Made by a program: the position numbers and the translations under genes. A stretch of 64,000 nucleotides of DNA, from contig CAZJVT010000003.1 of NCBI GenBank assembly GCA_964549935.1, positions 78,634 to 142,633 of the forward strand. The letters are read 5' to 3'. A model generated the notes under the pieces. The model was given only the letters and a program-made list of their open reading frames with translations. It ran no database searches and had not been told where the DNA came from. Shown piece by piece: positions 1 through 64,000 of this stretch; position 1 is the first letter of the stretch, and the number at the start of each line of letters is the position of its first letter. This DNA is from an uncultured Candidatus Saccharibacteria bacterium. GTDB lineage: Bacteria > Patescibacteriota > Minisyncoccia > UBA6257 > 1-14-0-10-44-23.

Positions 1-1632
1 GACGATCTGCTGGGTGACGGTCGAGTAGTAGAAGTAGTTGCCCTTGTCGAAGCCAAGAGGGCGGAGGTCGATGCTGCCGGTGCCGAGGCCGCCGCCGTTG
101 AGAAGCCTTTCCGCGGCGAGCCGCTTCGCAGCCTCGGCCGAGGTCTTCAGCGCATCGTCGAGGTCGCGGATCGGCACCTTGGCGCCGCGCAGCGATCCCT
201 TGACCATGTGGTAGCGCCCGAGATCGCGCTCCTTGAGATCGTTGAGCGCCTGGAGGGCTTCCGGGGCGAACGCGGCCTTCGGATCCTCCTCGCAGCTCTT
301 GATGTAGGCTTCGAAGTCGAAGCCGGCCGGATCGTCCTCTGGCGCCGCATCGGCATTTCGGCGGAAGGGCAGCACCTTCGCCGCCGGCTCCTCGTCCGGA
401 GGACCGGCCTTCGCCACGATCTCGGTCGCCTCCGAGCTGAGATCCCGATCTCCGGGAGCGCCGCCATGCTCCGCCAGCGCCGCCGCGAGCTCATCGTCCA
501 CGGGAGCCGCCGCCGCGACCTGCATCGCGCCCGCGATCATCGCCTCGAGGCGCTCCATCAGGAATTCCGGATCGCCTTCTGCATCGGCGATGTCCCAGCC
601 CTCCGGCAGGCTGGCGGGAACGTCGACCTCGAAGACCTCGATAGAGCTCAGCACGTCCAGGCCCGACCGGTCGTTCTCGGCCAGGAGGCGAAGGGCGATC
701 TCCTCCATCGCCTCACGGCCGACAAGGTCGTTGTCCGGCATGGTGATGACGCGCCATCCGGCGAAGACCGAGATATCGGCATGCCGGAAATTCTTGGTGC
801 CGCCGAGCGGCGACACGAAGGGGTAGCGGCCGGCGAAGAGCCGGTTTCCCGCGTCGGCGGCCTTCTCGCCCTCGACCAGGACGCAGGTCCTGGCCCCCTG
901 CCCGTCCTCGACCTCGCCCAGCAGGTCCGCTCCGTAGATGGGCTTCGGATCATCGAACCCGATCGACGCCCATCCTTCGCTTCCGTCCTCGAAGGAACAC
1001 CACGTCACCGGGACCGGGGACTTCTTCTTCTTGCCATCCCGCACCCACTCCATGCGGAGCACGTAGCCGAGCAGGCTCCCGGCCTTGTCGCGGTAGTCGT
1101 GGACCATCGCCGGCTGGAACTGGCGGCGCAGCGGCTTGCCGTCCTCGCCCGGGGACCAGTCGCCGAGCTCCTTGTTGCGGATCCTGACCGGCTGGGTGAC
1201 GTGGGGCCCCTTCGAGCCCCGCTCCCCGCCTTCGGCGAAGAGCGGCGTTGCCGCCACCGGGACCGGAAGGATCGGCCGCGGGACCGGCGGCGAAGCGCGG
1301 CGCTGCCGGCGTTCGACCGGCATTCCGCGGCGACCCTCGACATCGCCCTTGAGGATCTCGATCGCCTTCCCGGCTTCGACACCCTCGGCCTCCATCACCA
1401 TCTTCAGGGCGCTGCCATGCGCGCCGCAGCCGTAGCAGTGGTAGTGCTGGTCGCCTTCATCGTCGAAGACCTGGAACGACGGAGTCTTCTCGGAATGGAA
1501 GGGGCAAAGGCCGATATGGCGGCCCGCAACCATGCGGAGATCCGTATAGCGCTGCGCCACCTCGAGAATGTCGACCTGCGAGAGAAGCTCCTCGATGTCG
1601 ACCTTCTCCTTGTCCCCACGACGTCTGGGCAT
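1..1632 (-). CDS. DNA primase, CHC2 zinc-finger (DnaG-like) plus Toprim-like region; C-terminus runs off the window start
   Basis: Manual minus-strand translation from ATG at 1632 (RBS GGAGGGG upstream) gives MPRRRGDKEKVDIEELLSQVDILEVAQRYTDLRMVAGRHIGLCPFHSEKTPSFQVFDDEGDQHYHCYGCGAHG. This is the CHC2 zinc-ribbon signature of DnaG-type primases. No stop is reached before position 1. The antisense plus-strand ORF 208..1707 is Arg/Leu-rich. Confidence 0.7.
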   Translation of the reverse strand, partial: MPRRRGDKEKVDIEELLSQVDILEVAQRYTDLRMVAGRHIGLCPFHSEKTPSFQVFDDEGDQHYHCYGCGAHGSALKMVMEAEGVEAGKAIEILKGDVEGRRGMPVERRQRRASPPVPRPILPVPVAATPLFAEGGERGSKGPHVTQPVRIRNKELGDWSPGEDGKPLRRQFQPAMVHDYRDKAGSLLGYVLRMEWVRDGKKKKSPVPVTWCSFEDGSEGWASIGFDDPKPIYGADLLGEVEDGQGARTCVLVEGEKAADAGNRLFAGRYPFVSPLGGTKNFRHADISVFAGWRVITMPDNDLVGREAMEEIALRLLAENDRSGLDVLSSIEVFEVDVPASLPEGWDIADAEGDPEFLMERLEAMIAGAMQVAAAAPVDDELAAALAEHGGAPGDRDLSSEATEIVAKAGPPDEEPAAKVLPFRRNADAAPEDDPAGFDFEAYIKSCEEDPKAAFAPEALQALNDLKERDLGRYHMVKGSLRGAKVPIRDLDDALKTSAEAAKRLAAERLLNGGGLGTGSIDLRPLGFDKGNYFYYSTVTQQIV

Positions 1633-1711
1633 ATCCCCTCCCGAGTTCGTTATAAGAGTGTACGCCTCTGCTTTTTCATGAACAACAGAAACCGCAGGCC
1701 GAAATGAGTGC

Positions 1712-1738
1712 AATGTTAGAAATGTTAGAAATGTAAGA
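1712..1738. repeat. Tandem iteron-like repeats AATGTTAGA AATGTTAGA AATGTAAGA in the primase/GcrA intergenic region
   Basis: Direct reading of the sequence: caATGTTAGAAATGTTAGAAATGTAAGacg. The ATGTTAG/AATGTAA core recurs at 5494..5511, 5725..5741 and 40031. Confidence 0.6.
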
Positions 1739-1837
1739 CGATCCGGCACAGCGCATGCCCGCGCTGGCCTAGCTCCGGAACGTCAGGTTGGGCTGGTCGA
1801 TGTGGAGCGGCGCTCCGGGCGAGGGTCGCCTCACCCG

Positions 1838-2326
1838 CTAGACATGCAGGCTGTAGTCTTCCTGGCCGACGATCTCATTGTTCTGGGCGCAGGGGGTGCA
1901 TCGACGATGCCCGGCATGCTCGGACATGAAGAGCTTTCCGCATGAAGGCGCAAGACACCTGCGCATCTTGGTCACCAGCTTCCAGCTCCGCTCGCCGTCG
2001 ATGACCTTGTCGTCCCTCTTCGGCAGCCGGGGAACCAGCGAGCCGTTTTCGCCGCGGCCTCGCCCAGGAAGGTTCTGGCGATTGGCGCGAAGCTGGATGG
2101 AGGCAGGGGTCCGGCCCGGCATCTTCTTGGCGATCTGCTCGGCGGAAAGGCCCTGCGCCCAGAGATCCGTCAGCATCTGCTTGTCCGCCGCGGACCATTT
2201 CGGCCGCCGGCGGGGATCATCGCCGGCCGCAAGCGTGCTGGGGACCTGGGACTTTGTCGAGCCGGCTGACTGGCTCGAGATGGTGCTCGGCTGCGAGGGC
2301 GCTTGCGGCTGCGACAAGGCGCTCAT
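1838..2326 (-). CDS. GcrA-like cell-cycle regulator family protein (N-terminal extension possible)
   Basis: Protein contains W...LTDLWAQGLSAEQIAKKM, matching the GcrA N-terminal DNA-binding signature. A Cys-rich C-terminus (CLAPSCGK...CTPCAQ) is also as in GcrA. It overlaps the upstream gene by 4 nt, indicating an operon. Confidence 0.5.
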   Translation of the reverse strand: MSALSQPQAPSQPSTISSQSAGSTKSQVPSTLAAGDDPRRRPKWSAADKQMLTDLWAQGLSAEQIAKKMPGRTPASIQLRANRQNLPGRGRGENGSLVPRLPKRDDKVIDGERSWKLVTKMRRCLAPSCGKLFMSEHAGHRRCTPCAQNNEIVGQEDYSLHV

Positions 2327-2793
2327 GCCACGGCTCCTTCGACCATGCCGGGGACCTGACGCCGTGCGCTGGCGGAGCGGGCGGCCTGGAGCCGCGGACA
2401 GCCGGCGATGTAGGAAATGACCTTCGCGGCCGTCTCCGGCTTCGCCTGCCGGCCGCTGCGCAGCCCCTGGACGAAACCGGCGTCGTTCATGACCGAGGTG
2501 CCGAAGGCGCTGACGGCGATGCCCGTCTCGGAAAGATACATCTCGATCGTGGCGAGAAGCTGCGAGCCGGTGCGCCTGGCCGAGCGCCTGAGCCGCTGAA
2601 GCTTCTCAGGGTCGAGAAGATCCGCTGCGGAAGTGCCCTTGCCGGCTATGTCCCGGCCAAGAGCGGCGATGGCTTGGTTGCTTCTTGACATGACGACTGC
2701 TGTTCCGATCGTTCCTGTCAGGCTGCCGTGGACTGCTGCACCTGCTTGTGCAGGGTGCATAAGCATGATCCTAGGACGCGTCCCAGAAGTCAA
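2323..2793 (-). CDS. Putative DNA-binding (HTH-like) protein, co-transcribed with the GcrA-like gene
   Basis: 156-aa ORF with coherent composition. The segment SETGIAVSAFGTSVMNDAGFVQGLRSGRQAKPETAAKVISYI resembles phage-type HTH regulators. It is translationally coupled to the downstream ORF. Confidence 0.4.
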   Translation of the reverse strand: MTSGTRPRIMLMHPAQAGAAVHGSLTGTIGTAVVMSRSNQAIAALGRDIAGKGTSAADLLDPEKLQRLRRSARRTGSQLLATIEMYLSETGIAVSAFGTSVMNDAGFVQGLRSGRQAKPETAAKVISYIAGCPRLQAARSASARRQVPGMVEGAVA

Positions 2794-2824
2794 GCCGATC
2801 GGCTCGCCGGAGATCTAGATTTCC

Positions 2825-2930
2825 TTCCGGAATTCCGGAAGCGAACAGGTGTAGGACGAGTTTCCGGAATGCCAGAAAATCACGGGGTAGCCTGATCGAT
2901 CGGGCGATCCCGAATCCAGGTTTCCGGAAT
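2825..2930. promoter_or_regulatory. Operator-like array of TTCCGGAA palindromes upstream of the HTH/GcrA operon
   Basis: TTCCGGAATTCCGGAA at 2825..2840, GTTTCCGGAAT at 2860..2870 and GTTTCCGGAAT at 2920..2930. The core TTCCGGAA is self-complementary. The same core recurs at 23488..23496. Confidence 0.45.
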
Positions 2931-2959
2931 TTAACCTTGTTCGACAAGCAAATCCGGGA

Positions 2960-4500
2960 TCAGGAGTCGTCGAAGGCAGCGAGATCGACGTCGCCGCCGC
3001 GGCCGCCCATCGGACCATCATCCTCGATGGCGCTTCCCGCCTTCACCGCCTCGACGGCGCCGGCGACCACGTCCTTCGCCACCTCCGAGAAGCGCGAGAG
3101 GATCTCGAAGCCCTTACCCTTCTTCGACTGGCTCAGGCGAATGCTCGCCGTTTCCGTCAGGAACATCGACGGGTCGCCGCCCATCTCCTGGAACATCGCG
3201 CAGATCTCGGCGACGTTGAAATCGCCGCGCTTGAAGAACTTGTCCAGGTCGATACCCTTCCGGGACAGGAGGGCGCGAAGCTCCGCGACCAGGTCGATGT
3301 CCTTCTTCGCGGCGACCGCGAGGATCTCGTCGATGTCGATCGCGTCGGGGAGCCGCATGCTGTCGACATCGACGTTGGATCCGGTGAGCCGGGCCAGGCG
3401 CTTGGCCTCGTCGACCAGGCGCGGCACGCTCATGACGGGCTTGCCGGTGATGGTGCCGATCTCGCCAAGCTTGATCTTGCCGTCGCCGAGCTCGCCTGCC
3501 GTCTCGGCCCATGCCTTGATCCTGGTCTGGATCTCCTTCTCGCGCTCCTCGAGCTCGGACTTCATGGCCTTGATGCGGCCAAGGTCTCCGGCGGCTTCCA
3601 GGATGTCCTCGGGAACCTCGACGTCGATGGCCTTCCTCCGCTCGGGCCATGGCGGCAACTCGCCCTTCAGGACGAAGTCGTTCCAGAAGGTGGAGCCGGC
3701 GGCGACGAGCTCCTCGACCAGCTCCGGCTGGTAGGGCACCAGCTTCGGGTGCGGCTCGAACCGGTCGAGGTCGAACATGACGATGAAGCGGGCCTTGAAG
3801 CGAAGATCGAGCGTCGTCCGGCTGAGTTCGTCGTACTGGTGCAGCTGCGATTGCCAGTAGCTGGGCACCCCGCCGGAGACGTAGGTCGGGAAGGCGTTCG
3901 CCGAGGGGCACTTGTAGTCGACAAGGATCAGGTCCCCCGGCTCGAGGCGGAAGCCATCGAGGACACAGGAGACCCCGACCTTTACGATGTCGTCCGGGCT
4001 CGAGATCATCCAGCGGTGGACGGGATGCCGGCAGCCCGAAAGCTTCGCCAGCGCATCCTCATGGCTCTTCCCGCCGACCATGGCGTGGAAGGCATCCCGA
4101 ATGACGCCCTCCGAGCGGATGCCTCGAAGCATGTCGTCGCTCGGTGCGTCCGGCATGTACGCGAGCAGCTTCTCGCCGACGGTCTGGCGCGCGGTCTTGA
4201 AGGGGCTGGGCTCGCCGCGAAGCTCGTCGACGAGACCGCCAATCTCGGATCCGCCGATGCCGGTCAGCCGGCGCATGTGCCAGTAGCACCGCTTGGTGCC
4301 GCCGCCCTCGCGCTCGAGGATCATGCCGCACCAGCGGCGCGCCTTGTCCGGATCGAAGGACTGTCGGAGATGCGGCATGCCCGACAGCACGCGCATCATG
4401 TCCTTCTCCGCCCGCGTCCACTCAGCCGTGCCGGGACGGACGATCGCCGGCAGCGGCTCGGGAGCCGCCTGCGCCGGTTTATGAGCGAGGGCGGTGCTCA
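2960..4500 (-). CDS. YqaJ/lambda-exonuclease-like PD-(D/E)XK 5'-3' exonuclease with a roughly 250-aa C-terminal extension
   Basis: Start ATG (complement) at 4500 with GGGAAGGA RBS. The protein MSTALAHK... contains GIGGSEIGGLV and LILVDYKCP motifs (GxGxSE and the E.KCP-like hallmark of YqaJ/lambda Exo). The 820-aa ORF in the track is a run-on of this frame upstream of the real start. Confidence 0.65.
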
Positions 4501-4520
4501 TGCGAGAAGATCCTTCCCTG

Positions 4521-5346
4521 TTCAGGCGACGAACGCCGGCTCCGGGCGCCGCGCCGCGGCTGGCGTCGCCGGGAGGACGAGCTGGCGGTAGCTCTCCGGC
4601 AGGTCCGGCGAGAGCCGGCGGCCGGCATTGATCTGGTAGGAGCGGAAGATCGTCGATGCCTGGTTGCCGCGGATCGTGGCGAGAGGATCCGCGGGGTCGG
4701 TCTCGACGAGGCGCGCGGTCGTGAACTCCGCGACGACTTCCTCGACCAGCTTCTCGTAGCCGAGCGTCATGTCGTTGACCAGGTCGACCGTGAGGACGTC
4801 TGCGCCGAGATCGATGTAGGAGCGCGAGTCGGTGTAGCGCTTGAAGTCGCCGGTCGCCTTGTCGATCGCATGGATCCGGACGAGCATGACGTTCTCGCGG
4901 CCGAAGCGCTCGATCAGCGGCTCGTTCTCGCGGGTGAAGCCGGAATCCGCGATCAGGACGACCGAAGGATCGCTGGGGTTCGCCTCGCCGCCCATCATGC
5001 GATCGAGGCGCTGGAGGGCGAGCTCGCCGAAGATCCTCATGCCGTGGTGCGGCTTGTAGTAGGTCTCCGACACCGCGATGTAGGCTTCGCGCGGTGTCTT
5101 GCCTAGGAACCGCGGATTTGGAAGATCCTTGACCTCCTCGAAGTGATCGGGGCCGAGCGGTCGGCCGAATTCGTCGAAGAGCCCGTAAAGCGCGTGGGTG
5201 CGCTCCTTGAGCTCGTCGGCGAACTTCAGCTTGACCGGGCTGATGCCGAACTGGCCGTTGAACCCCTCGAGCACCGACGAGGTCGCCTTGCGGACCGAGT
5301 GATCCTTGCCGCAGCGCGGCGGTCCGTTGAACAGGCAGACGATCAT
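4521..5346 (-). CDS. P-loop kinase, phage dNMP-kinase-like
   Basis: N-terminus MIVCLFNGPPRCGKDH has a Walker A with the GKD variant typical of T4-type dNMP kinases. The stop lies 21 bp upstream of the exonuclease start on the same strand. Confidence 0.45.
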
Positions 5347-5439
5347 GGCGAAAACCCTGCGGCTCGGTGTCTGGTCCCGCCATTGTGCCACGCGGCGGCG
5401 AAAGCTCCAAACCTGTCGGCACATGCTTTTACAGCGTTC

Positions 5440-5900
5440 CGGATTGATCGAGCCTCGAGGCCGTCTATCGAGGTATTGCAGTAACTTACAAGATGTTAGG
5501 CGAAATGTAATAAGAGCAACGGCGAGTAAGTTGTTGATTTTGATAAGAGCCGTGGCGTTCTCTTATATATATTATATTTCTTATAGTATAAAAATATATA
5601 TATAGAATTAAAAGCCGTCCTGGACACAGACGCGCGTGGACGGACGCATGGGGATCCATGCGGTGTAATGTATGTAATAACTGTTAGATTGCTGATTTCT
5701 CTGGGGTTTTCAGCCCTGGCGGAAATTACATCGCCTAACAGGCCAGCCGCACAAGTCATTGGCGGCGAAGAGAAATCCCTCGGATGATAGGTCGATCTCG
5801 AGGAAAGCGCAAGAACTCGCGGCGATCGCCCCCACAGGATAGGCGAGCCATCGACCGATTGGCGCTTCCGGGCTTTTCACGTATGCTGGTGGTCGGGCGC
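5440..5900. promoter_or_regulatory. AT-rich divergent promoter hub with TA-repeat core, separating the minus-strand exonuclease operon from the plus-strand helicase operon
   Basis: Sharp GC drop. TA-rich core at 5562..5610 (tcttatatatattatatttcttatagtataaaaatatatatatag). A short hairpin CCGTCC...GGACGG is at about 5617..5643. The region contains no credible ORF. Confidence 0.4.
5494..5741. repeat. Imperfect 18-bp inverted repeats bracketing the AT-rich core
   Basis: Left arm TGTTAGGCGAAATGTAAT at 5494..5511. Right arm ATTACATCGCCTAACAG at 5725..5741, which is the reverse complement apart from a 2-nt gap. This is either a MITE-like footprint or paired operator sites. Confidence 0.45.
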
Positions 5901-5919
5901 GATTAATACGAGACGCACC

Positions 5920-6576
5920 GTGACCATCCCCGGGAAATCCGACCGCGAGACGGTCATGGAAGCGCTCCTTCAGCGCATCCTCGGTCGTCTCGACCCTTCC
6001 ACCGGTTGCGTCGCCGATCTCGACGCCGCCTCCCTCGGCCTCGACGGCGCCGCCTCGAACAAGATCATGGAGCGGATCGAGGGATACGCCATGGCGGCCG
6101 AGACCTTGTGGAATGCCTATTACGGACCCGGATCCAATCCCGAAAGCGTCGAATGGTTCGATGTGCAGCAGGCACTCGCCTTCGCCGCCGCCGCCACCGG
6201 CCGCGGAAATCCGGACTTCGTGCCTGGTGCCGACAAGGCCCTGATCTCGATCTTCAATGGATCCAGGTGTGTCGAGACGATCGACATCACCGACGAGGTT
6301 GTCAGGCTCGACGCGACATCGCTCGTCGCCATGATCGCCGATCCGACGCTGTGCTTCGACCATCCGGTACTGGCGTTGAAGCTCGACCGATCGAGGCTCG
6401 ATGAACTGCGTCTTTCAAGCCAGAAGGTTTCCGACTTCCTCGGCACCGAAGATCCGACGGACGAGCTCATGGAGGCGGTCCGCGAGCGCTACGGAATCGC
6501 CGAGAGCGAGAAGCTCGTCTCCATCATCGATGCGATCGCCAGCCTCCCGGGCGGCCCGCCTGCGGTGACGATGTGA
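5920..6576 (+). CDS. Hypothetical protein (first gene of the helicase operon)
   Basis: 218-aa ORF with non-repetitive, acidic composition. It overlaps the next ORF by 4 nt. No recognisable motif. Confidence 0.5.
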   Translation: MTIPGKSDRETVMEALLQRILGRLDPSTGCVADLDAASLGLDGAASNKIMERIEGYAMAAETLWNAYYGPGSNPESVEWFDVQQALAFAAAATGRGNPDFVPGADKALISIFNGSRCVETIDITDEVVRLDATSLVAMIADPTLCFDHPVLALKLDRSRLDELRLSSQKVSDFLGTEDPTDELMEAVRERYGIAESEKLVSIIDAIASLPGGPPAVTM

Positions 6577-7463
6577 AGGAGAAGCAGATGACCGGACGCG
6601 AAGCCCTCATCATCGAGATCGCCCAGGCGATCGAGCGCGCCTTCCTTTCCTGCGGGCGGAAGGTCCTGGTTCAGCCCCATTTCACCCTCAGGGAGTGGAC
6701 CTTCCTTGTGACCGAGCCTCGCGAGGACGGCCCGCGCGGCATCGGCAGCCTGACCTTCGCCGATCGCAAGGATCTCGACCGTCGCCTTGCCATCGCCGGA
6801 GTTCCTGGCTTCACCACGACCAATGCCGTCGGAGAGAAGGGTGCGGACGACATGTGGGTGTCGATCGACTCCCGCCTTGTTGGCGCCGCCGGCTTCGATA
6901 CGGATGCCGCGGAGGCGCTCGAGATCGTCCATACCGACCAAGTAGGCTTCGCGCTGGTGAAGGAGGACCCGGAGCGTGCGATCGCCTCCGGCGCCGCCTG
7001 CCGCCTCGACGCGACGGCGGTCGTGCTTTCCCTGAGCCTGCCGGTCCTCCATCGCATCGACCAGGTCGCGCCCTTGATCCAGGGCCTCGCCGGGGTTCCC
7101 TACAAGCGCTTCGCGACGAAGGTCACTGCCGCTTCCCTTTCGGCCTACTTCGGCGTGACCACCCCGTCCGAGATCTCGCTATCGATGCTCAACTCGGCCC
7201 GCCGCGCGGCCAGGCTTGTACCGCCCAAGGACCTGGTTCCGGTGGCTGACGGTGCGTTGCCGGTATCCGAGATCCTCGTGTTCCGGACCATCGATGTCCT
7301 CTCCAGGATCGGAGCCGGCCACGACCCGCAGAGGATCTCGGCCGACATCGATGCCGTGCGCAAGGAATGGGCCGACATGGCGAAAGGGCTGGTGGCGACG
7401 CGGGAGGGAATGGCCTCGCAGCAGCCTGGCTCGAAAGTCCCGCTCACCACTTTGTCTCTCTAG
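6573..7463 (+). CDS. Hypothetical protein (second gene of the helicase operon)
   Basis: 296-aa ORF, translationally coupled on both sides. Competing minus-strand ORFs are Arg/Ser-rich. Confidence 0.5.
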   Translation: MKEKQMTGREALIIEIAQAIERAFLSCGRKVLVQPHFTLREWTFLVTEPREDGPRGIGSLTFADRKDLDRRLAIAGVPGFTTTNAVGEKGADDMWVSIDSRLVGAAGFDTDAAEALEIVHTDQVGFALVKEDPERAIASGAACRLDATAVVLSLSLPVLHRIDQVAPLIQGLAGVPYKRFATKVTAASLSAYFGVTTPSEISLSMLNSARRAARLVPPKDLVPVADGALPVSEILVFRTIDVLSRIGAGHDPQRISADIDAVRKEWADMAKGLVATREGMASQQPGSKVPLTTLSL

Positions 7464-7481
7464 AATTGCCGGAAATCCAGG

Positions 7482-10265
7482 ATGCCACTCGATAACGTCG
7501 GCTCGTCCGATCCGACTTTCGCTACGGGCGATGGTCGTCGGAGATCTACGAGGCTGGGCCGCCGATCGAATCGGATCGCCCCGGACCCCCGTTATCAGGT
7601 CCAGGCGCTCGACGACATCGCCAGCACGCTGGCCGAGAACGATCGCGCAACCGCGGTCATGGCGTGCGGTGCCGGCAAGACGCTGGTTGCTCTGTGGACA
7701 GCCGAGCGCCAGAGCGCGCGCGTCATCCTTGTCCTGCTTCCGTCTCTGTCGCTCCTCAGCCAGACGCTGAAGACATGGAAGAGGGAGAATGTCTGGGGGA
7801 GCAGGTTCAGCTACATCTGCGTCTGCTCGGACGAGACCGTCGACGCCGGCACCGACGATCCGTCGATGGACGAAGGCTCGATTGATTTCCCGATCGACAC
7901 CGACCCAGCCGAGGTGAGGAAGTTCCTCAGGTCTCGCATCGACGACGTCAAGGTCGTCTTCTCGACCTACCACTCGGCATCGATCGTCGGCGAGGCCGCG
8001 GCCAAGCTGAAAGCGTTCGACTTAGGTGTTTTCGACGAGGCACACCGGACCGCCGGCGCCGCCGGCCGCTCCTTCGGCTTCGCTCTCTCTGACAGGAACA
8101 TTCGGATTCGCAAGCGCCTGTTCATGACGGCGACGCCGCGCCACGTTGATATCCGGCATCGCGATCGTGACGGTGACTTCTGCTCCCGGTCGATGGACGA
8201 CGAGGAGATCTACGGCCCACGCGCCTACACCCTCTCCTTCGCCAAGGCGGTGCGGCTCGGGATCATCTCACGCTACAAGGTCATCGTCTCGATGATCGAT
8301 AAGAAGATGGTCTCGGATTTTGCGCGCAAGCATGGAATCACTCTCGTCAAGGGCGATGCGATCGCTGCCACGAAGATCGCCAACCTGATCGCGATGCGCC
8401 AGGCGATCGGAGCGGTCGACGCGCGCAAGATCATCACCTTCCATGGCCGCGTTCAGCGAGCGAAGGACTTCGCCTCCGATCGTGACGACGGCATCGCACG
8501 CTATCTCGACGGCTTCGAGGTACATCACGTAAACGGCAAGCAGGCCAGTGGAGAGCGCGGCGGCATCATCCGGTCCTTCGCCGAAGCCGATCGCAGCCTC
8601 ATCACGAACGCCAGGTGCCTGACAGAAGGCGTCGACGTCCCGGCGGTCGACATGGTCGCCTTCATCGATCCCAAGCAGAGCCGGATCGACATCGCCCAGG
8701 CCGTCGGCCGAGCCATGCGTAAGCCGCGGGGCCCGACGAGGAAGATCTGCGGCTACGTGGTCATCCCGTTGTTCGCCGGCATGGACGGTGATGATCTTGA
8801 AGATGCGATCAAGGACGGCCGCTTCGACGCGATCGCCGAGGTCGTCAACGCGCTGCAAGAGCATGACGAGGAACTTGTCGAGATCATCAAGGGTATCCGC
8901 GAGCGGAAGGGCGCCGGCGAGAGTTCCTATGGCGGCGAGCTCGGTGACACGATCGAAGCAATTGGCCCTTTCGTGGATCTCGACAAGCTAGCGGCGAGCA
9001 TCGCGGTCGAGGTCGCTGACCGGATCGGTTCCGGCTGGGATGAATGGTATGGGCGACTGAAGAGTTTCGCTGAACGCGCAGGACATTGCAGCGTACCGAG
9101 AGATTACAGAGAGGGCGGATTTAATCTCTCACGGTGGGTTGCTTATCAGCGCCATGCCGCAAAGAAGCTGTCGCCGGATAAGCGGGCAAAACTCGACTCG
9201 ATTGGTTTTTCTTGGAATGTGCGCGCTGATGAGTTCGATAAGGGATATTCGGTCCTCGTGGCTTATCATGCTCGCGAAGGCCATACTCGAGTCCCCTCGC
9301 GTCACATGGAAAGTGGCTTTCGCCTGGGGTCTTGGGTCGCCTCCCGGCGCAAGCACTGCGACAGAATGTCGACTACCCAGAGAGCATCGCTCGACGCGAT
9401 CGGCTTCATCTGGGATCCGTTCGCCGAAGACTTCATGCATGGACTCAACCAGCTCGTTGCTTTCAAGGCGCGCACCGGACACTGCCGGGTACAGGATGGG
9501 TACAAGTCAGAGGGGTTCGATCTCGGAACCTGGGTAGGCACGCAACGCAGGAATCGAGATACCCTGTCCACGGACCGCAAAGCGAAGCTCGATGACATCG
9601 GCTTCATCTGGGATCCGTTCGCCGAAGACTTCATGCGCGGGCTCAACCAGCTCGCTGCTTTCAAGGCGCGCACCGGACACTGCCGGGTACACCCTAAACA
9701 CAAGGAAGACGGATTTAATCTCGGGGCCTGGGTAGGTACGCAACGCAGGAATCGAGATACCGTGACAGTTGACCGTAAGGCGAAGCTCGACGCGATCGGC
9801 TTCATCTGGGATCCGCTAGTCGAAGACTTCATGTGCGGGCTCGCCGCGCTTACTGCTTTCAGAGCCCGCAACGGCCATTGCCGATTGCCTGCAGGGCACA
9901 AGGAAGGTGAATTCAACCTCGCGAACTGGGTCAATAACCTGCGCGCACGAAATAGACGAAACAACTTGCCGGCAGATCGCAAGGCGATGCTCGATGGCAT
10001 CGGTTTCATCTGGGACCCACTGACCGATACCTTGATTCGAGGGCTCGCCCTGCTCAAAGCTTTCCAATCCACCAATGGCCACTGTCGGGTGCCTTTCAGC
10101 TACAAGGTCGACGAATTCAACCTTGGAACCTGGGTCTGGAAGCTACGCAAAAGGCGAGACCTGTCGCCTGACTTCAAGGAGGCGCTCGACAAAATCGGCT
10201 TCTATGAAAACATGACCTATGCCGCGGGAGTATCAGCCAACACATCTAAAGTCATGGCTTCATGA
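7482..10265 (+). CDS. Superfamily-2 DEAH-box helicase (ResIII-like N-terminus) with a C-terminal array of helicase-associated (HA) domain repeats
   Basis: Motif I AVMACGAGKTLVAL, motif II VFDEAHR, motif III MTATP, motif VI-like QAVGRAMR. The C-terminal 400 aa are six or seven roughly 66-aa repeats with W..W/LG.WV...R and G(F/H)IWDP signatures typical of HA domains. Confidence 0.75.
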   Translation: MPLDNVGSSDPTFATGDGRRRSTRLGRRSNRIAPDPRYQVQALDDIASTLAENDRATAVMACGAGKTLVALWTAERQSARVILVLLPSLSLLSQTLKTWKRENVWGSRFSYICVCSDETVDAGTDDPSMDEGSIDFPIDTDPAEVRKFLRSRIDDVKVVFSTYHSASIVGEAAAKLKAFDLGVFDEAHRTAGAAGRSFGFALSDRNIRIRKRLFMTATPRHVDIRHRDRDGDFCSRSMDDEEIYGPRAYTLSFAKAVRLGIISRYKVIVSMIDKKMVSDFARKHGITLVKGDAIAATKIANLIAMRQAIGAVDARKIITFHGRVQRAKDFASDRDDGIARYLDGFEVHHVNGKQASGERGGIIRSFAEADRSLITNARCLTEGVDVPAVDMVAFIDPKQSRIDIAQAVGRAMRKPRGPTRKICGYVVIPLFAGMDGDDLEDAIKDGRFDAIAEVVNALQEHDEELVEIIKGIRERKGAGESSYGGELGDTIEAIGPFVDLDKLAASIAVEVADRIGSGWDEWYGRLKSFAERAGHCSVPRDYREGGFNLSRWVAYQRHAAKKLSPDKRAKLDSIGFSWNVRADEFDKGYSVLVAYHAREGHTRVPSRHMESGFRLGSWVASRRKHCDRMSTTQRASLDAIGFIWDPFAEDFMHGLNQLVAFKARTGHCRVQDGYKSEGFDLGTWVGTQRRNRDTLSTDRKAKLDDIGFIWDPFAEDFMRGLNQLAAFKARTGHCRVHPKHKEDGFNLGAWVGTQRRNRDTVTVDRKAKLDAIGFIWDPLVEDFMCGLAALTAFRARNGHCRLPAGHKEGEFNLANWVNNLRARNRRNNLPADRKAMLDGIGFIWDPLTDTLIRGLALLKAFQSTNGHCRVPFSYKVDEFNLGTWVWKLRKRRDLSPDFKEALDKIGFYENMTYAAGVSANTSKVMAS
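9390..10200. repeat. Intragenic tandem DNA repeats of about 198 bp encoding the HA-domain array
   Basis: Near-identical stretches begin near 9397, 9597, 9795 and 9996. For example, cgatcggcttcatctgggatccgttcgccgaagacttcatgc occurs at about 9397 and about 9597. Identity is at the nucleotide level, not only the protein level. Confidence 0.7.
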
Positions 10266-10429
10266 CCAACTCCCTCGACGAGCCCCATCATGGGCAGGCC
10301 CCGGGTTCGTAAACGACCGGCCTGAACGAAGCCCACCTGGGTTGATAAATGCCGCCGCGCACCCGGCAGCTCCTCCTTTACATAAATCCTGTTTGCTGTT
10401 ATCTATGCTGACAACACCGGAGGAAGCCG

Positions 10430-11077
10430 ATGTCCGCCAACACCGCCAAGCGCAGCCTTTCACTCGCCGCCGCCATGCTCGCGGCCACGCTCGTTTCCTC
10501 ACCGGCTTCCGCCGATCTCCGCAACATCATCCAGAGCCAGCTGCAGGGGCAGCTCCAGCAGCGCGCGATGCCCGGCGTCGCTGCCGGGGTCCCCACCATC
10601 CAGCGGCCGCAGGGCTTTGCGCCCAGCGCCTCCTTCCAGACCTGCTTCACGCCCGGCAACGACTGCACCGGGCTGATCGTGCAGACGATCCGCGAGGCGC
10701 GCAGCCAGGTCCTGGTCATGGCCTACGAGTTCACGTCCGATCCGATCGAGCAGGCCCTGCTCGACGCGAAGCGTCGTCGCCTCGATGTCCGTGTCGTCCT
10801 CGACAAGACCCAGACCCAGCCGAACCGGCGCTCGGCGCGCCTCTTCACCCAGACCGGCATCCCGGTCGTGATCGATGCGCAGCCGGCGATCGCGCACAAC
10901 AAGGTGATGATCCTCGACGGCGTGTCGGTGATCACCGGCAGCTTCAACTTCACGCTCTCCGCCCAGACGCGCAACGCCGAGAACGTGCTGATCGTGCGGA
11001 ACGCGCCCGAGCTCGCGCGGGGCTACATCGGCAACTGGGAAGCGCGCGCCCGGGCCAGCCAGGCGTTCGGAGGTTGA
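10430..11077 (+). CDS. nuc: Nuc-like phospholipase-D-family endonuclease with signal peptide
   Basis: The N-terminal region AAAMLAATLVSSPASA is signal-peptide-like. A single HKD motif HNKVMILDGVSVITGSFNFT (HxKx4Dx6GSxN) is present. Size and architecture resemble the plasmid periplasmic nuclease Nuc. RBS GGAGGAAG precedes the ATG. Confidence 0.7.
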   Translation: MSANTAKRSLSLAAAMLAATLVSSPASADLRNIIQSQLQGQLQQRAMPGVAAGVPTIQRPQGFAPSASFQTCFTPGNDCTGLIVQTIREARSQVLVMAYEFTSDPIEQALLDAKRRRLDVRVVLDKTQTQPNRRSARLFTQTGIPVVIDAQPAIAHNKVMILDGVSVITGSFNFTLSAQTRNAENVLIVRNAPELARGYIGNWEARARASQAFGG

Positions 11078-11081
11078 GACC

Positions 11082-11591
11082 ATGAGGCACAAGCCGAACA
11101 TCCACCTTCCGTACACGCGGAAACAGCTCCTCGATTGGGTCGATGCCTCGAAGCTGTCGAAGGCCGTCGCGCTCCTCAAGCGTGGCAAGTCTGGCCGCGA
11201 GATCGATCTGCTCATCCATCTGGGGCTCTGCGACGTCGACGACGCCTACAAGGGCTGGCGCTTCTGGCACGGCGGCAAATGGATCGCTCTCCGAAAGGGC
11301 GCCGAGACCATCGAGCTGGGCTCCGTGCCCAACTACTCGACGTCGAAGGATGCCATGGACTTCCTTCTGTCGCTCCTGCCGGAAGCGAGCATCGCGTCCA
11401 GCTTCGAGAGCTTCGTGGATGTCGTGGCCTCGGTGACCTATGTCAAAGGACGGATCTCTCGCTATGCCGACCTGAAGATCAAGGGAGGTCGAGAGCCGTC
11501 GATCGAGGCCGCGGCGCGCTGTGGAGCCCTGCTTCGTCTTCTGCTTCTCCTTGTTGCAGACAAGGCGCGGCCCGCGAAGGCCGGGGCGTGA
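11082..11591 (+). CDS. Hypothetical protein, paralog A of a tandem pair
   Basis: Shares YSTSKDA..LL..ASI.SSF and AAARCGALLRL blocks with the next ORF. Confidence 0.5.
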   Translation: MRHKPNIHLPYTRKQLLDWVDASKLSKAVALLKRGKSGREIDLLIHLGLCDVDDAYKGWRFWHGGKWIALRKGAETIELGSVPNYSTSKDAMDFLLSLLPEASIASSFESFVDVVASVTYVKGRISRYADLKIKGGREPSIEAAARCGALLRLLLLLVADKARPAKAGA

Positions 11592-11671
11592 GCCATCCTG
11601 TCGTCATCTAGATAGCTCGACACGCGAAAACCCGACCGGCGCCGGCCCGGTCTCGAGGAAGGGTCATCAAG

Positions 11672-12241
11672 ATGCAAAAGATTCCCCATCATCGTGAGCC
11701 TTCCAATCTCACCTCGCTGATCTCGCGCGTCGACCCTCTGTCGCTCCGCGTAATCGCGACCTACATCGAGGCCGGCCGCCGCGGCCGCAAGATCGACTTC
11801 CTCGTCCACCAGGCAATGGCCGAACATCACCTGGCCCTCCAGGGGTGGCGCTATGGCCGTGCCGGCGAGCATCTCGCGATCGAGATCCGTCGACGCCTTG
11901 CCAAGCCGCGCCTTATTCATGGCGTCCCGCGCTACAGCACGTCCAAGGACGCGCTCGACGGGATCGTCCGGCTTCTCCTCCCGCAGGCTTCCATTACATC
12001 GTCCTTCGGCGCCGGCCGCTCTCGCATCGTCGCCGAGACGACCTATGCGAACACGCGTGGCGAAGCCTACATGACCAAGGCGACGGTTCCTGCCAGCAAC
12101 GATCCGGCAGCGGAAGCCGCGGCACGATGCGGCGCTGTCCTGCGCCTGGTAGCCGACATGGCGGTCGAGCGGAGGCGCTTTGCCGACGAGCAGTCCGAAG
12201 ATCGCGGCCGGGCGCCGAAGAAGCGGAACCCTCGCTCGTGA
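11672..12241 (+). CDS. Hypothetical protein, paralog B of a tandem pair
   Basis: Shares RYSTSKDALDGIVRLLLPQASITSSF and AAARCGAVLRL blocks with 11082..11591. Confidence 0.5.
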   Translation: MQKIPHHREPSNLTSLISRVDPLSLRVIATYIEAGRRGRKIDFLVHQAMAEHHLALQGWRYGRAGEHLAIEIRRRLAKPRLIHGVPRYSTSKDALDGIVRLLLPQASITSSFGAGRSRIVAETTYANTRGEAYMTKATVPASNDPAAEAAARCGAVLRLVADMAVERRRFADEQSEDRGRAPKKRNPRS

Positions 12242-13095
12242 CCTGCCGCCTTCCATCGGTCGATCTCGACAAGCGATGGCTCGATCGTCGCGAACGCTGG
12301 GCGCGGCCCGACGTCGTCTTCGATCCCCGCGGCTATGCGGTCGAGGTCGTGCCTGAGCGTCTCGCCCGGGATCTCGTCCTGGCCCATCACTACTCGGGAT
12401 CCTTCCCCGCGGCTCGCCTCTCCGTCGGCCTCTTCCGCAAGTCGGGTCCGGCTGCCGCGGCGGAGCTCGCCGGCGTCGCCGTCTTCTCCGTTCCTATGTC
12501 CTCCGCGGTGATCCCGGCACGCGTCGGCATTCCCGCTGCCGAGGGTGTCGAGCTCGGCCGCTTCGTCTGCCTGCCCGAGGTCGCCTTCAACGGCGAGACC
12601 TGGTTCCTTCGCCGCGCGCTCGCCGCCCTCCGCGTCGAGAAGCGAGAGGTTCGCGCGGTGCTCTCCTATGCCGACCCCCTCGAGCGATGGACAGAGGGCG
12701 GCCTCCTCTGCAAGCCCGCCCATTACGGCACCATCTACCAGGCCGGGAACGCGTCCTTCATCGGCCGCGCCAAACCCAGCTTCGTCGTCATGACCCGTGG
12801 AGGCCAGGTGGTCTCCGGCCGCTCGCTCTCGAAGATCAGGACGCAGGCTCGCGGCCACGTCTATGCGAGCGAGCAGCTCGAGGCCGCCGGCGCCGATCCG
12901 CGCCGACCGCTCGAGGATCCGTCCGACTGGCTTCGCCGCGTGCTGGTCGAGCCCGCCTTCGTGAAGGTCCGTCACCCCGGCAACTACTGCTATGCGTTCG
13001 GGCTCGATCGCGCGGTGAACCAGAACCTGAAGCCGCGGGCGCTCGCCTACCCGAAGAAGCCGACCCAGGCGCCGGAACTGGCGGAGGCCGCCTGA
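12238..13095 (+). CDS. Hypothetical protein with conserved HHYSGSFP motif (possible Mom-like/acyltransferase-fold enzyme, uncertain)
   Basis: GTG start overlaps the upstream stop (GTGA). The ORF-track entry 11845..13095 is an upstream run-on in the same frame. The protein has the LAHHYSGSFPAARLSVGLF and YCYAFG motifs. Confidence 0.4.
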   Translation: MTCRLPSVDLDKRWLDRRERWARPDVVFDPRGYAVEVVPERLARDLVLAHHYSGSFPAARLSVGLFRKSGPAAAAELAGVAVFSVPMSSAVIPARVGIPAAEGVELGRFVCLPEVAFNGETWFLRRALAALRVEKREVRAVLSYADPLERWTEGGLLCKPAHYGTIYQAGNASFIGRAKPSFVVMTRGGQVVSGRSLSKIRTQARGHVYASEQLEAAGADPRRPLEDPSDWLRRVLVEPAFVKVRHPGNYCYAFGLDRAVNQNLKPRALAYPKKPTQAPELAEAA

Positions 13096-13097
13096 CC

Positions 13098-13349
13098 ATG
13101 ACCGCGACGCTCGTCTTCGAGCATGAAGGGTGGGCTGTCGCCACCTCTGCCTGGACGGCCGCGGCAGTGGAAGGCACGAGGTCGACCGAGATCTGCTACG
13201 TCTGGTCCATGCTGCCGTCGATGGGCGTGCTCGCCAGCTCGACCGGCGTCGAGCGCCTTACGCTCAGCATCCCCTTCGCGGAATTCCTGGATCGGGTGAA
13301 AGGCGGCGGCGTCGTCGACTTCCGCCGGACAGAAGGAGAGAGCCCATGA
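13098..13349 (+). CDS. Small hypothetical protein
   Basis: ATG at 13098, 3 nt after the upstream stop. 83 aa. Coupled to the next ORF. Confidence 0.35.
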   Translation: MTATLVFEHEGWAVATSAWTAAAVEGTRSTEICYVWSMLPSMGVLASSTGVERLTLSIPFAEFLDRVKGGGVVDFRRTEGESP

Positions 13350-13597
13350 GCGAGGCGACCGCCCGGCTGTCGCGCGAGGATCTCCTCCGCCTGAAGCACA
13401 AGCTGGTGGGCTCGTGCGACTCGGTCGAGCTGGCCCTCAGCCAGCTCGACCTCGAAGCCTTCGAAGGGTGCGACATGGAGGACCAGCTGCTCGACGTCAA
13501 CGTCGAGCCTTGCGCGGTCTGCGGCTGGTGGTTCGAGAGCCACGATCTCGACCCGGACGTGAACCCCAAGGGCCCCGTCTGCACGGATTGCACCTGA
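13346..13597 (+). CDS. Small Cys-containing hypothetical protein (possible zinc ribbon)
   Basis: ATGA overlap with the upstream gene. C-terminus PCAVCGWW...PVCTDCT. Confidence 0.4.
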   Translation: MSEATARLSREDLLRLKHKLVGSCDSVELALSQLDLEAFEGCDMEDQLLDVNVEPCAVCGWWFESHDLDPDVNPKGPVCTDCT

Positions 13598-13598
13598 G

Positions 13599-13871
13599 AT
13601 GCCGGGCACCGGCATCACCATCGGCGGTATCCAGGCGTCCCGAGGCTCGGCGACCGTCTATTGCGGCAATCCGCTCTGCTACAGGTTTCGCCACGGCGCG
13701 ACCAGGAGCCTGAAGCTGGAAACCCTGCCGCCACAGGTCACGGTGGACGAGGTGAAGGTCAGACTTCGCTGCGATGCCTGCGACATGTTCCAGGCCGAGA
13801 TCGTGGTCGTGCTCGGATCGAAGGGGAGCGGCAAGATCGGCCAGGCGGAAATGCGAGGTCTTTTCCGCTGA
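13599..13871 (+). CDS. Small Cys-containing hypothetical protein
   Basis: 90 aa with YCGNPLCY and CDACD pairs. Immediately follows the previous gene. Confidence 0.4.
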   Translation: MPGTGITIGGIQASRGSATVYCGNPLCYRFRHGATRSLKLETLPPQVTVDEVKVRLRCDACDMFQAEIVVVLGSKGSGKIGQAEMRGLFR

Positions 13872-13872
13872 T

Positions 13873-14259
13873 CTAGTCGAGTTGCGGTCTACTACCCCAC
13901 CATCCCGCCAGCTGGCTAAGCACGTAGAAACCGGCGATGAAGACGATCAGGCCGATCAGGCCCTTCGCGTCGGCCCATATCTCCTGCCGGGTCATGGTCG
14001 GGGTCCGGCGAAGCCAGCTGATCAGGCCCCTGGCGCCCATGACATAGGCTGAACCGATCTGACCGAACGCGAAGGCCAGGGCCATGACCATGGCGATCGC
14101 CAGGCCGAGCCCGAAGATCATCCCCCAGTCCCAACCCAGGTAGATCAGGGCGCAGGCCGCCGCGGCGATCGCAACCAGGAGCGTGAACTCGCCATATCGC
14201 CTGACCAGGTAGTCAATGCGCTCGCCTGTTTTCATCGGGTCAGGTTGGTATCTCGCCAT
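13873..14259 (-). CDS. Integral membrane protein (3-4 predicted TM helices)
   Basis: Hydrophobic stretches LLVAIAAAACALIYLGW, MIFGLGLAIAMVMALAFAF and LIGLIVFIAGFYVL. Confidence 0.5.
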   Translation of the reverse strand: MARYQPDPMKTGERIDYLVRRYGEFTLLVAIAAAACALIYLGWDWGMIFGLGLAIAMVMALAFAFGQIGSAYVMGARGLISWLRRTPTMTRQEIWADAKGLIGLIVFIAGFYVLSQLAGWWGSRPQLD

Positions 14260-14372
14260 GGCTCGCGAACCAGATCATATTGCCTTCTCCGATGCGATCT
14301 CAAATCGCGGCGTGCCTGGATCCTGGGATTATGCAACTCTGATAAGTCATTTTTTTCAATGAATTAACCGAG

Positions 14373-14488
14373 TTATAGCGAGTTTATCTCAGTTTATGAT
14401 TTTTTCATAAACTTAGGTAACTTCCTTGAAATTAGGAAAGTAAGTATATATTATCAAAATCAGATAAACCGCCCTAAGGTCGCTATAA
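14373..14488. promoter_or_regulatory. AT-rich promoter with inverted repeat TTATAGCGA ... TCGCTATAA abutting the ATPase start codon
   Basis: TTATAGCGA at 14373..14381 and its exact reverse complement TCGCTATAA at 14480..14488. The ATG is at 14489. GTTTAT motifs are repeated in between. Confidence 0.4.
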
Positions 14489-15721
14489 ATGGACCCCAGA
14501 ACCAATCCCTATGCGCCCGGCGCCGGCTCCCAGCCGCCCGAGCTCGCGGGTCGTGACGAGATCCTGGAGAAGGCCGCGACCGCGCTCGACCGCATCAAGG
14601 CCGGCAAGCAGGCAAGGAGCCTGGTCCTCCACGGCCTTCGCGGGGTCGGCAAGACCGTGCTGCTCAACAAGATCCGGCGCGAGGCCGAGGCACGCGACAT
14701 CCAGAGCGTCGTCATCGAGGCGCCAGAGCATCGCTCCCTCCCCGGGATCCTGGTGCCGGCGCTGCGTGCCGTGCTGATCCGTCTCGATCGCGTCGAGGCC
14801 ACGAAGGCTATCTTCGGCAAGGCCAAGAAGGCGCTCGCCGGCCTGGCGAAGGCCGCGAAGGTGAAATACGAGGACGTCGAGTTCGGTCTCGACTTCGAGG
14901 TCGAGGACGGCCTGGCCGACTCCGGCGACCTCGAGCACGACCTGGGCGAGCTCTTCATGGCGGTCGGCGAGGCTGCCAAGGCGCGCAACACGGCGATCGT
15001 CCTCTACATCGACGAGGTGCAGTATGTGCCCGAGGAGCAACTGGCGGCCCTGATCTCCGCGCTGCATCGCGCGGCGCAGGAGATGCTGCCGGTGACCATG
15101 CTCGCCGCCGGCCTGCCGCAGATCCTGGGGCAGATGGGCAAGGCCAAGTCCTATGCCGAGCGTCTCTTCGAGTTCACCGAGATCGACAGCCTGGGCGCGG
15201 AGTCGGCGAAGAAGGCGCTCTGCAAGCCGGCGGAGGCCGAGAAAGTCACGTTCGAGCAGGGCGCGATCGACGAGATCCTCGAGCAGACCAAGGGGTATCC
15301 GTACTTCCTCCAGGAATGGGGCAAGCACAGCTGGAACATCGCGGCATCCTCGCCGATCACCGCGGCGAACGCGCGCGAGGCGACCAAGTCGGCGATCGCC
15401 GAGCTGGATGCGAGCTTCTTCAGCGTGCGCCTCGATCGCCTGGCGCCGGCGGAGAAGCTTTATCTCCGGGCCATGGCCGAGCTCGGGCCCGGACCGCACC
15501 GCTCGGGCGATATCGCCGCGAGCCTGGGCAAGCCGGTCAACCTCGTCGCACCTACGAGAAACAGCCTCATCGCCAAAGGTATGGTGTTCAGCAAGGCGCA
15601 TGGCGACACCGCCTTCACCGTGCCGCTCTTCGATGGCTTCATGAAGAGGGCCATGGTGTTCAAGCCCGAGGACGGACATAAGCGCAAGCGCGCGGCCGAG
15701 CCGAAGCCGCCGGGCATGTAG
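14489..15721 (+). CDS. AAA_16-type (Orc1/STAND-like) P-loop ATPase with C-terminal winged-helix-like region
   Basis: N-terminus NPYAPGAGSQPPELAGRDEIL then Walker A LHGLRGVGKTVLL. Walker B VLYIDEVQ. Confidence 0.65.
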   Translation: MDPRTNPYAPGAGSQPPELAGRDEILEKAATALDRIKAGKQARSLVLHGLRGVGKTVLLNKIRREAEARDIQSVVIEAPEHRSLPGILVPALRAVLIRLDRVEATKAIFGKAKKALAGLAKAAKVKYEDVEFGLDFEVEDGLADSGDLEHDLGELFMAVGEAAKARNTAIVLYIDEVQYVPEEQLAALISALHRAAQEMLPVTMLAAGLPQILGQMGKAKSYAERLFEFTEIDSLGAESAKKALCKPAEAEKVTFEQGAIDEILEQTKGYPYFLQEWGKHSWNIAASSPITAANAREATKSAIAELDASFFSVRLDRLAPAEKLYLRAMAELGPGPHRSGDIAASLGKPVNLVAPTRNSLIAKGMVFSKAHGDTAFTVPLFDGFMKRAMVFKPEDGHKRKRAAEPKPPGM

Positions 15722-15795
15722 GCGGCTTCGGCGAAGTTGCTATTTATCGCGTCTACTGCTATCTATAGTGACGACTGACAAGGGAAGGATCCCAG

Positions 15796-16290
15796 ATGCG
15801 CAGCCCCGTCCTCCTCCTCGGTACCGTCGCCGCACTCGCCCTTCTCGCCGGCGTTGCCGACGCCGCCGATCTTCCCTGCCCCGAGGGCACCTACCCGATC
15901 CACCGCGCGGCCGGAACCGGCCCGAGCTCGATCGAGCTCAAGCGCTACCCGGGCGAATGCTCGGTCAAGGTCGGCAACGAGTGGATGACGGTTCTTCCCG
16001 GCATGGTGAAGGCCCTCGCCGGAACCGATTTCCAGCCGGGCGCCAAGGGATCGGGCCAGGCGATGGGCACCGGCGGCGCCTTCGACTTCGAGGCCAAGGT
16101 CCTTTCGAAGGAGGAGATCGACGTCGCCGGGGCGAAGGTCGAGACCGTGAAGATCGAGGCGACCTCTTCCCGGGTGAAGGACGTCTGGACTGCCTGGTAC
16201 GTGCCGGCCACGGGCATGGTGGTCCGCTATCGCTTCGTGGGTCCCTACCAGTCCTCGGACTGGCAGGTGACGAAGATGCCGGCGCGCTGA
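15796..16290 (+). CDS. Exported hypothetical protein (signal peptide)
   Basis: MRSPVLLLGTVAALALLAGVADAAD is signal-peptide-like. A CTATCTATAG -10-like box lies upstream. Confidence 0.5.
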   Translation: MRSPVLLLGTVAALALLAGVADAADLPCPEGTYPIHRAAGTGPSSIELKRYPGECSVKVGNEWMTVLPGMVKALAGTDFQPGAKGSGQAMGTGGAFDFEAKVLSKEEIDVAGAKVETVKIEATSSRVKDVWTAWYVPATGMVVRYRFVGPYQSSDWQVTKMPAR

Positions 16291-16313
16291 GCGATCGAGC
16301 AGGGAGAGCTGTC

Positions 16314-16583
16314 ATGACCAAGCCGGCCTTCAGCTCTCCCTACATCGAGAACGAGCAGCAGGAGCGCATCTACCAGCTGGCGAAGCGCCGCCGGGACACC
16401 GCCATCCGTCGGGCTGAAGCGAAGCGCGAGCGGCAGGGACAGGCCGAGCTCACGCGACACAACAGGCGCCTCAGGATCATCTCTGACGTTTGCGAGCACA
16501 CAAAGAGGCTCGCGCAAGAGGAATACGAGGCTTCGGAGATGATGGCCTTCTCGACGGCGTCCGGCAGCGCCGAGAAGGCGTGA
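16314..16583 (+). CDS. Small basic hypothetical protein
   Basis: ATG at 16314 with GGGAGAG RBS. Arg/Glu-rich, helical-looking. Confidence 0.35.
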   Translation: MTKPAFSSPYIENEQQERIYQLAKRRRDTAIRRAEAKRERQGQAELTRHNRRLRIISDVCEHTKRLAQEEYEASEMMAFSTASGSAEKA

Positions 16584-16632
16584 TAGCGATCCATCCGGAC
16601 GACACCACAGCAGACGATGCCCGAAGGTTACG

Positions 16633-16974
16633 ATGATCGGCATCAGGAAGGTCACCACGCACCATCACGGTCGCTCGATCGAGTGGAACGAGAGCGTCAT
16701 CCGCATCTCGGCGATCGTCGACGGCCTCGCCGTCTCCATCCAGAAGTTGCACAAGTCGACCTTCCAGAAATCCCGCGGCGGCAAGCTTGCGAAGTCCGAT
16801 GCTCCCCGCTATCGCGTGCTCGTCGACAACATCTTCGTCCAGCCCGGCTGGGGCTTCAGGCGAGATCTGAAGCAGGCGAAGGACGACGGTGTCGCGCTGG
16901 CGATCGGAACCGCTGCCGCGGTCGCCGAAAGCAGGAAGCAAACCCGAAAGAAGAGCGCCGCGACCAAGACCTGA
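16633..16974 (+). CDS. Hypothetical protein
   Basis: 113-aa ORF with plausible composition. Confidence 0.4.
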   Translation: MIGIRKVTTHHHGRSIEWNESVIRISAIVDGLAVSIQKLHKSTFQKSRGGKLAKSDAPRYRVLVDNIFVQPGWGFRRDLKQAKDDGVALAIGTAAAVAESRKQTRKKSAATKT

Positions 16975-16998
16975 CGCGGGTCACCTCAAAACCGCGGC

Positions 16999-17523
16999 TC
17001 AGGCACCCATCGCCATCGCCGGCGTACGCTCAGGCGATTTCACCATCGCCTCTATCTCCGCTCCATGCTTCTCGATCAGCCAGGCCGCGATCGAGGAGCA
17101 GACCTTCCATTTCCAGCCCTGGATCTCCTCGGACCTGGCCTTGGCGCCGATCGCGAGGCAGACCTTGAGGGCGTCGAGCGGCCCCGAGACATGTCCGGCT
17201 TTCGGCGACTCAGGCAGCCTGATGTTGAAGAGCGCGGCGGGGTCGGCTTCGACAGCCAGGTAGAGATCGTGGTCAAACCGGGCATCGACGGAAGCGCCAT
17301 GCTCGGAGACGAAGACCGCAAGCGTGTTGATGGCGTCCTTCCGTTGCTCGGCATCGAAGGCAAGATGCCCTTTCGCCAAGACCTCCGCCTGGATGTGGGC
17401 GATGCTCGCCGCATGAAGCACGACGGCCAGGGCGCCATCGACGGCGGTGCCGCCGCTTCGCTCCGACAGCAGAAGCAGGTCGTCGCGAGTCAGCTCGTCT
17501 TCGTAGGTTTTGGTCATCGCCAA
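16999..17523 (-). CDS. Hypothetical acidic protein, paralog 2 downstream of Fic
   Basis: The C-terminal block AAWLIEKHGAEIEAMVKS matches AAWLLKEHGATIESEVKT of 17528..18049. Same operon. Confidence 0.5.
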   Translation of the reverse strand: MAMTKTYEDELTRDDLLLLSERSGGTAVDGALAVVLHAASIAHIQAEVLAKGHLAFDAEQRKDAINTLAVFVSEHGASVDARFDHDLYLAVEADPAALFNIRLPESPKAGHVSGPLDALKVCLAIGAKARSEEIQGWKWKVCSSIAAWLIEKHGAEIEAMVKSPERTPAMAMGA

Positions 17524-17527
17524 TCTC

Positions 17528-18049
17528 CTAGCCGCCCATGGCCGGACCGATGTCGATTGTCTTCACCTCGCTCTCGATCGTCGCGCCGTGCTCCTTGAGC
17601 AGCCAGGCAGCTACAGCCGGAGCGACCACATCGCGAATGCTCCGCTTGTCGTCGTCACCTGAGGTGGCCACCTCGCCGGCTGCAAGCTCCAGACAGATCG
17701 CGAGAGCCTTCATCGGCGTCATCGTCCCACCATCTTCCGGGGTCGGCGCCGGCGAGTGCTCTATGTCCATGATCGAGGACGGATCGGAGCGGACGATCTC
17801 TACGAGGGCCGGCCCGAAGCGCTTGTCGAGCGCCTCGCCATGGTTGGTGACGAAATCGACGAGCGTTCTGATCGCCTCCTCCTGCCACTTCAGCTGGTCG
17901 ACCAGGCTGTCGTCGCCATGGTTGTCTTCCGGATCCATCTGGTTGCCCTGCGCGGCTTCGGCCACCGCCTCGAGAGCATCGGAGATCATCGTTCCGCTGT
18001 CGCTCGGCGGAAATCCGGCGGGGCGCCGCGGGGCCTCTTCGAGACTCAT
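17528..18049 (-). CDS. Hypothetical acidic protein, paralog 1 downstream of Fic
   Basis: Its start overlaps the Fic stop (ATGA). Paralogous to 16999..17523. Confidence 0.5.
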   Translation of the reverse strand: MSLEEAPRRPAGFPPSDSGTMISDALEAVAEAAQGNQMDPEDNHGDDSLVDQLKWQEEAIRTLVDFVTNHGEALDKRFGPALVEIVRSDPSSIMDIEHSPAPTPEDGGTMTPMKALAICLELAAGEVATSGDDDKRSIRDVVAPAVAAWLLKEHGATIESEVKTIDIGPAMGG

Positions 18050-19746
18050 GGTTCCAATCCCTTCTGTTTCCTGGAAGATGGATCTGCCGGCTCCGGCGTC
18101 TTGCCGCTGACCGGAATTCGGTGGTCCATCGCAACGGCGACTGCGCGCTCGGCCGCTGCGACCTGGGTGTCGTCGAGATCGGCGAACAGGCTCTTGCGCT
18201 TCTTCTTCGAGAGCGCTCCGCCGTTCTCGTGGATCAGCTTTGCGAGAAGCTCGGCATTATCCTTTGGCATGCCCGTCGCGCCGCGTACGCCGGCGACGGC
18301 GTCGTCGAATCCCTCGATGAAGGCGATCTCGTGGGGCAGGTCGCGCTCGACCGTCTGCTCGACGCACCGGTAGAGGAATTCGGTCTGCCGGGTGAGATCC
18401 ATGTAGCGGTAGTGACGGCCGCGGGCCTCGCCGCTTCCGGCGCCCTTGACCTTGAGGGCCCCGTCGTCGTCGAGCGACCATGACAGGCGATCCAGAAGCG
18501 GCCGCGAGAAGCCCTCGAGGGCGCGGTCGTAGCCATCCATGTCGCGAAGCATCGCCGCCGATACCGGGAGGATGCCGCCCTGGGGCGTATAGCCGGTCGA
18601 GGCCAGGGTCGAATGCACCAGGAAGCGGCTGGTCCGGCCGTTGCCGTCCTCGAAGGGGTGGATGTAGACGAGCCCGAACTTGAGCAGGGCGGCGACGACG
18701 ACCGGATCCGTGCCGGCGCCCGCCAGGCGATTGGCCTGCGCCACCAGGCCGCGCATCATGCCGCCGACCTGCGCCGGATCCGGGCTGATGTAGTCCACCA
18801 CCCCGCGGTTGCCGCCGCCGCTCCGCTTGAAGACGTAGTTCGACGTGTTGCGGTAGCCTGTCCTGCGATCGGTGCCGGCGAGAACCTCGGCGACGACGTT
18901 CTGGATCTCGTGCTCGGATAGCTGGGGCGCGCCGCCTCGTCGGCCCTGGGACCCGGCGGATCGCGCCAGCATCTGGACGAAGCGCCGCTCCTTTTCCGGA
19001 CTGGGCTTCTCCTGCTCGATCGCGAAGCTGTCCCTGGTCTCCTTGGCGAAGAGCCAGCCGGCGGCGCGGCGCGCGGTCTCTGGATCGGCTTCAGCGACGA
19101 TGCGGCGGGCACGGCCGGACAGGTCCAGGGCGCGCATCGACTCGATCTCGCCGGTGATCCACACCATCGGGCACCATTCGGGCGTGCCAGGCATGTTGTC
19201 GACGACATGGTGGCGGCGCGATCTCGTGCCCATCGCCGGCGCCACCTGCATCTTCACGTCGATCGCCGGGACGTAGAAGCCCTCGATCGCGCTGTCGGGC
19301 AGCTCGAGCTGGCGGCCGGTGAGCCATTCGGCGAGGAACCAGGCGCGCCTGGCATGCCGGCCGGTCGGTTCCGACCGCACCCAGTCGGCGACATGACGGC
19401 CGGCGAGATCGGAGGCTGGGGATGCCTGGAAGAGGTCGGCGAGGACAGCGAGGTTCACGCCTTCGTTGCGAAGGGCGAAGTCAAGGTGCCAGGCGAGGAA
19501 CCGCGGGTCCTCGCCGCCGCCGAGAGCGTCCGGCTTCGGTGCCTGGTGCGGACGATGGCGGATCCAGGTCCTGCCGCTGATCGGGTCCTCGATCTCGGCC
19601 TTCTTCCAGCTGTCGCCGGTCGAAGCGCAGCGCAGCGGCCGATCGACGATCGGGTCGAGGCCGTAGGCCGCGATCAGGGCCGCATAGCCGAGGGGGACGG
19701 TGCCGGTCGGGGATTCCATGACCATCGCAGGATCGTTATGGAGCAC
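18046..19746 (-). CDS. Fic/Doc-family protein (probable AMPylase) with a long N-terminal domain
   Basis: Canonical Fic motif HPFEDGNGRTSRFL. The start is uncertain (GTG at 19746, or ATG at 19722/19716). The antisense ORFs are Arg-rich. Confidence 0.75.
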   Translation of the reverse strand: MLHNDPAMVMESPTGTVPLGYAALIAAYGLDPIVDRPLRCASTGDSWKKAEIEDPISGRTWIRHRPHQAPKPDALGGGEDPRFLAWHLDFALRNEGVNLAVLADLFQASPASDLAGRHVADWVRSEPTGRHARRAWFLAEWLTGRQLELPDSAIEGFYVPAIDVKMQVAPAMGTRSRRHHVVDNMPGTPEWCPMVWITGEIESMRALDLSGRARRIVAEADPETARRAAGWLFAKETRDSFAIEQEKPSPEKERRFVQMLARSAGSQGRRGGAPQLSEHEIQNVVAEVLAGTDRRTGYRNTSNYVFKRSGGGNRGVVDYISPDPAQVGGMMRGLVAQANRLAGAGTDPVVVAALLKFGLVYIHPFEDGNGRTSRFLVHSTLASTGYTPQGGILPVSAAMLRDMDGYDRALEGFSRPLLDRLSWSLDDDGALKVKGAGSGEARGRHYRYMDLTRQTEFLYRCVEQTVERDLPHEIAFIEGFDDAVAGVRGATGMPKDNAELLAKLIHENGGALSKKKRKSLFADLDDTQVAAAERAVAVAMDHRIPVSGKTPEPADPSSRKQKGLEP

Positions 19747-19790
19747 GCAAAATCGTTATGGAACACGCAAATTCATTATGAAGACGAGAG
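19732..19790. repeat. 20-bp tandem direct repeats at the Fic 5' end/promoter
   Basis: ATCGTTATGGAGCACGCAAA (19732..19751), ATCGTTATGGAACACGCAAA (19752..19771) and a partial third copy TTCATTATGAAGACGAG. Confidence 0.6.
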
Positions 19791-19922
19791 GAGAAAGCGT
19801 CAATGGATAGATGGATTAATCGCGTAGCTATAGAAGATGCTCTCCTGAAACCGCAATTTTTTGACGCCAATTTCGCATCCGCTCGCCTTCTTGGTTTCTG
19901 TGTGCTCTGCTAAACTAGGTGG

Positions 19923-22900
19923 ATGCACGATAAATCAACCGTCAGGCCCTCCCTCCCCGCCGTCCAGATGGCTACAGGCAGCGGTTCTGGGCCGGATGTC
20001 GAGGCCATGCCGCTCCCGGAGCTCCAGCCGGGCCAGTATTGGCGTGCCAACAGGGAGATGCCGGAGGGCGACCGCGGCCGGGAGTGGTCGGGGGCCTGGG
20101 AGGTCGGCTTTTCCTACCTGGTCAAGGACCTGAAGGTCGTCGACGGGCGCCTCCATACCGTCGTCCTGCATCCCCATCCGCTGAGCGACTACCAGCACGA
20201 CACCGAGATGCTGGCCCGGCATTTCTTCGCCGCGTTCGAGCGCGATCTCGATCCGGACGTGTCCCGTGCCGCCGACATGAAGGCGCTGCAGGAACGCATC
20301 GGGCAGATCAACCAAGAGATCGCCGACGGCCCGAGGCTGGAGGATGTCTCGACCGCCGCCCAAAGGCGCCTGATCGAAGCCGGCACGGCAACCCCTCGGC
20401 CGGAGGCGGCCGGCGCAGGCGCTCTTTCCATCAGCGAGACCGATATCCAGAAGGCGCAGAAGCGTTCGGGCGCCCTGCTGGAGGTCAGCAAGAAGAAGGC
20501 CGCCTGGCTCCAGCAGCGGGTCGAAGCCGTCGGCGAGACCGCCAGCCGGATCGCTCTCTTCGGCCGCGAGAAGGCGGAGACCGCCCTTGCCCAGGTCAAG
20601 GACGTGCTGCGATACGCGCAGCACCTCGAGGAAGGCATCGAGACGCTCGGCCTCTACACCGGCAAGGACGTGCAGGTGCAAATGCTGTGCGACGGGCCGC
20701 TCGCCTCCGACGATGCGCCGCTTTCGATCTTCCAGCGCCGTCTCTACATGGACGAGGAATTCCTTGTCCATCTGGCGGAGGGTGGCGCCACCTGGCGTGA
20801 CGTCGAAAGCTTCGGCAAGGCGCTCGGTGAAGACGAGACGCTGCTGGACCGCATCATCCCGTCGGAACGCGGCGTCGTCTGCATGCGCTATCGGCGCCAC
20901 GAGAAGCAGATCGATCTCGGGGAATTCAAGACGGTGGCCGAGGCTTTCAGCGCGGGCCTCAAGGCGCAGGAAGAAGAGGCCCGCAACAGGACGACTTTCC
21001 TCCTGATCCGAGACGGCCGTCGCGTTTGGCAGGTCTGGTCCGAGATCTCGACCGACAACAGCCCGCGCCTGTTCCCGACGATGAAGGAAGTCGACAAGCC
21101 GTTCGTCGGATGGGGCTGGCACGGAGAGGAGAAGCAGCGGATCGACCTCGAGGACATCCGGTTCTCCGACAAGCTCGAGGAAAGTCGGCGGATCCAGCTG
21201 CACTATCGCCGTCTGCTGATCCTGCTCTGGGGACTCGACGATCGCGAGAACCTGGTCGGCCTCCGCCGCTCGGGTGATACGCGCAAATTCACCGACCTCT
21301 CCTTCCAGAAGGACCGCTTCGTCTTCATTTCCGACGATGACGAGGAGCGGCTTCTCAGCACCGGCCGCCCGTCTTTCAGAAAGTTCGCCGCCGAGCACAA
21401 CGCCATGCTTCGTTCCGGCTCCCGTGTGCTTTGCCTCTGGGGAAACCTACTCACGAGCGATACCGCGCCCGGCTGCGTGAAGTCGATCGATCGACGGTCG
21501 AGCCACGGTCCGCGCGACGAGGTCAGGCTGTGGCCCGACAACGACACCGACATCCTGATTGCCAGGAAGGATGGCGACGAGATCGTCGTCGACGTCGAGG
21601 CGTCGGGCGAGAAGCGCAGCTGGATGTACGACCGATACGAGACCTCGGGCCAGACGCGTCGCATCAAGGCGCGCGTGAGCCTGACCGCCTACAGGGAAGC
21701 AAGCATCGGCTTCCTTGTGCTCGACGCGATCAAGGCCGAGGATTTGAAGTTCTACTGCGAGTCGCGACTCGAGCGGCAGAGCTATCTCCACTACCTCTCC
21801 ACGTTCATTGCCGCCCGCAAGCATGTCGAAACCGTGCGCGAGGCCGAAGTCGAGTCCCGCGATGTGCTCGCCAATGGCCTGAAGGCGGCGGGCTTGTTCG
21901 ATGACGAGCGTTGTGCCGGCGTCCTCGACGAAGCGATCCTCGCTTGGCGCGCACGGAACCGCGGCAAGGCGTTGCCCGGTCCGCTCGATCCAGAATGGAA
22001 GGCTGCCGCGACCGCCATCTACGGCTTCTGCTGGATCGCGCTCGGCAAGGATATCGACCTGGAGCCGATCGCGACCGACCTCGCGGCGAAGGGCGGCCGC
22101 AAGCCGCTGCGCCTGGTGCTGACAGGCAACAACCAGGTGATCCTCTATGCGTCCTCGACGGCGAACGAGATGCAGGACGCGCTCGGGAACTGGCCATGGG
22201 TCACCCGGATCGCTTGCCGGCGACTGCGGAAGGCACCATGGCTGGCGGTCGAAGGAGAAAGCTTCGCCATCCTCCCGGCGCGCGCCGCGGACGAGCGCGT
22301 GCTGACCGAATGGCCGGAGGCGACGAAATGGATCGACCTCGTCGATCACGACAAGATCGGCCCCGATGGCAGGCGCGAGCTCGTTGCCTGGCTTAGAGAC
22401 GCCGCCGCGGCTGCTCCTCAGCTGATCGCGCCCTCCCGCCATCTGGTCGAGACCATGCTGAAGGAGGCGACCGAGCTCAGCCGCCTGAACTCGAAAGGAA
22501 TGGTGAGGCGGCCCGACGTCGTGATCCCGTTCGCGATCGTCAGGAAGAAGGAAGTGGAATTCCGCCAGCCGGACGCATGTCGTGTCCTCGCAATGCGCAT
22601 CGATGCCTTCTGGTGGTGCTGGCGCCATGGGCTTGCCGCGGAGACCGAAGAGGCTCTGAGGGGGCGTTACAGCAGGCCGGGGACGCATGTCCGGCAGCTT
22701 CGCGGCGAAAACGATCCGGAAGGCGAGGATCGCGCCTGGTCGGGAGACTTCGAGGCGTCGCTGGTCTCGTTGTCGTCCAAGGATGTGGTCAGGGCTCTCG
22801 ACGATGGGCAGAGCCTCCCGAACCTCATCGATGCCCATGTCTACGACAGCGTTCCGATCAACGAAGGCCACTTCGAAGCCCTGCAGGACATCCTCCGCGA

Positions 22901-23165
22901 TGGCCGTAGCAACTGGATGTTCGGGGAGAGGTTCGCCTACCGCAAGAATCGATCGAAGCCTGCTGCCTGGGACTTCGTTTTGAAGATCAAGGACGCCTGG
23001 GCGCTCGCCGTTCCGTTCAGCGACAGCTCCCGACGTCCCGGGAAGCCGGCCCCGAAGCCGGAAGCGGATGACGAGGCGGAGCAGGAGGACGCCAGACCGG
23101 CCGAGCAGGACGATGAGGATGATCAGGATGACGGGCCCGCAGCGCAGGAGGATCTGAATCCATGA
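19923..23165 (+). CDS. Large hypothetical protein (1080 aa) with an acidic C-terminal tail
   Basis: Continuous ORF with natural composition. Both long antisense ORFs are Arg/Gly/Pro-rich. -35/-10-like TTGACG...GCTAAACT lies upstream. No motif recognisable by eye. Confidence 0.6.
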   Translation: MHDKSTVRPSLPAVQMATGSGSGPDVEAMPLPELQPGQYWRANREMPEGDRGREWSGAWEVGFSYLVKDLKVVDGRLHTVVLHPHPLSDYQHDTEMLARHFFAAFERDLDPDVSRAADMKALQERIGQINQEIADGPRLEDVSTAAQRRLIEAGTATPRPEAAGAGALSISETDIQKAQKRSGALLEVSKKKAAWLQQRVEAVGETASRIALFGREKAETALAQVKDVLRYAQHLEEGIETLGLYTGKDVQVQMLCDGPLASDDAPLSIFQRRLYMDEEFLVHLAEGGATWRDVESFGKALGEDETLLDRIIPSERGVVCMRYRRHEKQIDLGEFKTVAEAFSAGLKAQEEEARNRTTFLLIRDGRRVWQVWSEISTDNSPRLFPTMKEVDKPFVGWGWHGEEKQRIDLEDIRFSDKLEESRRIQLHYRRLLILLWGLDDRENLVGLRRSGDTRKFTDLSFQKDRFVFISDDDEERLLSTGRPSFRKFAAEHNAMLRSGSRVLCLWGNLLTSDTAPGCVKSIDRRSSHGPRDEVRLWPDNDTDILIARKDGDEIVVDVEASGEKRSWMYDRYETSGQTRRIKARVSLTAYREASIGFLVLDAIKAEDLKFYCESRLERQSYLHYLSTFIAARKHVETVREAEVESRDVLANGLKAAGLFDDERCAGVLDEAILAWRARNRGKALPGPLDPEWKAAATAIYGFCWIALGKDIDLEPIATDLAAKGGRKPLRLVLTGNNQVILYASSTANEMQDALGNWPWVTRIACRRLRKAPWLAVEGESFAILPARAADERVLTEWPEATKWIDLVDHDKIGPDGRRELVAWLRDAAAAAPQLIAPSRHLVETMLKEATELSRLNSKGMVRRPDVVIPFAIVRKKEVEFRQPDACRVLAMRIDAFWWCWRHGLAAETEEALRGRYSRPGTHVRQLRGENDPEGEDRAWSGDFEASLVSLSSKDVVRALDDGQSLPNLIDAHVYDSVPINEGHFEALQDILRDGRSNWMFGERFAYRKNRSKPAAWDFVLKIKDAWALAVPFSDSSRRPGKPAPKPEADDEAEQEDARPAEQDDEDDQDDGPAAQEDLNP

Positions 23166-23545
23166 GCCGCAAGCAGTATCCTTTGATCCTCTCGGCACCC
23201 GACGCGCTGCGCGAAGCGGCCGCGGCGATCGTCGACCCGGACGCCCGCTTCCTCACCTGGCTCGACGGCAATCGCGCGACCGCGAATTGGCAGGCGACGC
23301 ATGCTAGGCAGAAGTCCGACCCGATCATCGAGCTGATGCTGCCTTCCCTTCTGGCCGGCATCGAGCTCGCCAAGGAAGGCGTGGCGTCTTCGGATCCCGG
23401 GATCCGCGGCAAGTCCGCGGCCTTCCTCGAAGCCGCGAGCGCCATCGGGTTCGATTTCCGAAATACGTTAGCAAATTTGTTAACAGATTCCGGAATTTCG
23501 ACCATTTCGACTTCTTCTCCCAGCCAATCGGAGCCTTCTCCATGA
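23162..23545 (+). CDS. Hypothetical protein (middle gene of the 3-gene operon)
   Basis: ATGA overlaps at both ends. Its 3' end is a low-GC stretch carrying a TTCCGGAAT motif and a GTTAAC palindrome. Confidence 0.45.
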   Translation: MSRKQYPLILSAPDALREAAAAIVDPDARFLTWLDGNRATANWQATHARQKSDPIIELMLPSLLAGIELAKEGVASSDPGIRGKSAAFLEAASAIGFDFRNTLANLLTDSGISTISTSSPSQSEPSP

Positions 23546-24759
23546 GCCTCTCCATGATCGACCCGATGCGCTTTCGGACGGCGATGGAGGAGATCCGTCG
23601 CCGCACCCACAACCAGGGCGAGGAGGCGGTGAAGGCCGCGGTCCAGGAATGGATCGAGGGTGCCTTCTCCGAGTTCGAAGGGACGGTCCGCCGCTTCCGG
23701 CGCGGTCCGGAAATCTTCGATGCCCGACTGCCCTTCGCCGAGGAGGGTGGGCTCGCGGCCTTCAGCACCGTCTCGCTCGGCAACTGGATGGAGGTCGCCG
23801 CCGTCGCCGGGGTCCCTGCGATCCAGGCCGACTTCCTGGGATGCCTGCCGCTCACGCCTCTTCTCGGCATGGCGGATCCCGGCGATCTCGAGGCCGCATC
23901 TCGGAACGAGACCTTCAAGAAGGTGGCCGCCGACATCGAGGCGATCGTGAGTAAGGTCCCTGACGGCCATATTCTACGCATGGACGCGGCTGGCGGCGCC
24001 GAGCTCAAGATGGCGATGGCCGAGGGCTCCATGGATCCGCTCGCGGCGCGGCCGCGGGCGCGCGGTTTCATCGAGCACGAAGGCAAGCGCTTCATGGATC
24101 TCGACGATCCGCGCTTCTTCGAGATCCTGATGTCGTATCCCGAGGACGCCGTGCCGATGTGGTCGCGGCCATGGATGCAGGCGAAAAGGCGCGCCGGCAC
24201 CAACCAGTGGGGCGAGCCCGGTAGCTTCCCACGCGAATGGCGCGTCTTCATCGCCGAGTCCCGGATCGTCGGCATCAGCAATTACTACCCGCAATCGCCG
24301 ATGACGATCCGCGAGCTCGATGTCGAGGTGATCAACGCGGTCACGTCGCGTGCGATCTCGATGATCGGCGCGATGAAGGCCGGGCGCGTGCGGCCGTTCC
24401 ATCCGACCTATACCAAGGAAGTGGCGCCGAACGACATCTGCTGCAGCCTCGACTTCATGGAGGCCGAGGACGGGCGGCTCCTTTTCCTCGAGGGTGGTCC
24501 GGGCCATCTCAGCTTCTGGGGAGCGTCGGGCTGCTGCTTCGGCGAGAAGTCGCCGATCCGCGGCGTCGCGCTCGCGGCCGGCAAGCCTCCGACGATGCAG
24601 GCGGCGTTTCCGATCGAGCTCGAGCATTTCCCTGAGATCGCCGTCATGATGAAGGCGCGCGTCGCTAAGCGCGCCGAGGACATCGCTCAGATGATGGATC
24701 TCGCCGAGCAGGTGCGGGGCGCAGCTAAGGAAGAGAAGAGCGAGATGGCGATCGCGTGA
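23542..24759 (+). CDS. ATP-grasp-like protein (R2K-clade-like, DUF4343-like), tentative
   Basis: The C-terminal half contains the EWRVFIAESRIVGISNYY pattern, reminiscent of phage/plasmid ATP-grasp families. Confidence 0.4.
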   Translation: MSLSMIDPMRFRTAMEEIRRRTHNQGEEAVKAAVQEWIEGAFSEFEGTVRRFRRGPEIFDARLPFAEEGGLAAFSTVSLGNWMEVAAVAGVPAIQADFLGCLPLTPLLGMADPGDLEAASRNETFKKVAADIEAIVSKVPDGHILRMDAAGGAELKMAMAEGSMDPLAARPRARGFIEHEGKRFMDLDDPRFFEILMSYPEDAVPMWSRPWMQAKRRAGTNQWGEPGSFPREWRVFIAESRIVGISNYYPQSPMTIRELDVEVINAVTSRAISMIGAMKAGRVRPFHPTYTKEVAPNDICCSLDFMEAEDGRLLFLEGGPGHLSFWGASGCCFGEKSPIRGVALAAGKPPTMQAAFPIELEHFPEIAVMMKARVAKRAEDIAQMMDLAEQVRGAAKEEKSEMAIA

Positions 24760-24988
24760 GCGATCGTCGTTGACTCTAGCACTGTGTCGTCGTTGAATGC
24801 GCATGGACGAGCGCGTCCGATCGACGATCGGGCAATCGCTAAATGGCGCTCCTCGAGAAGCAAGGCTTCTTCGACGCACAAAGCAGGCGCAAGACTGCAC
24901 GCGGTCCGAATGATCCCGAAGGTCCGGACATCGTTCGATCCGCTCGCCCGAACTATGTCCTTAAATCGTAGAGCTTTTTTAAGAGGGC

Positions 24989-25147
24989 ATGGGCATGCCA
25001 TCCGTTGAAGAGATCGAAAAGCTGCTGAAGCGGTTCAAAGTGACGAGGCGTCCTGGGGATTTTCCAGCCCCCGACCTCATCATCACGCTCAAGGACAAGC
25101 TCGACTCCGATCACCTCTGGTCGCGGTTCATTGCGATCCGATCGAGC
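24989..25147 (+). CDS. Possible small protein (53 aa)
   Basis: ATG with AAGAGGG RBS 7 nt upstream. Not in the ORF track because it is under 60 aa. Coding status uncertain. Confidence 0.2.
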
Positions 25148-25250
25148 TGAATCTCGCATCGTTGGAACGGGCGGCTTCGGCCGCCCGTTCCTTCCTCGCC
25201 GGCCCCTTGCTGGCCGTGCTTGTCCGGAAGCCATGCTAGTCTTTGCCGCC

Positions 25251-25448
25251 ATGGCCGACGACAAGCAGCCCCTCAGCCCCAAGGCGCTTCGCAAGTTGCG
25301 CCGCCGTCTCGAGAACGACGAGAGCGTGAGGGTCGCGCGCTTCTGGTCGAAGCCGCGATCGGCCGAGCAACTGGACGACAGGTCGCGTCCCGTCGATCGC
25401 CAGGCATCCAAGGACCTTAGCCACGCCAAGAAGAAAAGGCGCCGCTAG
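25251..25448 (+). CDS. Possible small basic protein
   Basis: Internal ATG of ORF 25131..25448. Basic C-terminus KKKRRR. Weak evidence. Confidence 0.25.
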   Translation: MADDKQPLSPKALRKLRRRLENDESVRVARFWSKPRSAEQLDDRSRPVDRQASKDLSHAKKKRRR

Positions 25449-25460
25449 CGACGTCCTCCA

Positions 25461-26420
25461 TCAAGGCTCGTGCAGCACACGGTACTCGATCTCCAGCAGC
25501 TTGGCGCCGCCGGCGGCGCCGGCCACCTTCTCGACCTTCTCCCTATGCAGACCGCCGGGCATCGGTGCCGGCAGCGAGTTCTCGACCTTCCGATACGCCG
25601 GATGCTTGAGATCCTCGATGCTCGCCCAGCTCTCGCAGAGCATCACCGGGTCGGTCTCGAGATTGCGCCAGGCTTGGTAGGTCCCCCAGCCGCTGTCGAC
25701 CAGGCTGATGACGACGCCGAGCACGGTCGCGTCCCATCTCCGCCAGATCGTATCGGAGCAGCGGGTGATCCGGTCCTTGCCGTCCGGAAGGCGGATGCGA
25801 TACCCACCCCTCGTGTCGACCTCTTCCCAGACGACCGCGTCGAAGCCCGGGTCGATCTCGACCTGCTCGTAGCTTTCGAGCCCGGACACGACCTCCTCGA
25901 TCTTCTTCAGGGCCGACACCGAGGCGGGGTCGCCGCGACCCTCGAGCAGCTGGTGGATGACGCGGGCTTCGGCCAGCGACAGGTAGGTCGCCTGCTGGAT
26001 TCCTGAACCCGGCCCCCGTTCCGCCGCCTCGCGGGCCTTCCTTTCGTCCCGCTCTGCGCAGTCCCTCCTGAACTCGGTCGCTTCCCAGCTGTGGAGCGGA
26101 AGCTTCTCGCCCGGCCTGGCCATGGACCAGGCACGCAGGTCGCCGACGATGTTGAGGACCTCCCTGCGCTTCTGCTTGTGGACCGACCTCAGGGCTTCCT
26201 CGATCGCCATGTCAGGCGCCTCGATCAGCGCGCTCCAGTATCGCCAACCGGCGGCCTCGATCGCCTTCATCGCCGCGGGCGACGGCACGATGTAGTAGAG
26301 AGTGCCGCCACGCCGGCGCTTCCGATGGCTGAGGATGACCGGCTCGATCAGCGACCAGGGCCGGAGATCCTCCACCCGCGGCATGCGCCGGGCGTCGTCT
26401 TCGGACATCTTGATCGCCAT
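25461..26420 (-). CDS. Hypothetical protein (third gene of a coupled minus-strand operon)
   Basis: 319-aa ORF. Start overlaps the upstream stop. The competing plus ORF is Leu/Arg/Gly-rich. Confidence 0.5.
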   Translation of the reverse strand: MAIKMSEDDARRMPRVEDLRPWSLIEPVILSHRKRRRGGTLYYIVPSPAAMKAIEAAGWRYWSALIEAPDMAIEEALRSVHKQKRREVLNIVGDLRAWSMARPGEKLPLHSWEATEFRRDCAERDERKAREAAERGPGSGIQQATYLSLAEARVIHQLLEGRGDPASVSALKKIEEVVSGLESYEQVEIDPGFDAVVWEEVDTRGGYRIRLPDGKDRITRCSDTIWRRWDATVLGVVISLVDSGWGTYQAWRNLETDPVMLCESWASIEDLKHPAYRKVENSLPAPMPGGLHREKVEKVAGAAGGAKLLEIEYRVLHEP

Positions 26421-26752
26421 CAGCCCATCTCCATCCTTGCGCGCGTCTCCCTGACACCTTCCTCGTCCGATGCCAGGAGAACGAGGCCCTTCCGAGGCTC
26501 GCCCTTCGGGTGCCAGAGGAAAAGCAGCGCTGCCTCGTCCAGGATCGTGCAGCTGTGCTCGCCATCATCGATCGAGTCGAGCGGGAGATTGGCGGAGACG
26601 AGATCCGGCGGGATCCTGCTTTCCCGAGGCATCTCGGGGTTCAGCGTGTCGAGCAGGTCTTCGGCCGCCCTGTGCGCATAGACATAGGGCCAGGCGTGCT
26701 GGCCGCGGCCGCGGAGCGTGAAGGCGAGCTCGGCCGTGATCTTCTTCGGCAT
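26420..26752 (-). CDS. Hypothetical protein (second gene, 110 aa)
   Basis: Manual translation MPKKITAELAFTLRGRGQHAWPYVY... Its ATG at 26752 overlaps the TGA of the upstream gene. The ORF-track 442-aa entry is an out-of-operon run-on. Confidence 0.4.
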   Translation of the reverse strand: MPKKITAELAFTLRGRGQHAWPYVYAHRAAEDLLDTLNPEMPRESRIPPDLVSANLPLDSIDDGEHSCTILDEAALLFLWHPKGEPRKGLVLLASDEEGVRETRARMEMG

Positions 26753-27876
26753 CAGGCTTTCACCACCTTGGTCTTCACCGGGGAGATCCCCTTGGTGATA
26801 TCGCCGCGCCACTGGTCCATCCACCAGACCAGGCGAGCCTTCTTCGCGCCTGTCGGCCGTCCGCGATCGTCGAGCACCCGACGATCCACCGCCTTGAAGT
26901 GCCCGGTCGCCCAGTGATAGCGGCGGGTGTCGCCGGTCACGCCCTGGGCCTTCATCCGGTTCGACTGCACCTTGGTCAGGCGCATCGAGACGACAGAGTG
27001 CTCCTTCAGCGGCTTCTTGCCGGACTTGGCGCGGGATCTGTTGAGCTTCGTCAGGTCGGAGTCCCGGGCCTGCACGGCATTGGTGGCGTTCAGCAGCAGG
27101 AGGATCGCGACCAGGAACGGCGCTTCGTGCATGGCATCGCCGATGTCGCTGACGACCTTCTCGGTGGTCCTGACGATCTCGTCGATCTCTTCCTGGCTTC
27201 GGGCCCGCCGGATCTGGGAGGCGGTCACGTCGACCATGCTGTCCCGGATCGTGCCGCGGAGCTCGCAGGTGAAGGCGGCCGACAGCTTGACCTGCGCCTC
27301 GACCTCGACCGGGTCGTTCAGGTGAAGATGGCGACGAATGGCCGGCTTGGCCGCATAGATCTCGGACTTGGCCTGCTCGCGGAGGTCCCCGACGATGTTC
27401 TCCGGCGGCTCCTCGAGCGACCAGACCAGATGATGGGTCGCGAGGCCGATGCGGGACGGCTCCATCGCGTCCTGCGCCTTCACGCGCCAGAAGATCTCGG
27501 CCCGATAGGTCGGTCCTTCGCCGATCTCGCGGATCAGCATCCCGACTTTCTCGCAGGAAACGGCGCCGTCCCTTACCCCAAGGCCGAAGGTCTCCGACTC
27601 GAACCGGTCTCTTACCGGCGCCGGATACTCGATCCAGGTCACAGGAGCTGGCGCCCGTGCGAAGCCCATGTTCTTCAGCATGTTGCTGGGGCGCATGAAG
27701 CTGAGGTTCGCGGCTGCGCGCGTCACGTCGTCGTCGAGGATCCAGCACCTGGCGTCATCGATGCGAGACCTAAGCTCGGGCGCCTCCGGCATTACCGAGA
27801 GGTAGCCGCTGACCAGGCATTGCCGGACGTCGTCGATGAGCATGGCTAGGTGGCGACCATATTGTCCGTTTGTCAC
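26752..27876 (-). CDS. Hypothetical protein (first gene of the operon, 374 aa)
   Basis: Coherent composition. A promoter-like AT-rich stretch lies upstream at 27880..27905. Confidence 0.5.
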   Translation of the reverse strand: MTNGQYGRHLAMLIDDVRQCLVSGYLSVMPEAPELRSRIDDARCWILDDDVTRAAANLSFMRPSNMLKNMGFARAPAPVTWIEYPAPVRDRFESETFGLGVRDGAVSCEKVGMLIREIGEGPTYRAEIFWRVKAQDAMEPSRIGLATHHLVWSLEEPPENIVGDLREQAKSEIYAAKPAIRRHLHLNDPVEVEAQVKLSAAFTCELRGTIRDSMVDVTASQIRRARSQEEIDEIVRTTEKVVSDIGDAMHEAPFLVAILLLLNATNAVQARDSDLTKLNRSRAKSGKKPLKEHSVVSMRLTKVQSNRMKAQGVTGDTRRYHWATGHFKAVDRRVLDDRGRPTGAKKARLVWWMDQWRGDITKGISPVKTKVVKA

Positions 27877-28157
27877 CTAGGCATATAGCATACAGGATAT
27901 TTATGGACAACGCCTCGTGTACGGATCTCGCTCGTCCCCATTCCCGCACGGGCGCCGCACCAGCTTCCGGGTCGGGTCAACCCCGAAATCCGGCATCCCG
28001 TCAATATAATCTCCTTTGCACTTCCTTATAAGTTACCTAAGATGATGGCTCAGCGGCCCGGGATACGGACCGCGACGCGGTCCGGTCGTGAACCGGATGA
28101 AACAATCGGCGGCCCGGAGATCCCGGTCCGGCCCCATCTGAACGGAGACTTCCTCCC

Positions 28158-29378
28158 ATGTCGTTCAAGAACCTCAAGAATTCCGGCGGCAACGGCACCC
28201 CGGGCCGCAATTTCGCGATCAAGGTCGTCTCGTACGACACCAAGGACGCGAACCCGAACAACCACACCGTCACCGGCGTCGACCTCGCGACGGGCAAGGA
28301 AGTGAAGGTCGCTCTCTCCGAGAAGCGGACCTACAACAACCGCCCGACGATCAAGGAACGCCAGGACGGCACCAAGCGCATCAGCGCGGTCAAGAAGAAC
28401 GGCCTGATGGTCGTCTCGGCCGCCTATTTCGACGACAAGCTCGGCGCCTGGTCGGCTCGCGGCACCAACGTCGCCGATGCGGACGGCAAGTCCAAGGTCG
28501 CGGTCGTCATTCGCGGCATGGGCAAGATCAACCACCTCCAGCACACCGGCGAGGGCAAGCCCTACGTCCGCCTCGACCTGATGAAGTCGGTCGAAGGCGA
28601 GCCGCGCAAGCTCGACGCGATCGCGGTGACCAGCGCGGCCGAACTCTCCAAGGCCGTGGCTTCGGCGTTCGCCTGGGCGGCGGAAGCCTCGAAGGGCTTC
28701 GCGATGCCGAAGGCGATCGTCCGCGGCATGGACGACAACGGCGACGTGGCCTACTTCGAGATCCTCGGCCGCTACAACAAGGACGAGAAGAAGTACGACA
28801 CCGCCGAGATCGCCCTGGCGAAGTTCGCCGAGGACAAGGAGGTCTTCGTTCCCGGCATCAGCTTCATGTCGGACAAGACCAAGGACGGCACCAAGCGCGA
28901 GAAGTCGATCGCGATGAACCTGCAGAAGGGCGCCGATCTGATGAACGAGATCGGCGGCGAGGGCTACAAGTGGGAGGTCATCCCGGCCCTGTCGGCGCAC
29001 ATCGGCAGCAAGACGGTCGAGGCTTCCATCAAGAACAAGATGGACCTGTCCTCGCCGTATCGCATGAACTTCGAGGACAAGGACTCGAAGGCCCTGTGCA
29101 TCCTCGACTCGCAGGCGGTGATCGGCGACGTCGAAGGCTCGCCGTTCCTCATGTCCTGCGCCCCGGTCGACATCGATCGCGACCAGCCGCGCATCTCGCT
29201 CCTCTACAGCCCGTCGAACAACATCGTTCCGACCTGGCCGCGCGAGAAGACGGCCCCGGAGCACACCGACAGCAAGGCGGGCGACGAGCTCGACGCCACC
29301 CAGGTTCCGGGGGGCAGCGTCGAGGAAGAGCTCGATCGCGCGGCCTCGGGCCAGCCGGCGGTTCCGGCGGCGGCCTAG
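28158..29378 (+). CDS. Hypothetical Lys-rich protein (406 aa), monocistronic
   Basis: AT-rich promoter upstream. A strong terminator hairpin lies downstream. The antisense ORF is Arg-rich. Confidence 0.55.
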   Translation: MSFKNLKNSGGNGTPGRNFAIKVVSYDTKDANPNNHTVTGVDLATGKEVKVALSEKRTYNNRPTIKERQDGTKRISAVKKNGLMVVSAAYFDDKLGAWSARGTNVADADGKSKVAVVIRGMGKINHLQHTGEGKPYVRLDLMKSVEGEPRKLDAIAVTSAAELSKAVASAFAWAAEASKGFAMPKAIVRGMDDNGDVAYFEILGRYNKDEKKYDTAEIALAKFAEDKEVFVPGISFMSDKTKDGTKREKSIAMNLQKGADLMNEIGGEGYKWEVIPALSAHIGSKTVEASIKNKMDLSSPYRMNFEDKDSKALCILDSQAVIGDVEGSPFLMSCAPVDIDRDQPRISLLYSPSNNIVPTWPREKTAPEHTDSKAGDELDATQVPGGSVEEELDRAASGQPAVPAAA

Positions 29379-29428
29379 GCCGTCACCTGAAGGATCGACG
29401 TCCGCGTCCCCTCCTGCGGACGTAATTC

Positions 29429-29462
29429 AGGGGCCCGCTCTCAAGGCGGGCCCCTTCTTTCT
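29429..29462 (+). terminator. Rho-independent terminator hairpin
   Basis: GGGGCCCGCtctcaaGGCGGGCCCC followed by TTCTTTCTC. Confidence 0.5.
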
Positions 29463-29488
29463 CCACCAGTCGCGCCAGGGGACTTCCT

Positions 29489-31969
29489 ATGAGCACCGCC
29501 AGTGCAGCCCATCCAGGAAGAACGAACGGGGATGCCATGCCCGAGAACAAGACCCCGGAAGCCGCGGCGACTGGCTTCGACCAGCTGAACGAGTCCCAGC
29601 AGCGGGCAGTCCTCGCCCCTCTGGACAAGCCCTCCCTGGTCCTGGCGGGGCCCGGCACCGGCAAGACCAAGACCCTCGTCGAGCGCTGGATCCACCTCAC
29701 TCGGGAAGGGGTCCGCCCGGCGCGGATCATGACGACCACCTTCTCGAAGGACGCAGCGAGCGAGATGAAGGAGAGGATCTCGAGCTCCGCGCGCATCGCC
29801 ACCGACAAGCTGCCCATTTCCACGCTCCATTCCGCGGCCTTCAGCCTCCTTCGCCAGTCGGCCGGCCTTCATGGCGTTCCCGCCAAGGTCTCGGTCGCGG
29901 ACGAGGCGACGTCCAGGGGCATCCTGTACGACCTCAGTATCTTCGCCCGCGAGGACGACGACATCCTCGACCAGTTCAGCAGATGGAAGGACCGTCTGGT
30001 GACGCCGGAGATGGCGATCGCCGACGCCGAGAAGGCGCGCGACAAGCGGATGGAGGAGATCGCCCGCCACTACGCCACCTACCAGGCCGAGCTGGCGCGC
30101 CGGGGTCTGTTCGATTTCGGCGACCTCATTCTCGAGGCGGTGAAGGCGCTCGAGGGTTCGGACCGGCTCCGCGAGCAGTGGCAGGGGCGCTACGACCACC
30201 TCCTGCTCGACGAGTACCAGGACATCAATCCGGCCCAGGATCGCTTCATCAATTGCCTCTGGACCCCGGGCAAGGGGCTCTGGGTCGTCGGCGACGACGA
30301 CCAGTGCATCTACGCGTTCCGCTCGGCGGACTCCAATTTCATCCTCGACTACGCGGCCCGCTACGGCGAGGCGATCGGCGAGGAGGTCGAGGTCTTCAGG
30401 CTCGATCGCAACTATCGCTGCTCGCCTTCGATCATGTCGGCGGCCTCGGCCGTCATCGCCAACAACGAGCGCCGGCTGCCGAAGCAGATCGTCGCCACGC
30501 GCGACTACGACAACGGCGTCTTCCTGCATGGTTTCGACAACGCCCATGACGAGGCGCGCTTCGTCGCCCGCCAGATCCGGATGCTGTTGGACGGCGGCTT
30601 CAAGCCGAAGCAGATCGCTGTCCTGATGCGGGCAGGCTTCGTTGCCGTCTACATGCAGGCCGCGCTCCAGAAGGAAGGCATCCCCGTCGTCATCAAGGGT
30701 GCCGCTGATTTCTGGGGGTCGGCCGAGATCAAGGCCGCCCTCGGTGCGCTCCGCCTTTCCGTCGACCCGAAGGATACCGCCGCCGGCGGCCTTTGCCCTG
30801 CCGGCAAGCGCGGCGAGAGCCTGAAGAAGGCGGCAATGGACCTCGCCGACGAGAAGGACCTCGCCTGGCCGCAGCGTGTCGCCGCGATCAAGGCCGCGCT
30901 CGATGCGATCCCGCCTCGCGTGGGCGGCGAGGAACGTCGGATCCAATGGGACGAAGGCGTCGCCGCGGCCTGTCGCATCGCGATCGATCTCGGGAACCTC
31001 GACGCTCTCCTAAAGGAAGTTCAGGCACAGCAGCGCAAGGAGAAGGTCGACGAGTCGGAGGCGGTTCCTCTCTCGACGATCCACGGCGCCAAGGGCCTGG
31101 AATGGGACACCGTCTTCGTCGTCGGCGTCGAGGACCAGCTTCTCCCCCACAAGCGGGCGGAGGACATCGAGGAGGAGCGCCGGCTCTTCTACGTCGCCCT
31201 GACGCGCGCCATCCGGCATGCCTGGGTGACCTATGCGCTCGAGCGCGGCGAGGACACGACCGCCGCGTCCCGCTTCATCGCCGAGATGCTGCCCGGCCTC
31301 GAGCCGGGAAAGCTGACGGCATCCGGCCGCGCCAGGGACATGATGGTCGAGCTGATGGCGGCCCGCCGCCAGGCCAGGGCGGATTATCCTGAAGAGAGGC
31401 GGCCGGCCGACGGCGCTGCCGATCGCGGTCGGGCCGAGCCCGGCCGTCAGGAGGCGGGCTTTCCGGTCCACGACGAGATCGAGGCGATGATCCGCGGGGA
31501 AGCGGATCGGAAGCCACCGCAGGCGAAGGCCGTCCGGCCTCCCCGTGCCGGGGGCTTTGCCGCCATGCGCAACGACACCCCGCCGCGCCGCGCGGCGACG
31601 GATGTCGCCAGGATCCATGCGGATCGCGCCCCGCCGCCGCCGACGATCGACCTCCCTGCGTCCCGAGAGTCTTCCGCCATCACCGTGCCCGGCGCCCCGG
31701 TCCGCGTCGCGAAGCCGGAAGCCCTGCAGCGATACCTCGAGGGGCTGAGGAAGGCGCCCGCATCGGGCCAGCCTTGGGACGAGCAGGCGACGGAATTCCT
31801 CAGGCAGTCCTTCCGCCGGCGCCCCGCCGCCGAGATCGCCCGCCAGCTGGGCCGCACCGAGGCGAGCGTCGCCTACCGCCTCCTCGGCATCGGCCTGATC
31901 GACGAGAACGAGTGCCAGCTCATGCTTCGCAACATCGAGCAGACCGGGACGCCTTCGCCGACGGCCTAG
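29489..31969 (+). CDS. UvrD/Rep-family superfamily-1 DNA helicase with C-terminal HTH-like extension
   Basis: Motif I LAGPGTGKTKTL, motif II LLLDEYQDINPAQ, motif III VVGDDDQCIYAFRSA, motif IV NYRCSPSIM, motif V TIHGAKGLEWDTVFVVG, motif VI YVALTRA. Confidence 0.8.
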   Translation: MSTASAAHPGRTNGDAMPENKTPEAAATGFDQLNESQQRAVLAPLDKPSLVLAGPGTGKTKTLVERWIHLTREGVRPARIMTTTFSKDAASEMKERISSSARIATDKLPISTLHSAAFSLLRQSAGLHGVPAKVSVADEATSRGILYDLSIFAREDDDILDQFSRWKDRLVTPEMAIADAEKARDKRMEEIARHYATYQAELARRGLFDFGDLILEAVKALEGSDRLREQWQGRYDHLLLDEYQDINPAQDRFINCLWTPGKGLWVVGDDDQCIYAFRSADSNFILDYAARYGEAIGEEVEVFRLDRNYRCSPSIMSAASAVIANNERRLPKQIVATRDYDNGVFLHGFDNAHDEARFVARQIRMLLDGGFKPKQIAVLMRAGFVAVYMQAALQKEGIPVVIKGAADFWGSAEIKAALGALRLSVDPKDTAAGGLCPAGKRGESLKKAAMDLADEKDLAWPQRVAAIKAALDAIPPRVGGEERRIQWDEGVAAACRIAIDLGNLDALLKEVQAQQRKEKVDESEAVPLSTIHGAKGLEWDTVFVVGVEDQLLPHKRAEDIEEERRLFYVALTRAIRHAWVTYALERGEDTTAASRFIAEMLPGLEPGKLTASGRARDMMVELMAARRQARADYPEERRPADGAADRGRAEPGRQEAGFPVHDEIEAMIRGEADRKPPQAKAVRPPRAGGFAAMRNDTPPRRAATDVARIHADRAPPPPTIDLPASRESSAITVPGAPVRVAKPEALQRYLEGLRKAPASGQPWDEQATEFLRQSFRRRPAAEIARQLGRTEASVAYRLLGIGLIDENECQLMLRNIEQTGTPSPTA

Positions 31970-31988
31970 GTCAATCGAGGAGCAGTCG

Positions 31989-32441
31989 ATGCATACACGG
32001 ATCTACGTGGCCAGCCGGGCCAGCCTTCCGGCCCGAGCGGAGATGTGGCGCCGGCTGCGTGCCGAGGGCGTACCGATCATCTCGAGCTGGATCGACGAGG
32101 ACGGACCCGGCGAGACCGAGGATTTCGGTCTTCTGTGGGAGCGGATCGAGGACGAGATCGCCCAGTCCCAGGCTCTGGTGCTCTATGCGGAGACCGAGGA
32201 CTTCCCGCTGAAGGGCGCCCTCATCGAGGTCGGCATGGCCTTGAGGGGCCGCATTCCCATTCACGTCGCCATGCCGGGCGTCGTCCTCGAGGAGCGCAGT
32301 ATGCGACCCCTCGAATCTTGGGCGGCGCATCCTCTGGTCACGATCCACCAGGATCTCTCCTCTGCCATGGAGGCCGCCCTCTCTCCGTGGAAGCCCTTTC
32401 CAAAGCGGCCCGCCCCGACCTCGAGCATCCCGGCACCCTGA
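31989..32441 (+). CDS. Nucleoside 2-deoxyribosyltransferase-like Rossmann-fold protein, tentative
   Basis: N-terminal RIYVASRAS...W and GALIEVGMALRGRIPIHVA resemble the E.G.A...GKPV motif of the deoxyribosyltransferase-like family. Confidence 0.4.
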   Translation: MHTRIYVASRASLPARAEMWRRLRAEGVPIISSWIDEDGPGETEDFGLLWERIEDEIAQSQALVLYAETEDFPLKGALIEVGMALRGRIPIHVAMPGVVLEERSMRPLESWAAHPLVTIHQDLSSAMEAALSPWKPFPKRPAPTSSIPAP

Positions 32442-32530
32442 TCCGGCGTTGCCGATCCGCGATCGAGGCCGAGACTCCTCTGGGCGCTTTCTTCGTTCCT
32501 CTATAGAATGGTGGCATCACTCTTTTATCT

Positions 32531-35500
32531 GTGACGGGCCCTGACATGACCTTGCAGAAATGGATCGACCTCTCGGCTTACGGGGTGTCCCTCATCCTGG
32601 TCACCCTGCCGAGCGGCAACCAGCTCATGGTGATCGACGGGCATCAGAACTCCCCGCACAAGGAATTGATCCAGAAGAGCTTTCTGTCGCTCGGGTACAA
32701 CCTGTCGAAGGCGGGTTTCCTCTACAGCGACAACATGAAGATCTCGCCCTCCGCGGTCTTCAGGCTGCTCCCCAAGGGCAAGGTCGCGGAGATGCCTGTC
32801 TCGCAGATCCGCCAGAGCTGGCGTCCGCCCGGCTCCCAGGCGGACCAGCCGAAGGCCCAGCCCGGCCGCGTCTCCGCAACAGGTCCCCGGAAGTCCGCTG
32901 CCCGCGTCCGCGCGCCCGAGCCGGCGCGCCTCGACGTAGCGCTCACCCAGCATCGCCGCCTCGGCCTCAACTCGCTGGGCCAGGAGGTCTTCGAAGGCAT
33001 CGACGGGCGCTTCATCCGCGACCAGGGCGGCAAGCTTCACCGCGAGGCCGAGGTAGGCAACATCACGCCGGCCCTGTTCCTGCGTGCCGAGGCTCAGCCG
33101 CCCCACAAGGGGCTCGATGTCTGCGCCGACGGCCTGGTCAACGAGATCGCCGGCGGCCGCATCATTCGCTTCGACGACCTGAAGCGTTTCGCCGCTGCGG
33201 TCATGGGACAGGCAGACGAGGATATCGAGGACCGGGATCCGCGCGTCCGCCTGGCCGTGGATGCCGTTGCCGACGCGATGCAGCGCCGGGTGGCGCGCCG
33301 CATGGGTTCCAGTCGCGAAGTCTATGCGCTGGCGACCCAGCTGCAGGAAGCCGGGGCCTTCCTCTCCGATGCCACCCGCGTATTCGGGCCGCTCGGCCAC
33401 CCCAGCCTCCCGATCCTCTCGATCCTGCAGCGCGCGATCGGCGGCGAGAGCGAGGTCGGCAACAAGAAGATCGCCATCATCGGCGCCCACGGCCGCGCCG
33501 CCGACATCCTGGCATCGAACCTGCCGGCGACCTCCGAGATCGGCCGCGACGAGCGGCATGCCCTCTACCAGATCGGCCTCCTGCCGCCGGACACGAACTA
33601 CCATGTCGAGATCGACGAGATCGTCGGCGCCCGCGGGCCGGCCGGCCGCACCCTTCTCGTCTTCGCCGGCGATCCAGAGGCCGACGAGGCGATCAAGGCT
33701 CTTCGGACCCGTCTCGGCGAAAGCTACGAGATCGAGGGAACGGCCCGCATCGATCCCTCTCTCCATGCCGGCGACCCCGGTGCCCAGCCGCTGACCCTGA
33801 TCGCGCTCGGCCGCCTGCGGCCCGAACGCCTGCAGCCGGCGCCGGAGGCTTCCCTCCGCGTCCAGCCCATCTCCTCGCATGCCGAGCTCTGGACCTGGTC
33901 CTCCGAGCTCATCTCGACCCGGGCGAAGATCGCCGAGTGGCGCCGGATGCAGGACGACGAGGTCGACGAGGCGCAGCAGCTCCTCGCCGGCAATGTCGAC
34001 CGGACGCTCGAGAACAAGTTCCAGACCCCCTACCAGCCGCTGTCGCGGGCCTCCCTCTCGCGCACGATGATCCCCCGCAGCCTCGAGGGCGCCACCCGCG
34101 AGGCGCTCGAGCGGCTAGCGCGCCGGCATGGGGACATCGACCGCATGGTCTGCGAGGAGCTCGGCTGGACGAACGAAGAGCTGCAGGAGCGGCTTTCGGC
34201 GGAGCAGGTCGACGGCTTCGCGCTCTCGATCGACGCGGAGATGCGCGGCCGCGGCATGCTGATCGCCGACCAGACCGGCGTCGGCAAGGGCCGCCAGATC
34301 GCCGCGATGATCCTTCGCCATGTCCTCGCCGGCCGCAAGGTCATCTTCCTGACCGAGCGCGAGCTGAACCTCCACGACATCTGGCGCGACATCTGCCATA
34401 TCCGCGCCGACGGCTTCATCTCGCCGCTGATCCTCAACGATGGCGTCCGCATCGTCGATGACCTGACCACCGAGACGCTTCTCTCCCCGGTGCCGACCGA
34501 GGAGATGAGGGAGATCCTCCGATCGGGCAAGTGGCCGGAAGGCTTCAACGTCGTCCTCGGCACCTACAGCCAGTTCAACCGGCCGGCGCTCGGCCGCGGC
34601 GGCAAGCTCGTTTCCCTGAAGTCGAAATGGCTGCGCGAGACGGTGACCGCCGGCAGCGGCATCGTCGCGGTCGCCGACGAGGTCCATAACCTCGCCGCCA
34701 AGGAGTCGAACCAGCTCAGCAACATCGACGCCGTCCTCAACAACTTCGAGCACGTCCACTACTCGTCCGCCACCCACGCCAAGACCGGCACGACGCTTCG
34801 CATCTATCGGCGCCTGATGCCGCCGTCGGTGTCGATGAACAACATCATCGACACGATGTCGAAGGGCGGCGAGCTGCTGCAGGAGGTCTTCACCTCCATG
34901 CTGGCCAAGGACGGCGTCATGATCCGCCGCGAGCTCGACCTGTCGGAGGTCGAGTTCGAGGTCTATCACGACAGCGACCACTACGACCGCAACCGCGCGA
35001 TCGTGAACCAGATCGCGCCGATCCTGGCGGCGATGGCCAACATCTCGGGCGAGGTCGACGGCTTCGTCGCGCGCATGGACAAGGACATCGAGGAAGCCCT
35101 TGCCAACGTCGGCGACGACGAGCGGGAGCAGATGAAGGGCAAGCTCGGCGTCTCCAAGCTGTCCTTCGGGTCGCCCTTGCACCACATGACGCGACTCCTG
35201 ATCGCTGCCCTCAAGGCCGACGCCGTGGTTGCCAAGGCTCTCATCGCGCTCGACAAGTCGATGAAGCCGATGATCGTCATCGAGAACACGATCGAGACGC
35301 TCCTCAAGGACATCGTCGCCACCCGCGGCGACGACGGTCAGCGCGTCGACGTCGCGGACGATGCGCTCGAGGGCGTCGAGATGCCCGACTTTCGATCCCT
35401 CTTCCATCGCATGCTCAACCAGGTCTGCAAGATCCGCGAGAAGGTCGACGGTGTCTGGCATACGCGCGACCTGGCCCAGGAGATGCCCGACATGGCCGAG

Positions 35501-37606
35501 GCCATCCGGGTGGTCGCGCGCATGATCGACGAGATGCCGATCATTCCCGCCTCGCCCATCGACGTCGTGCGCGAGAAGATCGAAGCGCAGGGACACAAGA
35601 TCGCCGAGATCTCCGGCCGCGGCCTTCGCTTCGTCAACGGACGGATCGTCAGGATCTCCAAGGAGGAGCGCGACAAGACCCGCATCAAGAACGCCTTCAA
35701 TTCCGGCGATCTCGATGCGATCGTCGTGACCGTCGCGGGCTGCACCGGCATCTCGCTGCACGCCGGCGCCCGCTTCGCCGACCAGCGCCGCCGGAACCTG
35801 ATCGAGCTCCAGGCGCCCTCCGACGTCCTGAAGCAGATCCAGGCATACGGACGGGTCAACCGCTTCGACCAGGTCAATGCGCCGCTCATCACCACCGTCA
35901 ATTCCGGCCTGCCGATCGAGCTCCGCCTGATCGCGATCAGGAACGCGCATCTCCGCCGCATGTCGGCGAACGTCTCCGCCAACCGGGACCACGCGGCCCT
36001 GGTCGAGGGCATTCCCGACATGTTCAACCGCCTCGGCGACCGGATCTGCTCGACCTATATCGAGGAGCGGCCCGATCTCGCCAAGCGCCTGGGCATCAAG
36101 CTCTACGAGCCGGAGGACGACGAGGACGTGGACGATGGCGGCGACCTCGAGGACTCGGGGGCCGAGAGCTCGGACGAAATCCGTTCCGCCAACCAGATCA
36201 TGTGCCGCCTCATCATGCTCCCGATCCAGGAGCAGGAGCGGGTCGCGCGCGAGCTGACCGCCGAGTTCGAGGCGGCGGTCCAGGAGCTCGACGTCAAGGG
36301 TCTCAACCCGCTCAAGGTGAAGGAGCTCGACGGCACCGTCGAGGTCCGCAGCCGGAAGATCTTCGAGGGCGACGACTCGTCGCTTCCGCGGTCGTGCTTC
36401 GACGAGCCGGTCTTCGTCGAGAGCGTCCTGATCGAGCGAAGCCGCGAGCCGATGCGCTCCGGCGCGGTCATGATCGAGGTCGAGAAGGGCCAGCAGGTCC
36501 TCGGCCGAGCGCTGCCGGAGGCCGCCGCCGATCGCATCGAGGCCAACCGGACGCTGCTTCTCGCCCATCGGCTCCCCGCCCGGTACCCGACCGTCGAGGC
36601 CGCCCTCGCCGGTGGCGACACCGGCATCGTCGAGGCGCATGGCCGCCTTACGGATCTCTGCGCGGCACTGCGCGGCATCTATCCCGGCGCGGCGATCCGC
36701 TACTCGCAGGACGTCGGCACGCCGGCGACCGGGCTCATCACCCGCGTCATCTCGGCGCCCGCCGCCTTCGAGCACATTCCCTCACATTGGGAGGTCGAGA
36801 TCGTCGCTCCGGGATCCGGCATGCCGGTCCGGCTCAAGCTCAAGACCCTGATGATGGACGAGCACTTCGCCCTCGGCCCGGGCATCAAGGGCGAGAGCTA
36901 CCAGGAGATCCTGGACACCTTCGACCACGCCGGCCGGGAGCGCCAGAAGATCTCGGGCCACATCCTCACCGGCAACCTGTTCCGGGCGACCCAGCTCGCC
37001 GCGGACCACAAGCTCGGCTCGGTGGTGGTCTTCAAGGACGCCAACGGCGTCCGCAATCGCGGCGTCCTTGTCTCGAAGCAGGTCCGCAACTTCGACGCCC
37101 TCCCCGTGCGCATGCCGTCGCCCGAATGCTTCGTCGCCTTCGCCGCGGCGAAGATGGCCAAGTCGCGTGGCGTGGAAGGCGCCACCCTCTACTCGAATCC
37201 CGATCTCGAGTCGAAGAAGGGCCTGATGATGATGCGGGTCCGCAACCAGCTGCGCATCAGCATGCCCAACCCCGGCGGTCGCAACGGTGCGGGCTTCTTC
37301 GAGAACCAGCCGCTGCTGCAGGAAATGCTGGCGACGGCGGCCGAGAACGGCTGGATCGTCGGTGCCCGTCCATACATCCAGTTCGAGGACGACCAGCTCG
37401 TCGACTGGGTCCGGCGCCTGGCCGACGTGGGCATCAGCTTCTACGCGCTCGGCACCCATCGGAATTGGGTGAACGACTGGATTGCCCAGCAGAACCCGCA
37501 GGCCCCGGCACCGGCGGCTCCGGTCGAGATCCCGGCGGCGGTGCCTGCGGTCGAGGTGCTGGAAGAAGCCCCGGTGGAGCAGGACGACCTCCTGCTTCGC
37601 GCCTGA
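32531..37606 (+). CDS. Giant strawberry-notch-like (SBNO) SF2 helicase-domain protein (about 1690 aa)
   Basis: P-loop IADQTGVGKGRQIAAMI (SBNO signature GVGKGRQ), DEVH box VAVADEVHNLAA, motif VI QAYGRVNRFDQ. About 550-aa N-terminal and 700-aa C-terminal regions have no recognisable motif. No methyltransferase motif was seen. The start could be GTG 32531 or ATG 32546. Confidence 0.7.
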   Translation: MTGPDMTLQKWIDLSAYGVSLILVTLPSGNQLMVIDGHQNSPHKELIQKSFLSLGYNLSKAGFLYSDNMKISPSAVFRLLPKGKVAEMPVSQIRQSWRPPGSQADQPKAQPGRVSATGPRKSAARVRAPEPARLDVALTQHRRLGLNSLGQEVFEGIDGRFIRDQGGKLHREAEVGNITPALFLRAEAQPPHKGLDVCADGLVNEIAGGRIIRFDDLKRFAAAVMGQADEDIEDRDPRVRLAVDAVADAMQRRVARRMGSSREVYALATQLQEAGAFLSDATRVFGPLGHPSLPILSILQRAIGGESEVGNKKIAIIGAHGRAADILASNLPATSEIGRDERHALYQIGLLPPDTNYHVEIDEIVGARGPAGRTLLVFAGDPEADEAIKALRTRLGESYEIEGTARIDPSLHAGDPGAQPLTLIALGRLRPERLQPAPEASLRVQPISSHAELWTWSSELISTRAKIAEWRRMQDDEVDEAQQLLAGNVDRTLENKFQTPYQPLSRASLSRTMIPRSLEGATREALERLARRHGDIDRMVCEELGWTNEELQERLSAEQVDGFALSIDAEMRGRGMLIADQTGVGKGRQIAAMILRHVLAGRKVIFLTERELNLHDIWRDICHIRADGFISPLILNDGVRIVDDLTTETLLSPVPTEEMREILRSGKWPEGFNVVLGTYSQFNRPALGRGGKLVSLKSKWLRETVTAGSGIVAVADEVHNLAAKESNQLSNIDAVLNNFEHVHYSSATHAKTGTTLRIYRRLMPPSVSMNNIIDTMSKGGELLQEVFTSMLAKDGVMIRRELDLSEVEFEVYHDSDHYDRNRAIVNQIAPILAAMANISGEVDGFVARMDKDIEEALANVGDDEREQMKGKLGVSKLSFGSPLHHMTRLLIAALKADAVVAKALIALDKSMKPMIVIENTIETLLKDIVATRGDDGQRVDVADDALEGVEMPDFRSLFHRMLNQVCKIREKVDGVWHTRDLAQEMPDMAEAIRVVARMIDEMPIIPASPIDVVREKIEAQGHKIAEISGRGLRFVNGRIVRISKEERDKTRIKNAFNSGDLDAIVVTVAGCTGISLHAGARFADQRRRNLIELQAPSDVLKQIQAYGRVNRFDQVNAPLITTVNSGLPIELRLIAIRNAHLRRMSANVSANRDHAALVEGIPDMFNRLGDRICSTYIEERPDLAKRLGIKLYEPEDDEDVDDGGDLEDSGAESSDEIRSANQIMCRLIMLPIQEQERVARELTAEFEAAVQELDVKGLNPLKVKELDGTVEVRSRKIFEGDDSSLPRSCFDEPVFVESVLIERSREPMRSGAVMIEVEKGQQVLGRALPEAAADRIEANRTLLLAHRLPARYPTVEAALAGGDTGIVEAHGRLTDLCAALRGIYPGAAIRYSQDVGTPATGLITRVISAPAAFEHIPSHWEVEIVAPGSGMPVRLKLKTLMMDEHFALGPGIKGESYQEILDTFDHAGRERQKISGHILTGNLFRATQLAADHKLGSVVVFKDANGVRNRGVLVSKQVRNFDALPVRMPSPECFVAFAAAKMAKSRGVEGATLYSNPDLESKKGLMMMRVRNQLRISMPNPGGRNGAGFFENQPLLQEMLATAAENGWIVGARPYIQFEDDQLVDWVRRLADVGISFYALGTHRNWVNDWIAQQNPQAPAPAAPVEIPAAVPAVEVLEEAPVEQDDLLLRA

Positions 37607-37618
37607 TCGGAGATCCGG

Positions 37619-39994
37619 ATGACGACCACCCTGAAGAAGCCGTCGACCGCTACTTCTCCGGCCTCAACCCCGGCGCTTCCTGATCTCGGCGAAGAGCGCA
37701 TGCTCCGGTACCGCCGGCACACCGCCCTGCTTCCTTTCGAGTGTGCGCTTCCGGGCCGCGGACCCGATGGCAGCTCCTACCTGATCGGCTTCGATCCCAG
37801 GAAGTCGATGCTGACGGCGATCGGTCTCGTGCTGGCGAACGGACGGCTCCGCGCCTTCTCCGCCGCGGTGACCTCCAACGATCGCGGCTGGACCCCCGCC
37901 GTCATCCAGGCTCGTTTCCAGAACCTGGTGAAGGCGGGGATGCTTCGAACCCTCGCTGCCCAGGCGATTGCCCAGATCGCCCCCAAGATGGCTGACGACG
38001 CCACCGCCGCTTTCGGCCAGATGGTCAGCTTCGCTTCATCGAAGGCAGCGAAGCCGCGCCAGGTCGGATGGCGGCTGCCCGTGTTGGGCAACGACGGCAA
38101 GCTGCTCGTCGTCGGGTCCGCCAACGACGACGCCGCGTTGATCCCGGGCGAGTTCTGGAAGCCGTTGCCGCTCGAGCTGTCCGAAGCGATCCGGTTCTTC
38201 GGCATCGACGGATCGACCCCTTTCTTCGCTGACCTTTCGATGCAGAGGTTCCGCAAGCATCTCGAGGCCGAGCGCGGAGTGGCGGGTGCGGTCCCGCGGA
38301 CCGAGATCTGGGACGATGCCGCCTATTCCGACGTCGCCCTGCTCGAGGCCGGACGCATCTCCCGCCTCGTCGAAGCCTTCGGTCGCGGGCTCGACAAGGA
38401 AGCCCTTGCGGTCGTGACCCCTTCAGCCCGCTATGGGTCGGGCGCCTATGATTTCTACGCGGAGGCGTCCGGCGACGTGAGGACCCGGCGCCTCCAGGCG
38501 GCCCGTTCCTATCCGCTCCTGGCGCCTTCGTTCGCCCATCGTCCGATGATCCGGAAGGCGATCGATGCGGCGGAGCCGATCGGCGACCTCATCGCCACCG
38601 GCTTCGGCCTGGGCAAGGCCGGCACCAAGAGGCTGGCGAACTGCGGCTGGCGCGCGGACGGCCTCATGGTCGAGCAGATCGCGGAAGCGATCGGCAAGTT
38701 CCCGCCCGACTGGTTCCCGAAGGACCAGAAGGAGTGGATGGCCTTCCTCGACGTCGCCGTCGCCGCGGGTGCGGTGATGGAGGAGATGATCGGGGTCCCG
38801 GTCGAGAAGCTGTTCGACGGCACGAAGGGAAAGTGGTCGGAGATCGCGCTCAAGATGGCGCAGGCCCTGCCCCGCCTCGATCGCGACGGCAATGCGCTGC
38901 CGCCGGATACGTCCCGCGAGAACCTCGTGACGCTCTGCCGCCAGGTCGGCGACGTCATCAACGCATTCGCGACCGAGGTGCTGAAGCCGGCGCTGGCCAA
39001 TCATTTCGGCAGGGCGGAGCTGGTATCCGGCTATGCGCGCGATCGCGAGATCCGGAAGATCGCGGCCGGCATCCTCTTCTCCGGCAAGAACATCGTCTCG
39101 ATCATCGAGGCCGCCAAGTCGTGGCATGTCCACCACCACCGGATGCTCCTCGAGCGCGAGGCCGCATCGGCCGAGCTCAAGAGATACGAGGACGACACCT
39201 GGGCGCCGCTGTTCAAGCCGATCCAGGCACCCAACGGGATCTGGATCGTCTCGCTGACCAATACCGACCAGCTCAAGGAGGAGGGCCACGGCCCCAGCTT
39301 CGGCGCCAAGGCCGGCGAGGAACCGAAAGGTCTCAACCTCTGCGTCGGGGGCTATACCTCCTCCTGCAAGAACTATGGACATCACATCATCAGCTTCCGC
39401 CAGTCGGTCGAGCCCGATCCCGGGCAGAAGTCCATGGGTCGCATCAGCGTGGCGGAGATCACGCAGGTCGCCGCCGGCGACACTGCCTTCAAGATCCGCC
39501 AGCACTACGGATACGGGAACTCGCCGCTGAAGGACGATAGCCCTTCCAAGGTGGCGCTCGCCTGGCTCCAGGAGATGCTTGCGCTCGGGCGCCTTGAGAT
39601 CGACTTCGCCGAGATCGAGCGCAGCCGGGAACGGAACGCCGAGGCCGAGGCCAGGGCGGAACGCGAAGGCCGCCGAGATGCGCTTGCGAGGGCGTGCGGT
39701 TTCGACTGGCGCGACAGGAACGCCGTTGCCGCTTCATTCCGCACCTGGTCAAAGACCAGGTCGTCGGGCTCCTTCCTGCCGAAGGACCTGCGCAGCCGCG
39801 AGCGCGACTATGACGAGGCCAATCCGGATCCTCTCGCCGGCGCCGAGCATGCCGCGGCCAGGGATGAGCGCGAGGCGTTCTATCAGCAGGAGGCCCACAA
39901 GAACCTCGCCGCCGTACTCGACCGGCCGGATTGCCGCGCGCTGATCGACGACATCCTCCCCTCCTACAAGACGGTGGCGGCACCGACGCGCTGA
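37619..39994 (+). CDS. PcfJ-like protein, tentative
   Basis: The C-terminal region SLTNTDQLKEEGHGPSFGAKAGEEPKGLNLCVGGYTSSCKNYGHHIISF resembles the PcfJ-like domain signature of conjugative elements. It lies immediately downstream of the SBNO gene with a good RBS. Confidence 0.5.
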   Translation: MTTTLKKPSTATSPASTPALPDLGEERMLRYRRHTALLPFECALPGRGPDGSSYLIGFDPRKSMLTAIGLVLANGRLRAFSAAVTSNDRGWTPAVIQARFQNLVKAGMLRTLAAQAIAQIAPKMADDATAAFGQMVSFASSKAAKPRQVGWRLPVLGNDGKLLVVGSANDDAALIPGEFWKPLPLELSEAIRFFGIDGSTPFFADLSMQRFRKHLEAERGVAGAVPRTEIWDDAAYSDVALLEAGRISRLVEAFGRGLDKEALAVVTPSARYGSGAYDFYAEASGDVRTRRLQAARSYPLLAPSFAHRPMIRKAIDAAEPIGDLIATGFGLGKAGTKRLANCGWRADGLMVEQIAEAIGKFPPDWFPKDQKEWMAFLDVAVAAGAVMEEMIGVPVEKLFDGTKGKWSEIALKMAQALPRLDRDGNALPPDTSRENLVTLCRQVGDVINAFATEVLKPALANHFGRAELVSGYARDREIRKIAAGILFSGKNIVSIIEAAKSWHVHHHRMLLEREAASAELKRYEDDTWAPLFKPIQAPNGIWIVSLTNTDQLKEEGHGPSFGAKAGEEPKGLNLCVGGYTSSCKNYGHHIISFRQSVEPDPGQKSMGRISVAEITQVAAGDTAFKIRQHYGYGNSPLKDDSPSKVALAWLQEMLALGRLEIDFAEIERSRERNAEAEARAEREGRRDALARACGFDWRDRNAVAASFRTWSKTRSSGSFLPKDLRSRERDYDEANPDPLAGAEHAAARDEREAFYQQEAHKNLAAVLDRPDCRALIDDILPSYKTVAAPTR

Positions 39995-40108
39995 ACGGCG
40001 CACCGCCCGGGAACAAAACGGATTCTCCCGAATGTTACAAACCTGTATGCTGTTGGTTATGCGTTTATCTTCGACCAGTGACTAGGAAACGAGCAGCGAT
40101 ACCAGCCC

Positions 40109-40537
40109 ATGAAGCCCGAACGCATTTCCCTTTCGCAGATGCAGCGCGAGCTCGCATCCATCTCCCACCTTCTGGCGCCCGGAAGCTTCCAGCCCGGATG
40201 CCAGGCGGTTTTCGTCAACCTCCAGGACGGGGTTTCGCTGCTGGCCAGCATCACCTGGTCGACCGAGGGCGGCGAGATCCGCGGCGAGCTCGGCGAGCGC
40301 GTGGCGGAAACTGATCGCCGGATCCTGCTCTCCTTCGTCTTCGAACCGGGCGCCGGCCGCGGGAACGATCTCCAGGGCCGGCTGACTGCCGAGGACGAGA
40401 TCTCGCCGGTCCCGATCGAATCTCCGATGGATGTCCTCAAGTCATTCGCCCTCCGCGTCGAGGGGCTCGTCCCTCGTATCGAGCGGTCGCCCGATCATGC
40501 CCGGTCTCAGGGCGTCATCGCCCAGGCTTCGGTCTAG
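40109..40537 (+). CDS. Hypothetical protein
   Basis: 142-aa ORF preceded by an AT-rich promoter-like stretch containing AATGTTACA. Confidence 0.4.
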   Translation: MKPERISLSQMQRELASISHLLAPGSFQPGCQAVFVNLQDGVSLLASITWSTEGGEIRGELGERVAETDRRILLSFVFEPGAGRGNDLQGRLTAEDEISPVPIESPMDVLKSFALRVEGLVPRIERSPDHARSQGVIAQASV

Positions 40538-40546
40538 GAGACGGAC

Positions 40547-42868
40547 ATGCCATCGATCGTCATCTGCGAGAAGGCGTCCCAGGCGGCCGATATCCGCAAG
40601 GCCATCGGCAATGCCCACGGCCAGGTCCTGCCCTGCCAGGGCCACCTGCTCAAGCTCAAGGAGCCGGGCGAGGTCAATCCGGCATGGGAGCGCTGGAACT
40701 TCGATGTCCTGTGGCCGGGTCAGCTCTATCCCTCGGTGCCGGATTCCTCCAGCGGCAAGGGCCGCGCCCTGGGCGCCATCAAGGATGCCATCAAGGGCGC
40801 CGACACGGTGGTCATCGCGACGGACTGCGACCGGGAAGGCCAGCTGATCGGCGAAGAGGTCGTTCGCCACTTCAAGTTCAAGGGCAAGGTGATGCGGGCC
40901 ATGTTCGTGGCCCAGGATCCGAAGACCCTCCAGGATGCCTTTCGCGGACTCCGCCCGAACTCCGAATACCGGGCTCTCGGCGACGCGGCCATCGCCCGCC
41001 AGCAGGCGGACCAGGTGTTCAACCTGTCGCTGACCCGTGTCGGCACGCTTTCCCTGAGGGCGCCCGGCACGAAGGGCGTGATCGGCATCGGCCGGGTGAA
41101 GACCCCGACGCTGGCGATCGCCTGCATCCGGGAGCTCGAGATCCTCAACTTCAAGCCCACCACCTATTTCGAGGTAGCGGCGACGGCGAACGTGGCGGCC
41201 GGCAGCTTCGAGATGCTGCATGAGCGGAAGCCAGAGGACCGGATCATGGATACCCGCCTGGCGCAGCGCATCGCCCAGGCGGCCGAAGGGCATCGCGGAC
41301 CGCTGGCGGTCAAGACCGAGACCAAGCGCCGATCCCCGCCGCGCCTGTTCGACATCACCGCGGTCCAGAAGCTGTGCGGTCGCTGGGGCTGGGGAGCGGA
41401 TCGGGCGAGCGAAGTCCTCCAGCGTCTCTACGAGGAGCACAAGCTCATCACGTATCCGCGCGCGGAAGTGGTCTACCTCAAGGAGACCCAGATCGAGGAA
41501 GCGGCGCCGATCGTGAACGGCCTGTCAGGCATCGAGGGGCTGGGCGAGCTCGCCGGCCGCGCGATTCCCGTCGAGGGCGGCCGCCCGAAGCTGACGATCC
41601 GCAAGGGCAAGGACGGCCATTTCTACGACAAGGGCCTCGAGGGCTTCTCGCACCACGCGATCATCCCGAACGTCAACGTGATGGACCGCGCAGCGCAGCT
41701 CTACCAGGGCCTCGACGACAGCGAGCGCCGTCTCTTCGACGAGATCGCGAAGACCTACCTGGCAGCCATGGCCCCGGACTATGTCTATGAGCAGACCACC
41801 GCGACGATGGGCGTCCCGGTACCGGGCGAGCCTGGGCCTGTGGAGTTCCGCGCCATCGGACAGGTGCCGAAGCAGCTCGGGTGGAAAGTCGTCTTCGGCG
41901 CAGTGGCCGAGGACGAGGAGGAGCCGGACGAGAAGCCGGGCAAGGGACGCGGCCGGGCGCCGAAGCGCAAGGCAATGCCCGTCCTTCCCGCCATCCGCAA
42001 CGGCGAGACCGCCGAGCTGACCGACGCGAAGGTCGTGGAATGCGTGACGCAGCCGCCGCATCGCTTCAGCGAAGGCGACCTGGCGACGGCGATGAAGGAG
42101 GCGTGGCGGTTCGTCGAGGACGATGCCATTCGCGCCCGGCTGAAGGAATGCACCGGGATCGGCACGCCGGCGACGCGCTCGACCGTCATCGAGGGGCTCA
42201 AGAAGCAGCAGCTCCTCGTCAACAAGGGCAAGCACATCGTCCCGACCCAGGAAGGCATGAACCTGTACCAGACGCTGAAGACGTCTGCCGCCGACCTGGT
42301 CGATCCCGGCGTCACGGCGAAGTTCGAGATGGTGCTCGATGCCGTCCTGTCGGGGCAGGTGCCCCTCGACAAGGCCATCGCCACCGTCGTTTCCCAGACC
42401 GGGCGCCTTGCCGAGCAGCTGAAGGGCGCCGGCGTTCGCCAGCATGGCGAGGGCATCCTCAAGGCTGGTTCCGGAGGAGCCGGCGGCGGCCGCTCCGGGC
42501 CGACCGACGCCATGCTGAAGGCGATCGAGGCCATCTGCGCGCGCAAGGGGATCGAGGCGCCGAAGGAGGCGATGACCGACTTCGACCAGGCTCGCGCCTT
42601 CCTCAACGAGCATCCGCGCGAAGGCGGCGGCGGCCCCTCGAAGGGTGGCTTCAAGAACGGACCCAGCGGCCGGCCCTCCGGTCCGGTCGAAGGTACCGTC
42701 CTCAACGTCTCCTATGACGATCGCGAGGAGGCCAAGAGGCTGGGTGCGCGGTGGGACCCGGAAAACAAGGTCTGGAAGGCCCCCAAGGGCGCGGATCTCC
42801 AGGTGTTCGTGGCCAAGGGGTTCCTGGCATCGAAGCCGAACATGGGCGGCCCGGGCGCAAGGGCCTGA
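40547..42868 (+). CDS. topB: Type IA DNA topoisomerase (Topo III-like) with C-terminal Gly-rich linker and DUF5710-like tail
   Basis: Toprim region TVVIATDCDREGQLIGEEV, active-site Tyr region LITYPRAEVVYL, C-terminal tail YDDREEAKRLGARWDPENKVWKAPKG. RBS TAGGAGA precedes the ATG. Confidence 0.8.
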   Translation: MPSIVICEKASQAADIRKAIGNAHGQVLPCQGHLLKLKEPGEVNPAWERWNFDVLWPGQLYPSVPDSSSGKGRALGAIKDAIKGADTVVIATDCDREGQLIGEEVVRHFKFKGKVMRAMFVAQDPKTLQDAFRGLRPNSEYRALGDAAIARQQADQVFNLSLTRVGTLSLRAPGTKGVIGIGRVKTPTLAIACIRELEILNFKPTTYFEVAATANVAAGSFEMLHERKPEDRIMDTRLAQRIAQAAEGHRGPLAVKTETKRRSPPRLFDITAVQKLCGRWGWGADRASEVLQRLYEEHKLITYPRAEVVYLKETQIEEAAPIVNGLSGIEGLGELAGRAIPVEGGRPKLTIRKGKDGHFYDKGLEGFSHHAIIPNVNVMDRAAQLYQGLDDSERRLFDEIAKTYLAAMAPDYVYEQTTATMGVPVPGEPGPVEFRAIGQVPKQLGWKVVFGAVAEDEEEPDEKPGKGRGRAPKRKAMPVLPAIRNGETAELTDAKVVECVTQPPHRFSEGDLATAMKEAWRFVEDDAIRARLKECTGIGTPATRSTVIEGLKKQQLLVNKGKHIVPTQEGMNLYQTLKTSAADLVDPGVTAKFEMVLDAVLSGQVPLDKAIATVVSQTGRLAEQLKGAGVRQHGEGILKAGSGGAGGGRSGPTDAMLKAIEAICARKGIEAPKEAMTDFDQARAFLNEHPREGGGGPSKGGFKNGPSGRPSGPVEGTVLNVSYDDREEAKRLGARWDPENKVWKAPKGADLQVFVAKGFLASKPNMGGPGARA

Positions 42869-42915
42869 CAAATCCGGGGGCCTCTGTCGTCGCCTCGTCG
42901 GTGGGGGCCTCCGGC

Positions 42916-42945
42916 ACCGTCCTGCGGACGGTCTTTAAGATTTTG
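42916..42945 (+). terminator. Candidate terminator hairpin after the topoisomerase gene
   Basis: CCGTCCtgcGGACGG stem followed by TCTTTAAGATTTT. Confidence 0.35.
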
Positions 42946-43106
42946 TCGGTTTTATCGATTTGGAAGATTTGAATTTTATCGAAAAATGGAATTGGAAGAG
43001 ACTTCGCTGCATTTTTTTCTCAGCGCTTTCTCACCTTTCAAATATCTTGAAGAGGACGGAGCAAGAACACTTCTTGTTTCGGCAAGGTTCGTAGATCGGC
43101 AACGAG
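42940..43106. promoter_or_regulatory. AT-rich region with short direct repeats (TTTTATCGA x2, GGAAGA x2)
   Basis: gattttgtcggttttatcgatttggaagatttgaattttatcgaaaaatggaattggaaga. Sharp GC drop between the topoisomerase and the next operon. Confidence 0.3.
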
Positions 43107-43754
43107 ATGGAGCGCAGACGGCCGAAATGGCCGTTTGAGGACAAGAAGAGAAGAGACTTCAAGATGACCGCCCACCGCAGCATCTGCTTCAGCGACCCCG
43201 GCGGCGGCTGGATGAGGCTCCCTTCCGGCTTCGTGAGCGAGGTCCTTTCCAAGACCCCCGGTCTCGCCGAAAGCTTCAACCTCGGTGCCGTCCCCTCCAA
43301 GCTCACGGTCGACTTCGTCTACATCGAGGCGGACGACGCCTACCCGCTCTTCGAGAAGGCGGCGAAGACCCTTGGCCAGGAGATCGTCGTCCACCAGCAT
43401 GTCCACGACCCCAAGCGGTCGGCGGTGCGCTCGATGTTCGACTGGAGCCCTGAGCTCCTCAAGACCGGGTTTCTCGGCGCCGAGCTCAAGCTCTCCAGTG
43501 GGGAGATGGCGGATGTCGTCTCCCACAACCGGCCGGACGGACACGGGATCGAGCTGGTGGTGAAGGGTCGCGAGACCGGGAACAGCTACTGGATCCCGGC
43601 CTCCGAAGCCCTTTCCTACGCCCTCGAGATCCGGGTACCCGAGCACGTTCTCGCAGTCGGCGGCATCGATCCGCGGCCGCCGGCATCCGAGCTCGGCATC
43701 GATCTCTCCGGCTTGGGCTCGGGCTCGCCGAAGACCCCCTCCCTCGGGATGTAG
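43107..43754 (+). CDS. Hypothetical protein (start may be ATG 43164)
   Basis: ORF with reasonable composition. No motifs. Confidence 0.4.
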   Translation: MERRRPKWPFEDKKRRDFKMTAHRSICFSDPGGGWMRLPSGFVSEVLSKTPGLAESFNLGAVPSKLTVDFVYIEADDAYPLFEKAAKTLGQEIVVHQHVHDPKRSAVRSMFDWSPELLKTGFLGAELKLSSGEMADVVSHNRPDGHGIELVVKGRETGNSYWIPASEALSYALEIRVPEHVLAVGGIDPRPPASELGIDLSGLGSGSPKTPSLGM

Positions 43755-43768
43755 GCGGCGAGAGTGCC

Positions 43769-44485
43769 GTGCCTCGCCGCCGCTCCTTTCTTCCGACCGA
43801 GATCGGCGCGCTGAGACATGCCGCCGATCGCGGCGGCAGCCTGGTCCTGAAGTCTTCCGATCTCGAGAAGACGCATTTTCGATATCTCCTGCATACCAGA
43901 CTGATCCAGCCGAGCTCGATCACGTTCGATCGGCCCTGTCCGTCATGGCGTCTCGGCACGCCGGAACAGGACCCCGCGGTTCCGACCCATGAGCTGACGC
44001 TTTCCGGATGGGAGGAGTCCGGCCGCGGCGATCGGCGCACCGACGGCTTCATCCGGATCGTTTTCAGGCTGGATGATCGAAAGCGGCCATGGCGGGAGCT
44101 GATCCTTCAGCCCGCATCGATCGGCTGCCTGATCAGCCGCAACGGCTACAGGATGAAAGACGGCCTGACGGCGCCGCATTCCTGGGACCGGATCGCCACG
44201 ATCGAGAGCGCCATCCGGATCCTGGCGAGGGAGTGCGCGGTCGACCAGATGGAATTCGACGATCACGGTTTCGTCGCGGATACCCGCTACGCTCACTGGC
44301 ATGGCCGAAGGATCGATCTTCGCGCCGGGACGAGCGCCAGTGTCGCTCTCCGCCTGATGGCATCCGAATGGGTGCCCGACGCCGACTTCGAGACCGATCT
44401 GGCGAGAATGGTCGAACCATGGCGCCGTCATGCCCTGCGGCCTTCGTCGCCGGCATCTTCCCCCGCTTCGCCGATGGAGATGTAG
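43769..44485 (+). CDS. Hypothetical protein (GTG start)
   Basis: 238-aa ORF. The next gene starts 1 nt after its stop. Confidence 0.4.
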   Translation: MPRRRSFLPTEIGALRHAADRGGSLVLKSSDLEKTHFRYLLHTRLIQPSSITFDRPCPSWRLGTPEQDPAVPTHELTLSGWEESGRGDRRTDGFIRIVFRLDDRKRPWRELILQPASIGCLISRNGYRMKDGLTAPHSWDRIATIESAIRILARECAVDQMEFDDHGFVADTRYAHWHGRRIDLRAGTSASVALRLMASEWVPDADFETDLARMVEPWRRHALRPSSPASSPASPMEM

Positions 44486-44980
44486 ATGCCCGTCGCCTAT
44501 GTGAAGTTCTTCACGCCCGAGCTCTGCCGCCGCTTCCCCGACGCCTTCTTCGTCTTCGGCGACAACCACCAGGGCTGGGGCAAGAAGGGGCAGGCGGCGA
44601 TCCGGGACGAGCCGAATGCGCTCGGCTTCCGGACCAAGATCCATCCCGGCTACAACCCTCTGGACTACTACACCGACCAGGGCGAGCGCGGCGGCCATTG
44701 CCGTCATGCGATCGAGGAGGATCTCGGCAAGCTTCGGATCAAGCTCGAGGCCGGCAAGACGGTGGTTCTTCCGCTCGACGGCCTCGGCACCGGTCTCGCC
44801 AAGCTCGACACCAAGGCGCCGGCGCTCTACGCCCGCATGTGCGACGGGATCGAGGAGCTGGTGGCGCTTCATGGCGTCGTCGATCTCGAGACGGATTGCA
44901 TCGTGAAGCTGCCGACACGCACTGCCGCCGCCGCGACTTCTCCCACGCCAGCGGCTTCGGCCGCACCTCCCGGTCCCTGA
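44486..44980 (+). CDS. Hypothetical protein with conserved FVFGDNxxGxGxxGQA motif
   Basis: The N-terminal block FFVFGDNHQGWGKKGQAAIRDEPNALGFRTK looks like a conserved small-domain signature. The family is not identified. Confidence 0.45.
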   Translation: MPVAYVKFFTPELCRRFPDAFFVFGDNHQGWGKKGQAAIRDEPNALGFRTKIHPGYNPLDYYTDQGERGGHCRHAIEEDLGKLRIKLEAGKTVVLPLDGLGTGLAKLDTKAPALYARMCDGIEELVALHGVVDLETDCIVKLPTRTAAAATSPTPAASAAPPGP

Positions 44981-45004
44981 CCCTTTTCATCAAGGAGCGC
45001 ACCC

Positions 45005-45628
45005 ATGCGCATGTCACCCGACGGACAGAAGGAAGTGTTCGAGGCGCCGGCGCCGCTGCGCCCGCGTCGCGCCCAGATCGTCCTGATCTACGGCGACGGC
45101 CTGCCGCCCAAGGCATGCGTCGGCGTTTCGGAGATCGAGGACAGCTATTGGCTGGAGATGGTCAATCGCTTCAGGTCCGGGACCCAGCGCTACGACCGGA
45201 TCGAGCGCCTCCGCTTCGGAGTGGTTCCGCTCGCCGCGCAGCCCTTGCAGGACGAGGACAGCTACATGTCCCACGGCGGCTCGTACTTCCACCAGGGCAA
45301 GGCGAGCGAGAAGAAGGACGAGAAGGTGCTCGAGCTCGGTCACCGCAGCGTCGACGAGGCCGATCGCTATCCGTCGATCTCGCCGATCTGGCTTGTCCGC
45401 CACAAGGGCGGCGCCATGCTGTTCATGGTTCCCGGAGACGTCGAATCCGACAGCATTGCCAGCCAGATGGAGGACTTCTTCGTCGGCGAGTTCACCCTGG
45501 AAGCCGTCAACGGCGGACAGTTCACCGCGATGGACCCGCCGGTAGCGCCTGGATGGAACCAGGTCCTCGCATCCGCGCCGGTTCAACCCAATCAAGCCCG
45601 CAAGGTGCCGGAGATGGTCCCCGCGTAA
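45005..45628 (+). CDS. Hypothetical protein
   Basis: 207-aa ORF with varied composition. The antisense ORF is Arg/Leu-rich. Confidence 0.45.
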   Translation: MRMSPDGQKEVFEAPAPLRPRRAQIVLIYGDGLPPKACVGVSEIEDSYWLEMVNRFRSGTQRYDRIERLRFGVVPLAAQPLQDEDSYMSHGGSYFHQGKASEKKDEKVLELGHRSVDEADRYPSISPIWLVRHKGGAMLFMVPGDVESDSIASQMEDFFVGEFTLEAVNGGQFTAMDPPVAPGWNQVLASAPVQPNQARKVPEMVPA

Positions 45629-45677
45629 ACCGTTGGGTTATCCACCGGATTCGGTCGCGCCTCAAATTTTCTGCTTT

Positions 45678-45713
45678 GTATTATCGTGTTTGCACCCTAT
45701 TATGAAAATGTAG
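45678..45713 (+). promoter_or_regulatory. Conserved promoter/operator element, copy 1 (GTATTATCGTG-N-CACCCTATTATGAAAATGTAG)
   Basis: Nearly identical to 48691..48720 (GTATTATCGTGAAGACACCTTATGATGTAG). Both precede plus-strand operons. Confidence 0.45.
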
Positions 45714-45823
45714 ATCGGCCGGCCGTACAGCGAGATGCCTTGCCCCCCTGGGCTCTCCCTCTAGCGGTCCTCCCCCGCGAAATCGCGGCCGGCCGATCGA
45801 CATCCTTCCAGGAGGCCGCGATG

Positions 45824-46228
45824 CTCGCCTACGCGCTCTACCTCGCCTCCTTCGGCCTCCTCATCGCTCTCGTGTCGATCGGCTGGCGCGGGTTCCGCGT
45901 CTATCGACGTTTCTCGGACCACGAGACCCTTCTCGCGCATCGCGCGGACGCCCTGCGCCTCCAGATCGGCCACGATCTGGCGATGACCGGCCTCTATCTT
46001 GTCTCAACCCCCGTCCTGTTGCCGGCCTTGCTCATCATGGCGGTCAGCTGGCCGTTCTGGTGGGTCTACGAGAACTTCGAGATCGCCCGGATGCCGCTCG
46101 CCGGACGCATCAATGCCCTTGGGCGACGGATTGATTCCTGGACGCAGGTACGCAACAAGCCGCTGATCGACGCCTTGCGCCGGGTCCGCGGCCCCCGCCG
46201 TGGCCTTGCCTACGTCGAGGAGACCTGA
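45824..46228 (+). CDS. Membrane protein (2 TM helices)
   Basis: MLAYALYLASFGLLIALVSIGW and LYLVSTPVLLPALLIMAVSWPFWW. The ORF-track start at 45686 is probably a run-on. Confidence 0.4.
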   Translation, partial: LAYALYLASFGLLIALVSIGWRGFRVYRRFSDHETLLAHRADALRLQIGHDLAMTGLYLVSTPVLLPALLIMAVSWPFWWVYENFEIARMPLAGRINALGRRIDSWTQVRNKPLIDALRRVRGPRRGLAYVEET

Positions 46229-46383
46229 GCCATGAAAGTCAGCCGTGCCGAAGGCAGCTTCGTCCAGCTCGAGGACGGCCTTTTCTCTACGTCTTCCGAA
46301 AACCCGCCTTCCTTGAGCCGGAATCTCCGGCGACGGTGTCGATCACCCTCTTCTTCCATCGCCAGCCGTCCTGGACGGTAACG

Positions 46384-46707
46384 ATGACCGAAGCCGAGGC
46401 GAAGACCCTGCTCGGCGGGATGGAGGAGATCTCGGACTACTGCGCGAAGCGCAAAAGCGGCTTCCGCAGCCCCTCCATGAACATGCCGACCGACACTTCG
46501 GTCATGGTGCTGAGGGTGACCTACACCAATCGCGGCGATCCCTATCGCGAGGGCATGAGCTTCGGTCTTTACCAGCCGCATGAAGGCTACGAGACGCCGA
46601 TCGCGACCGTCGATGCGATGGAGCACGAGATGATGGACCTCATCGCGGCGCTCCGGTCGGCTCTGGCCGAGCCGGTCGCCGCTCCGTCATCGAGCCCGTC
46701 GCCATGA
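46384..46707 (+). CDS. Hypothetical protein
   Basis: ATG at 46384 (MTEAEAKTLLGG...). The ORF track extends to GTG 46336. Stop overlaps the next start. Confidence 0.35.
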   Translation: MTEAEAKTLLGGMEEISDYCAKRKSGFRSPSMNMPTDTSVMVLRVTYTNRGDPYREGMSFGLYQPHEGYETPIATVDAMEHEMMDLIAALRSALAEPVAAPSSSPSP

Positions 46708-47240
46708 AGAATCTGCCGCCGGACGTCCTCGCGAAATGGACGAGCACCAACTGCAAAGCGTCCTTCGCCGGCTTCACGGTACCGACCACCGAGACCACCC
46801 CCTGGGGAGAAGAAGGCGCGGTCGTCGAGCGCTCGGTCGTCGTCAACTTCGAGATGGGCGAGCTCCGCGAGACGAGGCGTTTCGCCCGCGGAATCTGGAA
46901 CCGTCAGGGTCACGGTCTATACCTCGTCATCGCCGATGGCGAGAGGGACGCTGGCAAGCCTGGCCTCTACGGCCTCAGCGGCCTCGTGCGAGTCAATCTG
47001 GAGCCGGCGCGCGACAAAGCATCGGTCGTCCACGGCCGTTGCCTCCTCGAGGACGAGGAAAGGCTTCACACCATCATCCATTCCGTGGCCCGGGACGAGA
47101 TCCAGCGCTTCTACGTGAAGGCCATGCGTCTGCAGAAGCTGGCGGCCGAGGTGTATTTCGACCCGCCGGCGGACCAGAAGCCATTCGGCCTTCCGGATCC
47201 GAACGCGGTGCGCGCCGCGTCGCCGGCGCCGTCTCCTTGA
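46704..47240 (+). CDS. Hypothetical protein
   Basis: 178-aa ORF translationally coupled to the previous one. Confidence 0.45.
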   Translation: MKNLPPDVLAKWTSTNCKASFAGFTVPTTETTPWGEEGAVVERSVVVNFEMGELRETRRFARGIWNRQGHGLYLVIADGERDAGKPGLYGLSGLVRVNLEPARDKASVVHGRCLLEDEERLHTIIHSVARDEIQRFYVKAMRLQKLAAEVYFDPPADQKPFGLPDPNAVRAASPAPSP

Positions 47241-47480
47241 ATGTGCCTTCGCTGCTCGCGCGGCGGCGAGATCGACGAGGACGATGTCGCCGAGGTCGGA
47301 TGGCTCGGTGCTCTCTCCGACTGGACCTTCGCGAGAATTCCGGCGGACATCTCCTTCGAAGGCGGCCGCCTGGAAATCACACGCTGGGAATTCGGCCTGG
47401 CGCTGAGGGCATCGGGAAGCCTTTCACCGTCCGCGCTCTCGCAGCCTCTCTCCAAGGCTCAGACGTCGCCGCTCTTCTAG
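47241..47480 (+). CDS. Small hypothetical protein (CxxC at N-terminus)
   Basis: 79 aa. Starts 1 nt after the upstream stop. Confidence 0.3.
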   Translation: MCLRCSRGGEIDEDDVAEVGWLGALSDWTFARIPADISFEGGRLEITRWEFGLALRASGSLSPSALSQPLSKAQTSPLF

Positions 47481-47629
47481 AGCCAGGCGGAAGCCAGGCG
47501 CACAAGTCGTTGCAACCACACGCTATTAGGCGATGAGTATCCAGCTACCTTGACAGGAATTTATCCCGTGACGCTTGATTGACGCCGCACTGTCTCTATC
47601 GGGGATGGGCGAAATTCACGGGGGAGAAC

Positions 47630-48613
47630 ATGCTCAGTAGCAAAAGACTGCCTTTGGTAGTGGTCATGGTCGCCCTGGCTGGGTGCCAGACCACGAAGAG
47701 CCAGATACCGGGCGACTATGTGATGCCCGGATACGTCATGGTCGAGCCGCCGAGGAACAACCTCAGCGTCTGGATGCCGGTCGACGAGAAGACTAGCCAG
47801 CCCGCCGCGCTCAACATCGGACATTGCTTCAAGCCGGCGATCGTGGGGCCGGCCAGCGACGAGAAGTTCGTCCTCAATGAGACCCGAACCCTCGGTGCCG
47901 GCGCTGCCTTCAAAGCCGGCATCAAGAACGTGGTCGACGTCGATGTCGGTGCGAATTTCACCGGGACCGCGGTCAGGAAAATCGAGAACGGAAGCATCGA
48001 AACCGGTGTCTCGGCCCAGATCGCGGACGATGCCGACTGCCAGACACTCGATCGCAACAAGCTCCAGAACATTTGGCTCGTGAAGTCGATGGTTCGCTAC
48101 GGCAAGGTGCATTACGAGCTCAAGGACGAGAAGGGCGCGCACCTGAATCTCAAGTCGGGAGAGATCCTCGACAAGTATTTCCCGAACAAGGCTACGCTCG
48201 AAGGCAAGGTCGGCGCCGACGGCAATCTTACGGTGGACACCAATAACGCGGTCTACCAGGTGATGCGGGTGAATGCGTTCGACTCCATCGTCGCGCAGAC
48301 GGTCACCTGCAAGACTTACAGGGTCTGCACGACAGCTTTCACCTGGGAGCCGTATAATTTCTGGATCCAGGATGGCGGCCTGGATAATCGCGGCGGGCGC
48401 GTGATCACGGTCAGCGTCTGGCCCAGCACCCCCAACAAGGAGGGTGCGTTCGATATCAGGATGCTCAACAACGAAACGAGCAAGATGTGGTTCGACGATG
48501 ACCAGGAGCGTCCGACGGAGGCCCGTGTCATCGCTCGCTTCGATTCCGGGGCCCAGGCAATCGAATCCGCGACCCTCACCTTCGCAATCGAGCGGCCCAA
48601 GCCCAAGAAGTAA
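47630..48613 (+). CDS. Lipoprotein (lipobox LAGC)
   Basis: MLSSKRLPLVVVMVALAGCQT has a signal peptide and lipobox. Asn/Lys/Val-rich mature part. A hairpin GGCCGGGcatcggtCCCGGCC lies downstream at about 48622..48655. Confidence 0.55.
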   Translation: MLSSKRLPLVVVMVALAGCQTTKSQIPGDYVMPGYVMVEPPRNNLSVWMPVDEKTSQPAALNIGHCFKPAIVGPASDEKFVLNETRTLGAGAAFKAGIKNVVDVDVGANFTGTAVRKIENGSIETGVSAQIADDADCQTLDRNKLQNIWLVKSMVRYGKVHYELKDEKGAHLNLKSGEILDKYFPNKATLEGKVGADGNLTVDTNNAVYQVMRVNAFDSIVAQTVTCKTYRVCTTAFTWEPYNFWIQDGGLDNRGGRVITVSVWPSTPNKEGAFDIRMLNNETSKMWFDDDQERPTEARVIARFDSGAQAIESATLTFAIERPKPKK

Positions 48614-48690
48614 GCGTCCTGGCGGCCGGGCATCGGTCCCGGCCGTCCCTTTCCTCTCGTCGATGCCGTTCAAATGAACGGTTTCCCTAG

Positions 48691-48720
48691 GTATTATCGT
48701 GAAGACACCTTATGATGTAG
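48691..48720 (+). promoter_or_regulatory. Conserved promoter/operator element, copy 2
   Basis: See 45678..45713. It precedes the 48766..51438 operon. Confidence 0.45.
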
Positions 48721-48765
48721 GTCTCGGGCCTGACCCCGCGCCAGGCTTCCGGCAGGACAGGATCG

Positions 48766-49026
48766 ATGAGCGGCACCGACGGTCTCGACAAAGCGAAGCT
48801 GAACACGGCCCGGCACGACCTCATCGTGCGTGTCGCGCAGATGCAGGAAGAGGCCGGTCGTCTCGGCCTTTTCAAGACCATGCACAGCCTCCATGAAGCC
48901 AATCGCGCCGGCGGCTTCGAGCTGGCTGAGATCCTCGAGAACGACCGCAAGGCCAAGCTGGCGGCGAAGAAGACGGCTTCTTCCGCCGCCACCCGATCTC
49001 GCGAGCGAGAGCCGGGGCTGTCATGA
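48766..49026 (+). CDS. Small hypothetical protein
   Basis: 86 aa, helical-looking. Overlaps the next ORF by 4 nt. Confidence 0.4.
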   Translation: MSGTDGLDKAKLNTARHDLIVRVAQMQEEAGRLGLFKTMHSLHEANRAGGFELAEILENDRKAKLAAKKTASSAATRSREREPGLS

Positions 49027-49787
49027 ACTCCACAGCCTCTTCTTCGCGCCTCGCCGTCATCGGATCCGCCGGCCGCGGTCTCGATGGCCGCTCGATCACC
49101 CGCGAGCTCTATGCCGCGATGTACCGCCTGACGGTCATGACGATGCAGGAACACGGCATCCGTCATCTCGTGTCTGGCGGCGCCGCCTACTCCGATCACA
49201 TGGCGGTCCTCGCCTATCTGAACGGCGACGCCGCCCACCTGACGCTTCACCTGCCGGCGCCGTTCCTCGCGGACGGAGCCGACGTCTTCGACGTCACCGC
49301 CGGAGGCCAGGCCGGCCAGGCCGCCGGGACGGCCAACCGCTATCACCGACAGATGGAGTCCAGTATCCGCGTTCCCGGCCTCTCCCTGATCGCCAAGGCG
49401 ATCGAGAAGGGCGCTGCCGTCACGGTCAGCTCCGGTTTCCATGCACGCAACAGCCTGGTGGCGGCAGAGGCCGACGTCGTCCTCGCCTTCACCTTCGGCA
49501 AGCCGGGCAAGACCTCGAGCCTCTACTACGTGGACAGCTTCGTTACCGGCAACGACGGCCACGCTTCCTATGTCGAGGCGGGTCTCAAGGACGGCGGCAC
49601 GGCCGACACCTGGAACAAGGCGCAGCGTGCCCAGGTCAAATCCCATGTCGACCTCATGGGCCTAAAGCTCGGCCTGACATCTGGTGCAGTTCCGCCGATC
49701 CTCGGAAGCGACCTCAACCGGATCCTGTTCCCGGGCGTCGATCCGGCGCCCCGGTCATCTTCCGCAGCCCCATCGATGGGGGTCTAA
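49023..49787 (+). CDS. SLOG-superfamily Rossmann-fold protein (DUF2493/DprA-like), tentative
   Basis: RLAVIGSAGRG, HLVSGGAAYSDHMAVLAYL and HARNSLVAAEADVVLAF resemble the GxxRGxD...AH and RN..M....d.v.aF patterns of the SMF/DprA-LOG-like DUF2493 family. Confidence 0.4.
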   Translation: MNSTASSSRLAVIGSAGRGLDGRSITRELYAAMYRLTVMTMQEHGIRHLVSGGAAYSDHMAVLAYLNGDAAHLTLHLPAPFLADGADVFDVTAGGQAGQAAGTANRYHRQMESSIRVPGLSLIAKAIEKGAAVTVSSGFHARNSLVAAEADVVLAFTFGKPGKTSSLYYVDSFVTGNDGHASYVEAGLKDGGTADTWNKAQRAQVKSHVDLMGLKLGLTSGAVPPILGSDLNRILFPGVDPAPRSSSAAPSMGV

Positions 49788-49788
49788 G

Positions 49789-50391
49789 ATGCCTCTCGAC
49801 AACACCTTCGACGTCACCGCGGTCCGCGATCGTGCCGCGCTCCTCGAGGAGGCGGCCGACGGTCTGCAAACTCCTGCCCCGACATCGATCCCGGACGGAA
49901 AATGGCTCGTCTCGTGCGAGGTGACCTCCCGCGAGACCCGGACCCATCTCGTTGAAGCGGAGACGGAAGAGGATGCGATCTCGGACCTCCGCGATTTCTA
50001 TCTCTACGGCACCGAAGCCGGCCAGGTCCCGCCGCGCCTGGTGAAGGTGCGCAAGGTCTCCGATGCGGACGATCCCGCTTTCGATGCCCAGCCGGCCCCG
50101 GCATTCCAGCCGCCCGACTACTCGATCTTCGCCGCCACCGTCCGCGACGACGTCCGCGAAGCCGCCATGAGGGCGGTGCGCGACCTTGCAGACGACGAAG
50201 TCGCGCTCGCAGCCCTGCCGGCCGATGTCCGGATCCGCCTGACCTTGCTTCGTCGCTTGATGACGGTCTCCGGCATCGACGCCCCCGAGGTGCATGACGG
50301 CTTCGAGGTCGATTCCGGCCTGGAGACCGGGGATCATCCGGAACCCGCGTGTCCACCGTCGCCGCCGCCGGCATTCCAGAACTGGCTGTAG
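49789..50391 (+). CDS. Hypothetical acidic protein
   Basis: ATG 1 nt after the upstream stop. Confidence 0.4.
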   Translation: MPLDNTFDVTAVRDRAALLEEAADGLQTPAPTSIPDGKWLVSCEVTSRETRTHLVEAETEEDAISDLRDFYLYGTEAGQVPPRLVKVRKVSDADDPAFDAQPAPAFQPPDYSIFAATVRDDVREAAMRAVRDLADDEVALAALPADVRIRLTLLRRLMTVSGIDAPEVHDGFEVDSGLETGDHPEPACPPSPPPAFQNWL

Positions 50392-50395
50392 CCCG

Positions 50396-50734
50396 GTGAT
50401 TGACCTCGTCCTTGCCTGTCATGCCGACGCTGAGGTCTTCGACCGTCTCTCCATCGTCCATGACGAGGAGGCTATCGCCGCCGTCCGCGCTGTCAGCCTC
50501 GAGTGCGGCACGATGCTTCGCCTCGTTGCCGGCGACGGCTCGATCCTTGACGTGATCAGGCTTTCACCGCCAGTCGCGCAGCAGATCGAACGCACCAGGC
50601 TCTCGGGTCGCGAGATCGAGGTCGAGCTCTGCCGCATGGACGGCTGGAAGCCAAGGCCACGCGAGCTCGGCCTCATCAGGTTCGCCCAGGCGACCATCCT
50701 TCCATTCGCCGGTGCAAGGAAGGCGGCCGGATGA
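50396..50734 (+). CDS. Hypothetical protein (GTG start; the ORF track extends to 50294)
   Basis: The upstream extension overlaps the previous gene in another frame and is Arg-rich, so the shorter start is preferred. Confidence 0.35.
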   Translation: MIDLVLACHADAEVFDRLSIVHDEEAIAAVRAVSLECGTMLRLVAGDGSILDVIRLSPPVAQQIERTRLSGREIEVELCRMDGWKPRPRELGLIRFAQATILPFAGARKAAG

Positions 50735-51438
50735 TCGCCATCCGAGGCAAGTTCGGTGGAACCGTGATGGTCCATCGCGCGACCGGTACCCGCTACTTCC
50801 GTCTCTACGAGACCGATAGCGGCGACGTTTCGGTCATCGCGACGCCGCAGCTTGCCGACCGTCTTGCCAATGTCCGCGGTCTCGTCCGGGTTTTCGGGAT
50901 CTGCGATCCGCGGCCGTTCGCGACGCTGAAGGCAGCCCATGGTCTCGATCTCACGGCCGACGTCATGGTGCTCGGCGAGGACTTCCGCCTCGAGACCGAC
51001 CTCGTGCCCGAGCAGAAGGTCGTGCGCTTCGGCGAGGATCCTGTCTTCGCCCATCGCGGCTTCGTCTTTCCGGAGACGCTCGAGATCGGCGCCAAGGGCC
51101 GCAACGGCTGGATCCATCAGAGCGGCCTCAACGTCCAGGCTTGGCGGGCCCGGCATGGCGACACCAAGTCCGACTACCTGCATATCGAGGCACTGAACTC
51201 CCAGGGCCGTGGCGGCGCCGCGATCATGAGCGTTCATGGCGCCGTGGTCGGCGAGCTCGCCGCGTTGCTCGCGGAGGTGCATGCCTCCAGCCTGTCGCCG
51301 CAGGGAAGGCGCGAATTCGTCGCCGAGATGGCTCGCCGTCTGGGTGTCGATCTGAAAGCGCCCGATCCCGAAGCGCGTGCCGAAGAGGCACCCCAGGCGC
51401 TCCAACCGGATGCCCGACCCGCGACGCCGGTATTTTGA
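50731..51438 (+). CDS. Hypothetical protein
   Basis: 235-aa ORF with ATGA overlap to the previous gene. Confidence 0.45.
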   Translation: MIAIRGKFGGTVMVHRATGTRYFRLYETDSGDVSVIATPQLADRLANVRGLVRVFGICDPRPFATLKAAHGLDLTADVMVLGEDFRLETDLVPEQKVVRFGEDPVFAHRGFVFPETLEIGAKGRNGWIHQSGLNVQAWRARHGDTKSDYLHIEALNSQGRGGAAIMSVHGAVVGELAALLAEVHASSLSPQGRREFVAEMARRLGVDLKAPDPEARAEEAPQALQPDARPATPVF

Positions 51439-51444
51439 CGCTGC

Positions 51445-51793
51445 CTAGCGCGGGCCGCGCATCCTGTCGAAGAGCTCGAAGACGCTATCGGCATAGAGCT
51501 TACGCGGATTCGCGTCGCACCATTTGCCGATGGCGACCATCTGCTCCGTCGTCGTCATCGAGCTAAGGATGACGGGCGCAATCTTCTGGCTGATGAGCAT
51601 TACGTTGAGGCCCGACATGTAGCCCTGCGCCCAGGTGAAATAACTTAGCCCGATGAGGCCGCCCTGCTTCTTCAGGTCGTCGTTGTACTCCTGGCAGGTC
51701 AGATACCCCGGGCCCATGCCGGCGCTCTCGGCCTTGGCGTGGCCGGCCTGGAAGACGAGCATGGCAGCTGCCAGGGCGGCGGCGACTCTCACG
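51445..51793 (-). CDS. Small periplasmic protein (signal peptide)
   Basis: GTG start giving VRVAAALAAAMLVFQAGHAKAES... The ORF-track N-terminal extension is Ser/Arg-rich and rejected. Confidence 0.4.
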
Positions 51794-51802
51794 GCCTGCT
51801 CC

Positions 51803-52330
51803 CTAGAATTGTCCCTTCGCAACGGTCGTCGGTGCGATGTAGTTGACGAGTTGCGCGCATTTTTTTCCCGCGGGATCGTATGTGGTCGAGACATGGATCT
51901 CGGCCTTGTCCTTGAAGAGATAGGTCGAACGGCGTTGGATCTTGCTGATGGGATAAGGGCTGTCGGTCTCGCTATCGGGCTTGCCATAGGTCGAGGAGAC
52001 CATGCTGGCCAGCGGAACGTGGAGCACGAAGCACTCATCCTGCGTCGGTTTCGACGGGCTATCCGCCCTCACTAGGACGATGTCACGTACCTTGCCGCCG
52101 GCTCCGGTGAACCATACGGAAACGTCCCAGAGCGTCCCGCCGATCTCGGTGTTGTACTGGATGGTTCCGTTCGGACCCAAGGTCGCCGCGGTGCCGCCGG
52201 CGGATTTCGCCTGGGCATGCGTCATGGCGAACTTGAAAGGCCCCCAGCCGTCGAGCTTCGCTCGCTCGGCTGCGCTCGAGGGCGCCGCCTCGATCAGCAG
52301 CATCGCCAAAACCAGGATGATGAGCCGCAT
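51803..52330 (-). CDS. Exported hypothetical protein (signal peptide)
   Basis: MRLIILVLAMLLIEAAPSSAAERA is signal-peptide-like. Confidence 0.5.
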   Translation of the reverse strand: MRLIILVLAMLLIEAAPSSAAERAKLDGWGPFKFAMTHAQAKSAGGTAATLGPNGTIQYNTEIGGTLWDVSVWFTGAGGKVRDIVLVRADSPSKPTQDECFVLHVPLASMVSSTYGKPDSETDSPYPISKIQRRSTYLFKDKAEIHVSTTYDPAGKKCAQLVNYIAPTTVAKGQF

Positions 52331-52557
52331 CGATGTCCCCGTTGTCCGAGGGCATGGTATCTCGGGGCGAAGGCCGATCTCAAGGCGGCGATCGGGTTCT
52401 TCCGCTCGTTGATCTCGACGTAGCGCGCATGAGCTCAGATCGCTGACGCATGGCCTCGTCGTATTCCTGGCGCTCGACCTCGCTGAGCTTGCTGGCGACC
52501 GCCTTCGCGATCAGCCGGCGTATCTCCAGGTCGAGATCTTCTTCCCTGGGCAAGTCG

Positions 52558-52857
52558 TCAGGCGTCGACGGGAATAAAGCCCCGGATCCTCGCTTCGGTG
52601 ATGCCCTCGCCCGTCGGTCGTCCCATGGGCTCGCCGATGCTTCGGTCGCGGTACTCCGCCCAGCCCAGCTTGACGCAGGCGTCGAAGCCCTTGACGCTTC
52701 CGCCGTCGAGCCAGAGACGATCGACCGAGCGCCCGTAGTAGTAGGGCCCGCCGGCGCAGAGCGCCTCGAGGGTCGGGAGCGCTTTCAGGACCCGGCGTTC
52801 GCGAATCCAGGTGCGGACCTTGTCGATCGCGCCGGTGATCGTCTTCAGGGGGCTCAT
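52558..52857 (-). CDS. Hypothetical protein
   Basis: 99-aa ORF. Its start overlaps the upstream stop. Confidence 0.35.
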   Translation of the reverse strand: MSPLKTITGAIDKVRTWIRERRVLKALPTLEALCAGGPYYYGRSVDRLWLDGGSVKGFDACVKLGWAEYRDRSIGEPMGRPTGEGITEARIRGFIPVDA

Positions 52858-53315
52858 CGCGACTTCTCCTTGATTTCGGTGTCCTTGATGACGGCCTCGA
52901 CCATCGCCGCGGCGATGACCGCGGACAGCAGCGCGCGCCGGCTGACGGTGACGTTGATCTTCGGGTCGTCCTCGCGCTTGAGCGTGACGAACCAGACGGG
53001 GACCATCCCCCGATCGCGCCGCCTGGTGCCGATATGGCTGAGATACCAGCCAGCAGGCAGCTGCCGGCGCAGACCCTCGACATTGGGCACCGTGGCGCAG
53101 GCCATCAGCTCGTAGGCCCTGGCCGGAGTCCTGACGGGGAGAAGCTTCATCGAGCGGATCGAGGCGACCGAGGCATCGGAGAACTTCCAGATCCTCGCCT
53201 GGATGGCCCTGAGGGCACGGACCCGGGCCGCGGTTCGGGAGGGCGTCTTCTTCTCGCTGCCGACGCGAATGCTCGGCTCTTTCGTCGCTTTGGCGCCCGA
53301 GATCTTCATTCTCAT
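52854..53315 (-). CDS. Hypothetical protein
   Basis: 153-aa ORF. The competing plus ORF 52450..53115 is Ser/Arg-rich. Confidence 0.4.
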   Translation of the reverse strand: MRMKISGAKATKEPSIRVGSEKKTPSRTAARVRALRAIQARIWKFSDASVASIRSMKLLPVRTPARAYELMACATVPNVEGLRRQLPAGWYLSHIGTRRRDRGMVPVWFVTLKREDDPKINVTVSRRALLSAVIAAAMVEAVIKDTEIKEKSR

Positions 53316-53319
53316 TCCC

Positions 53320-53634
53320 CTACTCGATGCGCCATGTAGCCGATGCTTTTAATTCGTCATCGGGTGCAGATCCTTCGCCTGGGCGGGTTTTCTCCCATGG
53401 AGGCTCCACCGTCCATTCGGTCCAGGCCGTCCGCCAGGTCACGTTGAAGAACCAGAAGCCGAAGCTTGGATGAGGGCCGTCGTAGTAGAACCAGTCGCGG
53501 CCCCAATAACGGTAGCCCTTATCCAGCCAATTAAAGGGGTAGAACCAGTACAGGTCGTAGTAGGAGCCGTCCTTGGTATTGCGTCCCAACCAGGTGACGC
53601 CGCCGTTCGACAGGTCGATCCGCCAGATTCTCAC
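53320..53634 (-). CDS. Small aromatic-rich (Trp/Tyr/Phe) protein
   Basis: 104 aa. The central 55 residues contain about 20 W/Y/F. No signal peptide. Confidence 0.4.
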   Translation of the reverse strand: MRIWRIDLSNGGVTWLGRNTKDGSYYDLYWFYPFNWLDKGYRYWGRDWFYYDGPHPSFGFWFFNVTWRTAWTEWTVEPPWEKTRPGEGSAPDDELKASATWRIE

Positions 53635-53739
53635 GACTGCGAGCGCCCTTCAGTTTCGGTCGCGGCATCTGTTGTCGCTTTCATATCACCATGATAGTAT
53701 GTATACGCGATTTATCCAAGGGGAAAGGGGCAGGGGCGG

Positions 53740-54312
53740 ATGTCGGGCGCCGAATTCATCACGCCGCCACGGCACATCTCGCAAAAGGTCGGCAAGGGCA
53801 TCGTCGGGTACGACGCCCATGTCACCAGGGCCGAGCGCGCCGTCAACGCCCAGATCGAGGCCACGGACTATCGCATCCTCGCGAAGCCCCATGTCGACGC
53901 GCTGCGCACGGCCCTCAAGGCCCTCCATGCGGACACCGCAGATACCCTGGCCTGGAAGACCCTCGTCGAGGTCGTTCACGATTTCCGCGGCGAGGCCGCC
54001 AGCTTCCGGCAGTTCGCCGTGGCCGAGGTCCTCATGTCGCTCAAGTCCCTGCTGACGCTCGACCGGCACGTCAACGCGCGCTTCATCCAGATCGCGTCGC
54101 TGATCGTCGACGGGATCTCCGCCATGATCGCGCAGGGCATCGGCAAGGATAAGAACGGTCCCGCGGCGCCGGTCGTGAAGGGCCTCGGCGACATCGCCAA
54201 CTCGATCATGCCCGCGTGGAAATACGGGCCGAGGATCCAGGTCACCTATGCCGGCAATGGGGTCGGGCACGCGGACAGCGGCAAGTCCTCGCTTTCCAAC
54301 GTCGCGGCCTGA
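53740..54312 (+). CDS. Hypothetical protein
   Basis: 190-aa ORF preceded by an AT-rich divergent promoter (53635..53739). Confidence 0.45.
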   Translation: MSGAEFITPPRHISQKVGKGIVGYDAHVTRAERAVNAQIEATDYRILAKPHVDALRTALKALHADTADTLAWKTLVEVVHDFRGEAASFRQFAVAEVLMSLKSLLTLDRHVNARFIQIASLIVDGISAMIAQGIGKDKNGPAAPVVKGLGDIANSIMPAWKYGPRIQVTYAGNGVGHADSGKSSLSNVAA

Positions 54313-54325
54313 AGGCAGAGACCCC

Positions 54326-55393
54326 ATGCGCCGGACACCTACCAATCCTCCCGTGCTGCTCACCCGCGACGCCTTCCGCGAAGGGGTATTCGCGCGCGAC
54401 GGCGGCTGCTGCGTCTTCTGCAAGGAGCCGGCGATCGACGCCCATCACATCGTCGAGCGGCGACTGTTTCCGGATGGCGGCTACTACCTCGAGAACGGGG
54501 CCTCGGTCTGCGAGAAGCATCATCTCGAATGCGAGATGACGACGATCTCGGTCGAGGAGGTTCGGCTCGCCGCCGGTATCCGGCGCATCGTGTTGCCGCC
54601 TCATCTCTACGACGACCAGCAGATCGACAAGTGGGGCAACCCGATCCTCGCCAACGGCACGCGGCTCAAGGGCGAGCTGTTCGAGGACGAGAGCGTCCGG
54701 AAGATCCTCGAGCGCGGCCGTGTCCTTCAGCTCTTCACCGATCTCGTGAAGTACCCGCGCACGCATCACCTGCCGTGGTCGCCGGGCGTCTCGGACGACG
54801 ATCGCGTCGTTCATGACCTGTCGCGGCTCAATGGCCGCCGCTGCGTCGCCGCGACCAAGATGGACGGCGAGAACACCTCGCTCTACCGCCACAAGATCCA
54901 TGCGCGCAGCGTCGACAGCCGCCATCACCGCTCGCGCGACTGGGTGAAGCAGTTCCACAGCACGATCGCCGGCGACATTCCCGAGGGCTGGCGCATCTGC
55001 GGCGAGAACCTCTATGCCGTCCATTCGATCCGGTACGAGGACCTCCCCAGCTACTTCATGGGCTTCTCGATCTGGGACGAGAAGAACCGCTGCCTGCCCT
55101 GGGACGAGACCCTCGACTGGTTCGGCCTCCTCGGCATCGAGCCGGTGCCGGTCATCTACGACGGCGTGTTCGACGAGGCCGCCCTGCGCGCTCTGTGGAA
55201 GCCCGCCGATGCCGTGCGCTGCGAAGGCTACGTGCTGCGGCCGGCCGACGGCTTCTCCTATGCCGAGTTCAAGGACCTGGTTTTGAAATTCGTCCGCCCC
55301 GGGCATGTGCAGACGGTCAAGCACTGGATGCACGGCCAGCAGATGGAAGTGAACGGTCTCAGGTCGAGGCCAAAACAGGAGATGACACCATGA
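54326..55393 (+). CDS. HNH endonuclease domain fused to an ATP-dependent RNA/DNA ligase (Rnl-like nucleotidyltransferase) domain
   Basis: ATG at 54326. HNH: CCVFCKEP...DAHHIVERRLFPDGGYYLENGASVCEKHH. Ligase motif I KMDGEN (KxDG), motif III-like RICGENLYAVHS, motif IV CEGYVLR, motif V KFVR. Confidence 0.55.
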   Translation: MRRTPTNPPVLLTRDAFREGVFARDGGCCVFCKEPAIDAHHIVERRLFPDGGYYLENGASVCEKHHLECEMTTISVEEVRLAAGIRRIVLPPHLYDDQQIDKWGNPILANGTRLKGELFEDESVRKILERGRVLQLFTDLVKYPRTHHLPWSPGVSDDDRVVHDLSRLNGRRCVAATKMDGENTSLYRHKIHARSVDSRHHRSRDWVKQFHSTIAGDIPEGWRICGENLYAVHSIRYEDLPSYFMGFSIWDEKNRCLPWDETLDWFGLLGIEPVPVIYDGVFDEAALRALWKPADAVRCEGYVLRPADGFSYAEFKDLVLKFVRPGHVQTVKHWMHGQQMEVNGLRSRPKQEMTP

Positions 55394-55593
55394 GCAGGAA
55401 TCGAGAGGGAATGCCAACGGTGCTGTGCCAGGCCCCGCAGTGCTTCAGGCCGAGCTCAGGTTACGCCGTCGAGGAGGGTCTCGGCGTCACGCATTGCGAC
55501 CGCCATGCGGAATGGGCGAAGGCCCGGGTCGCCGAGATCGTCAAGGAGCAGGCTTCGAAGGTCGAAGCGGGGAAAGGGGCGACCAATGGCTAG
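55391..55593 (+). CDS. Small hypothetical protein (Cys/His-containing)
   Basis: ATGA overlap with the ligase gene. 67 aa. Confidence 0.35.
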
Positions 55594-55834
55594 GACACGC
55601 ACGCCGGAGCCGCCGGTCGAGATCGGCATCCAGAAGACCACCGCGGTCGCCATCGCCATCTCCCAGGCAAAGCTCCAGGAGATCGTCTTCGACTGGCTGA
55701 ACCAGGGCCTGGTGAAGGACGGTAAGGCGCCGGCGCCGGCTTCGAAGGAGGCTGTCGAGGTGACCGGCAATGTCGGAGGCGACGAGCAGCTCGACGGGAT
55801 CTCGGTCCAGTACCGGATCCAAGAGAGCCTCTGA
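55588..55834 (+). CDS. Small hypothetical protein
   Basis: 82 aa. Overlaps neighbours on both sides. Confidence 0.35.
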
Positions 55835-56832
55835 TGCAGAGAGAGCGCGCCACCAGGATGCTCGAGCGCATCTGTCAGCAGATCGACAGCGGCGACACTC
55901 CGGTTTCCTTTCATGGTCTCTGGGTATTCGGCTCCTATGCACGCGGCGCCACATCTCCTGGCGACCTGGACATCGTCGTCCTCCATGGGTCAGCCGATCG
56001 AGCGCGGGCCCGGAAATGGAAGAGCGAGGCTCGGCAGAAGTCCCTCAACTACATCGACTATCTCTGCTACCCACAACGGAAGTTGCAAGCCCTGGTCGGT
56101 ACGACCTTGCGACGCCCTGGGGAATCTATCGATATCTTGACGGGAAAATCCTTCAAGGACATCGAGGATAGTTTCACGATTACCAAAAAGGACTGCACCT
56201 TTCTTTGGTCTCCATCCGATAGAGACTGGCGGACAAAGTTGGCTGGAATTCGCGTCGACACCGCCGCAAAGAGCTTCGAGCACGGCCTGTTCATGAAACC
56301 GAAAGCGGCTCGCTGCGACTGGGATTCGATGGAGCATCTGACGGAGATGCTGCGCCAGGAGGTGCTTGTCGTTTCGAAGATCGGGCTTGGCGACGTCGAG
56401 GCGCCTCCGACCCTAAGCGCCTGGCCGGAACATGTCCGGTCTTCTTTGGAGCTGGCGTCGAGGTACGCAGGAAAGAAACGGCGCGAATGCCTGCCTTTTG
56501 CCTTTCAATGGCTCATCGACCAGGGAGAAGCTGGAATCTACGACTTCGATAACGAAGTACGGTCGGATGACGGACAATTCAAAGTCCTCATCGGGAACCT
56601 GTATCCCTATTGGATCAGCAGAACCTTGTGCGACGATGAATATGTCAGCGCGCTTGCGCATATCCTGCATTTCAGACGTGGGACGCCGCGCGAAATCCTG
56701 GTGTTCAGGCGTGGACCGCGGTGGCGGGAGCGCACTGCGATCAGCCGCGCCCTCCAGGAGGGCTTCGTGAGCGTGCCGGCCGTCGCGGTGGTCGCGGTTC
56801 CGGAAGAGCCGGACCACAGGAAAGCTGCGTAG
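55834..56832 (+). CDS. Pol-beta-superfamily nucleotidyltransferase (GS...DxD), possible CD-NTase/SMODS-like
   Basis: N-terminus LWVFGSYARGATSPGDLDIVVLH = GS-x-RG ... DLD NTase signature. 332 aa. GC and codon usage are visibly lower than in neighbouring genes. Confidence 0.5.
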   Translation: MQRERATRMLERICQQIDSGDTPVSFHGLWVFGSYARGATSPGDLDIVVLHGSADRARARKWKSEARQKSLNYIDYLCYPQRKLQALVGTTLRRPGESIDILTGKSFKDIEDSFTITKKDCTFLWSPSDRDWRTKLAGIRVDTAAKSFEHGLFMKPKAARCDWDSMEHLTEMLRQEVLVVSKIGLGDVEAPPTLSAWPEHVRSSLELASRYAGKKRRECLPFAFQWLIDQGEAGIYDFDNEVRSDDGQFKVLIGNLYPYWISRTLCDDEYVSALAHILHFRRGTPREILVFRRGPRWRERTAISRALQEGFVSVPAVAVVAVPEEPDHRKAA

Positions 56833-56838
56833 CGCACA

Positions 56839-57170
56839 TGGGCTTCCAGTCTCGCTTCCGGTCCCGATCGTCATCGATCGGCGCGAAGGTCGCCTACGTC
56901 AAGAGCCAAGGCCAGACGCGCAACCATCATTGCCACTGGCTTGGCTGCGAGAAGCAGGTCCCGCCGGCGGTCTGGGGATGCAAGCCGCACTGGTACGCGC
57001 TGCCGCCGGAGATCCGGAACCGGATCTGGAATGCCTATCGGACCGGACAGGAGAAGGACATGCGACCGTCGCGCGAGTACGTCGCGGCTGCCCAGGAGGC
57101 GCAGGCGTGGATCGCCAGGAACCATCCAGCCAAGGCAGTCGAGATTCCGGCACAGATGACTCTCTTATGA
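56839..57170 (+). CDS. Small Cys/His-rich protein (putative zinc-binding)
   Basis: HHCHWLGCEKQVPPAVWGCKPHWY. Start 7 nt after the NTase stop. Confidence 0.4.
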
Positions 57171-57604
57171 GGTTCGAGCTCGACGACGGTGGCCGCTCGG
57201 CCGCCGGATACAAGGGCAGCGCCGGCGACTGCGTCTGCCGCTCGATCGCCATCGCTTCCGGCCGACCCTACGGCGAGATCTACCGGCGCCTCGCCGATGG
57301 CATGGGCGCGCAGCGCGCAGGGAGGTCGGGCAAGCGAGCGCGGTCGGCCAGGAATGGCATCGACGTTCGGCGGAAGTGGTTCAAGGCACTGATGGCAGAG
57401 CTCGGCTTTGCCTGGACCTCGACCATGTCGATCGGATCGGGATGCAAGGTTCACCTCCGCGAGGACGAGCTTCCTTCGGGTCGCCTGGTCGTCGCCGTGA
57501 GCGGTCACTACACGGCGGTCGTGGACGGCACGATCCGGGACACTCACGATCCTCAGCGAGAGGGATCGAGATGCGTCTACGGATACTGGAAGATGAGCGA
57601 CTAG
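57169..57604 (+). CDS. Hypothetical protein
   Basis: ATGA overlap with the previous gene. 145 aa. Confidence 0.4.
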
Positions 57605-57664
57605 GCTCTCATCGTCGCGTCGCGCGGTCGCGCCGCCGGAGGACCTGCATCCCTCCTCGGATAC

Positions 57665-59191
57665 TCAGTCCTGCCCCTTGATCATGTTGTGCAGGCCCTC
57701 GACCTTCGCCGACGGATCCTTCACGGTCAGCAGGAGGGCGTAGGCAGGCTTGAGACCTTGCGATCTTGTCATGTCTCCGGCGATGGAGGCGATCGCCGCA
57801 TCACGTCGCGAACTGTTCCCGATGGCGTCTGCGTACTTGATCGCCTCGGCGACCTGCCCCGCCTTCGACAGGGCTCTCGCGATCGCGGCTTGAGTGAAAT
57901 GGCGCGTGATGTCGAGCGAGATGAGCTTGATCATCTCGGTAGCCTTGTCCATCTGCCCTTTCGATGCGCGCCCGACGGCGATGGCCTCGATGACCCTTTC
58001 CTTCCTGAACTTGTCAGGGATCGATGTCGTCAAGGAGAAGGCGTCGTCGAGGAGGCTCCGAGAGATCTCGGCGGGTGCCTCCTGCCAGGAAGCAATGAAG
58101 ATCAGCATATTTGCCCGTTCCTCCGGGCCCTGGATTTCGCGAGCAAGCGCGACAGCCTCATCGAAACGCTTCGCCCTGGTCAGCTGCCTGACAGCATTCT
58201 CAAGGCTCCTGATGCGCTTGGAGTCATCCTCGATCATGCGCATCGCCGAAATCGCGCCGGCGAACGCTTCCTGTCCGCCGGGAAGCTCCAGCCTCGTCTC
58301 GACGACCCCGATCATAGCCAGGGCGGTTGATCTTTCTGAAGGGTCGACCAGGGATTCAGTGGCGCGGCGGGCTTGACCGACGAGAGCAAGAGCTTGCTGG
58401 CGACGGCCATTCTTCCGGTCGTCATCGGCGATGAAAAGGAGAGCGAAGACTCTGTAGTCGACGTTGTCGAATGTCTCGGAAACCTGGAGAGCGGCATCTC
58501 GCCTTCCGTGTTTCGTCAACGCCACCACGGCATAGAACCTGGCGTCTCGCGCCTGGCCCTTGTCGGCGATCGCCTCCACCTCCTGCAGGACCTCGCGTAC
58601 CTGACCGAGCGCGATCTGGGCTCGCATCCGGGAGGCGTTCACGATGGTTTTCTCGTATCCTTTCTCTGCCCTCCCCGCCATGTCCCTGATCTGATCGATG
58701 GTTTCCAAGGCGCCGGTCCGATCGCGCGATCTGGCTTGCACCTCCGCGACGGTCCTCATCGTCTCCGCCCTCGACATCAGCGAATCTTGCTTATGCGCCA
58801 ACGCCAGGATCTGAACGGCGATGCAGACCTCGTTCGGGTTCTCGATGCATTTCGGCTCTTCCTTCCGAGCTCGCTCGGTCCGGATCGCCACGATCGTCTT
58901 TGAGATTTCCTCGTCGATCGCCTTGAGCCAGAAGGTTCCGATCGGCTGGCCCGAGATCAGCTGGACGGCGAGATTGGATGCCGGATATTCCTCGACGATC
59001 CTGTCCGCGAGACTGCGTGCCTGCCTCAGGTTCTTGAGCCTGTCCTCGCTGTTGGCGGAGGCCGGTTCCTGGAGCAGCTTCTGCGCCTGCACGAAAAGGC
59101 GGTTGGCGGCAGCGTTCGGATCCTGGGCGGCGCTCGGCCACGGCAGGCTCCAGGCCAACATGATGGAGATCAGGATGCCGACGATGCGCAT
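57665..59191 (-). CDS. Exported TPR/helical-repeat protein (signal peptide), low-GC gene
   Basis: MRIVGILISIMLAWSLPWPSAAQ is signal-peptide-like. Ala/Leu/Arg-rich helical repeats. Lower GC than flanks. Confidence 0.55.
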   Translation of the reverse strand: MRIVGILISIMLAWSLPWPSAAQDPNAAANRLFVQAQKLLQEPASANSEDRLKNLRQARSLADRIVEEYPASNLAVQLISGQPIGTFWLKAIDEEISKTIVAIRTERARKEEPKCIENPNEVCIAVQILALAHKQDSLMSRAETMRTVAEVQARSRDRTGALETIDQIRDMAGRAEKGYEKTIVNASRMRAQIALGQVREVLQEVEAIADKGQARDARFYAVVALTKHGRRDAALQVSETFDNVDYRVFALLFIADDDRKNGRRQQALALVGQARRATESLVDPSERSTALAMIGVVETRLELPGGQEAFAGAISAMRMIEDDSKRIRSLENAVRQLTRAKRFDEAVALAREIQGPEERANMLIFIASWQEAPAEISRSLLDDAFSLTTSIPDKFRKERVIEAIAVGRASKGQMDKATEMIKLISLDITRHFTQAAIARALSKAGQVAEAIKYADAIGNSSRRDAAIASIAGDMTRSQGLKPAYALLLTVKDPSAKVEGLHNMIKGQD

Positions 59192-59289
59192 GGGTGGTCG
59201 CCCCGATTTTTCGCCATCTTAGCGAGTTTTCGGAGCCACTTCTCCAACTTGCCTCTCGGAGCTTTCTCCGCCAGCTGATACCTTCCACT

Positions 59290-60690
59290 ATGGCGTTCTC
59301 GCCCGAAACGATCGAGCGCGTCAGGCTCGCAAATCCCCTGGCCGACGTGGTCGGCGAGCGCGTGGATCTGCGCCGGCGCGGCGGCAGCCTCTCCGCCAGC
59401 TGCATGTTCCACGAGGAGAGGACGCCGTCTTTCCATATCTTCGAGGACGACCGCGGCGGCCATTTCCACTGCTTCGGATGCGGCTGCCATGGCGACGTCC
59501 TCGACTTCGCCCAAAGGCATCTCGGCCTCGGCTTCAGCGAGAGCGTGCGCTTCCTAGCGGAGCGCGCCGGCATCGAGATCGCCGAGGATGCCCATGCCGT
59601 GGACCGCCAGCGGCTTTCATCCCAGGTCTACGAAGTCATGGACTACGCTTTCCGGCTGGCCCAGGCGACGTTGGCGTCGCTGGCCGGACGGGATCCGGAT
59701 CATCCGGCCATGGTCAGCCTTGCACGCCTCGGCCTCGACGCCGAGGCGATCGGTATCGCCGGCCTCGGCTTCATCCCTGAGGGCACCGCCCTCACGCAAC
59801 GGCTGGTCCAGGACGGAGTGACCCGACAGCTCCTCGAGGAAGCGGGCTTCATCGGGTCCGGCGAGGACAGCCTCGGAGGCCGGATTGTCCATCCTGTCCG
59901 AGACCGGCTAGATCGCGTCGTCGCCCTGATCGGCCAGCCGATCGATCTCGCGTCCGGAGATGCGGCGCTGGTGCATCATCGAAACGCGGGCCGGCTCCCG
60001 GCGATCGTCCACTACGGCAGCCGGCGCAACAGGATGCGAACGAGTCCATTGCCCGACGAAGGCGACTTTGCTCGCCGGGCTGCCGGCATGGACGGGCGCC
60101 CGGCCGGGATCGTGGTCCCCGACTTTCTCGCTGCCTCCATCCTCGCCGGACACGGCTTTGCCGACGTCATGGCGCCGACCTCCGGCCTTCTCCTGCCGGA
60201 CGCGATCGCCGCCGCCTGGCGCATCACCGACGAGCCCGTGCTGGTCGTCCCAGACGACGAGGTGGGGAACGCGTTCATGCGATCGTCGATCGAGGGGATC
60301 CTTCCCCTGGTTGGCCCCGGGCGCTCTTTCCGCTTTCTCCGGGTCCAGCCGGCCGCCTTCCCCGGCGGTCCTGCCTTCGATCCGGAGGTCATGCGGCTGA
60401 GGATCCTCGGAATGGCGGAGAACCTGGTCGACGTCGTCTGGGATCTCGAGGTTCCAGGCCCTCCTCCTGGGAAGTCGGCGTCCTCCTGGGATGCGATCCA
60501 TGGCCGCTCCCAGTCTCCGGTGGCCCTGGACCGCCTTATCCGCCGCGTTCGCGGGATCCATCACGAGGAAGTCAGGTCCTTCTACGCGCTCGACTATGCG
60601 GGAAGATCCCGGATCCAGCTGGGCATCGACCCGAGGTGGCCGGAGGCGGATCCGGTCCGCGTGCTGGCGCTGGACCTGGCGCCGGCCTGA
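59290..60690 (+). CDS. Second CHC2 zinc-finger primase-like protein
   Basis: Start at ATG 59290 (MAFSPETIERV...). CHC2 signature CMFHEERTPSFHIFEDDRGGHFHCFGCGCHG. The C-terminal domain is divergent. Confidence 0.6.
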   Translation: MAFSPETIERVRLANPLADVVGERVDLRRRGGSLSASCMFHEERTPSFHIFEDDRGGHFHCFGCGCHGDVLDFAQRHLGLGFSESVRFLAERAGIEIAEDAHAVDRQRLSSQVYEVMDYAFRLAQATLASLAGRDPDHPAMVSLARLGLDAEAIGIAGLGFIPEGTALTQRLVQDGVTRQLLEEAGFIGSGEDSLGGRIVHPVRDRLDRVVALIGQPIDLASGDAALVHHRNAGRLPAIVHYGSRRNRMRTSPLPDEGDFARRAAGMDGRPAGIVVPDFLAASILAGHGFADVMAPTSGLLLPDAIAAAWRITDEPVLVVPDDEVGNAFMRSSIEGILPLVGPGRSFRFLRVQPAAFPGGPAFDPEVMRLRILGMAENLVDVVWDLEVPGPPPGKSASSWDAIHGRSQSPVALDRLIRRVRGIHHEEVRSFYALDYAGRSRIQLGIDPRWPEADPVRVLALDLAPA

Positions 60691-60767
60691 AGACGCACGC
60701 GGTCTTCCCTGGCGCGCCTATCTGCCGTCCTGTATAATCCTGTCGGCTCTTGTCGATAGGGAAGCAA

Positions 60768-61172
60768 ATGGCCGGCACCGAGATCAAGGTCTTCACCGTC
60801 GTCCGGGAGCGCTTCGTTCCGATGCGCCAGGTCCTGACGATCCGCGCGGCCTCCGGCGAGGAAGCGCTGATCAAGGCTGCCGCGGCATCCTGGAAGGGCG
60901 AGGCGGCACAGCCCGCCGACGAGGGCGGCCTCTGCCAGGCTTTCGAGGGTGACCACGAGAACGCCGATGCCGCCCGGGACGCGCGGGCCGTCGAGCACGC
61001 CATTCCCTACTCGCTGCTGCATAGGAACGACCGCAACGAACGCCTTCTCGAAGGACTGATGGGGCTCCTCGATCGCCTCGTCACCGATGCGAAGCCCGAT
61101 CTCGAGAAAGAGGTCCGCCGGCTGCGGCTGCTCGCCGAAGGGAAGCATGCCCCGGAGGACCTGGACGCATGA
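60768..61172 (+). CDS. Hypothetical protein
   Basis: ATG at 60768 preceded by TATAAT...CGATAGG promoter-like motifs. 134 aa. Confidence 0.4.
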   Translation: MAGTEIKVFTVVRERFVPMRQVLTIRAASGEEALIKAAAASWKGEAAQPADEGGLCQAFEGDHENADAARDARAVEHAIPYSLLHRNDRNERLLEGLMGLLDRLVTDAKPDLEKEVRRLRLLAEGKHAPEDLDA

Positions 61173-61438
61173 CCGGCGAGGTCAGACCCCTCTACTCGCT
61201 CTGGATCACCTTCCGCTCCAACGAGCACCCGTTTCAGACCGATTACGATCCCTATCCTAAGAACAAGTTCGCCTCCGACGAGGAAGCATTCGCCTGGTGC
61301 CGTGGGATGCGCGAGGGCATGGGACCCGACTACGACATCTCGCTGAGGAAGAACGGGCAGCCTATCGAGGTGCCCCAGCTGCCTGAGCCGGCCGCCTCGG
61401 AAGGCGTCGACGTTCCATCCCCAGGCCCGACTCCATGA
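61169..61438 (+). CDS. Small hypothetical protein
   Basis: 89 aa with ATGA overlaps. Confidence 0.4.
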   Translation: MTGEVRPLYSLWITFRSNEHPFQTDYDPYPKNKFASDEEAFAWCRGMREGMGPDYDISLRKNGQPIEVPQLPEPAASEGVDVPSPGPTP

Positions 61439-62067
61439 ACGATCCCGTGAAGCTTCTCCCCTGCCCGTTCTGCGGGGGCCAGGCGTCGATGGACGAGCTC
61501 GATGGCCGCCGCGGAACGTCCCGGCAAAGCTGCATCGTCACATGCCTCGACTGCGGCGCCAGCCACGAGAGCTCTGACGAGGGCGACCGATGCGGCACGT
61601 CCTGGAACCGGAGGGCATCACCGTCGCCGGCTGATTTTCCGGACATCTCGGCCGAGATCGACAAGTTCGCCCACTCCTTGGACGAGGCGGCGAAGCTGCT
61701 CGACATCCGTCGTCCGGTCGGCGGAAGCACGACCATCCGCGACATGCTGGCCGATGCCGGCGCCGTCGTCCGCCAGCTGCACGAACGCCTCGTCGTCCAG
61801 CACTCTTCCGCACCGCCGCCGCCCAACCCCTGGCCAAGCCGACCGCCAGAGTTCAATCGCTGGTATGCGGAGGCGCCGCGCTTCCTGGCATACGTCCAGC
61901 GGCATCCCGAGGCGTGGTGCCGCGACGGCAGGCTGAAATACCTGAACGTCCGGGTCGACACCCGATCGAGCCACTTCCGGGTCTTCGCGGACCCGGAGCA
62001 TGGCGGCGGCGAGATCTCGCCCGACGAGTTCGTCGCCGCGTCGCAAAAGGGCCGCGCCGCGGTGTGA
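61435..62067 (+). CDS. Lar-family restriction-alleviation-like protein (N-terminal zinc ribbon) with C-terminal extension
   Basis: LLPCPFCGG...CIVTCLDCGA...GTSWNRR matches the Lar-family pattern PCPFCG...C..CGA...WNRR. Confidence 0.55.
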   Translation: MNDPVKLLPCPFCGGQASMDELDGRRGTSRQSCIVTCLDCGASHESSDEGDRCGTSWNRRASPSPADFPDISAEIDKFAHSLDEAAKLLDIRRPVGGSTTIRDMLADAGAVVRQLHERLVVQHSSAPPPPNPWPSRPPEFNRWYAEAPRFLAYVQRHPEAWCRDGRLKYLNVRVDTRSSHFRVFADPEHGGGEISPDEFVAASQKGRAAV

Positions 62068-62130
62068 GCTTTCGCTTCACGCTGCTATAATCCCTTCCGC
62101 CATCTGCTATAGGCGAACGGAAGCCGATTC

Positions 62131-64000
62131 GATGCCCGTCCTGGCGCTGCCCAAATCGTTCTTCGTCCGCGAGCGCAACGATGTGTATGGGCGATGGCAC
62201 ATCGCTTTCTGGCGCGAGCTCGTCTCCAACTCGATCGACGCCGGTGCTTCCCGCATCCAGATCCGGACTTCGTACGGAACGATCCCCGGCGGCGACGGCA
62301 CCGAGGTCTTCGAGGTCACCTTCGCCGACAACGGCTGCGGGATGAACCGCGAGACGCTCGAGGACGTCTACTTCAAGCTCGGGGCCTCGACCAAGGGCGA
62401 GGGATCCAGCGGCGTCGGCGGCTTCGGTCGTGCCCGCATCCTCACCTGTTTCAGCCATGTCGCCTACTATATCCGCACGCTCGACTGCGAGGTCACCGGC
62501 GATGGGGCGGAATATTCGCTGACCAGCGGTCTTCCTCGCCAGCCGGGCTGCACCGTCGTCGTCGGCATCGATCGCAAGGAAGCAGAGAGGCTCGAGGAGG
62601 GGCTCAGGAAGTTCCTGCAGGAATGCCAGCTCGACTGCGAACTCGAGATCAACGGCGAGCGCTACCAGGGCTGGGGCTACAAGGGCCGCGTCAGCCGGCA
62701 GCTCGTCGACGAGGCCGGCAACCCATTCGCCAACGTCCATGTCAGCTATGGCGAGAAGGCCAGGAACAAGGGCCGTCTGATCGTCCGCGTCAACGGCGTC
62801 TCGATGTTCACGCCCTGGGTGCGGGACCTTGACGCTCAGGTCATCGTCGAGGTCTCGCCCGAGAGGTCGCGTGCCATCCTGACCGGCAGCCGCGACAATT
62901 TCCGCTCTCCCTATTCCGACATCCTCGACCGGTTCACCCAGGAGCTCGCCTCGGACCGCTCCAAGATGCTTCGGGTGCATGACGAGGTCTCTGTCCAGGT
63001 CTATCGCGGCGCCGGCATTGCCGCGGCGACGCCAGGATCCTACGCCGGCATCAGATCGGGATCGACCAGGGAGAGCACCGGTCTCTGGGCTCCGGCTCCC
63101 GCCGGCTCCGTCGGCGCGTCCGAGAGCGCGGGCGGCATCAGCCCGATCAGGTTGCCGGCGGACTTGCCCGACATGGTGGTCCGCATCGCCAGCCCGAATG
63201 CGGCTTCGAAGCGATCCCTCGTCAGGTTCCTGCCCGAGAACTGGACTAGGGCTTCCGGCGAAGGATCGTCTGCCCGCATCCTCTATGCCATGTGGGTGGC
63301 TGCCTGCGAGCATGCGATCGCGGCTCTGCTCAGGGTGCGCCCCGGGCTCGGGGAGGTGCGCTACATGCCCGGCTTCTATTTCGACACGCCGGAGGACGGC
63401 GCCAGCTACACGCGCGGCCTCCATTCGACGGTCGCGATCCCCGGAGAGCTCGACAGGCGGACGCACGCGATCCTCCTGAACCCGCTCGACGACAAGGGCC
63501 GGCTCCTCTACTCGGCGACGTCGAAGTCCGATCGCAAGACGCTGATCGCGGTCGCCAAGCACGAGGCCGCGCATGTGGTCGAGGAGTCCCACGACCAGGA
63601 CTTCGCTTCCCTGCTGACCTTCATCGACGCGGCCTTCGACGAGCGCCTGGCCTTCCAGCGCATGGACGAGCTCGCCTCCCGGATGCGCTCGGCCTTCGGC
63701 AGGAAGGCGCTGGTGCAGCAGGTGACGCAGGCTCAGCGGGCAGCGCCCCAGCCGCCGGCAGAGACAGGCATCCAGCGGCCCTGGGAACGACGCCTCGCCG
63801 CCGATCACCCGATGACGATGTCCATGGCCGGGCTTTCGACGCCGCCGATCGGAAGAACCGGATCACCCGCGCCCATCGGCCCGGTCGCCGCCGCGGTCGC
63901 GACCTCCGTCGCCGATACAGGACGTGCCGGCGTGGTCGCCGTGGACGCCACGCTGGTCAGCGATCTCGAGCGGCTCTTCGCAGAAGGTGCCGAGAGCGCC
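62131..64000 (+). CDS. GHKL (Bergerat-fold) ATPase-domain protein, MORC/Hsp90-like; 3' end beyond the window
   Basis: ATG at 62131. N box ELVSNSIDAGASRI, G1 FADNGCGM, G2 GVGGFGRA. No stop before the window end. The antisense 651-aa ORF is Arg/Gly-rich. Confidence 0.55.

Follow-up and report, generated by a model that had tools for sequence, protein, structure and literature searches.

The window considered here is the whole 64-kb stretch of DNA that was analyzed. It contains a non-coding gap of 573 bp that separates two diverging operons (Table 1). The original prediction had described this gap as a non-coding, A+T-rich island of 570 bp, and the gene calls confirm that it is non-coding. These calls were taken from a public contig (L001) that matches positions 1-9418 of the window at 100%, and the raw list of open reading frames was corrected by them. 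The long frame at 2960-5347 runs across two genes that lie in different frames. The G+C content is 51% in the island and 40% at its center, against 65% in the window.

The neighbors of the island include replication and recombination genes, namely those for a dNMP-kinase-like protein, a YqaJ exonuclease, and a helicase. The dNMP-kinase-like P-loop protein resembles phage proteins of this kind (PHROG 139, E 5e-23). A type IVB secretion system (T4BSS) gene, DotI/IcmL, lies about 7.6 kb to the left of the island and is co-oriented with the leftward operon. On the other side, the rightward genes are nearly all encoded in one direction, and they include Mom-like, Lar, UvrD, topoisomerase III, and DnaG-type primase genes. 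A structure model of the first rightward protein proved unusable (pLDDT 42), and PDB sequence searches with the large frames at 19923-23165 and 37619-39994 returned nothing useful. The island belongs to a rare mobile element of high G+C content that carries a T4BSS gene.

Table 1. Positions of genes, repeats, and candidate sites at the locus, numbered from the first nucleotide of the window.
Feature	Position	Strand	Remark
Primase-helicase, 1102 aa, first 544 codons in the window	1..1632	-	Proposed initiator
8-mer CTCTTATA(AC)	1651..1658	-	19 nt before the primase ATG
Triple array AATGTTAGA AATGTTAGA AATGTAAGA	1712..1738	+	80-105 bp upstream of the primase-helicase start codon
GcrA-like gene	1838-2326	-	
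YqaJ-type exonuclease, 513 aa	2960-4501		Next after the P-loop gene
P-loop protein resembling dNMP kinase, 274 aa	4522-5346	-	First leftward gene
Non-coding island	5347..5919	.	Gene calls; crossing frames not kept as proteins
Candidate proximal promoter of the leftward operon, TTGGAG-N17-CACAAT	5382..5410	-	Alignment A1
Left iteron cluster: CTTACA (5486-5491, inverted TGTAAG), TGTTAG (5494-5499), TGTAAT (5506-5511)	5486..5511	.	
IHF-like site AATCAACAACTTA	5527..5539	-	Putative; sequence, alignment A1, and consensus
A+T core TCTCTTATATATATTATATTTCTTATAGTATAAAAATATATATATAGAA, proposed DNA unwinding element	5559..5607	.	Least stable duplex
G+C-rich spacer, exactly 56 bp	5608..5663	.	Element-specific palindromes
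Triple iteron array TGTAAT-gta-TGTAAT-aac-TGTTAG	5664..5687	+	9-bp period
Inverted iteron pair, TGTTAG-gcga-TGTAAT on the minus strand	5725..5740	-	
Candidate proximal promoter of the rightward operon, TTGGCG-N17-TATGCT	5859..5887	+	Alignment A1
Acidic protein, 218 aa, pI 4.3	5920-6576	+	First rightward gene

Hexamer repeats and the A+T-rich core

The repeat unit of the island is the hexamer TGTWAK, with TGTAAT as the commonest variant. On both strands together, 15 copies are found in the window, eight of them in the island and three at 1714-1737. Those in the island lie at 5486-5491 (minus), 5494 and 5506 (plus), 5664, 5673, and 5682 (plus), and 5730 and 5740 (minus). Only 0.84 copies would be expected there, and a count of at least eight was reached in 0 of 2000 local shuffles that preserve dinucleotides. 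A pair of hexamers spaced by 9 bp essentially never appears in shuffles of the island. The claim that the island has a motif in common with positions 1712-1738 is thus borne out, while its supposed recurrence at 40031 comes down to a single relaxed hexamer, TGTTAC, which stands outside any 9-bp array and is within chance.

The hexamers flank an A+T-rich core, three on the left and five on the right, with the outermost pairs facing each other. The copies TGTTAGGCGAAATGTAAT (5494-5511) and ATTACATCGCCTAACA (5725-5740) are inverted with respect to each other and have an exact arm of 10 nt and a further arm of 6 nt in common, with a 2-nt indel between these arms. They start with TGT, end with ACA, and span 247 bp. 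They had been described as inverted repeats of 18 bp; such copies do exist, but the conserved units are the hexamers, and the spacer between them differs in a related element (L006, see below).

The core measures 49 bp, of which 94% is A+T, and no other 50-bp duplex in the window is as unstable: it reaches -43.5 kcal/mol compared with a mean of -79.5 and a standard deviation of 4.5, a departure of about 8 standard deviations. The core of TA repeats that had been noted, and for which a prediction of unwinding elements had been proposed, therefore holds up. Its edges form an imperfect inverted repeat (TCTTATATATAT and ATATATATAGA), so that the core has dyad symmetry. The palindromes of the adjoining spacer are CCGTCC/GGACGG at 5614-5644 and GCATGG/CCATGC at 5646-5661. 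The first of these had been reported as a hairpin; it is present here but is not conserved in two related elements. On the left, the IHF-like site can be compared with the published IHF consensus, WATCAANNNNTTR, and its core, TCAA-N4-TTA, is kept in all three elements.

The three hexamers near the primase-helicase gene (at 1714, 1723, and 1732) have the same 9-bp period and lie downstream of the GcrA-like gene. It had been stated that this array stands next to a primase gene. The two do adjoin, but the gene is on the minus strand and the array is upstream of it, and the plus-strand frame at 208-1707 is spurious. The array sits 55 nt from a -10-like sequence, CTCTTATAAC, which is read as the probable -10 element of the primase promoter because it lies 19 nt before the ATG. 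Just two copies of the 8-mer CTCTTATA are present in the window: one forms the left edge of the A+T core, and the other precedes the primase ATG. The unit composed of a triple array, 55-56 nt, and TCT(T)ATA thus recurs at the primase gene, where it is promoter-like, and this recurrence counts against an origin. Close to the primase array, on its upstream side, lie the genes for two basic proteins (pI 10-11): one of 145 aa that is HTH-like by eye, for which Pfam and PHROGs gave no match, and the GcrA-like protein. No link was found between the hexamers and either of them.

Each flanking operon appears to have its own sigma-70-like promoter near the start codon. In the leftward candidate, TTG and the A2 and T6 positions are invariant across alignment A1; in the rightward candidate, TATnnT is invariant and the 17-nt spacing is kept. 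Since these promoters are conserved, the central module is not simply the promoter region of the two operons. A simple consensus scan called no promoter, the leftward candidate included. Scans of the island for DnaA boxes, CtrA boxes, and GANTC sites found none, the best DnaA-box matches having two mismatches, and GC skew over the window gave no clear origin signal. No tRNA was detected, and the Rfam scan of the island returned only a sub-threshold sX13 match, with 24 bits against a gathering score of 50.

Conservation of the gap in related elements

Among 5.8 billion clustered proteins, just two are related to the 218-aa protein, with identities of 61% and 41%. They are encoded on contigs L004 (the same element as L005 and L008) and L006, which keep the same diverging genes, separated by gaps of 576 and 568 bp, respectively. 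Every hexamer cluster, the left one included, is kept in position across the three elements, which are independent of one another. The distance from the left cluster to the core is 47 bp in the window, 47 bp in L004, and 48 bp in L006, and the core itself measures 49, 48, and 50 bp. The core and the triple array are 56 bp apart in each element, and the triple array and the inverted pair 37 bp. A 30-nt block around the right inverted pair is 95% identical even in the most distant pair, that is, between the window and L006. In the spacers, about half of the positions differ in an ungapped comparison. Overall, the island is conserved at 60-69%, compared with 60-72% for the neighboring gene, and its center is more conserved.

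The core is almost base-for-base invariant in the alignment (TCTCTTATATATATWATATTTCTWATAG...AATATATATATA). This is more than easy melting alone needs, which speaks against an origin.

Two other sources of constraint were considered. Minus-strand frames cross the island in each of the three elements, yet neither their starts and ends nor their sequences agree, and the reading as a small gene was rejected; substitutions across the island show no 3-nt (codon) periodicity. Folding of the DNA as a single strand gave z-scores of -2.9 and -3.2, and the outer arms are able to pair. Of the ten outer pairs, however, three are disrupted in L004 or L006, and hexamers in direct repeat change together with the inverted ones. 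An RNA or single-strand hairpin was therefore rejected, and the sequence in common is better explained by protein binding sites. Fixed spacing combined with free spacer sequence is more in keeping with proteins assembled on DNA than with a gene or a structured RNA. Beyond the window and the L004 element, homologues of the P-loop neighbor were followed to two contigs, both of which are phage replication modules that lack the island.

The primase-helicase and its distant homologues

The primase-helicase gene starts near position 1632 and runs off the window; only 21 bp follow its stop codon. The protein has a CHC2 zinc ribbon at its N-terminus, characteristic of a DnaG-type primase domain, and its C-terminal half contains a Walker A motif (GAGKT) and a Walker B motif (DEAE). 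Its relatives are found in phages and plasmids. An AlphaFold model was built from 22 sequences for the homologue P0095, which is 34-36% identical over both halves (pLDDT 83.7). The closest PDB match of this model is the Aquifex DnaG primase, followed by the SCCmec Cch helicase, the SaPI5 primase-helicase, and PriRep1 on double-stranded DNA. Further matches include NrS-1, ASFV, poxvirus D5/E5, and MCM helicases. The fold matches of P0095 correspond to self-loading initiator helicases, an assignment that would extend to the protein of the window by way of this homologue. The same hexamers occur in the array upstream of the primase-helicase gene, which links the island to the proposed initiator gene. 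The primase-helicase is the probable binder of the hexamers.

Three distant homologues on small replicons have related hexamer arrays around A+T-rich DNA right after the gene. The first, on the 8-kb linear plasmid paNv_CH14 of Arsenophonus nasoniae, consists of the C-terminal domain only and is 29% identical to residues 523-941, an alignment that stops short of the presumed DNA-binding tail. Its gene is followed by four ATTTGTAATGCT repeats, by four inverted copies about 180 bp away, and by more TGTAAT pairs. In total, 13 TGTAAT hexamers lie within 290 bp, in convergent arrays with a 12-bp period around a very A+T-rich middle. The second homologue, on Atlantibacter pLH84-a-B, is full-length (34% identity), and the 570-bp gap after its gene contains GGTAACA, GGTAATA, and TATTACC arrays around A+T-rich DNA. 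The third is encoded on Phaeobacter pP24_g, where eight GTAAC/GTTAC copies lie within 327 bp after the gene.

Counted as GTAAY, a pattern picked after the sequences had been inspected, the repeats number 14, 12, and 9 in Arsenophonus, Atlantibacter, and Phaeobacter, against 2.4, 3.9, and 2.0 expected; this 3- to 6-fold excess was reached in 0 of 1000 shuffles in each case. The gap after the gene is the densest hexamer cluster in each of the three loci, and in an unbiased k-mer count these words rank at or near the top. No hexamer arrays were found beside the primase gene of two phage relatives, Bordetella phage PY223 and contig L072, which counts against the origin reading. A layout with the putative origin directly after the gene is encountered in relatives L015, L073, and L074.

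A candidate replication origin, its rivals, and known counterparts

The island is probably a replication origin of the SaPI/P4 type, belonging to the mobile element and served by a cognate self-loading primase-helicase. Its central 255 bp (5486-5740) are most likely the vegetative replication origin. Origins of this type are expected to have at least six short repeats (5-8 bp) in two groups that flank an A+T-rich region, two or more of them on each side and oppositely oriented. The eight hexamers agree with this, those at 5494/5506 being on the plus strand and those at 5730/5740 on the minus strand. The element also encodes the expected SF3/AAA+ helicase with primase, its fold being taken from a 34%-identical homologue. 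The replication and recombination genes nearby and the divergence of transcription from the island favor an origin as well. Against it speaks the distance of 3.7 kb to the initiator gene, which SaPI origins and the arrays of the three plasmid relatives adjoin. Of the three readings offered in the original prediction, the origin-like one is thus favored, a MITE-like insertion is rejected, and a set of operator sites becomes a weaker rival.

In the proposed mechanism, the primase-helicase would bind the TGTWAK hexamers, for which it probably uses the part that follows its ATPase on the C-terminal side, and would assemble on both sides of the 49-bp core. The core would then melt, the helicase would load itself, and its own primase domain would prime synthesis. 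The IHF-like site at 5527-5539 may bend the left arm. Through the triple array upstream of its gene, the same protein could sense or regulate its own expression; alternatively, this array may be a second cis site similar to P4 crr. The identity of the hexamer binder, the melting of the core, and replication itself are inferred.

The strongest rival is a hub of transcriptional control with no origin function, which is considered unlikely. The hexamers would be operators or activator sites for a DNA-binding protein of the element, and the core edges would be -10 elements of two face-to-face promoters for the diverging operons, as in the P2/186 switch; the same type of promoter would drive the primase gene. 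Operator arrays of a global regulator would be expected at several promoters; the hexamer repeats occur at two loci, the island and the region upstream of the primase gene. In favor of a hub, the island lies between diverging operons. The confinement of CTCTTATA to the left core edge and the primase upstream site is also in line with such a hub. So is the distance between array and motif, which is 55 nt at the primase gene; in the island, 56 nt separate the array from the mirrored core edge, and the relative orientation is unchanged. The two basic proteins with genes just upstream of the primase array fit a hub as well. However, the flanking operons have conserved candidate promoters of their own, the consensus scan called no promoter, and convergent start sites about 16 bp apart would be unusual. 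Moreover, the GTAAY arrays beside helicase-domain homologues on three unrelated small replicons point to the helicase. Operator function may coexist with origin function.

A combined reading makes one joint claim, which is quite unlikely as a whole: the unit of three hexamers with a 9-bp period, 55-56 bp, and TCT(T)ATA would be a portable module for melting driven by the initiator, used both at the origin and at the initiator's own promoter, the mirrored core edges would be face-to-face promoters, and binding of the initiator would fire replication while toggling between replication/transfer and the rightward accessory operon.

An origin of conjugative transfer (oriT) is very unlikely. In that case, the arrays would bind relaxosome accessory proteins, one of the element-specific G+C-rich palindromes would serve the relaxase as its hairpin, and the leading region would correspond to the rightward operon. 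The oriT of R388 also combines arrays of 9-bp direct repeats and IHF sites in a divergent gap. The T4BSS gene to the left, the acidic first rightward protein (pI 4.3), and the rightward functions in anti-restriction, modification, and repair, which are typical of leading regions, are compatible with transfer. Against it, no relaxase was found among the frames of the window scanned against Pfam, in an element that extends beyond the window. No conserved nic-like motif stands out, the palindromes that would guide a relaxase are not conserved, and on plasmids that cannot be mobilized the hexamers accompany the primase-helicase family.

Highly improbable is a site for another DNA transaction of fixed geometry, for example recombination at an attP- or res-like site or partition at a centromere. 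Strict spacing, variable spacers, repeats in both orientations, the IHF-like site, and the dyad symmetry of the core would suit such a site. Nevertheless, no recombinase or ParA/ParB gene lies beside the island in the three elements, the core arms are about 23 bp apart, which is too far for the overlap region of a tyrosine recombinase, and the link between the hexamers and the helicase family favors replication.

A MITE-like insertion with terminal inverted repeats of 16-18 bp can practically be dismissed: the arms that start with TGT, end with ACA, and enclose 247 bp would suggest one, but the proposed search for further copies found none in the window or in the collections searched, a 24-mer of the A+T core has a single chance match (Brachyspira) in 185,579 genomes and is absent from the viral and JGI metagenome contigs scanned, BLAST of the island and the first 12 kb of the window against plasmids and phages returned nothing, the flanks (CAAGA / GGCCA) carry no target-site duplication, position and internal spacing are shared by elements whose proteins have diverged to 41% identity, and conservation is higher in the interior than in the arms. 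An integron attC site was likewise rejected. Such sites have the order 5'-RYYYAAC ... GTTRRRY-3' and extend over 57-141 bp, whereas the arms here stand in the opposite order (GTTAGGC ... GCCTAAC) and span 247 bp, and L004 has GTAAG in place of GTTAG. The right-arm 18-mer has 56 matches in metagenomes, all of them unrelated; some twenty are cassette repeats of attC type on contigs of low G+C content, for which no Rfam family was found.

Among known systems, the proposed origin can be compared first with those of the staphylococcal SaPI/PICI islands (SaPIbov1, SaPI1, SaPI5). In SaPI origins, a central A+T-rich region is flanked by iterons of five or six nucleotides, 6-12 in number and divided equally between the two sides; at least two per side are in opposite orientation, and Rep binds the iterons with its winged-helix domain (PMC9371898). 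The island likewise has short iterons split around an A+T-rich center, and in SaPI5 primase and helicase are fused, as in the initiator of the window. There are also differences. The SaPI origin lies directly downstream of rep, whereas the island lies 3.7 kb from the initiator gene, in a divergent gap, and a small array is found upstream of the gene. The primase domain of the window's protein is of the DnaG type, with a CHC2 zinc ribbon. Sequence similarity between SaPI Rep and this protein is undetectable, so the likeness exists at the level of the fold only, by way of the homologue's model.

The second comparison is with phage P4, whose alpha protein unites primase, helicase, and a C-terminal origin-binding part in one polypeptide. 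The P4 ori contains the octamer TGTTCACC in both orientations around A+T-rich DNA, and crr, which lies several kb away and contains these repeats again, is also needed in cis. A single initiator polypeptide, short repeats in two orientations, and a second repeat set at a distance are thus found in both systems. The helicase and primase families and the repeat are different, however, and the second set consists here of three hexamers that overlap a probable promoter.

We know of no described counterpart of the iteron sequence, its 9-bp period, or the near-invariant TA-palindromic core. The new points are the iteron sequence, which appears to be conserved across the primase-helicase family, the strictness of the geometry, the almost unchanging TA core, and the distance between the proposed origin and the initiator gene. 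With the origin reading, a concrete origin and its cognate initiator can be put to the test in a family of mobile elements hardly represented in databases. It suggests that a family of fusions between a DnaG-type primase and an SF3-like helicase, found in phages, phage-plasmids, and small plasmids, recognizes GTAAY-type hexamers. If this recognition holds, the origins of such replicons would be predictable from sequence. In that case, the SaPI model of a self-loading helicase would also extend to Proteobacteria and to large elements with a type IVB secretion system.

Iteron plasmids (RK2, P1, F, pPS10) resemble the island in having repeats, an A+T-rich unwinding element, and an adjoining G+C-rich stretch. 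Their extra repeat sets near the initiator gene serve autoregulation or copy control. They have iterons of 17-22 bp with a phasing of about 22 bp, a winged-helix Rep, and DnaA boxes, whereas the repeats described here are 6 bp long and spaced by 9-12 bp. A classical oriV of the Rep_3/TrfA type is not indicated, the neighboring frames having no Rep family match. Rep proteins of iteron plasmids are reported to use the A+T-rich region in a sequence-specific way (PMC4081077). Finally, in the Vibrio cholerae PLE, deletion and EMSA experiments placed the origin in a repeat-bearing non-coding region between operons, away from repA (PMC7145576). The island is similarly non-coding, located between operons, and distant from the initiator gene; the PLE initiator differs in belonging to the RepA_N family, and the PLE iterons are long and semi-palindromic.

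Gene content around the island

The region to the right of the island, the 573-bp non-coding gap proposed as a replication origin, differs between the window and L004, a contig of a related element with the same diverging genes and island. In the window, it encodes a DEAD/ResIII helicase whose HA (helicase-associated) domains form a tandem series of six. L004 lacks this helicase at the corresponding position and instead carries an HTH/HipA pair along with a PLD-like gene, which makes the locus a variable accessory slot. A search of 5.8 billion clustered proteins recovers just two homologues of the acidic 218-aa protein (pI 4.3); it matches nothing in Pfam, PHROG, NCBIfam, or PDB, and its AlphaFold model is unusable (pLDDT 42). 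Two long entries of the raw ORF list were rejected as artefacts: one runs antisense to the gene of the primase-helicase, the proposed initiator, while the other fuses two real genes lying in different frames.

Coordinates of the features discussed (window positions unless another contig is named)
Feature	Location	Strand
Artefact ORF, antisense	208-1707	+
Artefact ORF, fusion	2960-5422	-
Real genes beneath the fusion	2960-4501; 4522-5346	-
sX13-like match	5771-5866	-
Acidic 218-aa protein	5920-6576	
Variable accessory slot	7482-10265; L004 2734-5320	
Second non-coding A+T-rich region	14330-14488; L004 8960-9108	
A+T-rich stretch past topoisomerase III gene	42935-43050	
ATAACGTCGCCTAACAGG element, examples	L017 990-1007; L018 2606-2623	
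Repeat run and TA-rich stretch	L075 11450-11570	

Matches to island sequence

In Rfam, the Xanthomonas sRNA sX13 gives a hit below threshold (24 bits, where the gathering score is 50; E 0.026) that overlaps the conserved block GAAATCYC...GATGATAsG. The island's right arm, an inverted iteron pair, shares an 18-mer with a repeated element starting ...ATAACGTCGCCTAACAGG..., which lies past gene ends in about 20 low-G+C JGI metagenome contigs (of L016-L071). This element has no Rfam family and looks like integron attC cassette boundaries; the overlap is apparently due to chance.

Other A+T-rich stretches

The second non-coding A+T-rich region, directly upstream of a STAND/AAA_16 NTPase gene, is conserved between the window and L004 and includes the duplex that comes second in the window for low stability. 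Within it lie a palindrome (TTTTCATAAACTT...) and GTTAT-type repeats, whose motif is distinct from TGTWAK, the hexamer iteron of the island. The local stretch past the topoisomerase III gene (67-75% A+T) comes third to fourth when the window's duplexes are ordered by instability. On Azospirillum sp. TSH58 plasmid p02 (L075), an ACACA/ATACACA repeat run, directly downstream of another primase-helicase homologue, gives way to a TA-rich stretch (TATTATTATATATATCAATAAC), and the locus may be a diverged form of the origin type proposed for the island.

Follow-up and report, generated by a model that had tools for sequence, protein, structure and literature searches.

Among described proteins, the Type ISP restriction enzymes LlaGI and LlaBIII combine an N-terminal Mrr-like PD-(D/E)xK nuclease with an SF2 motor, which is followed by an N6-adenine methyltransferase and a target-recognition domain. 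A motor of the same superfamily, without a nuclease and joined to tandem HA domains, is found in the terminal 'conjugation helicase' TtrA of Streptomyces, which is encoded at the telomeres of linear replicons and has been linked to conjugal transfer (bioRxiv 10.1101/2024.11.13.623437; PMC9195940). The HA domain (Pfam PF03457) is reported to bind DNA, as is the single, isolated HA domain of the Bacteroides protein BVU_0683 (PDB 2kta), in the passage of PMC12191111 that cites Mills et al. 2013.

Two further groups of proteins enter the comparison. Proteins annotated as 'superfamily II DNA or RNA helicase' (such as P0011 and P0017) join an N-terminal nuclease of about 180 residues to a motor, a linker and 5-13 HA units (mostly 8-9); the alignment of full-length P0011 with LlaBIII starts at residue 29 and takes in the Mrr nuclease, and in the contexts examined the genes of this group were solitary, lay in varied neighbourhoods and had no methyltransferase neighbour. 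Plasmid-borne proteins with a short leader, a motor and an HA array, and with no nuclease, are represented by a DEAD/DEAH box helicase of the Pseudomonas aeruginosa MPF_I megaplasmid pWTJH17 (WP_043313038.1; 885 residues, six HA units) and by a helicase of a Cupriavidus pauculus plasmid (WP_150982763.1; 857 residues).

The helicase described here is encoded in a stretch of 64,000 nucleotides (the window) from an uncultured Candidatus Saccharibacteria bacterium, downstream of two genes, orf1 and orf2, on the same strand (Table 1). It is a further, nuclease-less member of a helicase class that is widespread, little studied, obscure in function and already known from other plasmids, and it is carried as cargo by a conjugative element.

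Table 1. Features of the locus, in window coordinates.
Feature	Position	Strand	Description or basis
Divergent intergenic region	5425..5919		between leftward gene 4522-5346(-) and orf1; gene layout
orf1	5920..6576	+	218 aa, acidic, pI 4.3, net charge -17; orphan backbone gene of the element
orf2	6588..7463	+	291 aa from ATG 6588; orphan backbone gene, always directly 3' of orf1
Variable cargo slot	7329..10541		blastn of window against sister element L001; protein synteny
HA-array SF2 helicase/translocase without nuclease (cargo gene)	7482..10265	+	927 aa
N-terminal leader	7482..7571	+	30 aa, Arg-rich, not related to family; tblastn, junction alignment
Type ISP-like SF2 motor	7572..9029	+	aa 31-516; two RecA cores and helical linker
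HA repeat 1	9030..9209	+	aa 517-576; Pfam and segmentation
HA repeat 2	9210..9407	+	aa 577-642
HA repeat 3	9408..9605	+	aa 643-708; 84% nt and 79% aa identity to HA repeat 4
HA repeat 4	9606..9803	+	aa 709-774
HA repeat 5	9804..10007	+	aa 775-842; 68 aa
HA repeat 6	10008..10202	+	aa 843-907
C-terminal tail	10203-10262	+	20 aa, absent from relatives; family C-termini compared
PLD-family nuclease	10430..11077	+	signal-peptide-like N-terminus, Nuc/NucT-like; backbone gene, outside helicase unit; Pfam PLDc_2, NCBIfam NucT/DrmC-like

A Type ISP-like motor without a nuclease

An earlier, sequence-only reading of this DNA had recognized an SF2 DEAH helicase ending in an HA array, and that assignment was borne out: the Pfam domains ResIII, DEAD and Helicase_C all scored above their cut-offs, the DEAH box is present, the 927-codon frame is unbroken, and the helicase motifs are intact (I, MACGAGKT; II, DEAH; III, TATP; VI, QAVGRAMR). 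A phmmer comparison with the PDB matched query residues 38-470 to LlaGI (5ffj, E 2e-47) and LlaBIII (4xqk, E 1e-46), with homology running across both RecA cores and the helices that follow them, and the PADLOC Type IIG/ISP model matched at its positions 171-650 of 1646. The likeness to Type ISP enzymes is nevertheless confined to the motor. The N-terminal Mrr-like nuclease is absent, no N6-adenine methyltransferase or target-recognition domain was found after the motor (where Pfam detected only HA repeats past residue 517), and the C-terminal half is HA array throughout. With neither nuclease nor methylase, the protein would be unable to restrict DNA. Its intact ATPase motifs and C-terminal tandem HA domains instead place it among HA-array SF2 helicases of the arrangement ResIII/DEAD - Helicase_C - HA x n.

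The closest relatives of the helicase (42-54% identity across about 95% of the query) nearly all carry the N-terminal Mrr-like nuclease, which is present in approximately 100 of the 120 best. They share the motor, linker and HA units with the window protein, which differs in having only six HA units and, in place of the nuclease of about 180 residues, an unrelated leader. Homology to seven family N-termini begins only at nucleotide 7572, Walker A lies at residue 60 as opposed to approximately 205-209 in the nuclease-bearing relatives, and a tblastn search with the seven family nuclease domains found no remnant anywhere in the window. The helicase retains 137 of 145 near-invariant family positions; its eight mismatches at invariant positions rank it 99 of 103, with more departures than most members.

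Similarity to the plasmid-borne, nuclease-less proteins is lower in sequence and closer in layout. The Pseudomonas and Cupriavidus helicases are 32% and 33% identical to the window protein, respectively, over 80-92% of the query, and pWTJH17 is typed MPF_I, the mating-pair-formation class of the window element, although the genes upstream of its helicase are unrelated to orf1 and orf2. The same nuclease-less arrangement of motor and HA array was found on more than 100 Pseudomonas megaplasmid records, on the Cupriavidus plasmid and on Streptomyces plasmids. A TtrA-like open reading frame from an actinomycete (L019:9626-12232) aligns collinearly, end to end, with the window helicase (27%, E 4e-63), and both TtrA and the window protein are encoded on conjugative replicons. 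The two differ in their low identity, in the smaller number of HA units in TtrA-like proteins (approximately three in the actinomycete frame) and in position: the Streptomyces plasmid matches sit no more than about 0.6-3.6 kb from the ends of their records, where ttrA resides, whereas the gene in the window lies inside a Dot/Icm-type element, in a host that is probably an alphaproteobacterium, and is flanked by over 7 kb in one direction and 54 kb in the other.

The HA repeat array

Pfam delimited six HA stretches in the helicase (338 bits against a cut-off of 28.4, E 4.6e-103). The sequence-only reading had counted six or seven; the lower number stands, and residues 470-516 are the conserved linker that follows the motor. 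Its description of DNA repeats of about 198 bp was likewise confirmed by Tandem Repeats Finder, which reported a period of 198 bp at 9389-9931 (2.7 copies, 80% matches). Its further statement, that four units have almost the same nucleotide sequence, did not hold: when all six units were compared in a codon-aware manner, only HA3 and HA4 reached 84% identity, the remaining pairs within HA3-6 shared 65-70%, and HA1 and HA2 shared 48-55% with every other unit. The longest exact direct repeats in the array measure 40, 36 and 31 nucleotides, the longest being that between HA3 and HA4, and in mean unit-to-unit identity the array ranks sixth from the bottom among the 120 closest family members. A recent duplication of four units is unsupported, with one moderately similar pair in evidence. 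The array as a whole (residues 517-907) is basic, with a pI of 9.7 and a net charge of +19; its units were detected by sequence as members of the same Pfam family as the BVU_0683 domain, from which the array differs in comprising six units.

A conserved gene pair and a variable cargo slot

The window belongs to a conjugative element of the Dot/Icm (MPF_I) type, a setting that the initial reading overlooked, as it did the missing nuclease domain. A contig identical to window positions 1-9418 (100%) encodes DotH/IcmK and DotI/IcmL just upstream. DNA homology between the window and the sister element L001 (blastn) ends at 7328 and restarts at 10542. L001 keeps orf1-orf2 as well as the genes farther downstream; between orf2 and the gene for the PLD-family protein, it carries a 118-aa gene and HipA, and no helicase. 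The helicase is accessory, swappable cargo of the conjugative element, and is dispensable for it, since the sister element does without it. The local GC content at the helicase is 0.60, compared with 0.65 across the window.

The two genes that precede the helicase form a pair that is conserved across three lineages of such elements. The initial reading had called their products unknown, and Pfam, PHROG, PADLOC and NCBIfam gave no match to either. A search of 5.8 billion clusters and 1.84 billion representatives gave only two clear homologues of orf1 (P0124, 61%; P0125, 41%); orf2 has a single full-length homologue (P0122, 48%) and a partial third in L050 (42%), which lies directly behind an orf1 homologue with an 11-nucleotide gap. 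AlphaFold2 models of both proteins were of low confidence (pLDDT 41 for orf1, which is unusable, and 46 for orf2). The mechanically called orf2 begins at GTG 6573, overlapping orf1 by 4 nucleotides; the ATG at 6588, preceded by AAGGAG and separated from orf1 by 11 nucleotides, is the better start, and database entry P0121 has the corresponding length of 291 residues.

The three co-directional open reading frames were found as originally described, and all are coding-type in GC3 (0.80 for orf1, 0.84 for orf2 and 0.73 for the helicase). The gap from orf2 to the helicase is 18 nucleotides, no terminator-like site was found between the three genes, and their co-transcription, as first proposed, is probable from this layout. 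The divergent intergenic region upstream is presumed from gene arrangement to hold the promoter of the rightward gene set; no sigma-70-like consensus was found within it.

The initial reading had also treated the trio as a unit matching no textbook system. The latter judgement holds, and a novel three-gene system would accord with the single strand, the spacing of 11-18 nucleotides, the lack of a terminator-like site and the poor characterization of all three genes. Such a system is nonetheless very improbable and is already contradicted by the test of co-occurrence, a lack of which the initial reading had itself named as evidence against a unit. No orf1 or orf2 relative was found within 7-10 kb of helicase relatives at any of 36 genome loci, or at the six places on metagenome contigs that were shown for five close helicase relatives; a sixth relative, for which the gene table was consulted, likewise had no such neighbour. 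Conversely, L001-L003 have the orf1-orf2 pair and no helicase, and it is precisely between orf2 and the PLD gene that DNA homology of the sister elements breaks. Among billions of proteins, the pair is limited to three lineages, whereas the helicase search returned thousands of significant matches. The pair and the helicase share no evolutionary linkage. Because the slot holds HipA in the sister element, and no helicase relative examined lies near orf1 or orf2, the trio amounts to a cargo gene lying next to an orphan pair of backbone genes.

Possible roles of the helicase

The explanation that we favour, with a probability of roughly 0.6, is that the protein is a nuclease-less HA-array SF2 translocase that serves the DNA transactions of the Dot/Icm-type element carrying it. 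A Type ISP-type motor (residues ~31-516), a putative duplex-DNA translocase, is joined to six basic, three-helix HA modules (residues 517-907) predicted to bind DNA; the array would grip DNA while the motor, driven by ATP, travelled along the duplex. The gene, inserted in the variable slot, would probably be read from the orf1-orf2 promoter. By analogy, the role most likely lies in transfer, establishment or conflict with host enzymes, since Streptomyces TtrA and the helicases of the Pseudomonas MPF_I megaplasmids and the Cupriavidus plasmid share this layout. Several observations weigh against this explanation: in sequence the helicase is nearer to the nuclease-bearing forms (42-54%) than to the nuclease-less proteins of plasmids (27-33%), what TtrA does is itself poorly defined and its telomeric location has no counterpart here, and the helicase has eight mismatches at family-invariant positions and is absent from the sister element.

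Because the closest relatives carry the nuclease, its absence here may result from a recent truncation instead of marking an adapted form. Taken further, the gene could be a decaying relic, in which a chromosomal, restriction-like gene for an Mrr-nuclease/motor/HA protein was captured minus its 5' end and is functionless on the element. This is unlikely, although the abrupt start of homology behind an unrelated leader, the GC3 and GC values below those of neighbouring genes (suggestive of foreign origin), departures from invariant positions exceeding those of 95% of relatives, a number of HA units that is low for the family and the sister element without a helicase would all accord with it. 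Against decay, the long frame is intact and every ATPase motif is kept, the truncation point coincides exactly with a domain boundary, and the nuclease-less layout is maintained on the Pseudomonas, Cupriavidus and Streptomyces plasmids. That the nuclease is instead supplied by the downstream PLD gene, in a split SauUSI-like (Type IV) restriction system, is scarcely credible. The genes are adjacent (a 165-nucleotide gap), known fusions of PLD nucleases include those with helicases (SauUSI) and with HA domains (PMC12191111), and the PLD protein is weakly similar to DISARM DrmC (NCBIfam); however, its N-terminus is signal-peptide-like (MSANTAKRSLSLAAAMLAATLVSSPASA, read from sequence), as in periplasmic Nuc/NucT nucleases and not as expected of a cytoplasmic nuclease, the protein is 84-89% identical in L001, where it adjoins the HipA that replaces the helicase, and no PLD neighbour accompanies helicase relatives in the other contexts examined.

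A different suggestion is that the protein acts as an anti-restriction decoy, a nuclease-less motor that would load on element DNA and collide unproductively with translocating restriction enzymes of the host (Type I, Type ISP or the Mrr-motor-HA relatives), thereby preventing double-strand cleavage. According to PMC7049714, two translocating enzymes must converge for Type ISP cleavage; nuclease-less forms recur on conjugative plasmids, and a Mom-family DNA-modification gene lies in the same rightward cluster as the helicase. The suggestion is purely inferential, though, the literature searched held no anti-restriction protein of this kind, and the toxin-antitoxin module that fills the slot in the sister element suggests generic cargo; we regard it as highly unlikely. 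A broader version, a long shot, would have nuclease-less HA-array translocases serve as a recurrent plasmid weapon, loaded through their HA domains on incoming plasmid DNA and neutralizing host translocating restriction enzymes, Mrr-motor-HA relatives among them, by unproductive collision. It spans the window element, the Pseudomonas MPF_I megaplasmids, the Cupriavidus plasmid and TtrA on Streptomyces linear plasmids, and orf1 (acidic) and orf2, which it describes as fast-evolving, could join the same early anti-defence programme. If it were true, the nuclease-bearing Mrr-motor-HA proteins would constitute an unrecognized and very abundant single-protein restriction family. The helicase in the window also has a Fic-family gene as a neighbour, as does its counterpart on pWTJH17.

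Gene organization of the locus

Three genes are encoded on the same strand across positions 5920-10265 of the window, as the sequence-only reading had placed them: a pair of small genes (orf1 and orf2), followed by a gene for an SF2 helicase. The third-position GC content of these genes (0.80 for orf1, 0.84 for orf2 and 0.73 for the helicase) is like that of real genes in a window of 65% GC, and the preferred start of orf2 is preceded by AAGGAG and gives the same length as an identical database protein. Because the gaps between the genes are short (11 nt between orf1 and orf2, and 18 nt between orf2 and the helicase), and because no terminator-like sites were found between them, their co-transcription would be plausible. 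The reading frames of orf2 and the helicase are the same, divided only by a TAG stop (7461-7463) and the intervening gap, such that read-through would give a fusion; this is probably a coincidence, since the orf2 of a sister element (contig L001) stops at an equal alignment position.

Features of the window and of the helicase repeat array
Feature	Position	Strand	Remarks
DnaG-type (CHC2 zinc-finger) primase	1-1782	-	full length on L004
orf1	5920-6576	+	218 aa
orf2	6588-7463	+	291 aa from preferred ATG 6588; mechanical ORF 6573-7463
Helicase	7482-10265	+	927 aa
Six HA units	9030-10202		helicase residues 517-907
198-bp period (Tandem Repeats Finder)	9389-9931		2.7 copies, 80% matches
Repeated stretches in array	9389-9419 / 9785-9815; 9399-9438 / 9597-9636
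PLD-family nuclease	10430-11077	+	signal-peptide-like N-terminus; 84-89% conserved in sister element
Two paralogous small genes	11082-11591, 11672-12241	+	36% identical
Mom-family gene	~12256-13095	+	mechanical 416-aa ORF 11845-13095
AAA_16 ATPase	14489-15721	+	weak nSTAND6/nSTAND1 matches
Fic protein	18046-19746	-	566 aa
1080-aa protein	19923-23165		no match in Pfam or PADLOC
UvrD-like helicase, Strawberry-notch-like helicase, topoisomerase III	29489-42868	+	826 aa; 1691 aa; DUF5710 tail on topoisomerase; also a 791-aa protein with no Pfam match
Second DnaG-type (CHC2 zinc-finger) primase	59194-60690	+

An exchangeable cargo beside an orphan pair

The gene order of the sister element L001 runs from orf1 through an extra 86-aa ORF, orf2, a 118-aa gene with HipA, the PLD gene and paralogous small genes to Mom and the AAA_16 ATPase. 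DNA homology between this element and the window extends over 5479-7328 and 10542-16933, and is interrupted exactly over 7329-10541, the stretch that holds the helicase. At L001 2734-4508 the 118-aa gene and a HipA-family kinase toxin take the helicase's place, which indicates that this position is a cargo hot spot. No direct or inverted repeats that would explain the exchange were found flanking it; comparison of the region's DNA with phage genomes gave no match, and comparison with plasmids gave only short matches of ~70%, inside the helicase and PLD genes.

Neither orf1 nor orf2 was found within 7-10 kb of helicase relatives at any of 36 genome loci or at any of six metagenome places (five relatives), and in a third lineage (contig L050) orf2 again lies directly after orf1. 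Together with the broken homology in L001, these observations show that the orf1-orf2 pair belongs to the backbone of the element and that the helicase is exchangeable cargo. Sister elements differing only in the cargo of this slot, a helicase in one and HipA in the other, provide a natural comparison for the helicase's role on the plasmid.

The backbone pair is a true orphan pair and stands at the head of a gene cluster in which a Mom-family gene for DNA modification is also found. Across 5.8 billion clusters, orf1 has only two clear homologues (61% and 41% identity) and orf2 a single full-length one (48%). When 1.84 billion representatives were searched with an orf1 profile, just two weak matches were added, without informative Pfam domains, and no relatives of either gene were found in JGI metagenome contigs or in IMG/VR. 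AlphaFold2 models calculated from the available homologues were unusable (pLDDT 41 for orf1 and 46 for orf2); the orf1 product is acidic (pI 4.3). Since amino-acid identity between the sister elements is 62% for orf1 and 51% for orf2, versus 89% for PLD, 83% for Mom and 93% for the AAA_16 ATPase, the two genes evolve faster than their neighbours.

The helicase motor and its missing nuclease

The assignment of the third gene to SF2 DEAH helicases with a C-terminal HA array stands: ResIII, DEAD and Helicase_C are recognized by Pfam at residues 37-420, the helicase box reads DEAH, the sequence preserves motifs I, III and VI, and six HA stretches follow. The best matches of the motor are the Type ISP enzymes LlaGI and LlaBIII (E ~1e-47, residues 38-470), and it also matches positions 171-650 of the 1646 in the PADLOC Type IIG/ISP model. 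A protein search returned thousands of significant matches, some of them through the motor alone or the HA units alone; the best 120 of these relatives are 42-54% identical over ~95% of the query, and 137 of 145 near-invariant positions of the family are kept, with mostly conservative changes at the others.

About 100 of these best 120 relatives start with a domain of ~180 aa that places Walker A at residue 205-209 and has a weak Mrr_cat_2 score. In one relative (P0011) this domain can be aligned both with LlaBIII (from residue 29) and with the PADLOC model (from position 18), which identifies it as the Mrr-like nuclease found in Type ISP enzymes. In the window helicase, homology to the family starts at nt 7572 (residue 31), after an unrelated Arg-rich leader, and no nuclease remnant was found anywhere in the window; likewise, Pfam detects no methyltransferase or target-recognition domain in the protein. 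The helicase thus has a motor like that of LlaGI and LlaBIII, but lacks their nuclease, methyltransferase and target-recognition domain. Full-length relatives adjoin no methyltransferase in the contexts examined, in which their genes are solitary and their neighbourhoods unrelated, and no publication characterising these nuclease-bearing forms was found in the literature searched.

Only one other close relative located mid-contig (P0090) is without the nuclease. Immediately upstream of its gene, the contig (L043 912-7797) carries four small genes in a tandem duplication of 3.6 kb, which hints that a rearrangement took away the nuclease domain in that case.

The HA repeat array

The C-terminus contains six stretches that match Pfam HA (PF03457; 338 bits, versus a cut-off of 28.4). 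The sequence-only reading had counted six or seven such repeats, of which six are present; residues 470-516, in the place of a seventh, form a conserved post-motor linker of the family. In a codon-aware comparison HA3 and HA4 are 84% identical in nucleotide sequence, the remaining pairs within HA3-6 are 65-70% identical, and HA1 and HA2 are 48-55% identical to all others, while the longest exact direct repeats span 40, 36 and 31 nt. These values do not agree with a description of four repeats as nearly identical in DNA. The recent duplication proposed from that description is not borne out either: the mean unit identity of the array (0.31, versus a family median of 0.48) is the sixth lowest of the 120 closest members, and its single duplication looks old. 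The array is not unusually young, and a hypervariable repeat tail is not upheld.

HA counts across the family range from 5 to 13, and the relative P0010 has a mean unit identity of 0.92 with some unit pairs identical; repeat expansion is therefore a trait of the family, of which the window copy shows only the one old-looking duplication. Units that are nearly or fully identical are also seen in P0051 and P0026, so arrays in the family do expand recently, although that of the window copy has not. Because 198 bp corresponds to 66 codons, an unequal exchange of HA3 with HA4 would keep the reading frame; it would have only 40 nt of identity to act on.

Three independent short-read (Logan) assemblies (L004, L005 and L006) are 100% identical to the window and none of them spans the array. 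L006 ends at 8976, and L004 and L005 end at 9418, the end of the repeated 31-mer; their stop at this point reflects a break in the k-mer graph rather than a boundary of biological meaning. Collapse of the array during assembly is unlikely, since its units diverge by at least 16%.

The conjugative element, and helicase relatives on plasmids

The locus reads as a conjugative element of the Dot/Icm (MPF_I) type. The identical contig L004 reaches 3.4 kb past the window start, and carries DotH/IcmK, DotI/IcmL and, adjoining them, a DnaG-type primase of 1102 aa. The window itself encodes a GcrA-like gene, a YqaJ/RecE-like exonuclease, the PLD nuclease, a Mom-family gene, the AAA_16 ATPase, Fic, an RNA ligase, a second primase, UvrD, a Strawberry-notch-like helicase and topoisomerase III, a set typical of a large conjugative element. 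A prophage, to which the YqaJ/RecE-like, Mom, GcrA-like and primase genes might point, was rejected on the basis of the DotH/IcmK and DotI/IcmL genes directly upstream. The host is probably alphaproteobacterial, given the GcrA-like gene and the presence of AAA_16 homologues on sphingomonad and Microvirga plasmids; such homologues, 58-68% identical, are found on plasmids of Microvirga, Sphingomonas, Sphingobium, Novosphingobium, Azoarcus and Pseudomonas. No tRNA or Rfam family was found in the window.

A tblastn search of PLSDB with the helicase matched 612 records, 166 of them covering at least 80% of the query, with Streptomyces (281 records) and Pseudomonas (115) among the genera. The nuclease-less layout recurs on the Pseudomonas aeruginosa megaplasmid pWTJH17, typed as MPF_I (885 aa with six HA units, 32% identity, Walker A at residue 33), and, with an HA array, on a Cupriavidus pauculus plasmid adjoining trfA (857 aa, 33% identity); an actinomycete ORF (L019:9626-12232, 868 aa), also without the Mrr-like domain, aligns end to end at 27% identity (E 4e-63). 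The Streptomyces plasmid matches lie within a few kb of record ends, the known position of ttrA. Its product, TtrA, is described as a telomeric 'conjugation helicase' involved in linear replicon transfer (bioRxiv 10.1101/2024.11.13.623437; PMC9195940); TtrA and the window helicase have tandem HA domains in common. HA-array helicases are very abundant and of two kinds, those bearing a nuclease (solitary, in the chromosomal-looking contexts examined) versus nuclease-less forms on plasmids, and the literature searched offers no function for them beyond genetic hints for TtrA.

Probable role of the helicase

The best reading, to which we assign a probability of roughly 0.6, is that the helicase is a cargo protein acting in the element's DNA transactions. 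It would be an ATP-driven translocase on duplex DNA, anchored or targeted by its six-unit HA array, which is strongly basic (pI 9.7, net charge +19); binding of DNA has been reported for an isolated HA domain (Mills 2013, as cited in PMC12191111). Such a protein would neither cut nor methylate DNA and, carried as an accessory, would probably serve the element's own DNA, as has been suggested for TtrA. The same features could belong to a functionless truncated relic, with which an abrupt 5' breakpoint, a lower GC3 and dispensability agree; the frame is intact, however, and the layout recurs on other plasmids, leaving a relic unlikely. That nuclease-less HA translocases serve plasmids generally as a defence against restriction enzymes that translocate is quite doubtful, and that this helicase is an anti-restriction decoy is slightly more doubtful still.

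The proposal of a new three-gene system, made from the sequence alone, is refuted by the co-occurrence comparison that was proposed with it, as the pair and the helicase family are each found apart, and we regard a genuine system of orf1, orf2 and helicase as highly improbable. A restriction system split between the PLD protein and the helicase is the least credible: the PLD protein was considered as the missing nuclease and rejected, because it has a signal-peptide-like N-terminus, as do the periplasmic Nuc/NucT nucleases of conjugative plasmids, and because it is kept beside HipA in L001. The earlier observation is thus confirmed in part and its interpretation only partly supported; as stated, the finding mostly dissolves, and the helicase is a plasmid-borne, nuclease-less form of the known and functionally obscure HA-array SF2 helicases, not a new system.

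Other genes of the element

Further copies of the paralogous small genes that precede the Mom-family gene are found in L001. The mechanical ORF covering the Mom-family gene probably starts too far upstream, since the Mom protein of L001 aligns only from ~12256. In one Sphingobium baderi plasmid examined, the AAA_16 homologue lies near a relaxase and a Type I restriction system. The Fic protein is covered nearly end to end by a match to PDC-S24, a candidate defence family of PADLOC (E 7e-144), and on pWTJH17 a Fic protein 32% identical to it is encoded 2.5 kb from the HA helicase (L052 2895-4400).

Follow-up and report, generated by a model that had tools for sequence, protein, structure and literature searches.

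Nucleotide-switched oligomerization is said to be the accepted mechanism of the STAND class of ATPases, as reportedly set out by Leipe et al. in 2004. An archaeal ATPase, PABY2304 (2qen), which we take to be of the Pfam ATPase_2 (PF01637) kind, presumably has the same N-terminal NPF/YxPG...GRExE lead-in as the protein analyzed here; we know of no function assigned to it and of no operator. One Orc1/Cdc6 protein of Sulfolobus is reported to regulate transcription (PMC6061795, PMC9738581).

Here we analyze a bacterial ATPase gene and the DNA that abuts its start codon, found in a 64-kb stretch of DNA (hereafter the window, meaning the whole 64,000 nucleotides). From sequence comparisons and a structural model, we consider it on balance probable that this single gene and its own operator-promoter form a self-contained module that has spread horizontally; its Orc1/Cdc6-like (STAND-core) ATPase would bind DNA and repress its own gene. 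Through the ~60-bp palindromic element at the start of the gene, the protein most likely switches off its own expression. Full-text searches of the literature returned no description of the ATPase family or its element, and neither the family nor the operator appears to have been described in any library or paper searched.

Results

The product of the gene (Table 1) was called an AAA_16/STAND-like ATPase with a wHTH-like tail in a preliminary description of this DNA, and both assignments hold. The protein passes the Pfam gathering cut-off of AAA_16 (PF13191; 59.1 bits vs 32.6, residues 18-202) and also that of AAA_22. It scores below the cut-off of ATPase_2 (PF01637; 21.8 vs 33.2 bits), a family to which several of its homologues have precomputed matches. 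The segments NPYAPGAG, LAGRDEIL and GLRGVGKT all lie in the 14489-15721 ORF. Across 49 homologues, G21 and R22 of the hhGRExE-type motif are invariant and E27 nearly so, Y270 and P271 of the GxP motif are invariant and G269 nearly so, and R225 and residues of the winged helix are likewise invariant. A candidate arginine finger is present alongside an intact P-loop and Walker B. The window ATPase has the hhGRExE, Walker A, Walker B and GxP motifs and the winged helix of a STAND protein, but not the further sensor or effector domains of that class: beyond the NTPase, Pfam detected no additional domain in the 410 residues, and the C-terminal 123-155 residues matched no Pfam family even at E values up to 10. 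Most listed representatives are small too: 145 of 150 fall short of 431 aa, and three exceed 440 aa.

Table 1. Features of the ATPase locus, numbered from the first nucleotide of the window
Feature	Position	Strand	Details
ATPase gene	14489..15721	+	410 aa; ORF call, Pfam, alignment, AF2 model
hhGRExE-type motif	14543..14569	+	LAGRDEILE, aa 19-27, ahead of the P-loop
Walker A	14633..14656	+	GLRGVGKT, aa 49-56; invariant in 49 homologues
Walker B	14999..15016	+	VLYIDE, aa 171-176; D175 and E176 invariant in 49 homologues
GxP motif	15293..15301	+	GYP, aa 269-271, within the helical lid
C-terminal winged helix	15446..15652	+	aa 320-388; AF2 secondary structure, Foldseek
Parts of the winged helix			Helices 320-332, 339-346 and 350-362; beta wing 373-375 (AF2)
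Domain order			AAA+ ~aa 40-235; helical lid ~237-316; winged helix ~320-388 (AF2 model)
Basic tail			aa 395-410, low-confidence; missing from most homologues (~392 aa)
Downstream ORF	15796-16290		164 aa, N-terminus signal-peptide-like
Inverted repeat, left arm	14373-14381		TTATAGCGA; perfect 9-bp repeat; left outer arm of copy 1
Inverted repeat, right arm	14480-14488		TCGCTATAA; right outer arm of copy 2
Dyad copy 1	14370..14425	.	nhmmer E=3e-8
Copy 1, left half-sites	14373-78, 14382-88, 14392-99		TTATAG, GTTTATC, GTTTATGA
Copy 1, right half-sites	14405-12, 14416-21		TCATAAAC, GGTAAC; right outer arm diverged to CCTTGAAA
Dyad copy 2	14433..14488	.	nhmmer E=2e-7; abuts the ATG
Copy 2, half-sites	14450-55, 14464-70, 14475-79, 14483-88		ATTATC, GATAAAC, TAAGG, CTATAA
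Best sigma-70-like promoter	14426..14454	+	TTGAAA, 17 nt, TATTAT; 10/12 matches
TAAGGT	14475..14480	+	Version of the near-invariant TAAnnT (columns 64-69), 8 nt upstream of the start codon

An AF2 model of the window ATPase (pLDDT 85, pTM 0.82) has the three-domain fold of Orc1/Cdc6, with AAA+, lid and winged helix. The top Foldseek matches were complexes of Orc1/Cdc6 with origin DNA (2qby, 2v1u), Cdc6 (1fnn) and PABY2304 (2qen). For Orc1/Cdc6, E values ranged from 8.4e-10 (2qby_A) to 8e-9, with probability 1.00 and TM-scores of ~0.45-0.55, while PABY2304 gave the best TM-score of all the matches (0.55 / 0.63). By sequence, nothing among solved structures was recovered beyond P-loop matches to DnaI-type helicase loaders and FtsY, and the Orc1/Cdc6 model TIGR02928 scored 30.5 bits against a curated cut-off of 181.3, the match being confined to residues 15-70. 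The model also contains an insert of ~90 aa between strand 2 and Walker B, which includes a conserved acidic segment that is modeled as disordered. Judged from the model, the nearest fold is that of Orc1/Cdc6 and PABY2304 and not that of a classical multidomain STAND protein. The C-terminal winged helix, which appears in the model and in the full-length Foldseek matches to Orc1/Cdc6-DNA complexes, is the presumed reader of DNA.

Upstream of the gene lie ~160 bp of AT-rich DNA, with a GC content of 0.30 across 14330-14491 compared to ~0.66 in the flanks. As had been described, a perfect 9-bp inverted repeat spans an AT-rich spacer and abuts the ATG; its arms are 98 bp apart, and the last base of the right arm (14488) directly precedes the start codon at 14489. 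Taken alone, the repeat is not beyond chance, since 532 of 5000 mononucleotide shuffles of the AT-rich stretch (10.6%) yield a perfect one of 9 bp or longer. The case for its reality comes instead from conservation across homologous loci. In nearly all of 78 non-redundant loci, from several phyla, a ~60-bp dyad reaches the start codon. It consists of six TTA-containing half-sites, ~10-11 bp apart, in an inverted array of three plus three that face inward. Little or no variation is seen in TTA at alignment columns 30-32 and 40-42 or in TAA at columns 54-56 and 64-66, and conservation is mirror-symmetric. We built an HMM of the dyad from the 78 upstream regions and searched with nhmmer. The window has two tandem matches and none elsewhere, and the arms of the 9-bp repeat belong one to each copy (Table 1). 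No gene directly follows copy 1; in copy 2, which adjoins the ATPase gene, the left outer and middle arms are degenerate.

Could the palindrome be a nucleic-acid hairpin rather than a protein operator? It might form a stem in the 5'-UTR and so conceal the start codon, or be a hairpin in single-stranded DNA that serves as a promoter or priming signal upon conjugative entry. Some copies do reside on conjugative plasmids, and single strands fold far better than their shuffles (z = -6.2 for locus L076, -11.0 for locus L004, -4.6 for 123 nt of the window). The gene-adjacent copy 2, however, does not fold on its own (z = -0.26), and many copies are chromosomal, amid housekeeping genes. At roughly half of the loci, TTGA occurs ~60 nt upstream; a TTGA-type promoter is possible there, and could start a transcript that carries the whole stem. 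The arms of the dyad covary (score 0.243 vs ~0.1), and 71.6% of cells in the 78-locus alignment are paired, compared to 36-42% when the partners are slid. Variable positions between the half-sites, outside the invariant triplets, covary partly too, which counts against a model of pure protein contact, since such a model needs no covariation there. Yet conservation sits in the phased TTA/TAA triplets rather than in pairing, and 22% of the cells are mismatches other than wobble pairs. G:T and A:C mismatches are about equally common (160 vs 133, p=0.13), so that neither strand is favored, and the alignment gave no sign of the strand-biased wobble pairs that would mark an RNA or single-stranded DNA hairpin. 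Given this lack of strand bias, and pairing of only ~72%, a double-stranded operator fits better. Nor was any Rfam 15 family found; the best score, 20 bits vs 68 (E=0.24), was to a microRNA model and is at chance level. We consider a hairpin quite improbable.

If the element is a protein operator, its cognate protein might still be some other factor of the host or plasmid (a global regulator, for instance, or a nucleoid protein), with the ATPase as regulated cargo. AT-rich DNA in GC-rich genomes, as this element is, is a usual target of nucleoid-associated silencers, and genes for Lsr2, MvaT and HU lie near some plasmid copies. Against this, the element recurs in many phyla and no other gene is inherited with it. 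It occurs once per locus, at the start of the ATPase gene, in 83 loci searched with the HMM together with their ~12-kb flanks (the window, with its tandem pair, has two copies); no further copies that would make up a regulon were found in these flanks or in the window. A scan of metagenomes for the DNA pattern, blind to protein, leads back to the ATPase as well: an ATPase start lies beside the match in 52 of ~64 HMM-supported cases, most commonly at a distance of 12 nt. The CtrA box is TTAA-N7-TTAA, and the DnaA box contains CACA; the spacing of the element is unlike the former, and CACA is not conserved in the alignment columns. A separate factor thus gets very little credence from us. About 10 of the metagenomic elements are solo, with no gene, and could be remnants or independent sites. 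Among more distant homologues (33-52% identity; Actinomycetota, Chlamydiota, Betaproteobacteria), phased AT-rich repeats likewise extend to ~10-20 nt from the start codon in all but one of six (Clavibacter).

The -10 hexamer of the best sigma-70-like promoter in the window coincides with the left inner half-site of copy 2, and transcription from it would yield a ~27-nt leader without a good Shine-Dalgarno sequence. No Shine-Dalgarno sequence is conserved across the aligned loci, most of which have TAAnnT 8 nt upstream of the ATG. TAAGGT in the window would be an alternative -10 hexamer, and the mRNA would then be leaderless or nearly so. One caveat here is that 10 of the 78 loci start with TTG, GTG or CTG, making a strictly leaderless mRNA awkward. 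Sphingomonads depart from the pattern at the left inner half-site alone, where their TTTACA comes nearer to the -35 consensus. The promoter hexamers are not uniquely placed, because the TTA repeats score similarly in several registers; fixed-column scoring failed to single out one placement, with several registers on both strands scoring alike. The preliminary description had suggested tight repression. Since the conserved dyad overlaps promoter-like hexamers, repression at the promoter is a reasonable reading.

The gene had also been described as standing alone, which the homologous loci bear out. All-against-all clustering of ORFs within 4 kb of 79 loci gave no conserved partner gene: at most six loci have any neighbor in common, and all six are syntenic relatives. 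The exported protein encoded downstream, once named as the only obvious partner, is absent from all other loci and hence is not a partner. The dyad, and nothing else in the flanks of the 79 loci, is inherited together with the gene, and this co-inheritance is the one ground from which we infer the link between protein and operator. Conservation ends at the stop codon, with no conserved 3' element or terminator. A megablast search of plasmids with 24 kb of the window returned no near-identical annotated record.

The family is large and widely spread. It comprises 902 clusters at 50% identity with E < 1e-30, relatives were confirmed in at least 563 stretches of species-representative genomes, and its database label is simply 'ATP-binding protein'. 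Hosts of the element include Alpha-, Beta- and Gammaproteobacteria, Actinomycetota, Chlamydiota and MAGs of other phyla. Its patchy distribution is driven by horizontal transfer, and identities across phyla are 65-70%. While 89 plasmid records carry the ATPase gene, many copies are single genes between chromosomal housekeeping genes.

Such a distribution would also suit a single-protein anti-phage or anti-plasmid NTPase, that is, a minimal STAND sensor kept at a low level by autorepression and acting on invading DNA. This role, which the preliminary description had raised, is compatible with autoregulation. STAND-type motifs and weak matches to nSTAND6 and nSTAND1 speak for it, as do the genes around the ATPase in the window (Fic/PDC-S24, Mom-like, PLD nuclease and helicase) and the CBASS, restriction-modification or toxin-antitoxin genes near some plasmid copies. 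However, there is neither an effector domain nor a conserved partner, and many copies sit amid housekeeping genes. The best match in PADLOC-DB 2.0 was mad8 (8.5e-7), covering the P-loop half only; NCBIfam matches were sub-threshold (DS41_1, 16 bits vs 370); and PADLOC models match few flanking genes, at most three for any one model. Phage genomes nearly lack the gene, the one record being an unverified contig of actinobacterial character. We regard a defense role as unlikely. The same small 'phage' contig was considered as a minimal replicon and rejected, as it is an actinobacterial-looking GC-rich fragment and not a small plasmid.

The structural matches raise another alternative, in which the module would comprise an initiator and its origin. 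An Orc1/Cdc6-like protein on inverted half-sites would then drive or license replication of the carrier plasmid or island, comparable to archaeal Orc1 with ORB elements beside its own gene. The best matches are indeed to Orc1/Cdc6 on origin DNA, an AT-rich element with inward-facing repeats lies beside the initiator-like gene, and among the 89 plasmid records the gene is beside parA/parB in several; several of these plasmids have no typed replicon. Other host plasmids do have typed replicons, however, and on a Dietzia plasmid the gene is ~30 kb away from parA. Many copies are single genes wedged amid chromosomal housekeeping genes. The center of the element spans only 5-7 bp and lacks a separate unwinding region, the flanking genes of the 79 loci include no linked helicase or loader, and the TIGR02928 score is far under its cut-off. 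We consider an initiator role very unlikely. An argument from missing Rep genes in plasmid annotation was set aside as uninformative, because too many genes are 'hypothetical'. More broadly, the ~1.25-kb unit of dyad plus gene could be the bacterial counterpart of the archaeal orc1/cdc6-origin pairing: a portable module whose ATPase assembles on phased, inward-facing repeats to open or license DNA, and hence an unrecognized type of replicon or replication control, carried by plasmids and islands in Proteobacteria and Actinomycetota. We see this as a long shot. If it were true, the snug single-gene insertions, the solo elements and internally deleted remnants would hint at mobility of the unit itself.

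Finally, the ATPase might assist transposition in the manner of TniB/IstB, with its transposase encoded just beyond the region considered. A homologue is listed in one source as a 'DNA transposition AAA+ family ATPase', and there is a weak match to phrog_296, 'DNA transposition protein' (E=8.5e-4). On the other hand, the window protein matched no transposition-helper Pfam family, and the flanks of 78 loci contain no recurrent transposase family. To our knowledge, TniB/IstB proteins do not have a C-terminal winged helix. The preliminary description had named this outcome as the one that would overturn it; such a role is effectively refuted.

Discussion

We favor an ATPase that represses its own gene. 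The winged helix would recognize the half-sites, and nucleotide-dependent contacts between AAA+ domains would make binding cooperative, with as many as three protomers on each arm, all on the same face of the helix. Because the promoter hexamers lie inside the dyad, the bound array would mask them and the protein would repress its own synthesis. With no Shine-Dalgarno sequence, and with TAAnnT 8 nt upstream of the ATG, the gene would probably give an mRNA that is leaderless or carries only a short leader, in which case the operator would act on DNA and not on RNA. The tandem second copy in the window would add binding sites and tighten repression. Autoregulation, though, tells nothing of the ATPase's real task. 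The most speculative part of our proposal is that its output is that of a nucleotide-switched DNA-binding regulator, by analogy with archaeal Orc1-2, and not that of an enzyme with a partner.

A deeply conserved operator of six half-sites, accompanying each copy of the gene, makes an anonymous ATPase tractable, as its likely ligand DNA is known and its promoter falls within ~60 bp. Were the protein to act on DNA alone, it would be a bacterial case of the bare AAA+/lid/winged-helix core common to Orc1/Cdc6 and STAND, and would bear on the kinship of origin binders and STAND regulators. Should the output be replication control or immunity, the family matters for plasmid biology; if the protein is merely a self-limiting regulator, the result is a useful annotation and no surprise.

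How does this locus compare with known systems? TniB and IstB are likewise P-loop AAA+ ATPases on mobile DNA, but the window family has no transposase partner, a different domain set and no family match to them. Autorepression of rep genes on iteron plasmids, where winged-helix Rep dimers bind inverted repeats over the rep promoter, offers another parallel: in the window family, too, inverted half-sites that overlap the promoter lie ahead of a gene for a winged-helix protein, and that gene is often plasmid-borne. Rep lacks an AAA+ domain, however, and has separate direct iterons at the origin, whereas the window family has the dyad only and many chromosomal copies. STAND transcription factors of the MalT and AfsR/LAL type share hhGRExE, Walker A and B, GxP and a winged helix after the helical domain. 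In addition they carry sensor repeats and, as a domain of its own, a DNA-binding effector, in contrast to the window protein, which is a bare core with no other domain; its winged helix itself would therefore have to read DNA.

Set against archaeal Orc1/Cdc6 (2qby, 2v1u, 1fnn; Orc1-2 of Sulfolobus/Saccharolobus), the window family differs in its STAND-type hhGRExE and GxP motifs, its ~90-aa insert, its bacterial hosts and its lack of a linked helicase, and the two resemble each other in sequence within the P-loop region only. Its DNA element, a compact 60-bp dyad, lies over its own promoter and is not an origin with an unwinding region. Both groups nonetheless consist of proteins of ~400 aa with the same order of AAA+, lid and winged helix, and in both, AT-rich DNA with inward-facing repeats adjoins the gene. 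Orc1-2 itself is a non-initiator regulator and a precedent for control of transcription by a protein of this kind (PMC6061795, PMC9738581).

An AT-rich palindrome at the ATPase start codon

The intergenic DNA 5' of the ATPase gene has a GC content of 0.30 (14330-14491), compared to ~0.66 in the flanks. Here the sequence reads as the preliminary description had it, with the ORF and its motifs, the AT-rich DNA and a 9-bp inverted repeat next to the ATG. The arms of this repeat are perfect complements with 98 bp between them. By itself the repeat is weak: 10.6% of shuffles of the AT-rich stretch contain a perfect inverted repeat 9 bp long or longer.

When the 130 nt upstream of homologues were compared, an element of ~60 bp was seen to abut the start codon in nearly every locus. 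Alignment of 78 non-redundant upstream regions gave the consensus (TTGA)tTTATAGCGAnnTTAnnnnAnnTTATCnAAAnnnGATAAACTnnGnTAAnnTCnCTATAA-ATG, with six TTA-type half-sites per element, three facing inward from each side and 10-11 bp apart by column counts. The two inner half-sites on each side (TTA, columns 30-32 and 40-42; TAA, columns 54-56 and 64-66) vary little or not at all, the outermost pair (TTA, columns 19-21; TAA, columns 75-77) is weaker, and conservation across the element is mirror-symmetric. The 9-mers first noticed correspond to the element's outermost arms. Homologues at 33-52% protein identity carry phased AT-rich TATA/TTA repeats that reach to ~10-20 nt from the start, as on Rhodococcus, Dietzia, Pseudarthrobacter, Arthrobacter and Protochlamydia plasmids (loci L088, ~3930-4000; L086, ~3935-4000; L090, L091, L093); the exception is Clavibacter (L085), with GAGACAAGG repeats and a normal Shine-Dalgarno sequence.

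The 83 loci examined and the whole 64-kb window were searched with an HMM of the element. It found exactly one copy per locus, each at the ATPase start, except in the window, which has two tandem copies and none elsewhere. Copy 1 is complete but for its right outer arm, which has diverged (CCTTGAAA); this type of variant is also present as ...CTTGAA-ATG in two other loci (L018 and L023). Copy 2 has a good right half and a degenerate left outer arm. Of the perfect 9-mers, one is the left outer arm of copy 1 and the other the right outer arm of copy 2, an arrangement that points to partial duplication of one ancestral element or to an insertion within it.

Features of the ATPase locus and the rest of the window
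Feature	Position	Strand	Details
YqaJ-like recombinase domain	2960-5422
Helicase	7482-10265	+	927 aa; N-terminal half matches type IIG / type I restriction-enzyme helicase part, E=3e-74
PLD-family (PLDc_2) protein	10430-11077	+	3' of 927-aa helicase
Mom-family protein	12268-13095	+	PF25680, E=1e-21; ~1.4 kb upstream of ATPase
Hydrophobic, membrane-like ORF	13873-14259	-	128 aa; divergent; no family match
Element copy 1	14370-14425
Left arm of 9-bp repeat	14373-81		TTATAGCGA
Upstream promoter match	14426-14454		TTGAAA-17-TATTAT
Element copy 2	14433-14487
Right arm of 9-bp repeat	14480-88		TCGCTATAA; ends one base before ATG
ATPase ORF	14489-15721	+	410 aa; N-terminus MDPRTNPYAPGAG; LAGRDEIL and GLRGVGKT present
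ATPase winged helix (AF2 model)	aa 320-332, 339-346, 350-362; aa 373-375		Helices; wing
Exported-type protein	15796-16290	+	164 aa; signal-peptide-like N-terminus
Fic-domain protein	18046-19746	-	566 aa; matches PDC-S24, a candidate defence family of PADLOC, very strongly and over its full length (E=7e-144)
1080-aa ORF	19923-23165	+	No Pfam, NCBIfam or PADLOC match
UvrD-type helicase	29489-31969
Strawberry-notch-like helicase	32531-37606		1691 aa; AAA_34 + Helicase_C_4

A putative operator with a predicted internal promoter

Arms of the dyad pair in 71.6% of cells, versus 36-42% with slid partners, and their covariation score is 0.243, versus ~0.1. This covariation counts toward the element acting as a nucleic-acid hairpin, and its single strands do fold well (z -6 to -11). 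However, a functional hairpin would be expected to pair in more than 72% of cells, and mismatches other than wobbles make up 22%. G:T (160) and A:C (133) mismatches are equally frequent (p=0.13), neither strand being favoured, and it is the phased triplets, rather than pairing, that are most strongly conserved. Copy 2, the one at the gene, is unfolded when taken alone (z = -0.26), and an Rfam search gave no match. These data make a hairpin distinctly unlikely, and we take the element to be a protein-binding site in double-stranded DNA, with dyad symmetry.

Only the ATPase gene is co-inherited with the element, and this holds across phyla and at protein identities as low as 33-52%. Given this, and given the winged helix at the C-terminus of the protein, the simplest inference is binding of the ATPase to its own promoter.

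The alignment contains no conserved Shine-Dalgarno sequence upstream of the ATPase genes. In the best fixed-column sigma-70 reading, the -35 is at columns 39/40 (TTTATC; TTTACA in sphingomonads), the spacer is 18-19 nt and the -10 (TAAnnT, columns 64-69) lies 8 nt 5' of the ATG, an arrangement that would yield leaderless or nearly leaderless mRNA. Change in sphingomonads is confined to the left inner half-site and goes toward the -35 consensus, in keeping with this reading. Almost equal promoter scores come from other registers and from the opposite strand, 10 of the 78 loci have non-ATG starts, and a stronger match lies further upstream in the window. Under either reading, the predicted promoter is inside the putative operator.

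The ATPase and its relatives

The window ATPase exceeds the Pfam cut-off for AAA_16 (59.1 bits vs 32.6), also passes that for AAA_22 and barely reaches nSTAND6. Its AF2 model (pLDDT 85, pTM 0.82) combines an AAA+ domain and a helical lid with a winged helix, in agreement with the wHTH-like tail proposed initially. Foldseek against the PDB ranked 2qby, 2v1u, 2qen and 1fnn first, then RuvB; 2qby and 2v1u are Sulfolobus and Aeropyrum Orc1/Cdc6 on origin DNA, 1fnn is Pyrobaculum Cdc6, and 2qen, the Pyrococcus Walker-type ATPase PABY2304, gave the best TM-score. Among homologues there is essentially no variation in Walker A or Walker B, in the two STAND-type motifs (hhGRExE and GxP) or at R225, a candidate arginine finger. 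The protein is below the sequence-family cut-offs of both TIGR02928 (Orc1/Cdc6) and PF01637, and Pfam searches, including the C-terminal part, found no sensor or effector domain. Together, these results suggest that the ATPase folds and works like an Orc1/Cdc6 or STAND core, outside both curated families. A TniB/IstB-like transposition helper is effectively excluded, there being no match to a transposition-helper family of Pfam and no recurring transposase around the 78 loci.

Between strand 2 and Walker B lies an acidic segment (aa 123-147, …KYEDVEFGLDFEVEDGLADSGDLEHDL…) that is conserved, with Y127, D129, E131 and G146 invariant, yet disordered in the AF2 model; initiator-clade AAA+ proteins have a DNA-contacting insert at roughly this position. 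The window ATPase also has a basic tail of ~18 aa (aa 395-410), missing from most homologues.

More than 8000 clusters at 90% identity match the family, and the best 120 of these are all ~66-70% identical and mostly ~392 aa long. At 50% identity, 902 clusters have E below 1e-30, and relatives were confirmed in at least 563 stretches of species-representative genomes. Hosts among the matches listed are Alpha-, Beta- and Gammaproteobacteria and MAGs labelled Gemmatimonadota, Planctomycetales and Elusimicrobia; 89 plasmid records carry the gene, including those of Rhodococcus, Arthrobacter and Clavibacter and one Protochlamydia plasmid. Sources give the homologues no name beyond 'ATP-binding protein' or 'AAA family ATPase', and no description of the family or its element came up in the libraries and literature searched. 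Our finding opens a very common, anonymous ATPase to experiment.

Extent of the inherited unit

Clustering of ORFs within 4 kb of the ATPase in 79 loci revealed no neighbour conserved in more than six, and those six are syntenic relatives, so the gene does stand alone. The downstream exported protein, put forward as a possible partner, is beside it in the window only. Conservation ends at the ATPase stop codon, and flanking genes are often housekeeping. In one group of marine alphaproteobacterial MAGs (L048, L050, L062, L064, L079, L082), the 1.25-kb unit lies between Ham1-family and radical-SAM genes with essentially zero spare DNA around it (e.g. L048 5938-7185), as if a cassette of one gene had been inserted precisely into a cluster of housekeeping genes. 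Plasmid contexts are varied (tra, mobC/relaxase, parAB, metal resistance, toxin-antitoxin, restriction-modification, Lsr2/MvaT/HU genes). In these comparisons, the inherited unit is the element plus the ATPase ORF and nothing more.

The preliminary description also considered a solo defence NTPase. PADLOC defence models match few of the flanking genes, with no model matching more than three, and the lack of an effector, a partner or a defence-island context makes this role unlikely.

A protein-blind scan with an 18-base dyad skeleton matched at least 120 stretches of metagenome contigs and three more of viral contigs. Among the 123 stretches listed, 52 have an adjoining ATPase start, with exactly 12 nt as the commonest distance (median GC 0.62, median element-HMM score 35 bits), while ~59 score low, are mostly low-GC DNA and are probably chance matches. 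Another ~10 are solo elements that score high but have no gene beside them (among them those in L151, L110, L203, L180/L215, L182 and L140). In two (L105 3242-3405; L163 3602-3750), what follows the element is an ATPase remnant with an internal deletion, of which only the final 25-37 residues of the protein are left. Solo elements and remnants may be decay products, or may hint at end-preserving derivatives.

Other genes in the window

The 164-aa exported-type ORF is preceded by a promoter-like site and a Shine-Dalgarno sequence of its own (15738-15795) and has no Pfam, PADLOC, NCBIfam or PHROG match. The promoter-like site of the divergent 128-aa ORF (TTGAGA-18-TATGAT, 14274-14303) is ~70 bp from the element; inspection by eye did not show this ORF in the upstream regions of other loci. 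Mom of phage Mu functions in DNA modification and anti-restriction. The C-terminal half of the 927-aa helicase consists of serial similar segments of ~65-70 aa each (…GHCRVP…GFNLGxWV…IGFIWDP…). With the 1080-aa ORF, the UvrD-type and Strawberry-notch-like helicases and the YqaJ-like domain, the window looks like an accessory region of a plasmid or integrative element.

Proposed function

We propose that the winged helix would recognise the TTA half-sites and that nucleotide-dependent AAA+ contacts could make binding cooperative along the three sites of each arm. The resulting protein array over the promoter would repress the ATPase gene, and the extra element copy in the window would add binding sites. 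An initiator-plus-origin module is attractive on structure, but chromosomal single-gene copies exist, some carrier plasmids have typed replicons and an unwinding region is missing; we consider it very unlikely. Our best guess, by analogy, is that the ATPase is a nucleotide-switched DNA-binding regulator. Its fold is common to Orc1/Cdc6, although it falls under the cut-off for that family, and archaeal Orc1-2 is a precedent for a regulator role (PMC6061795, PMC9738581).
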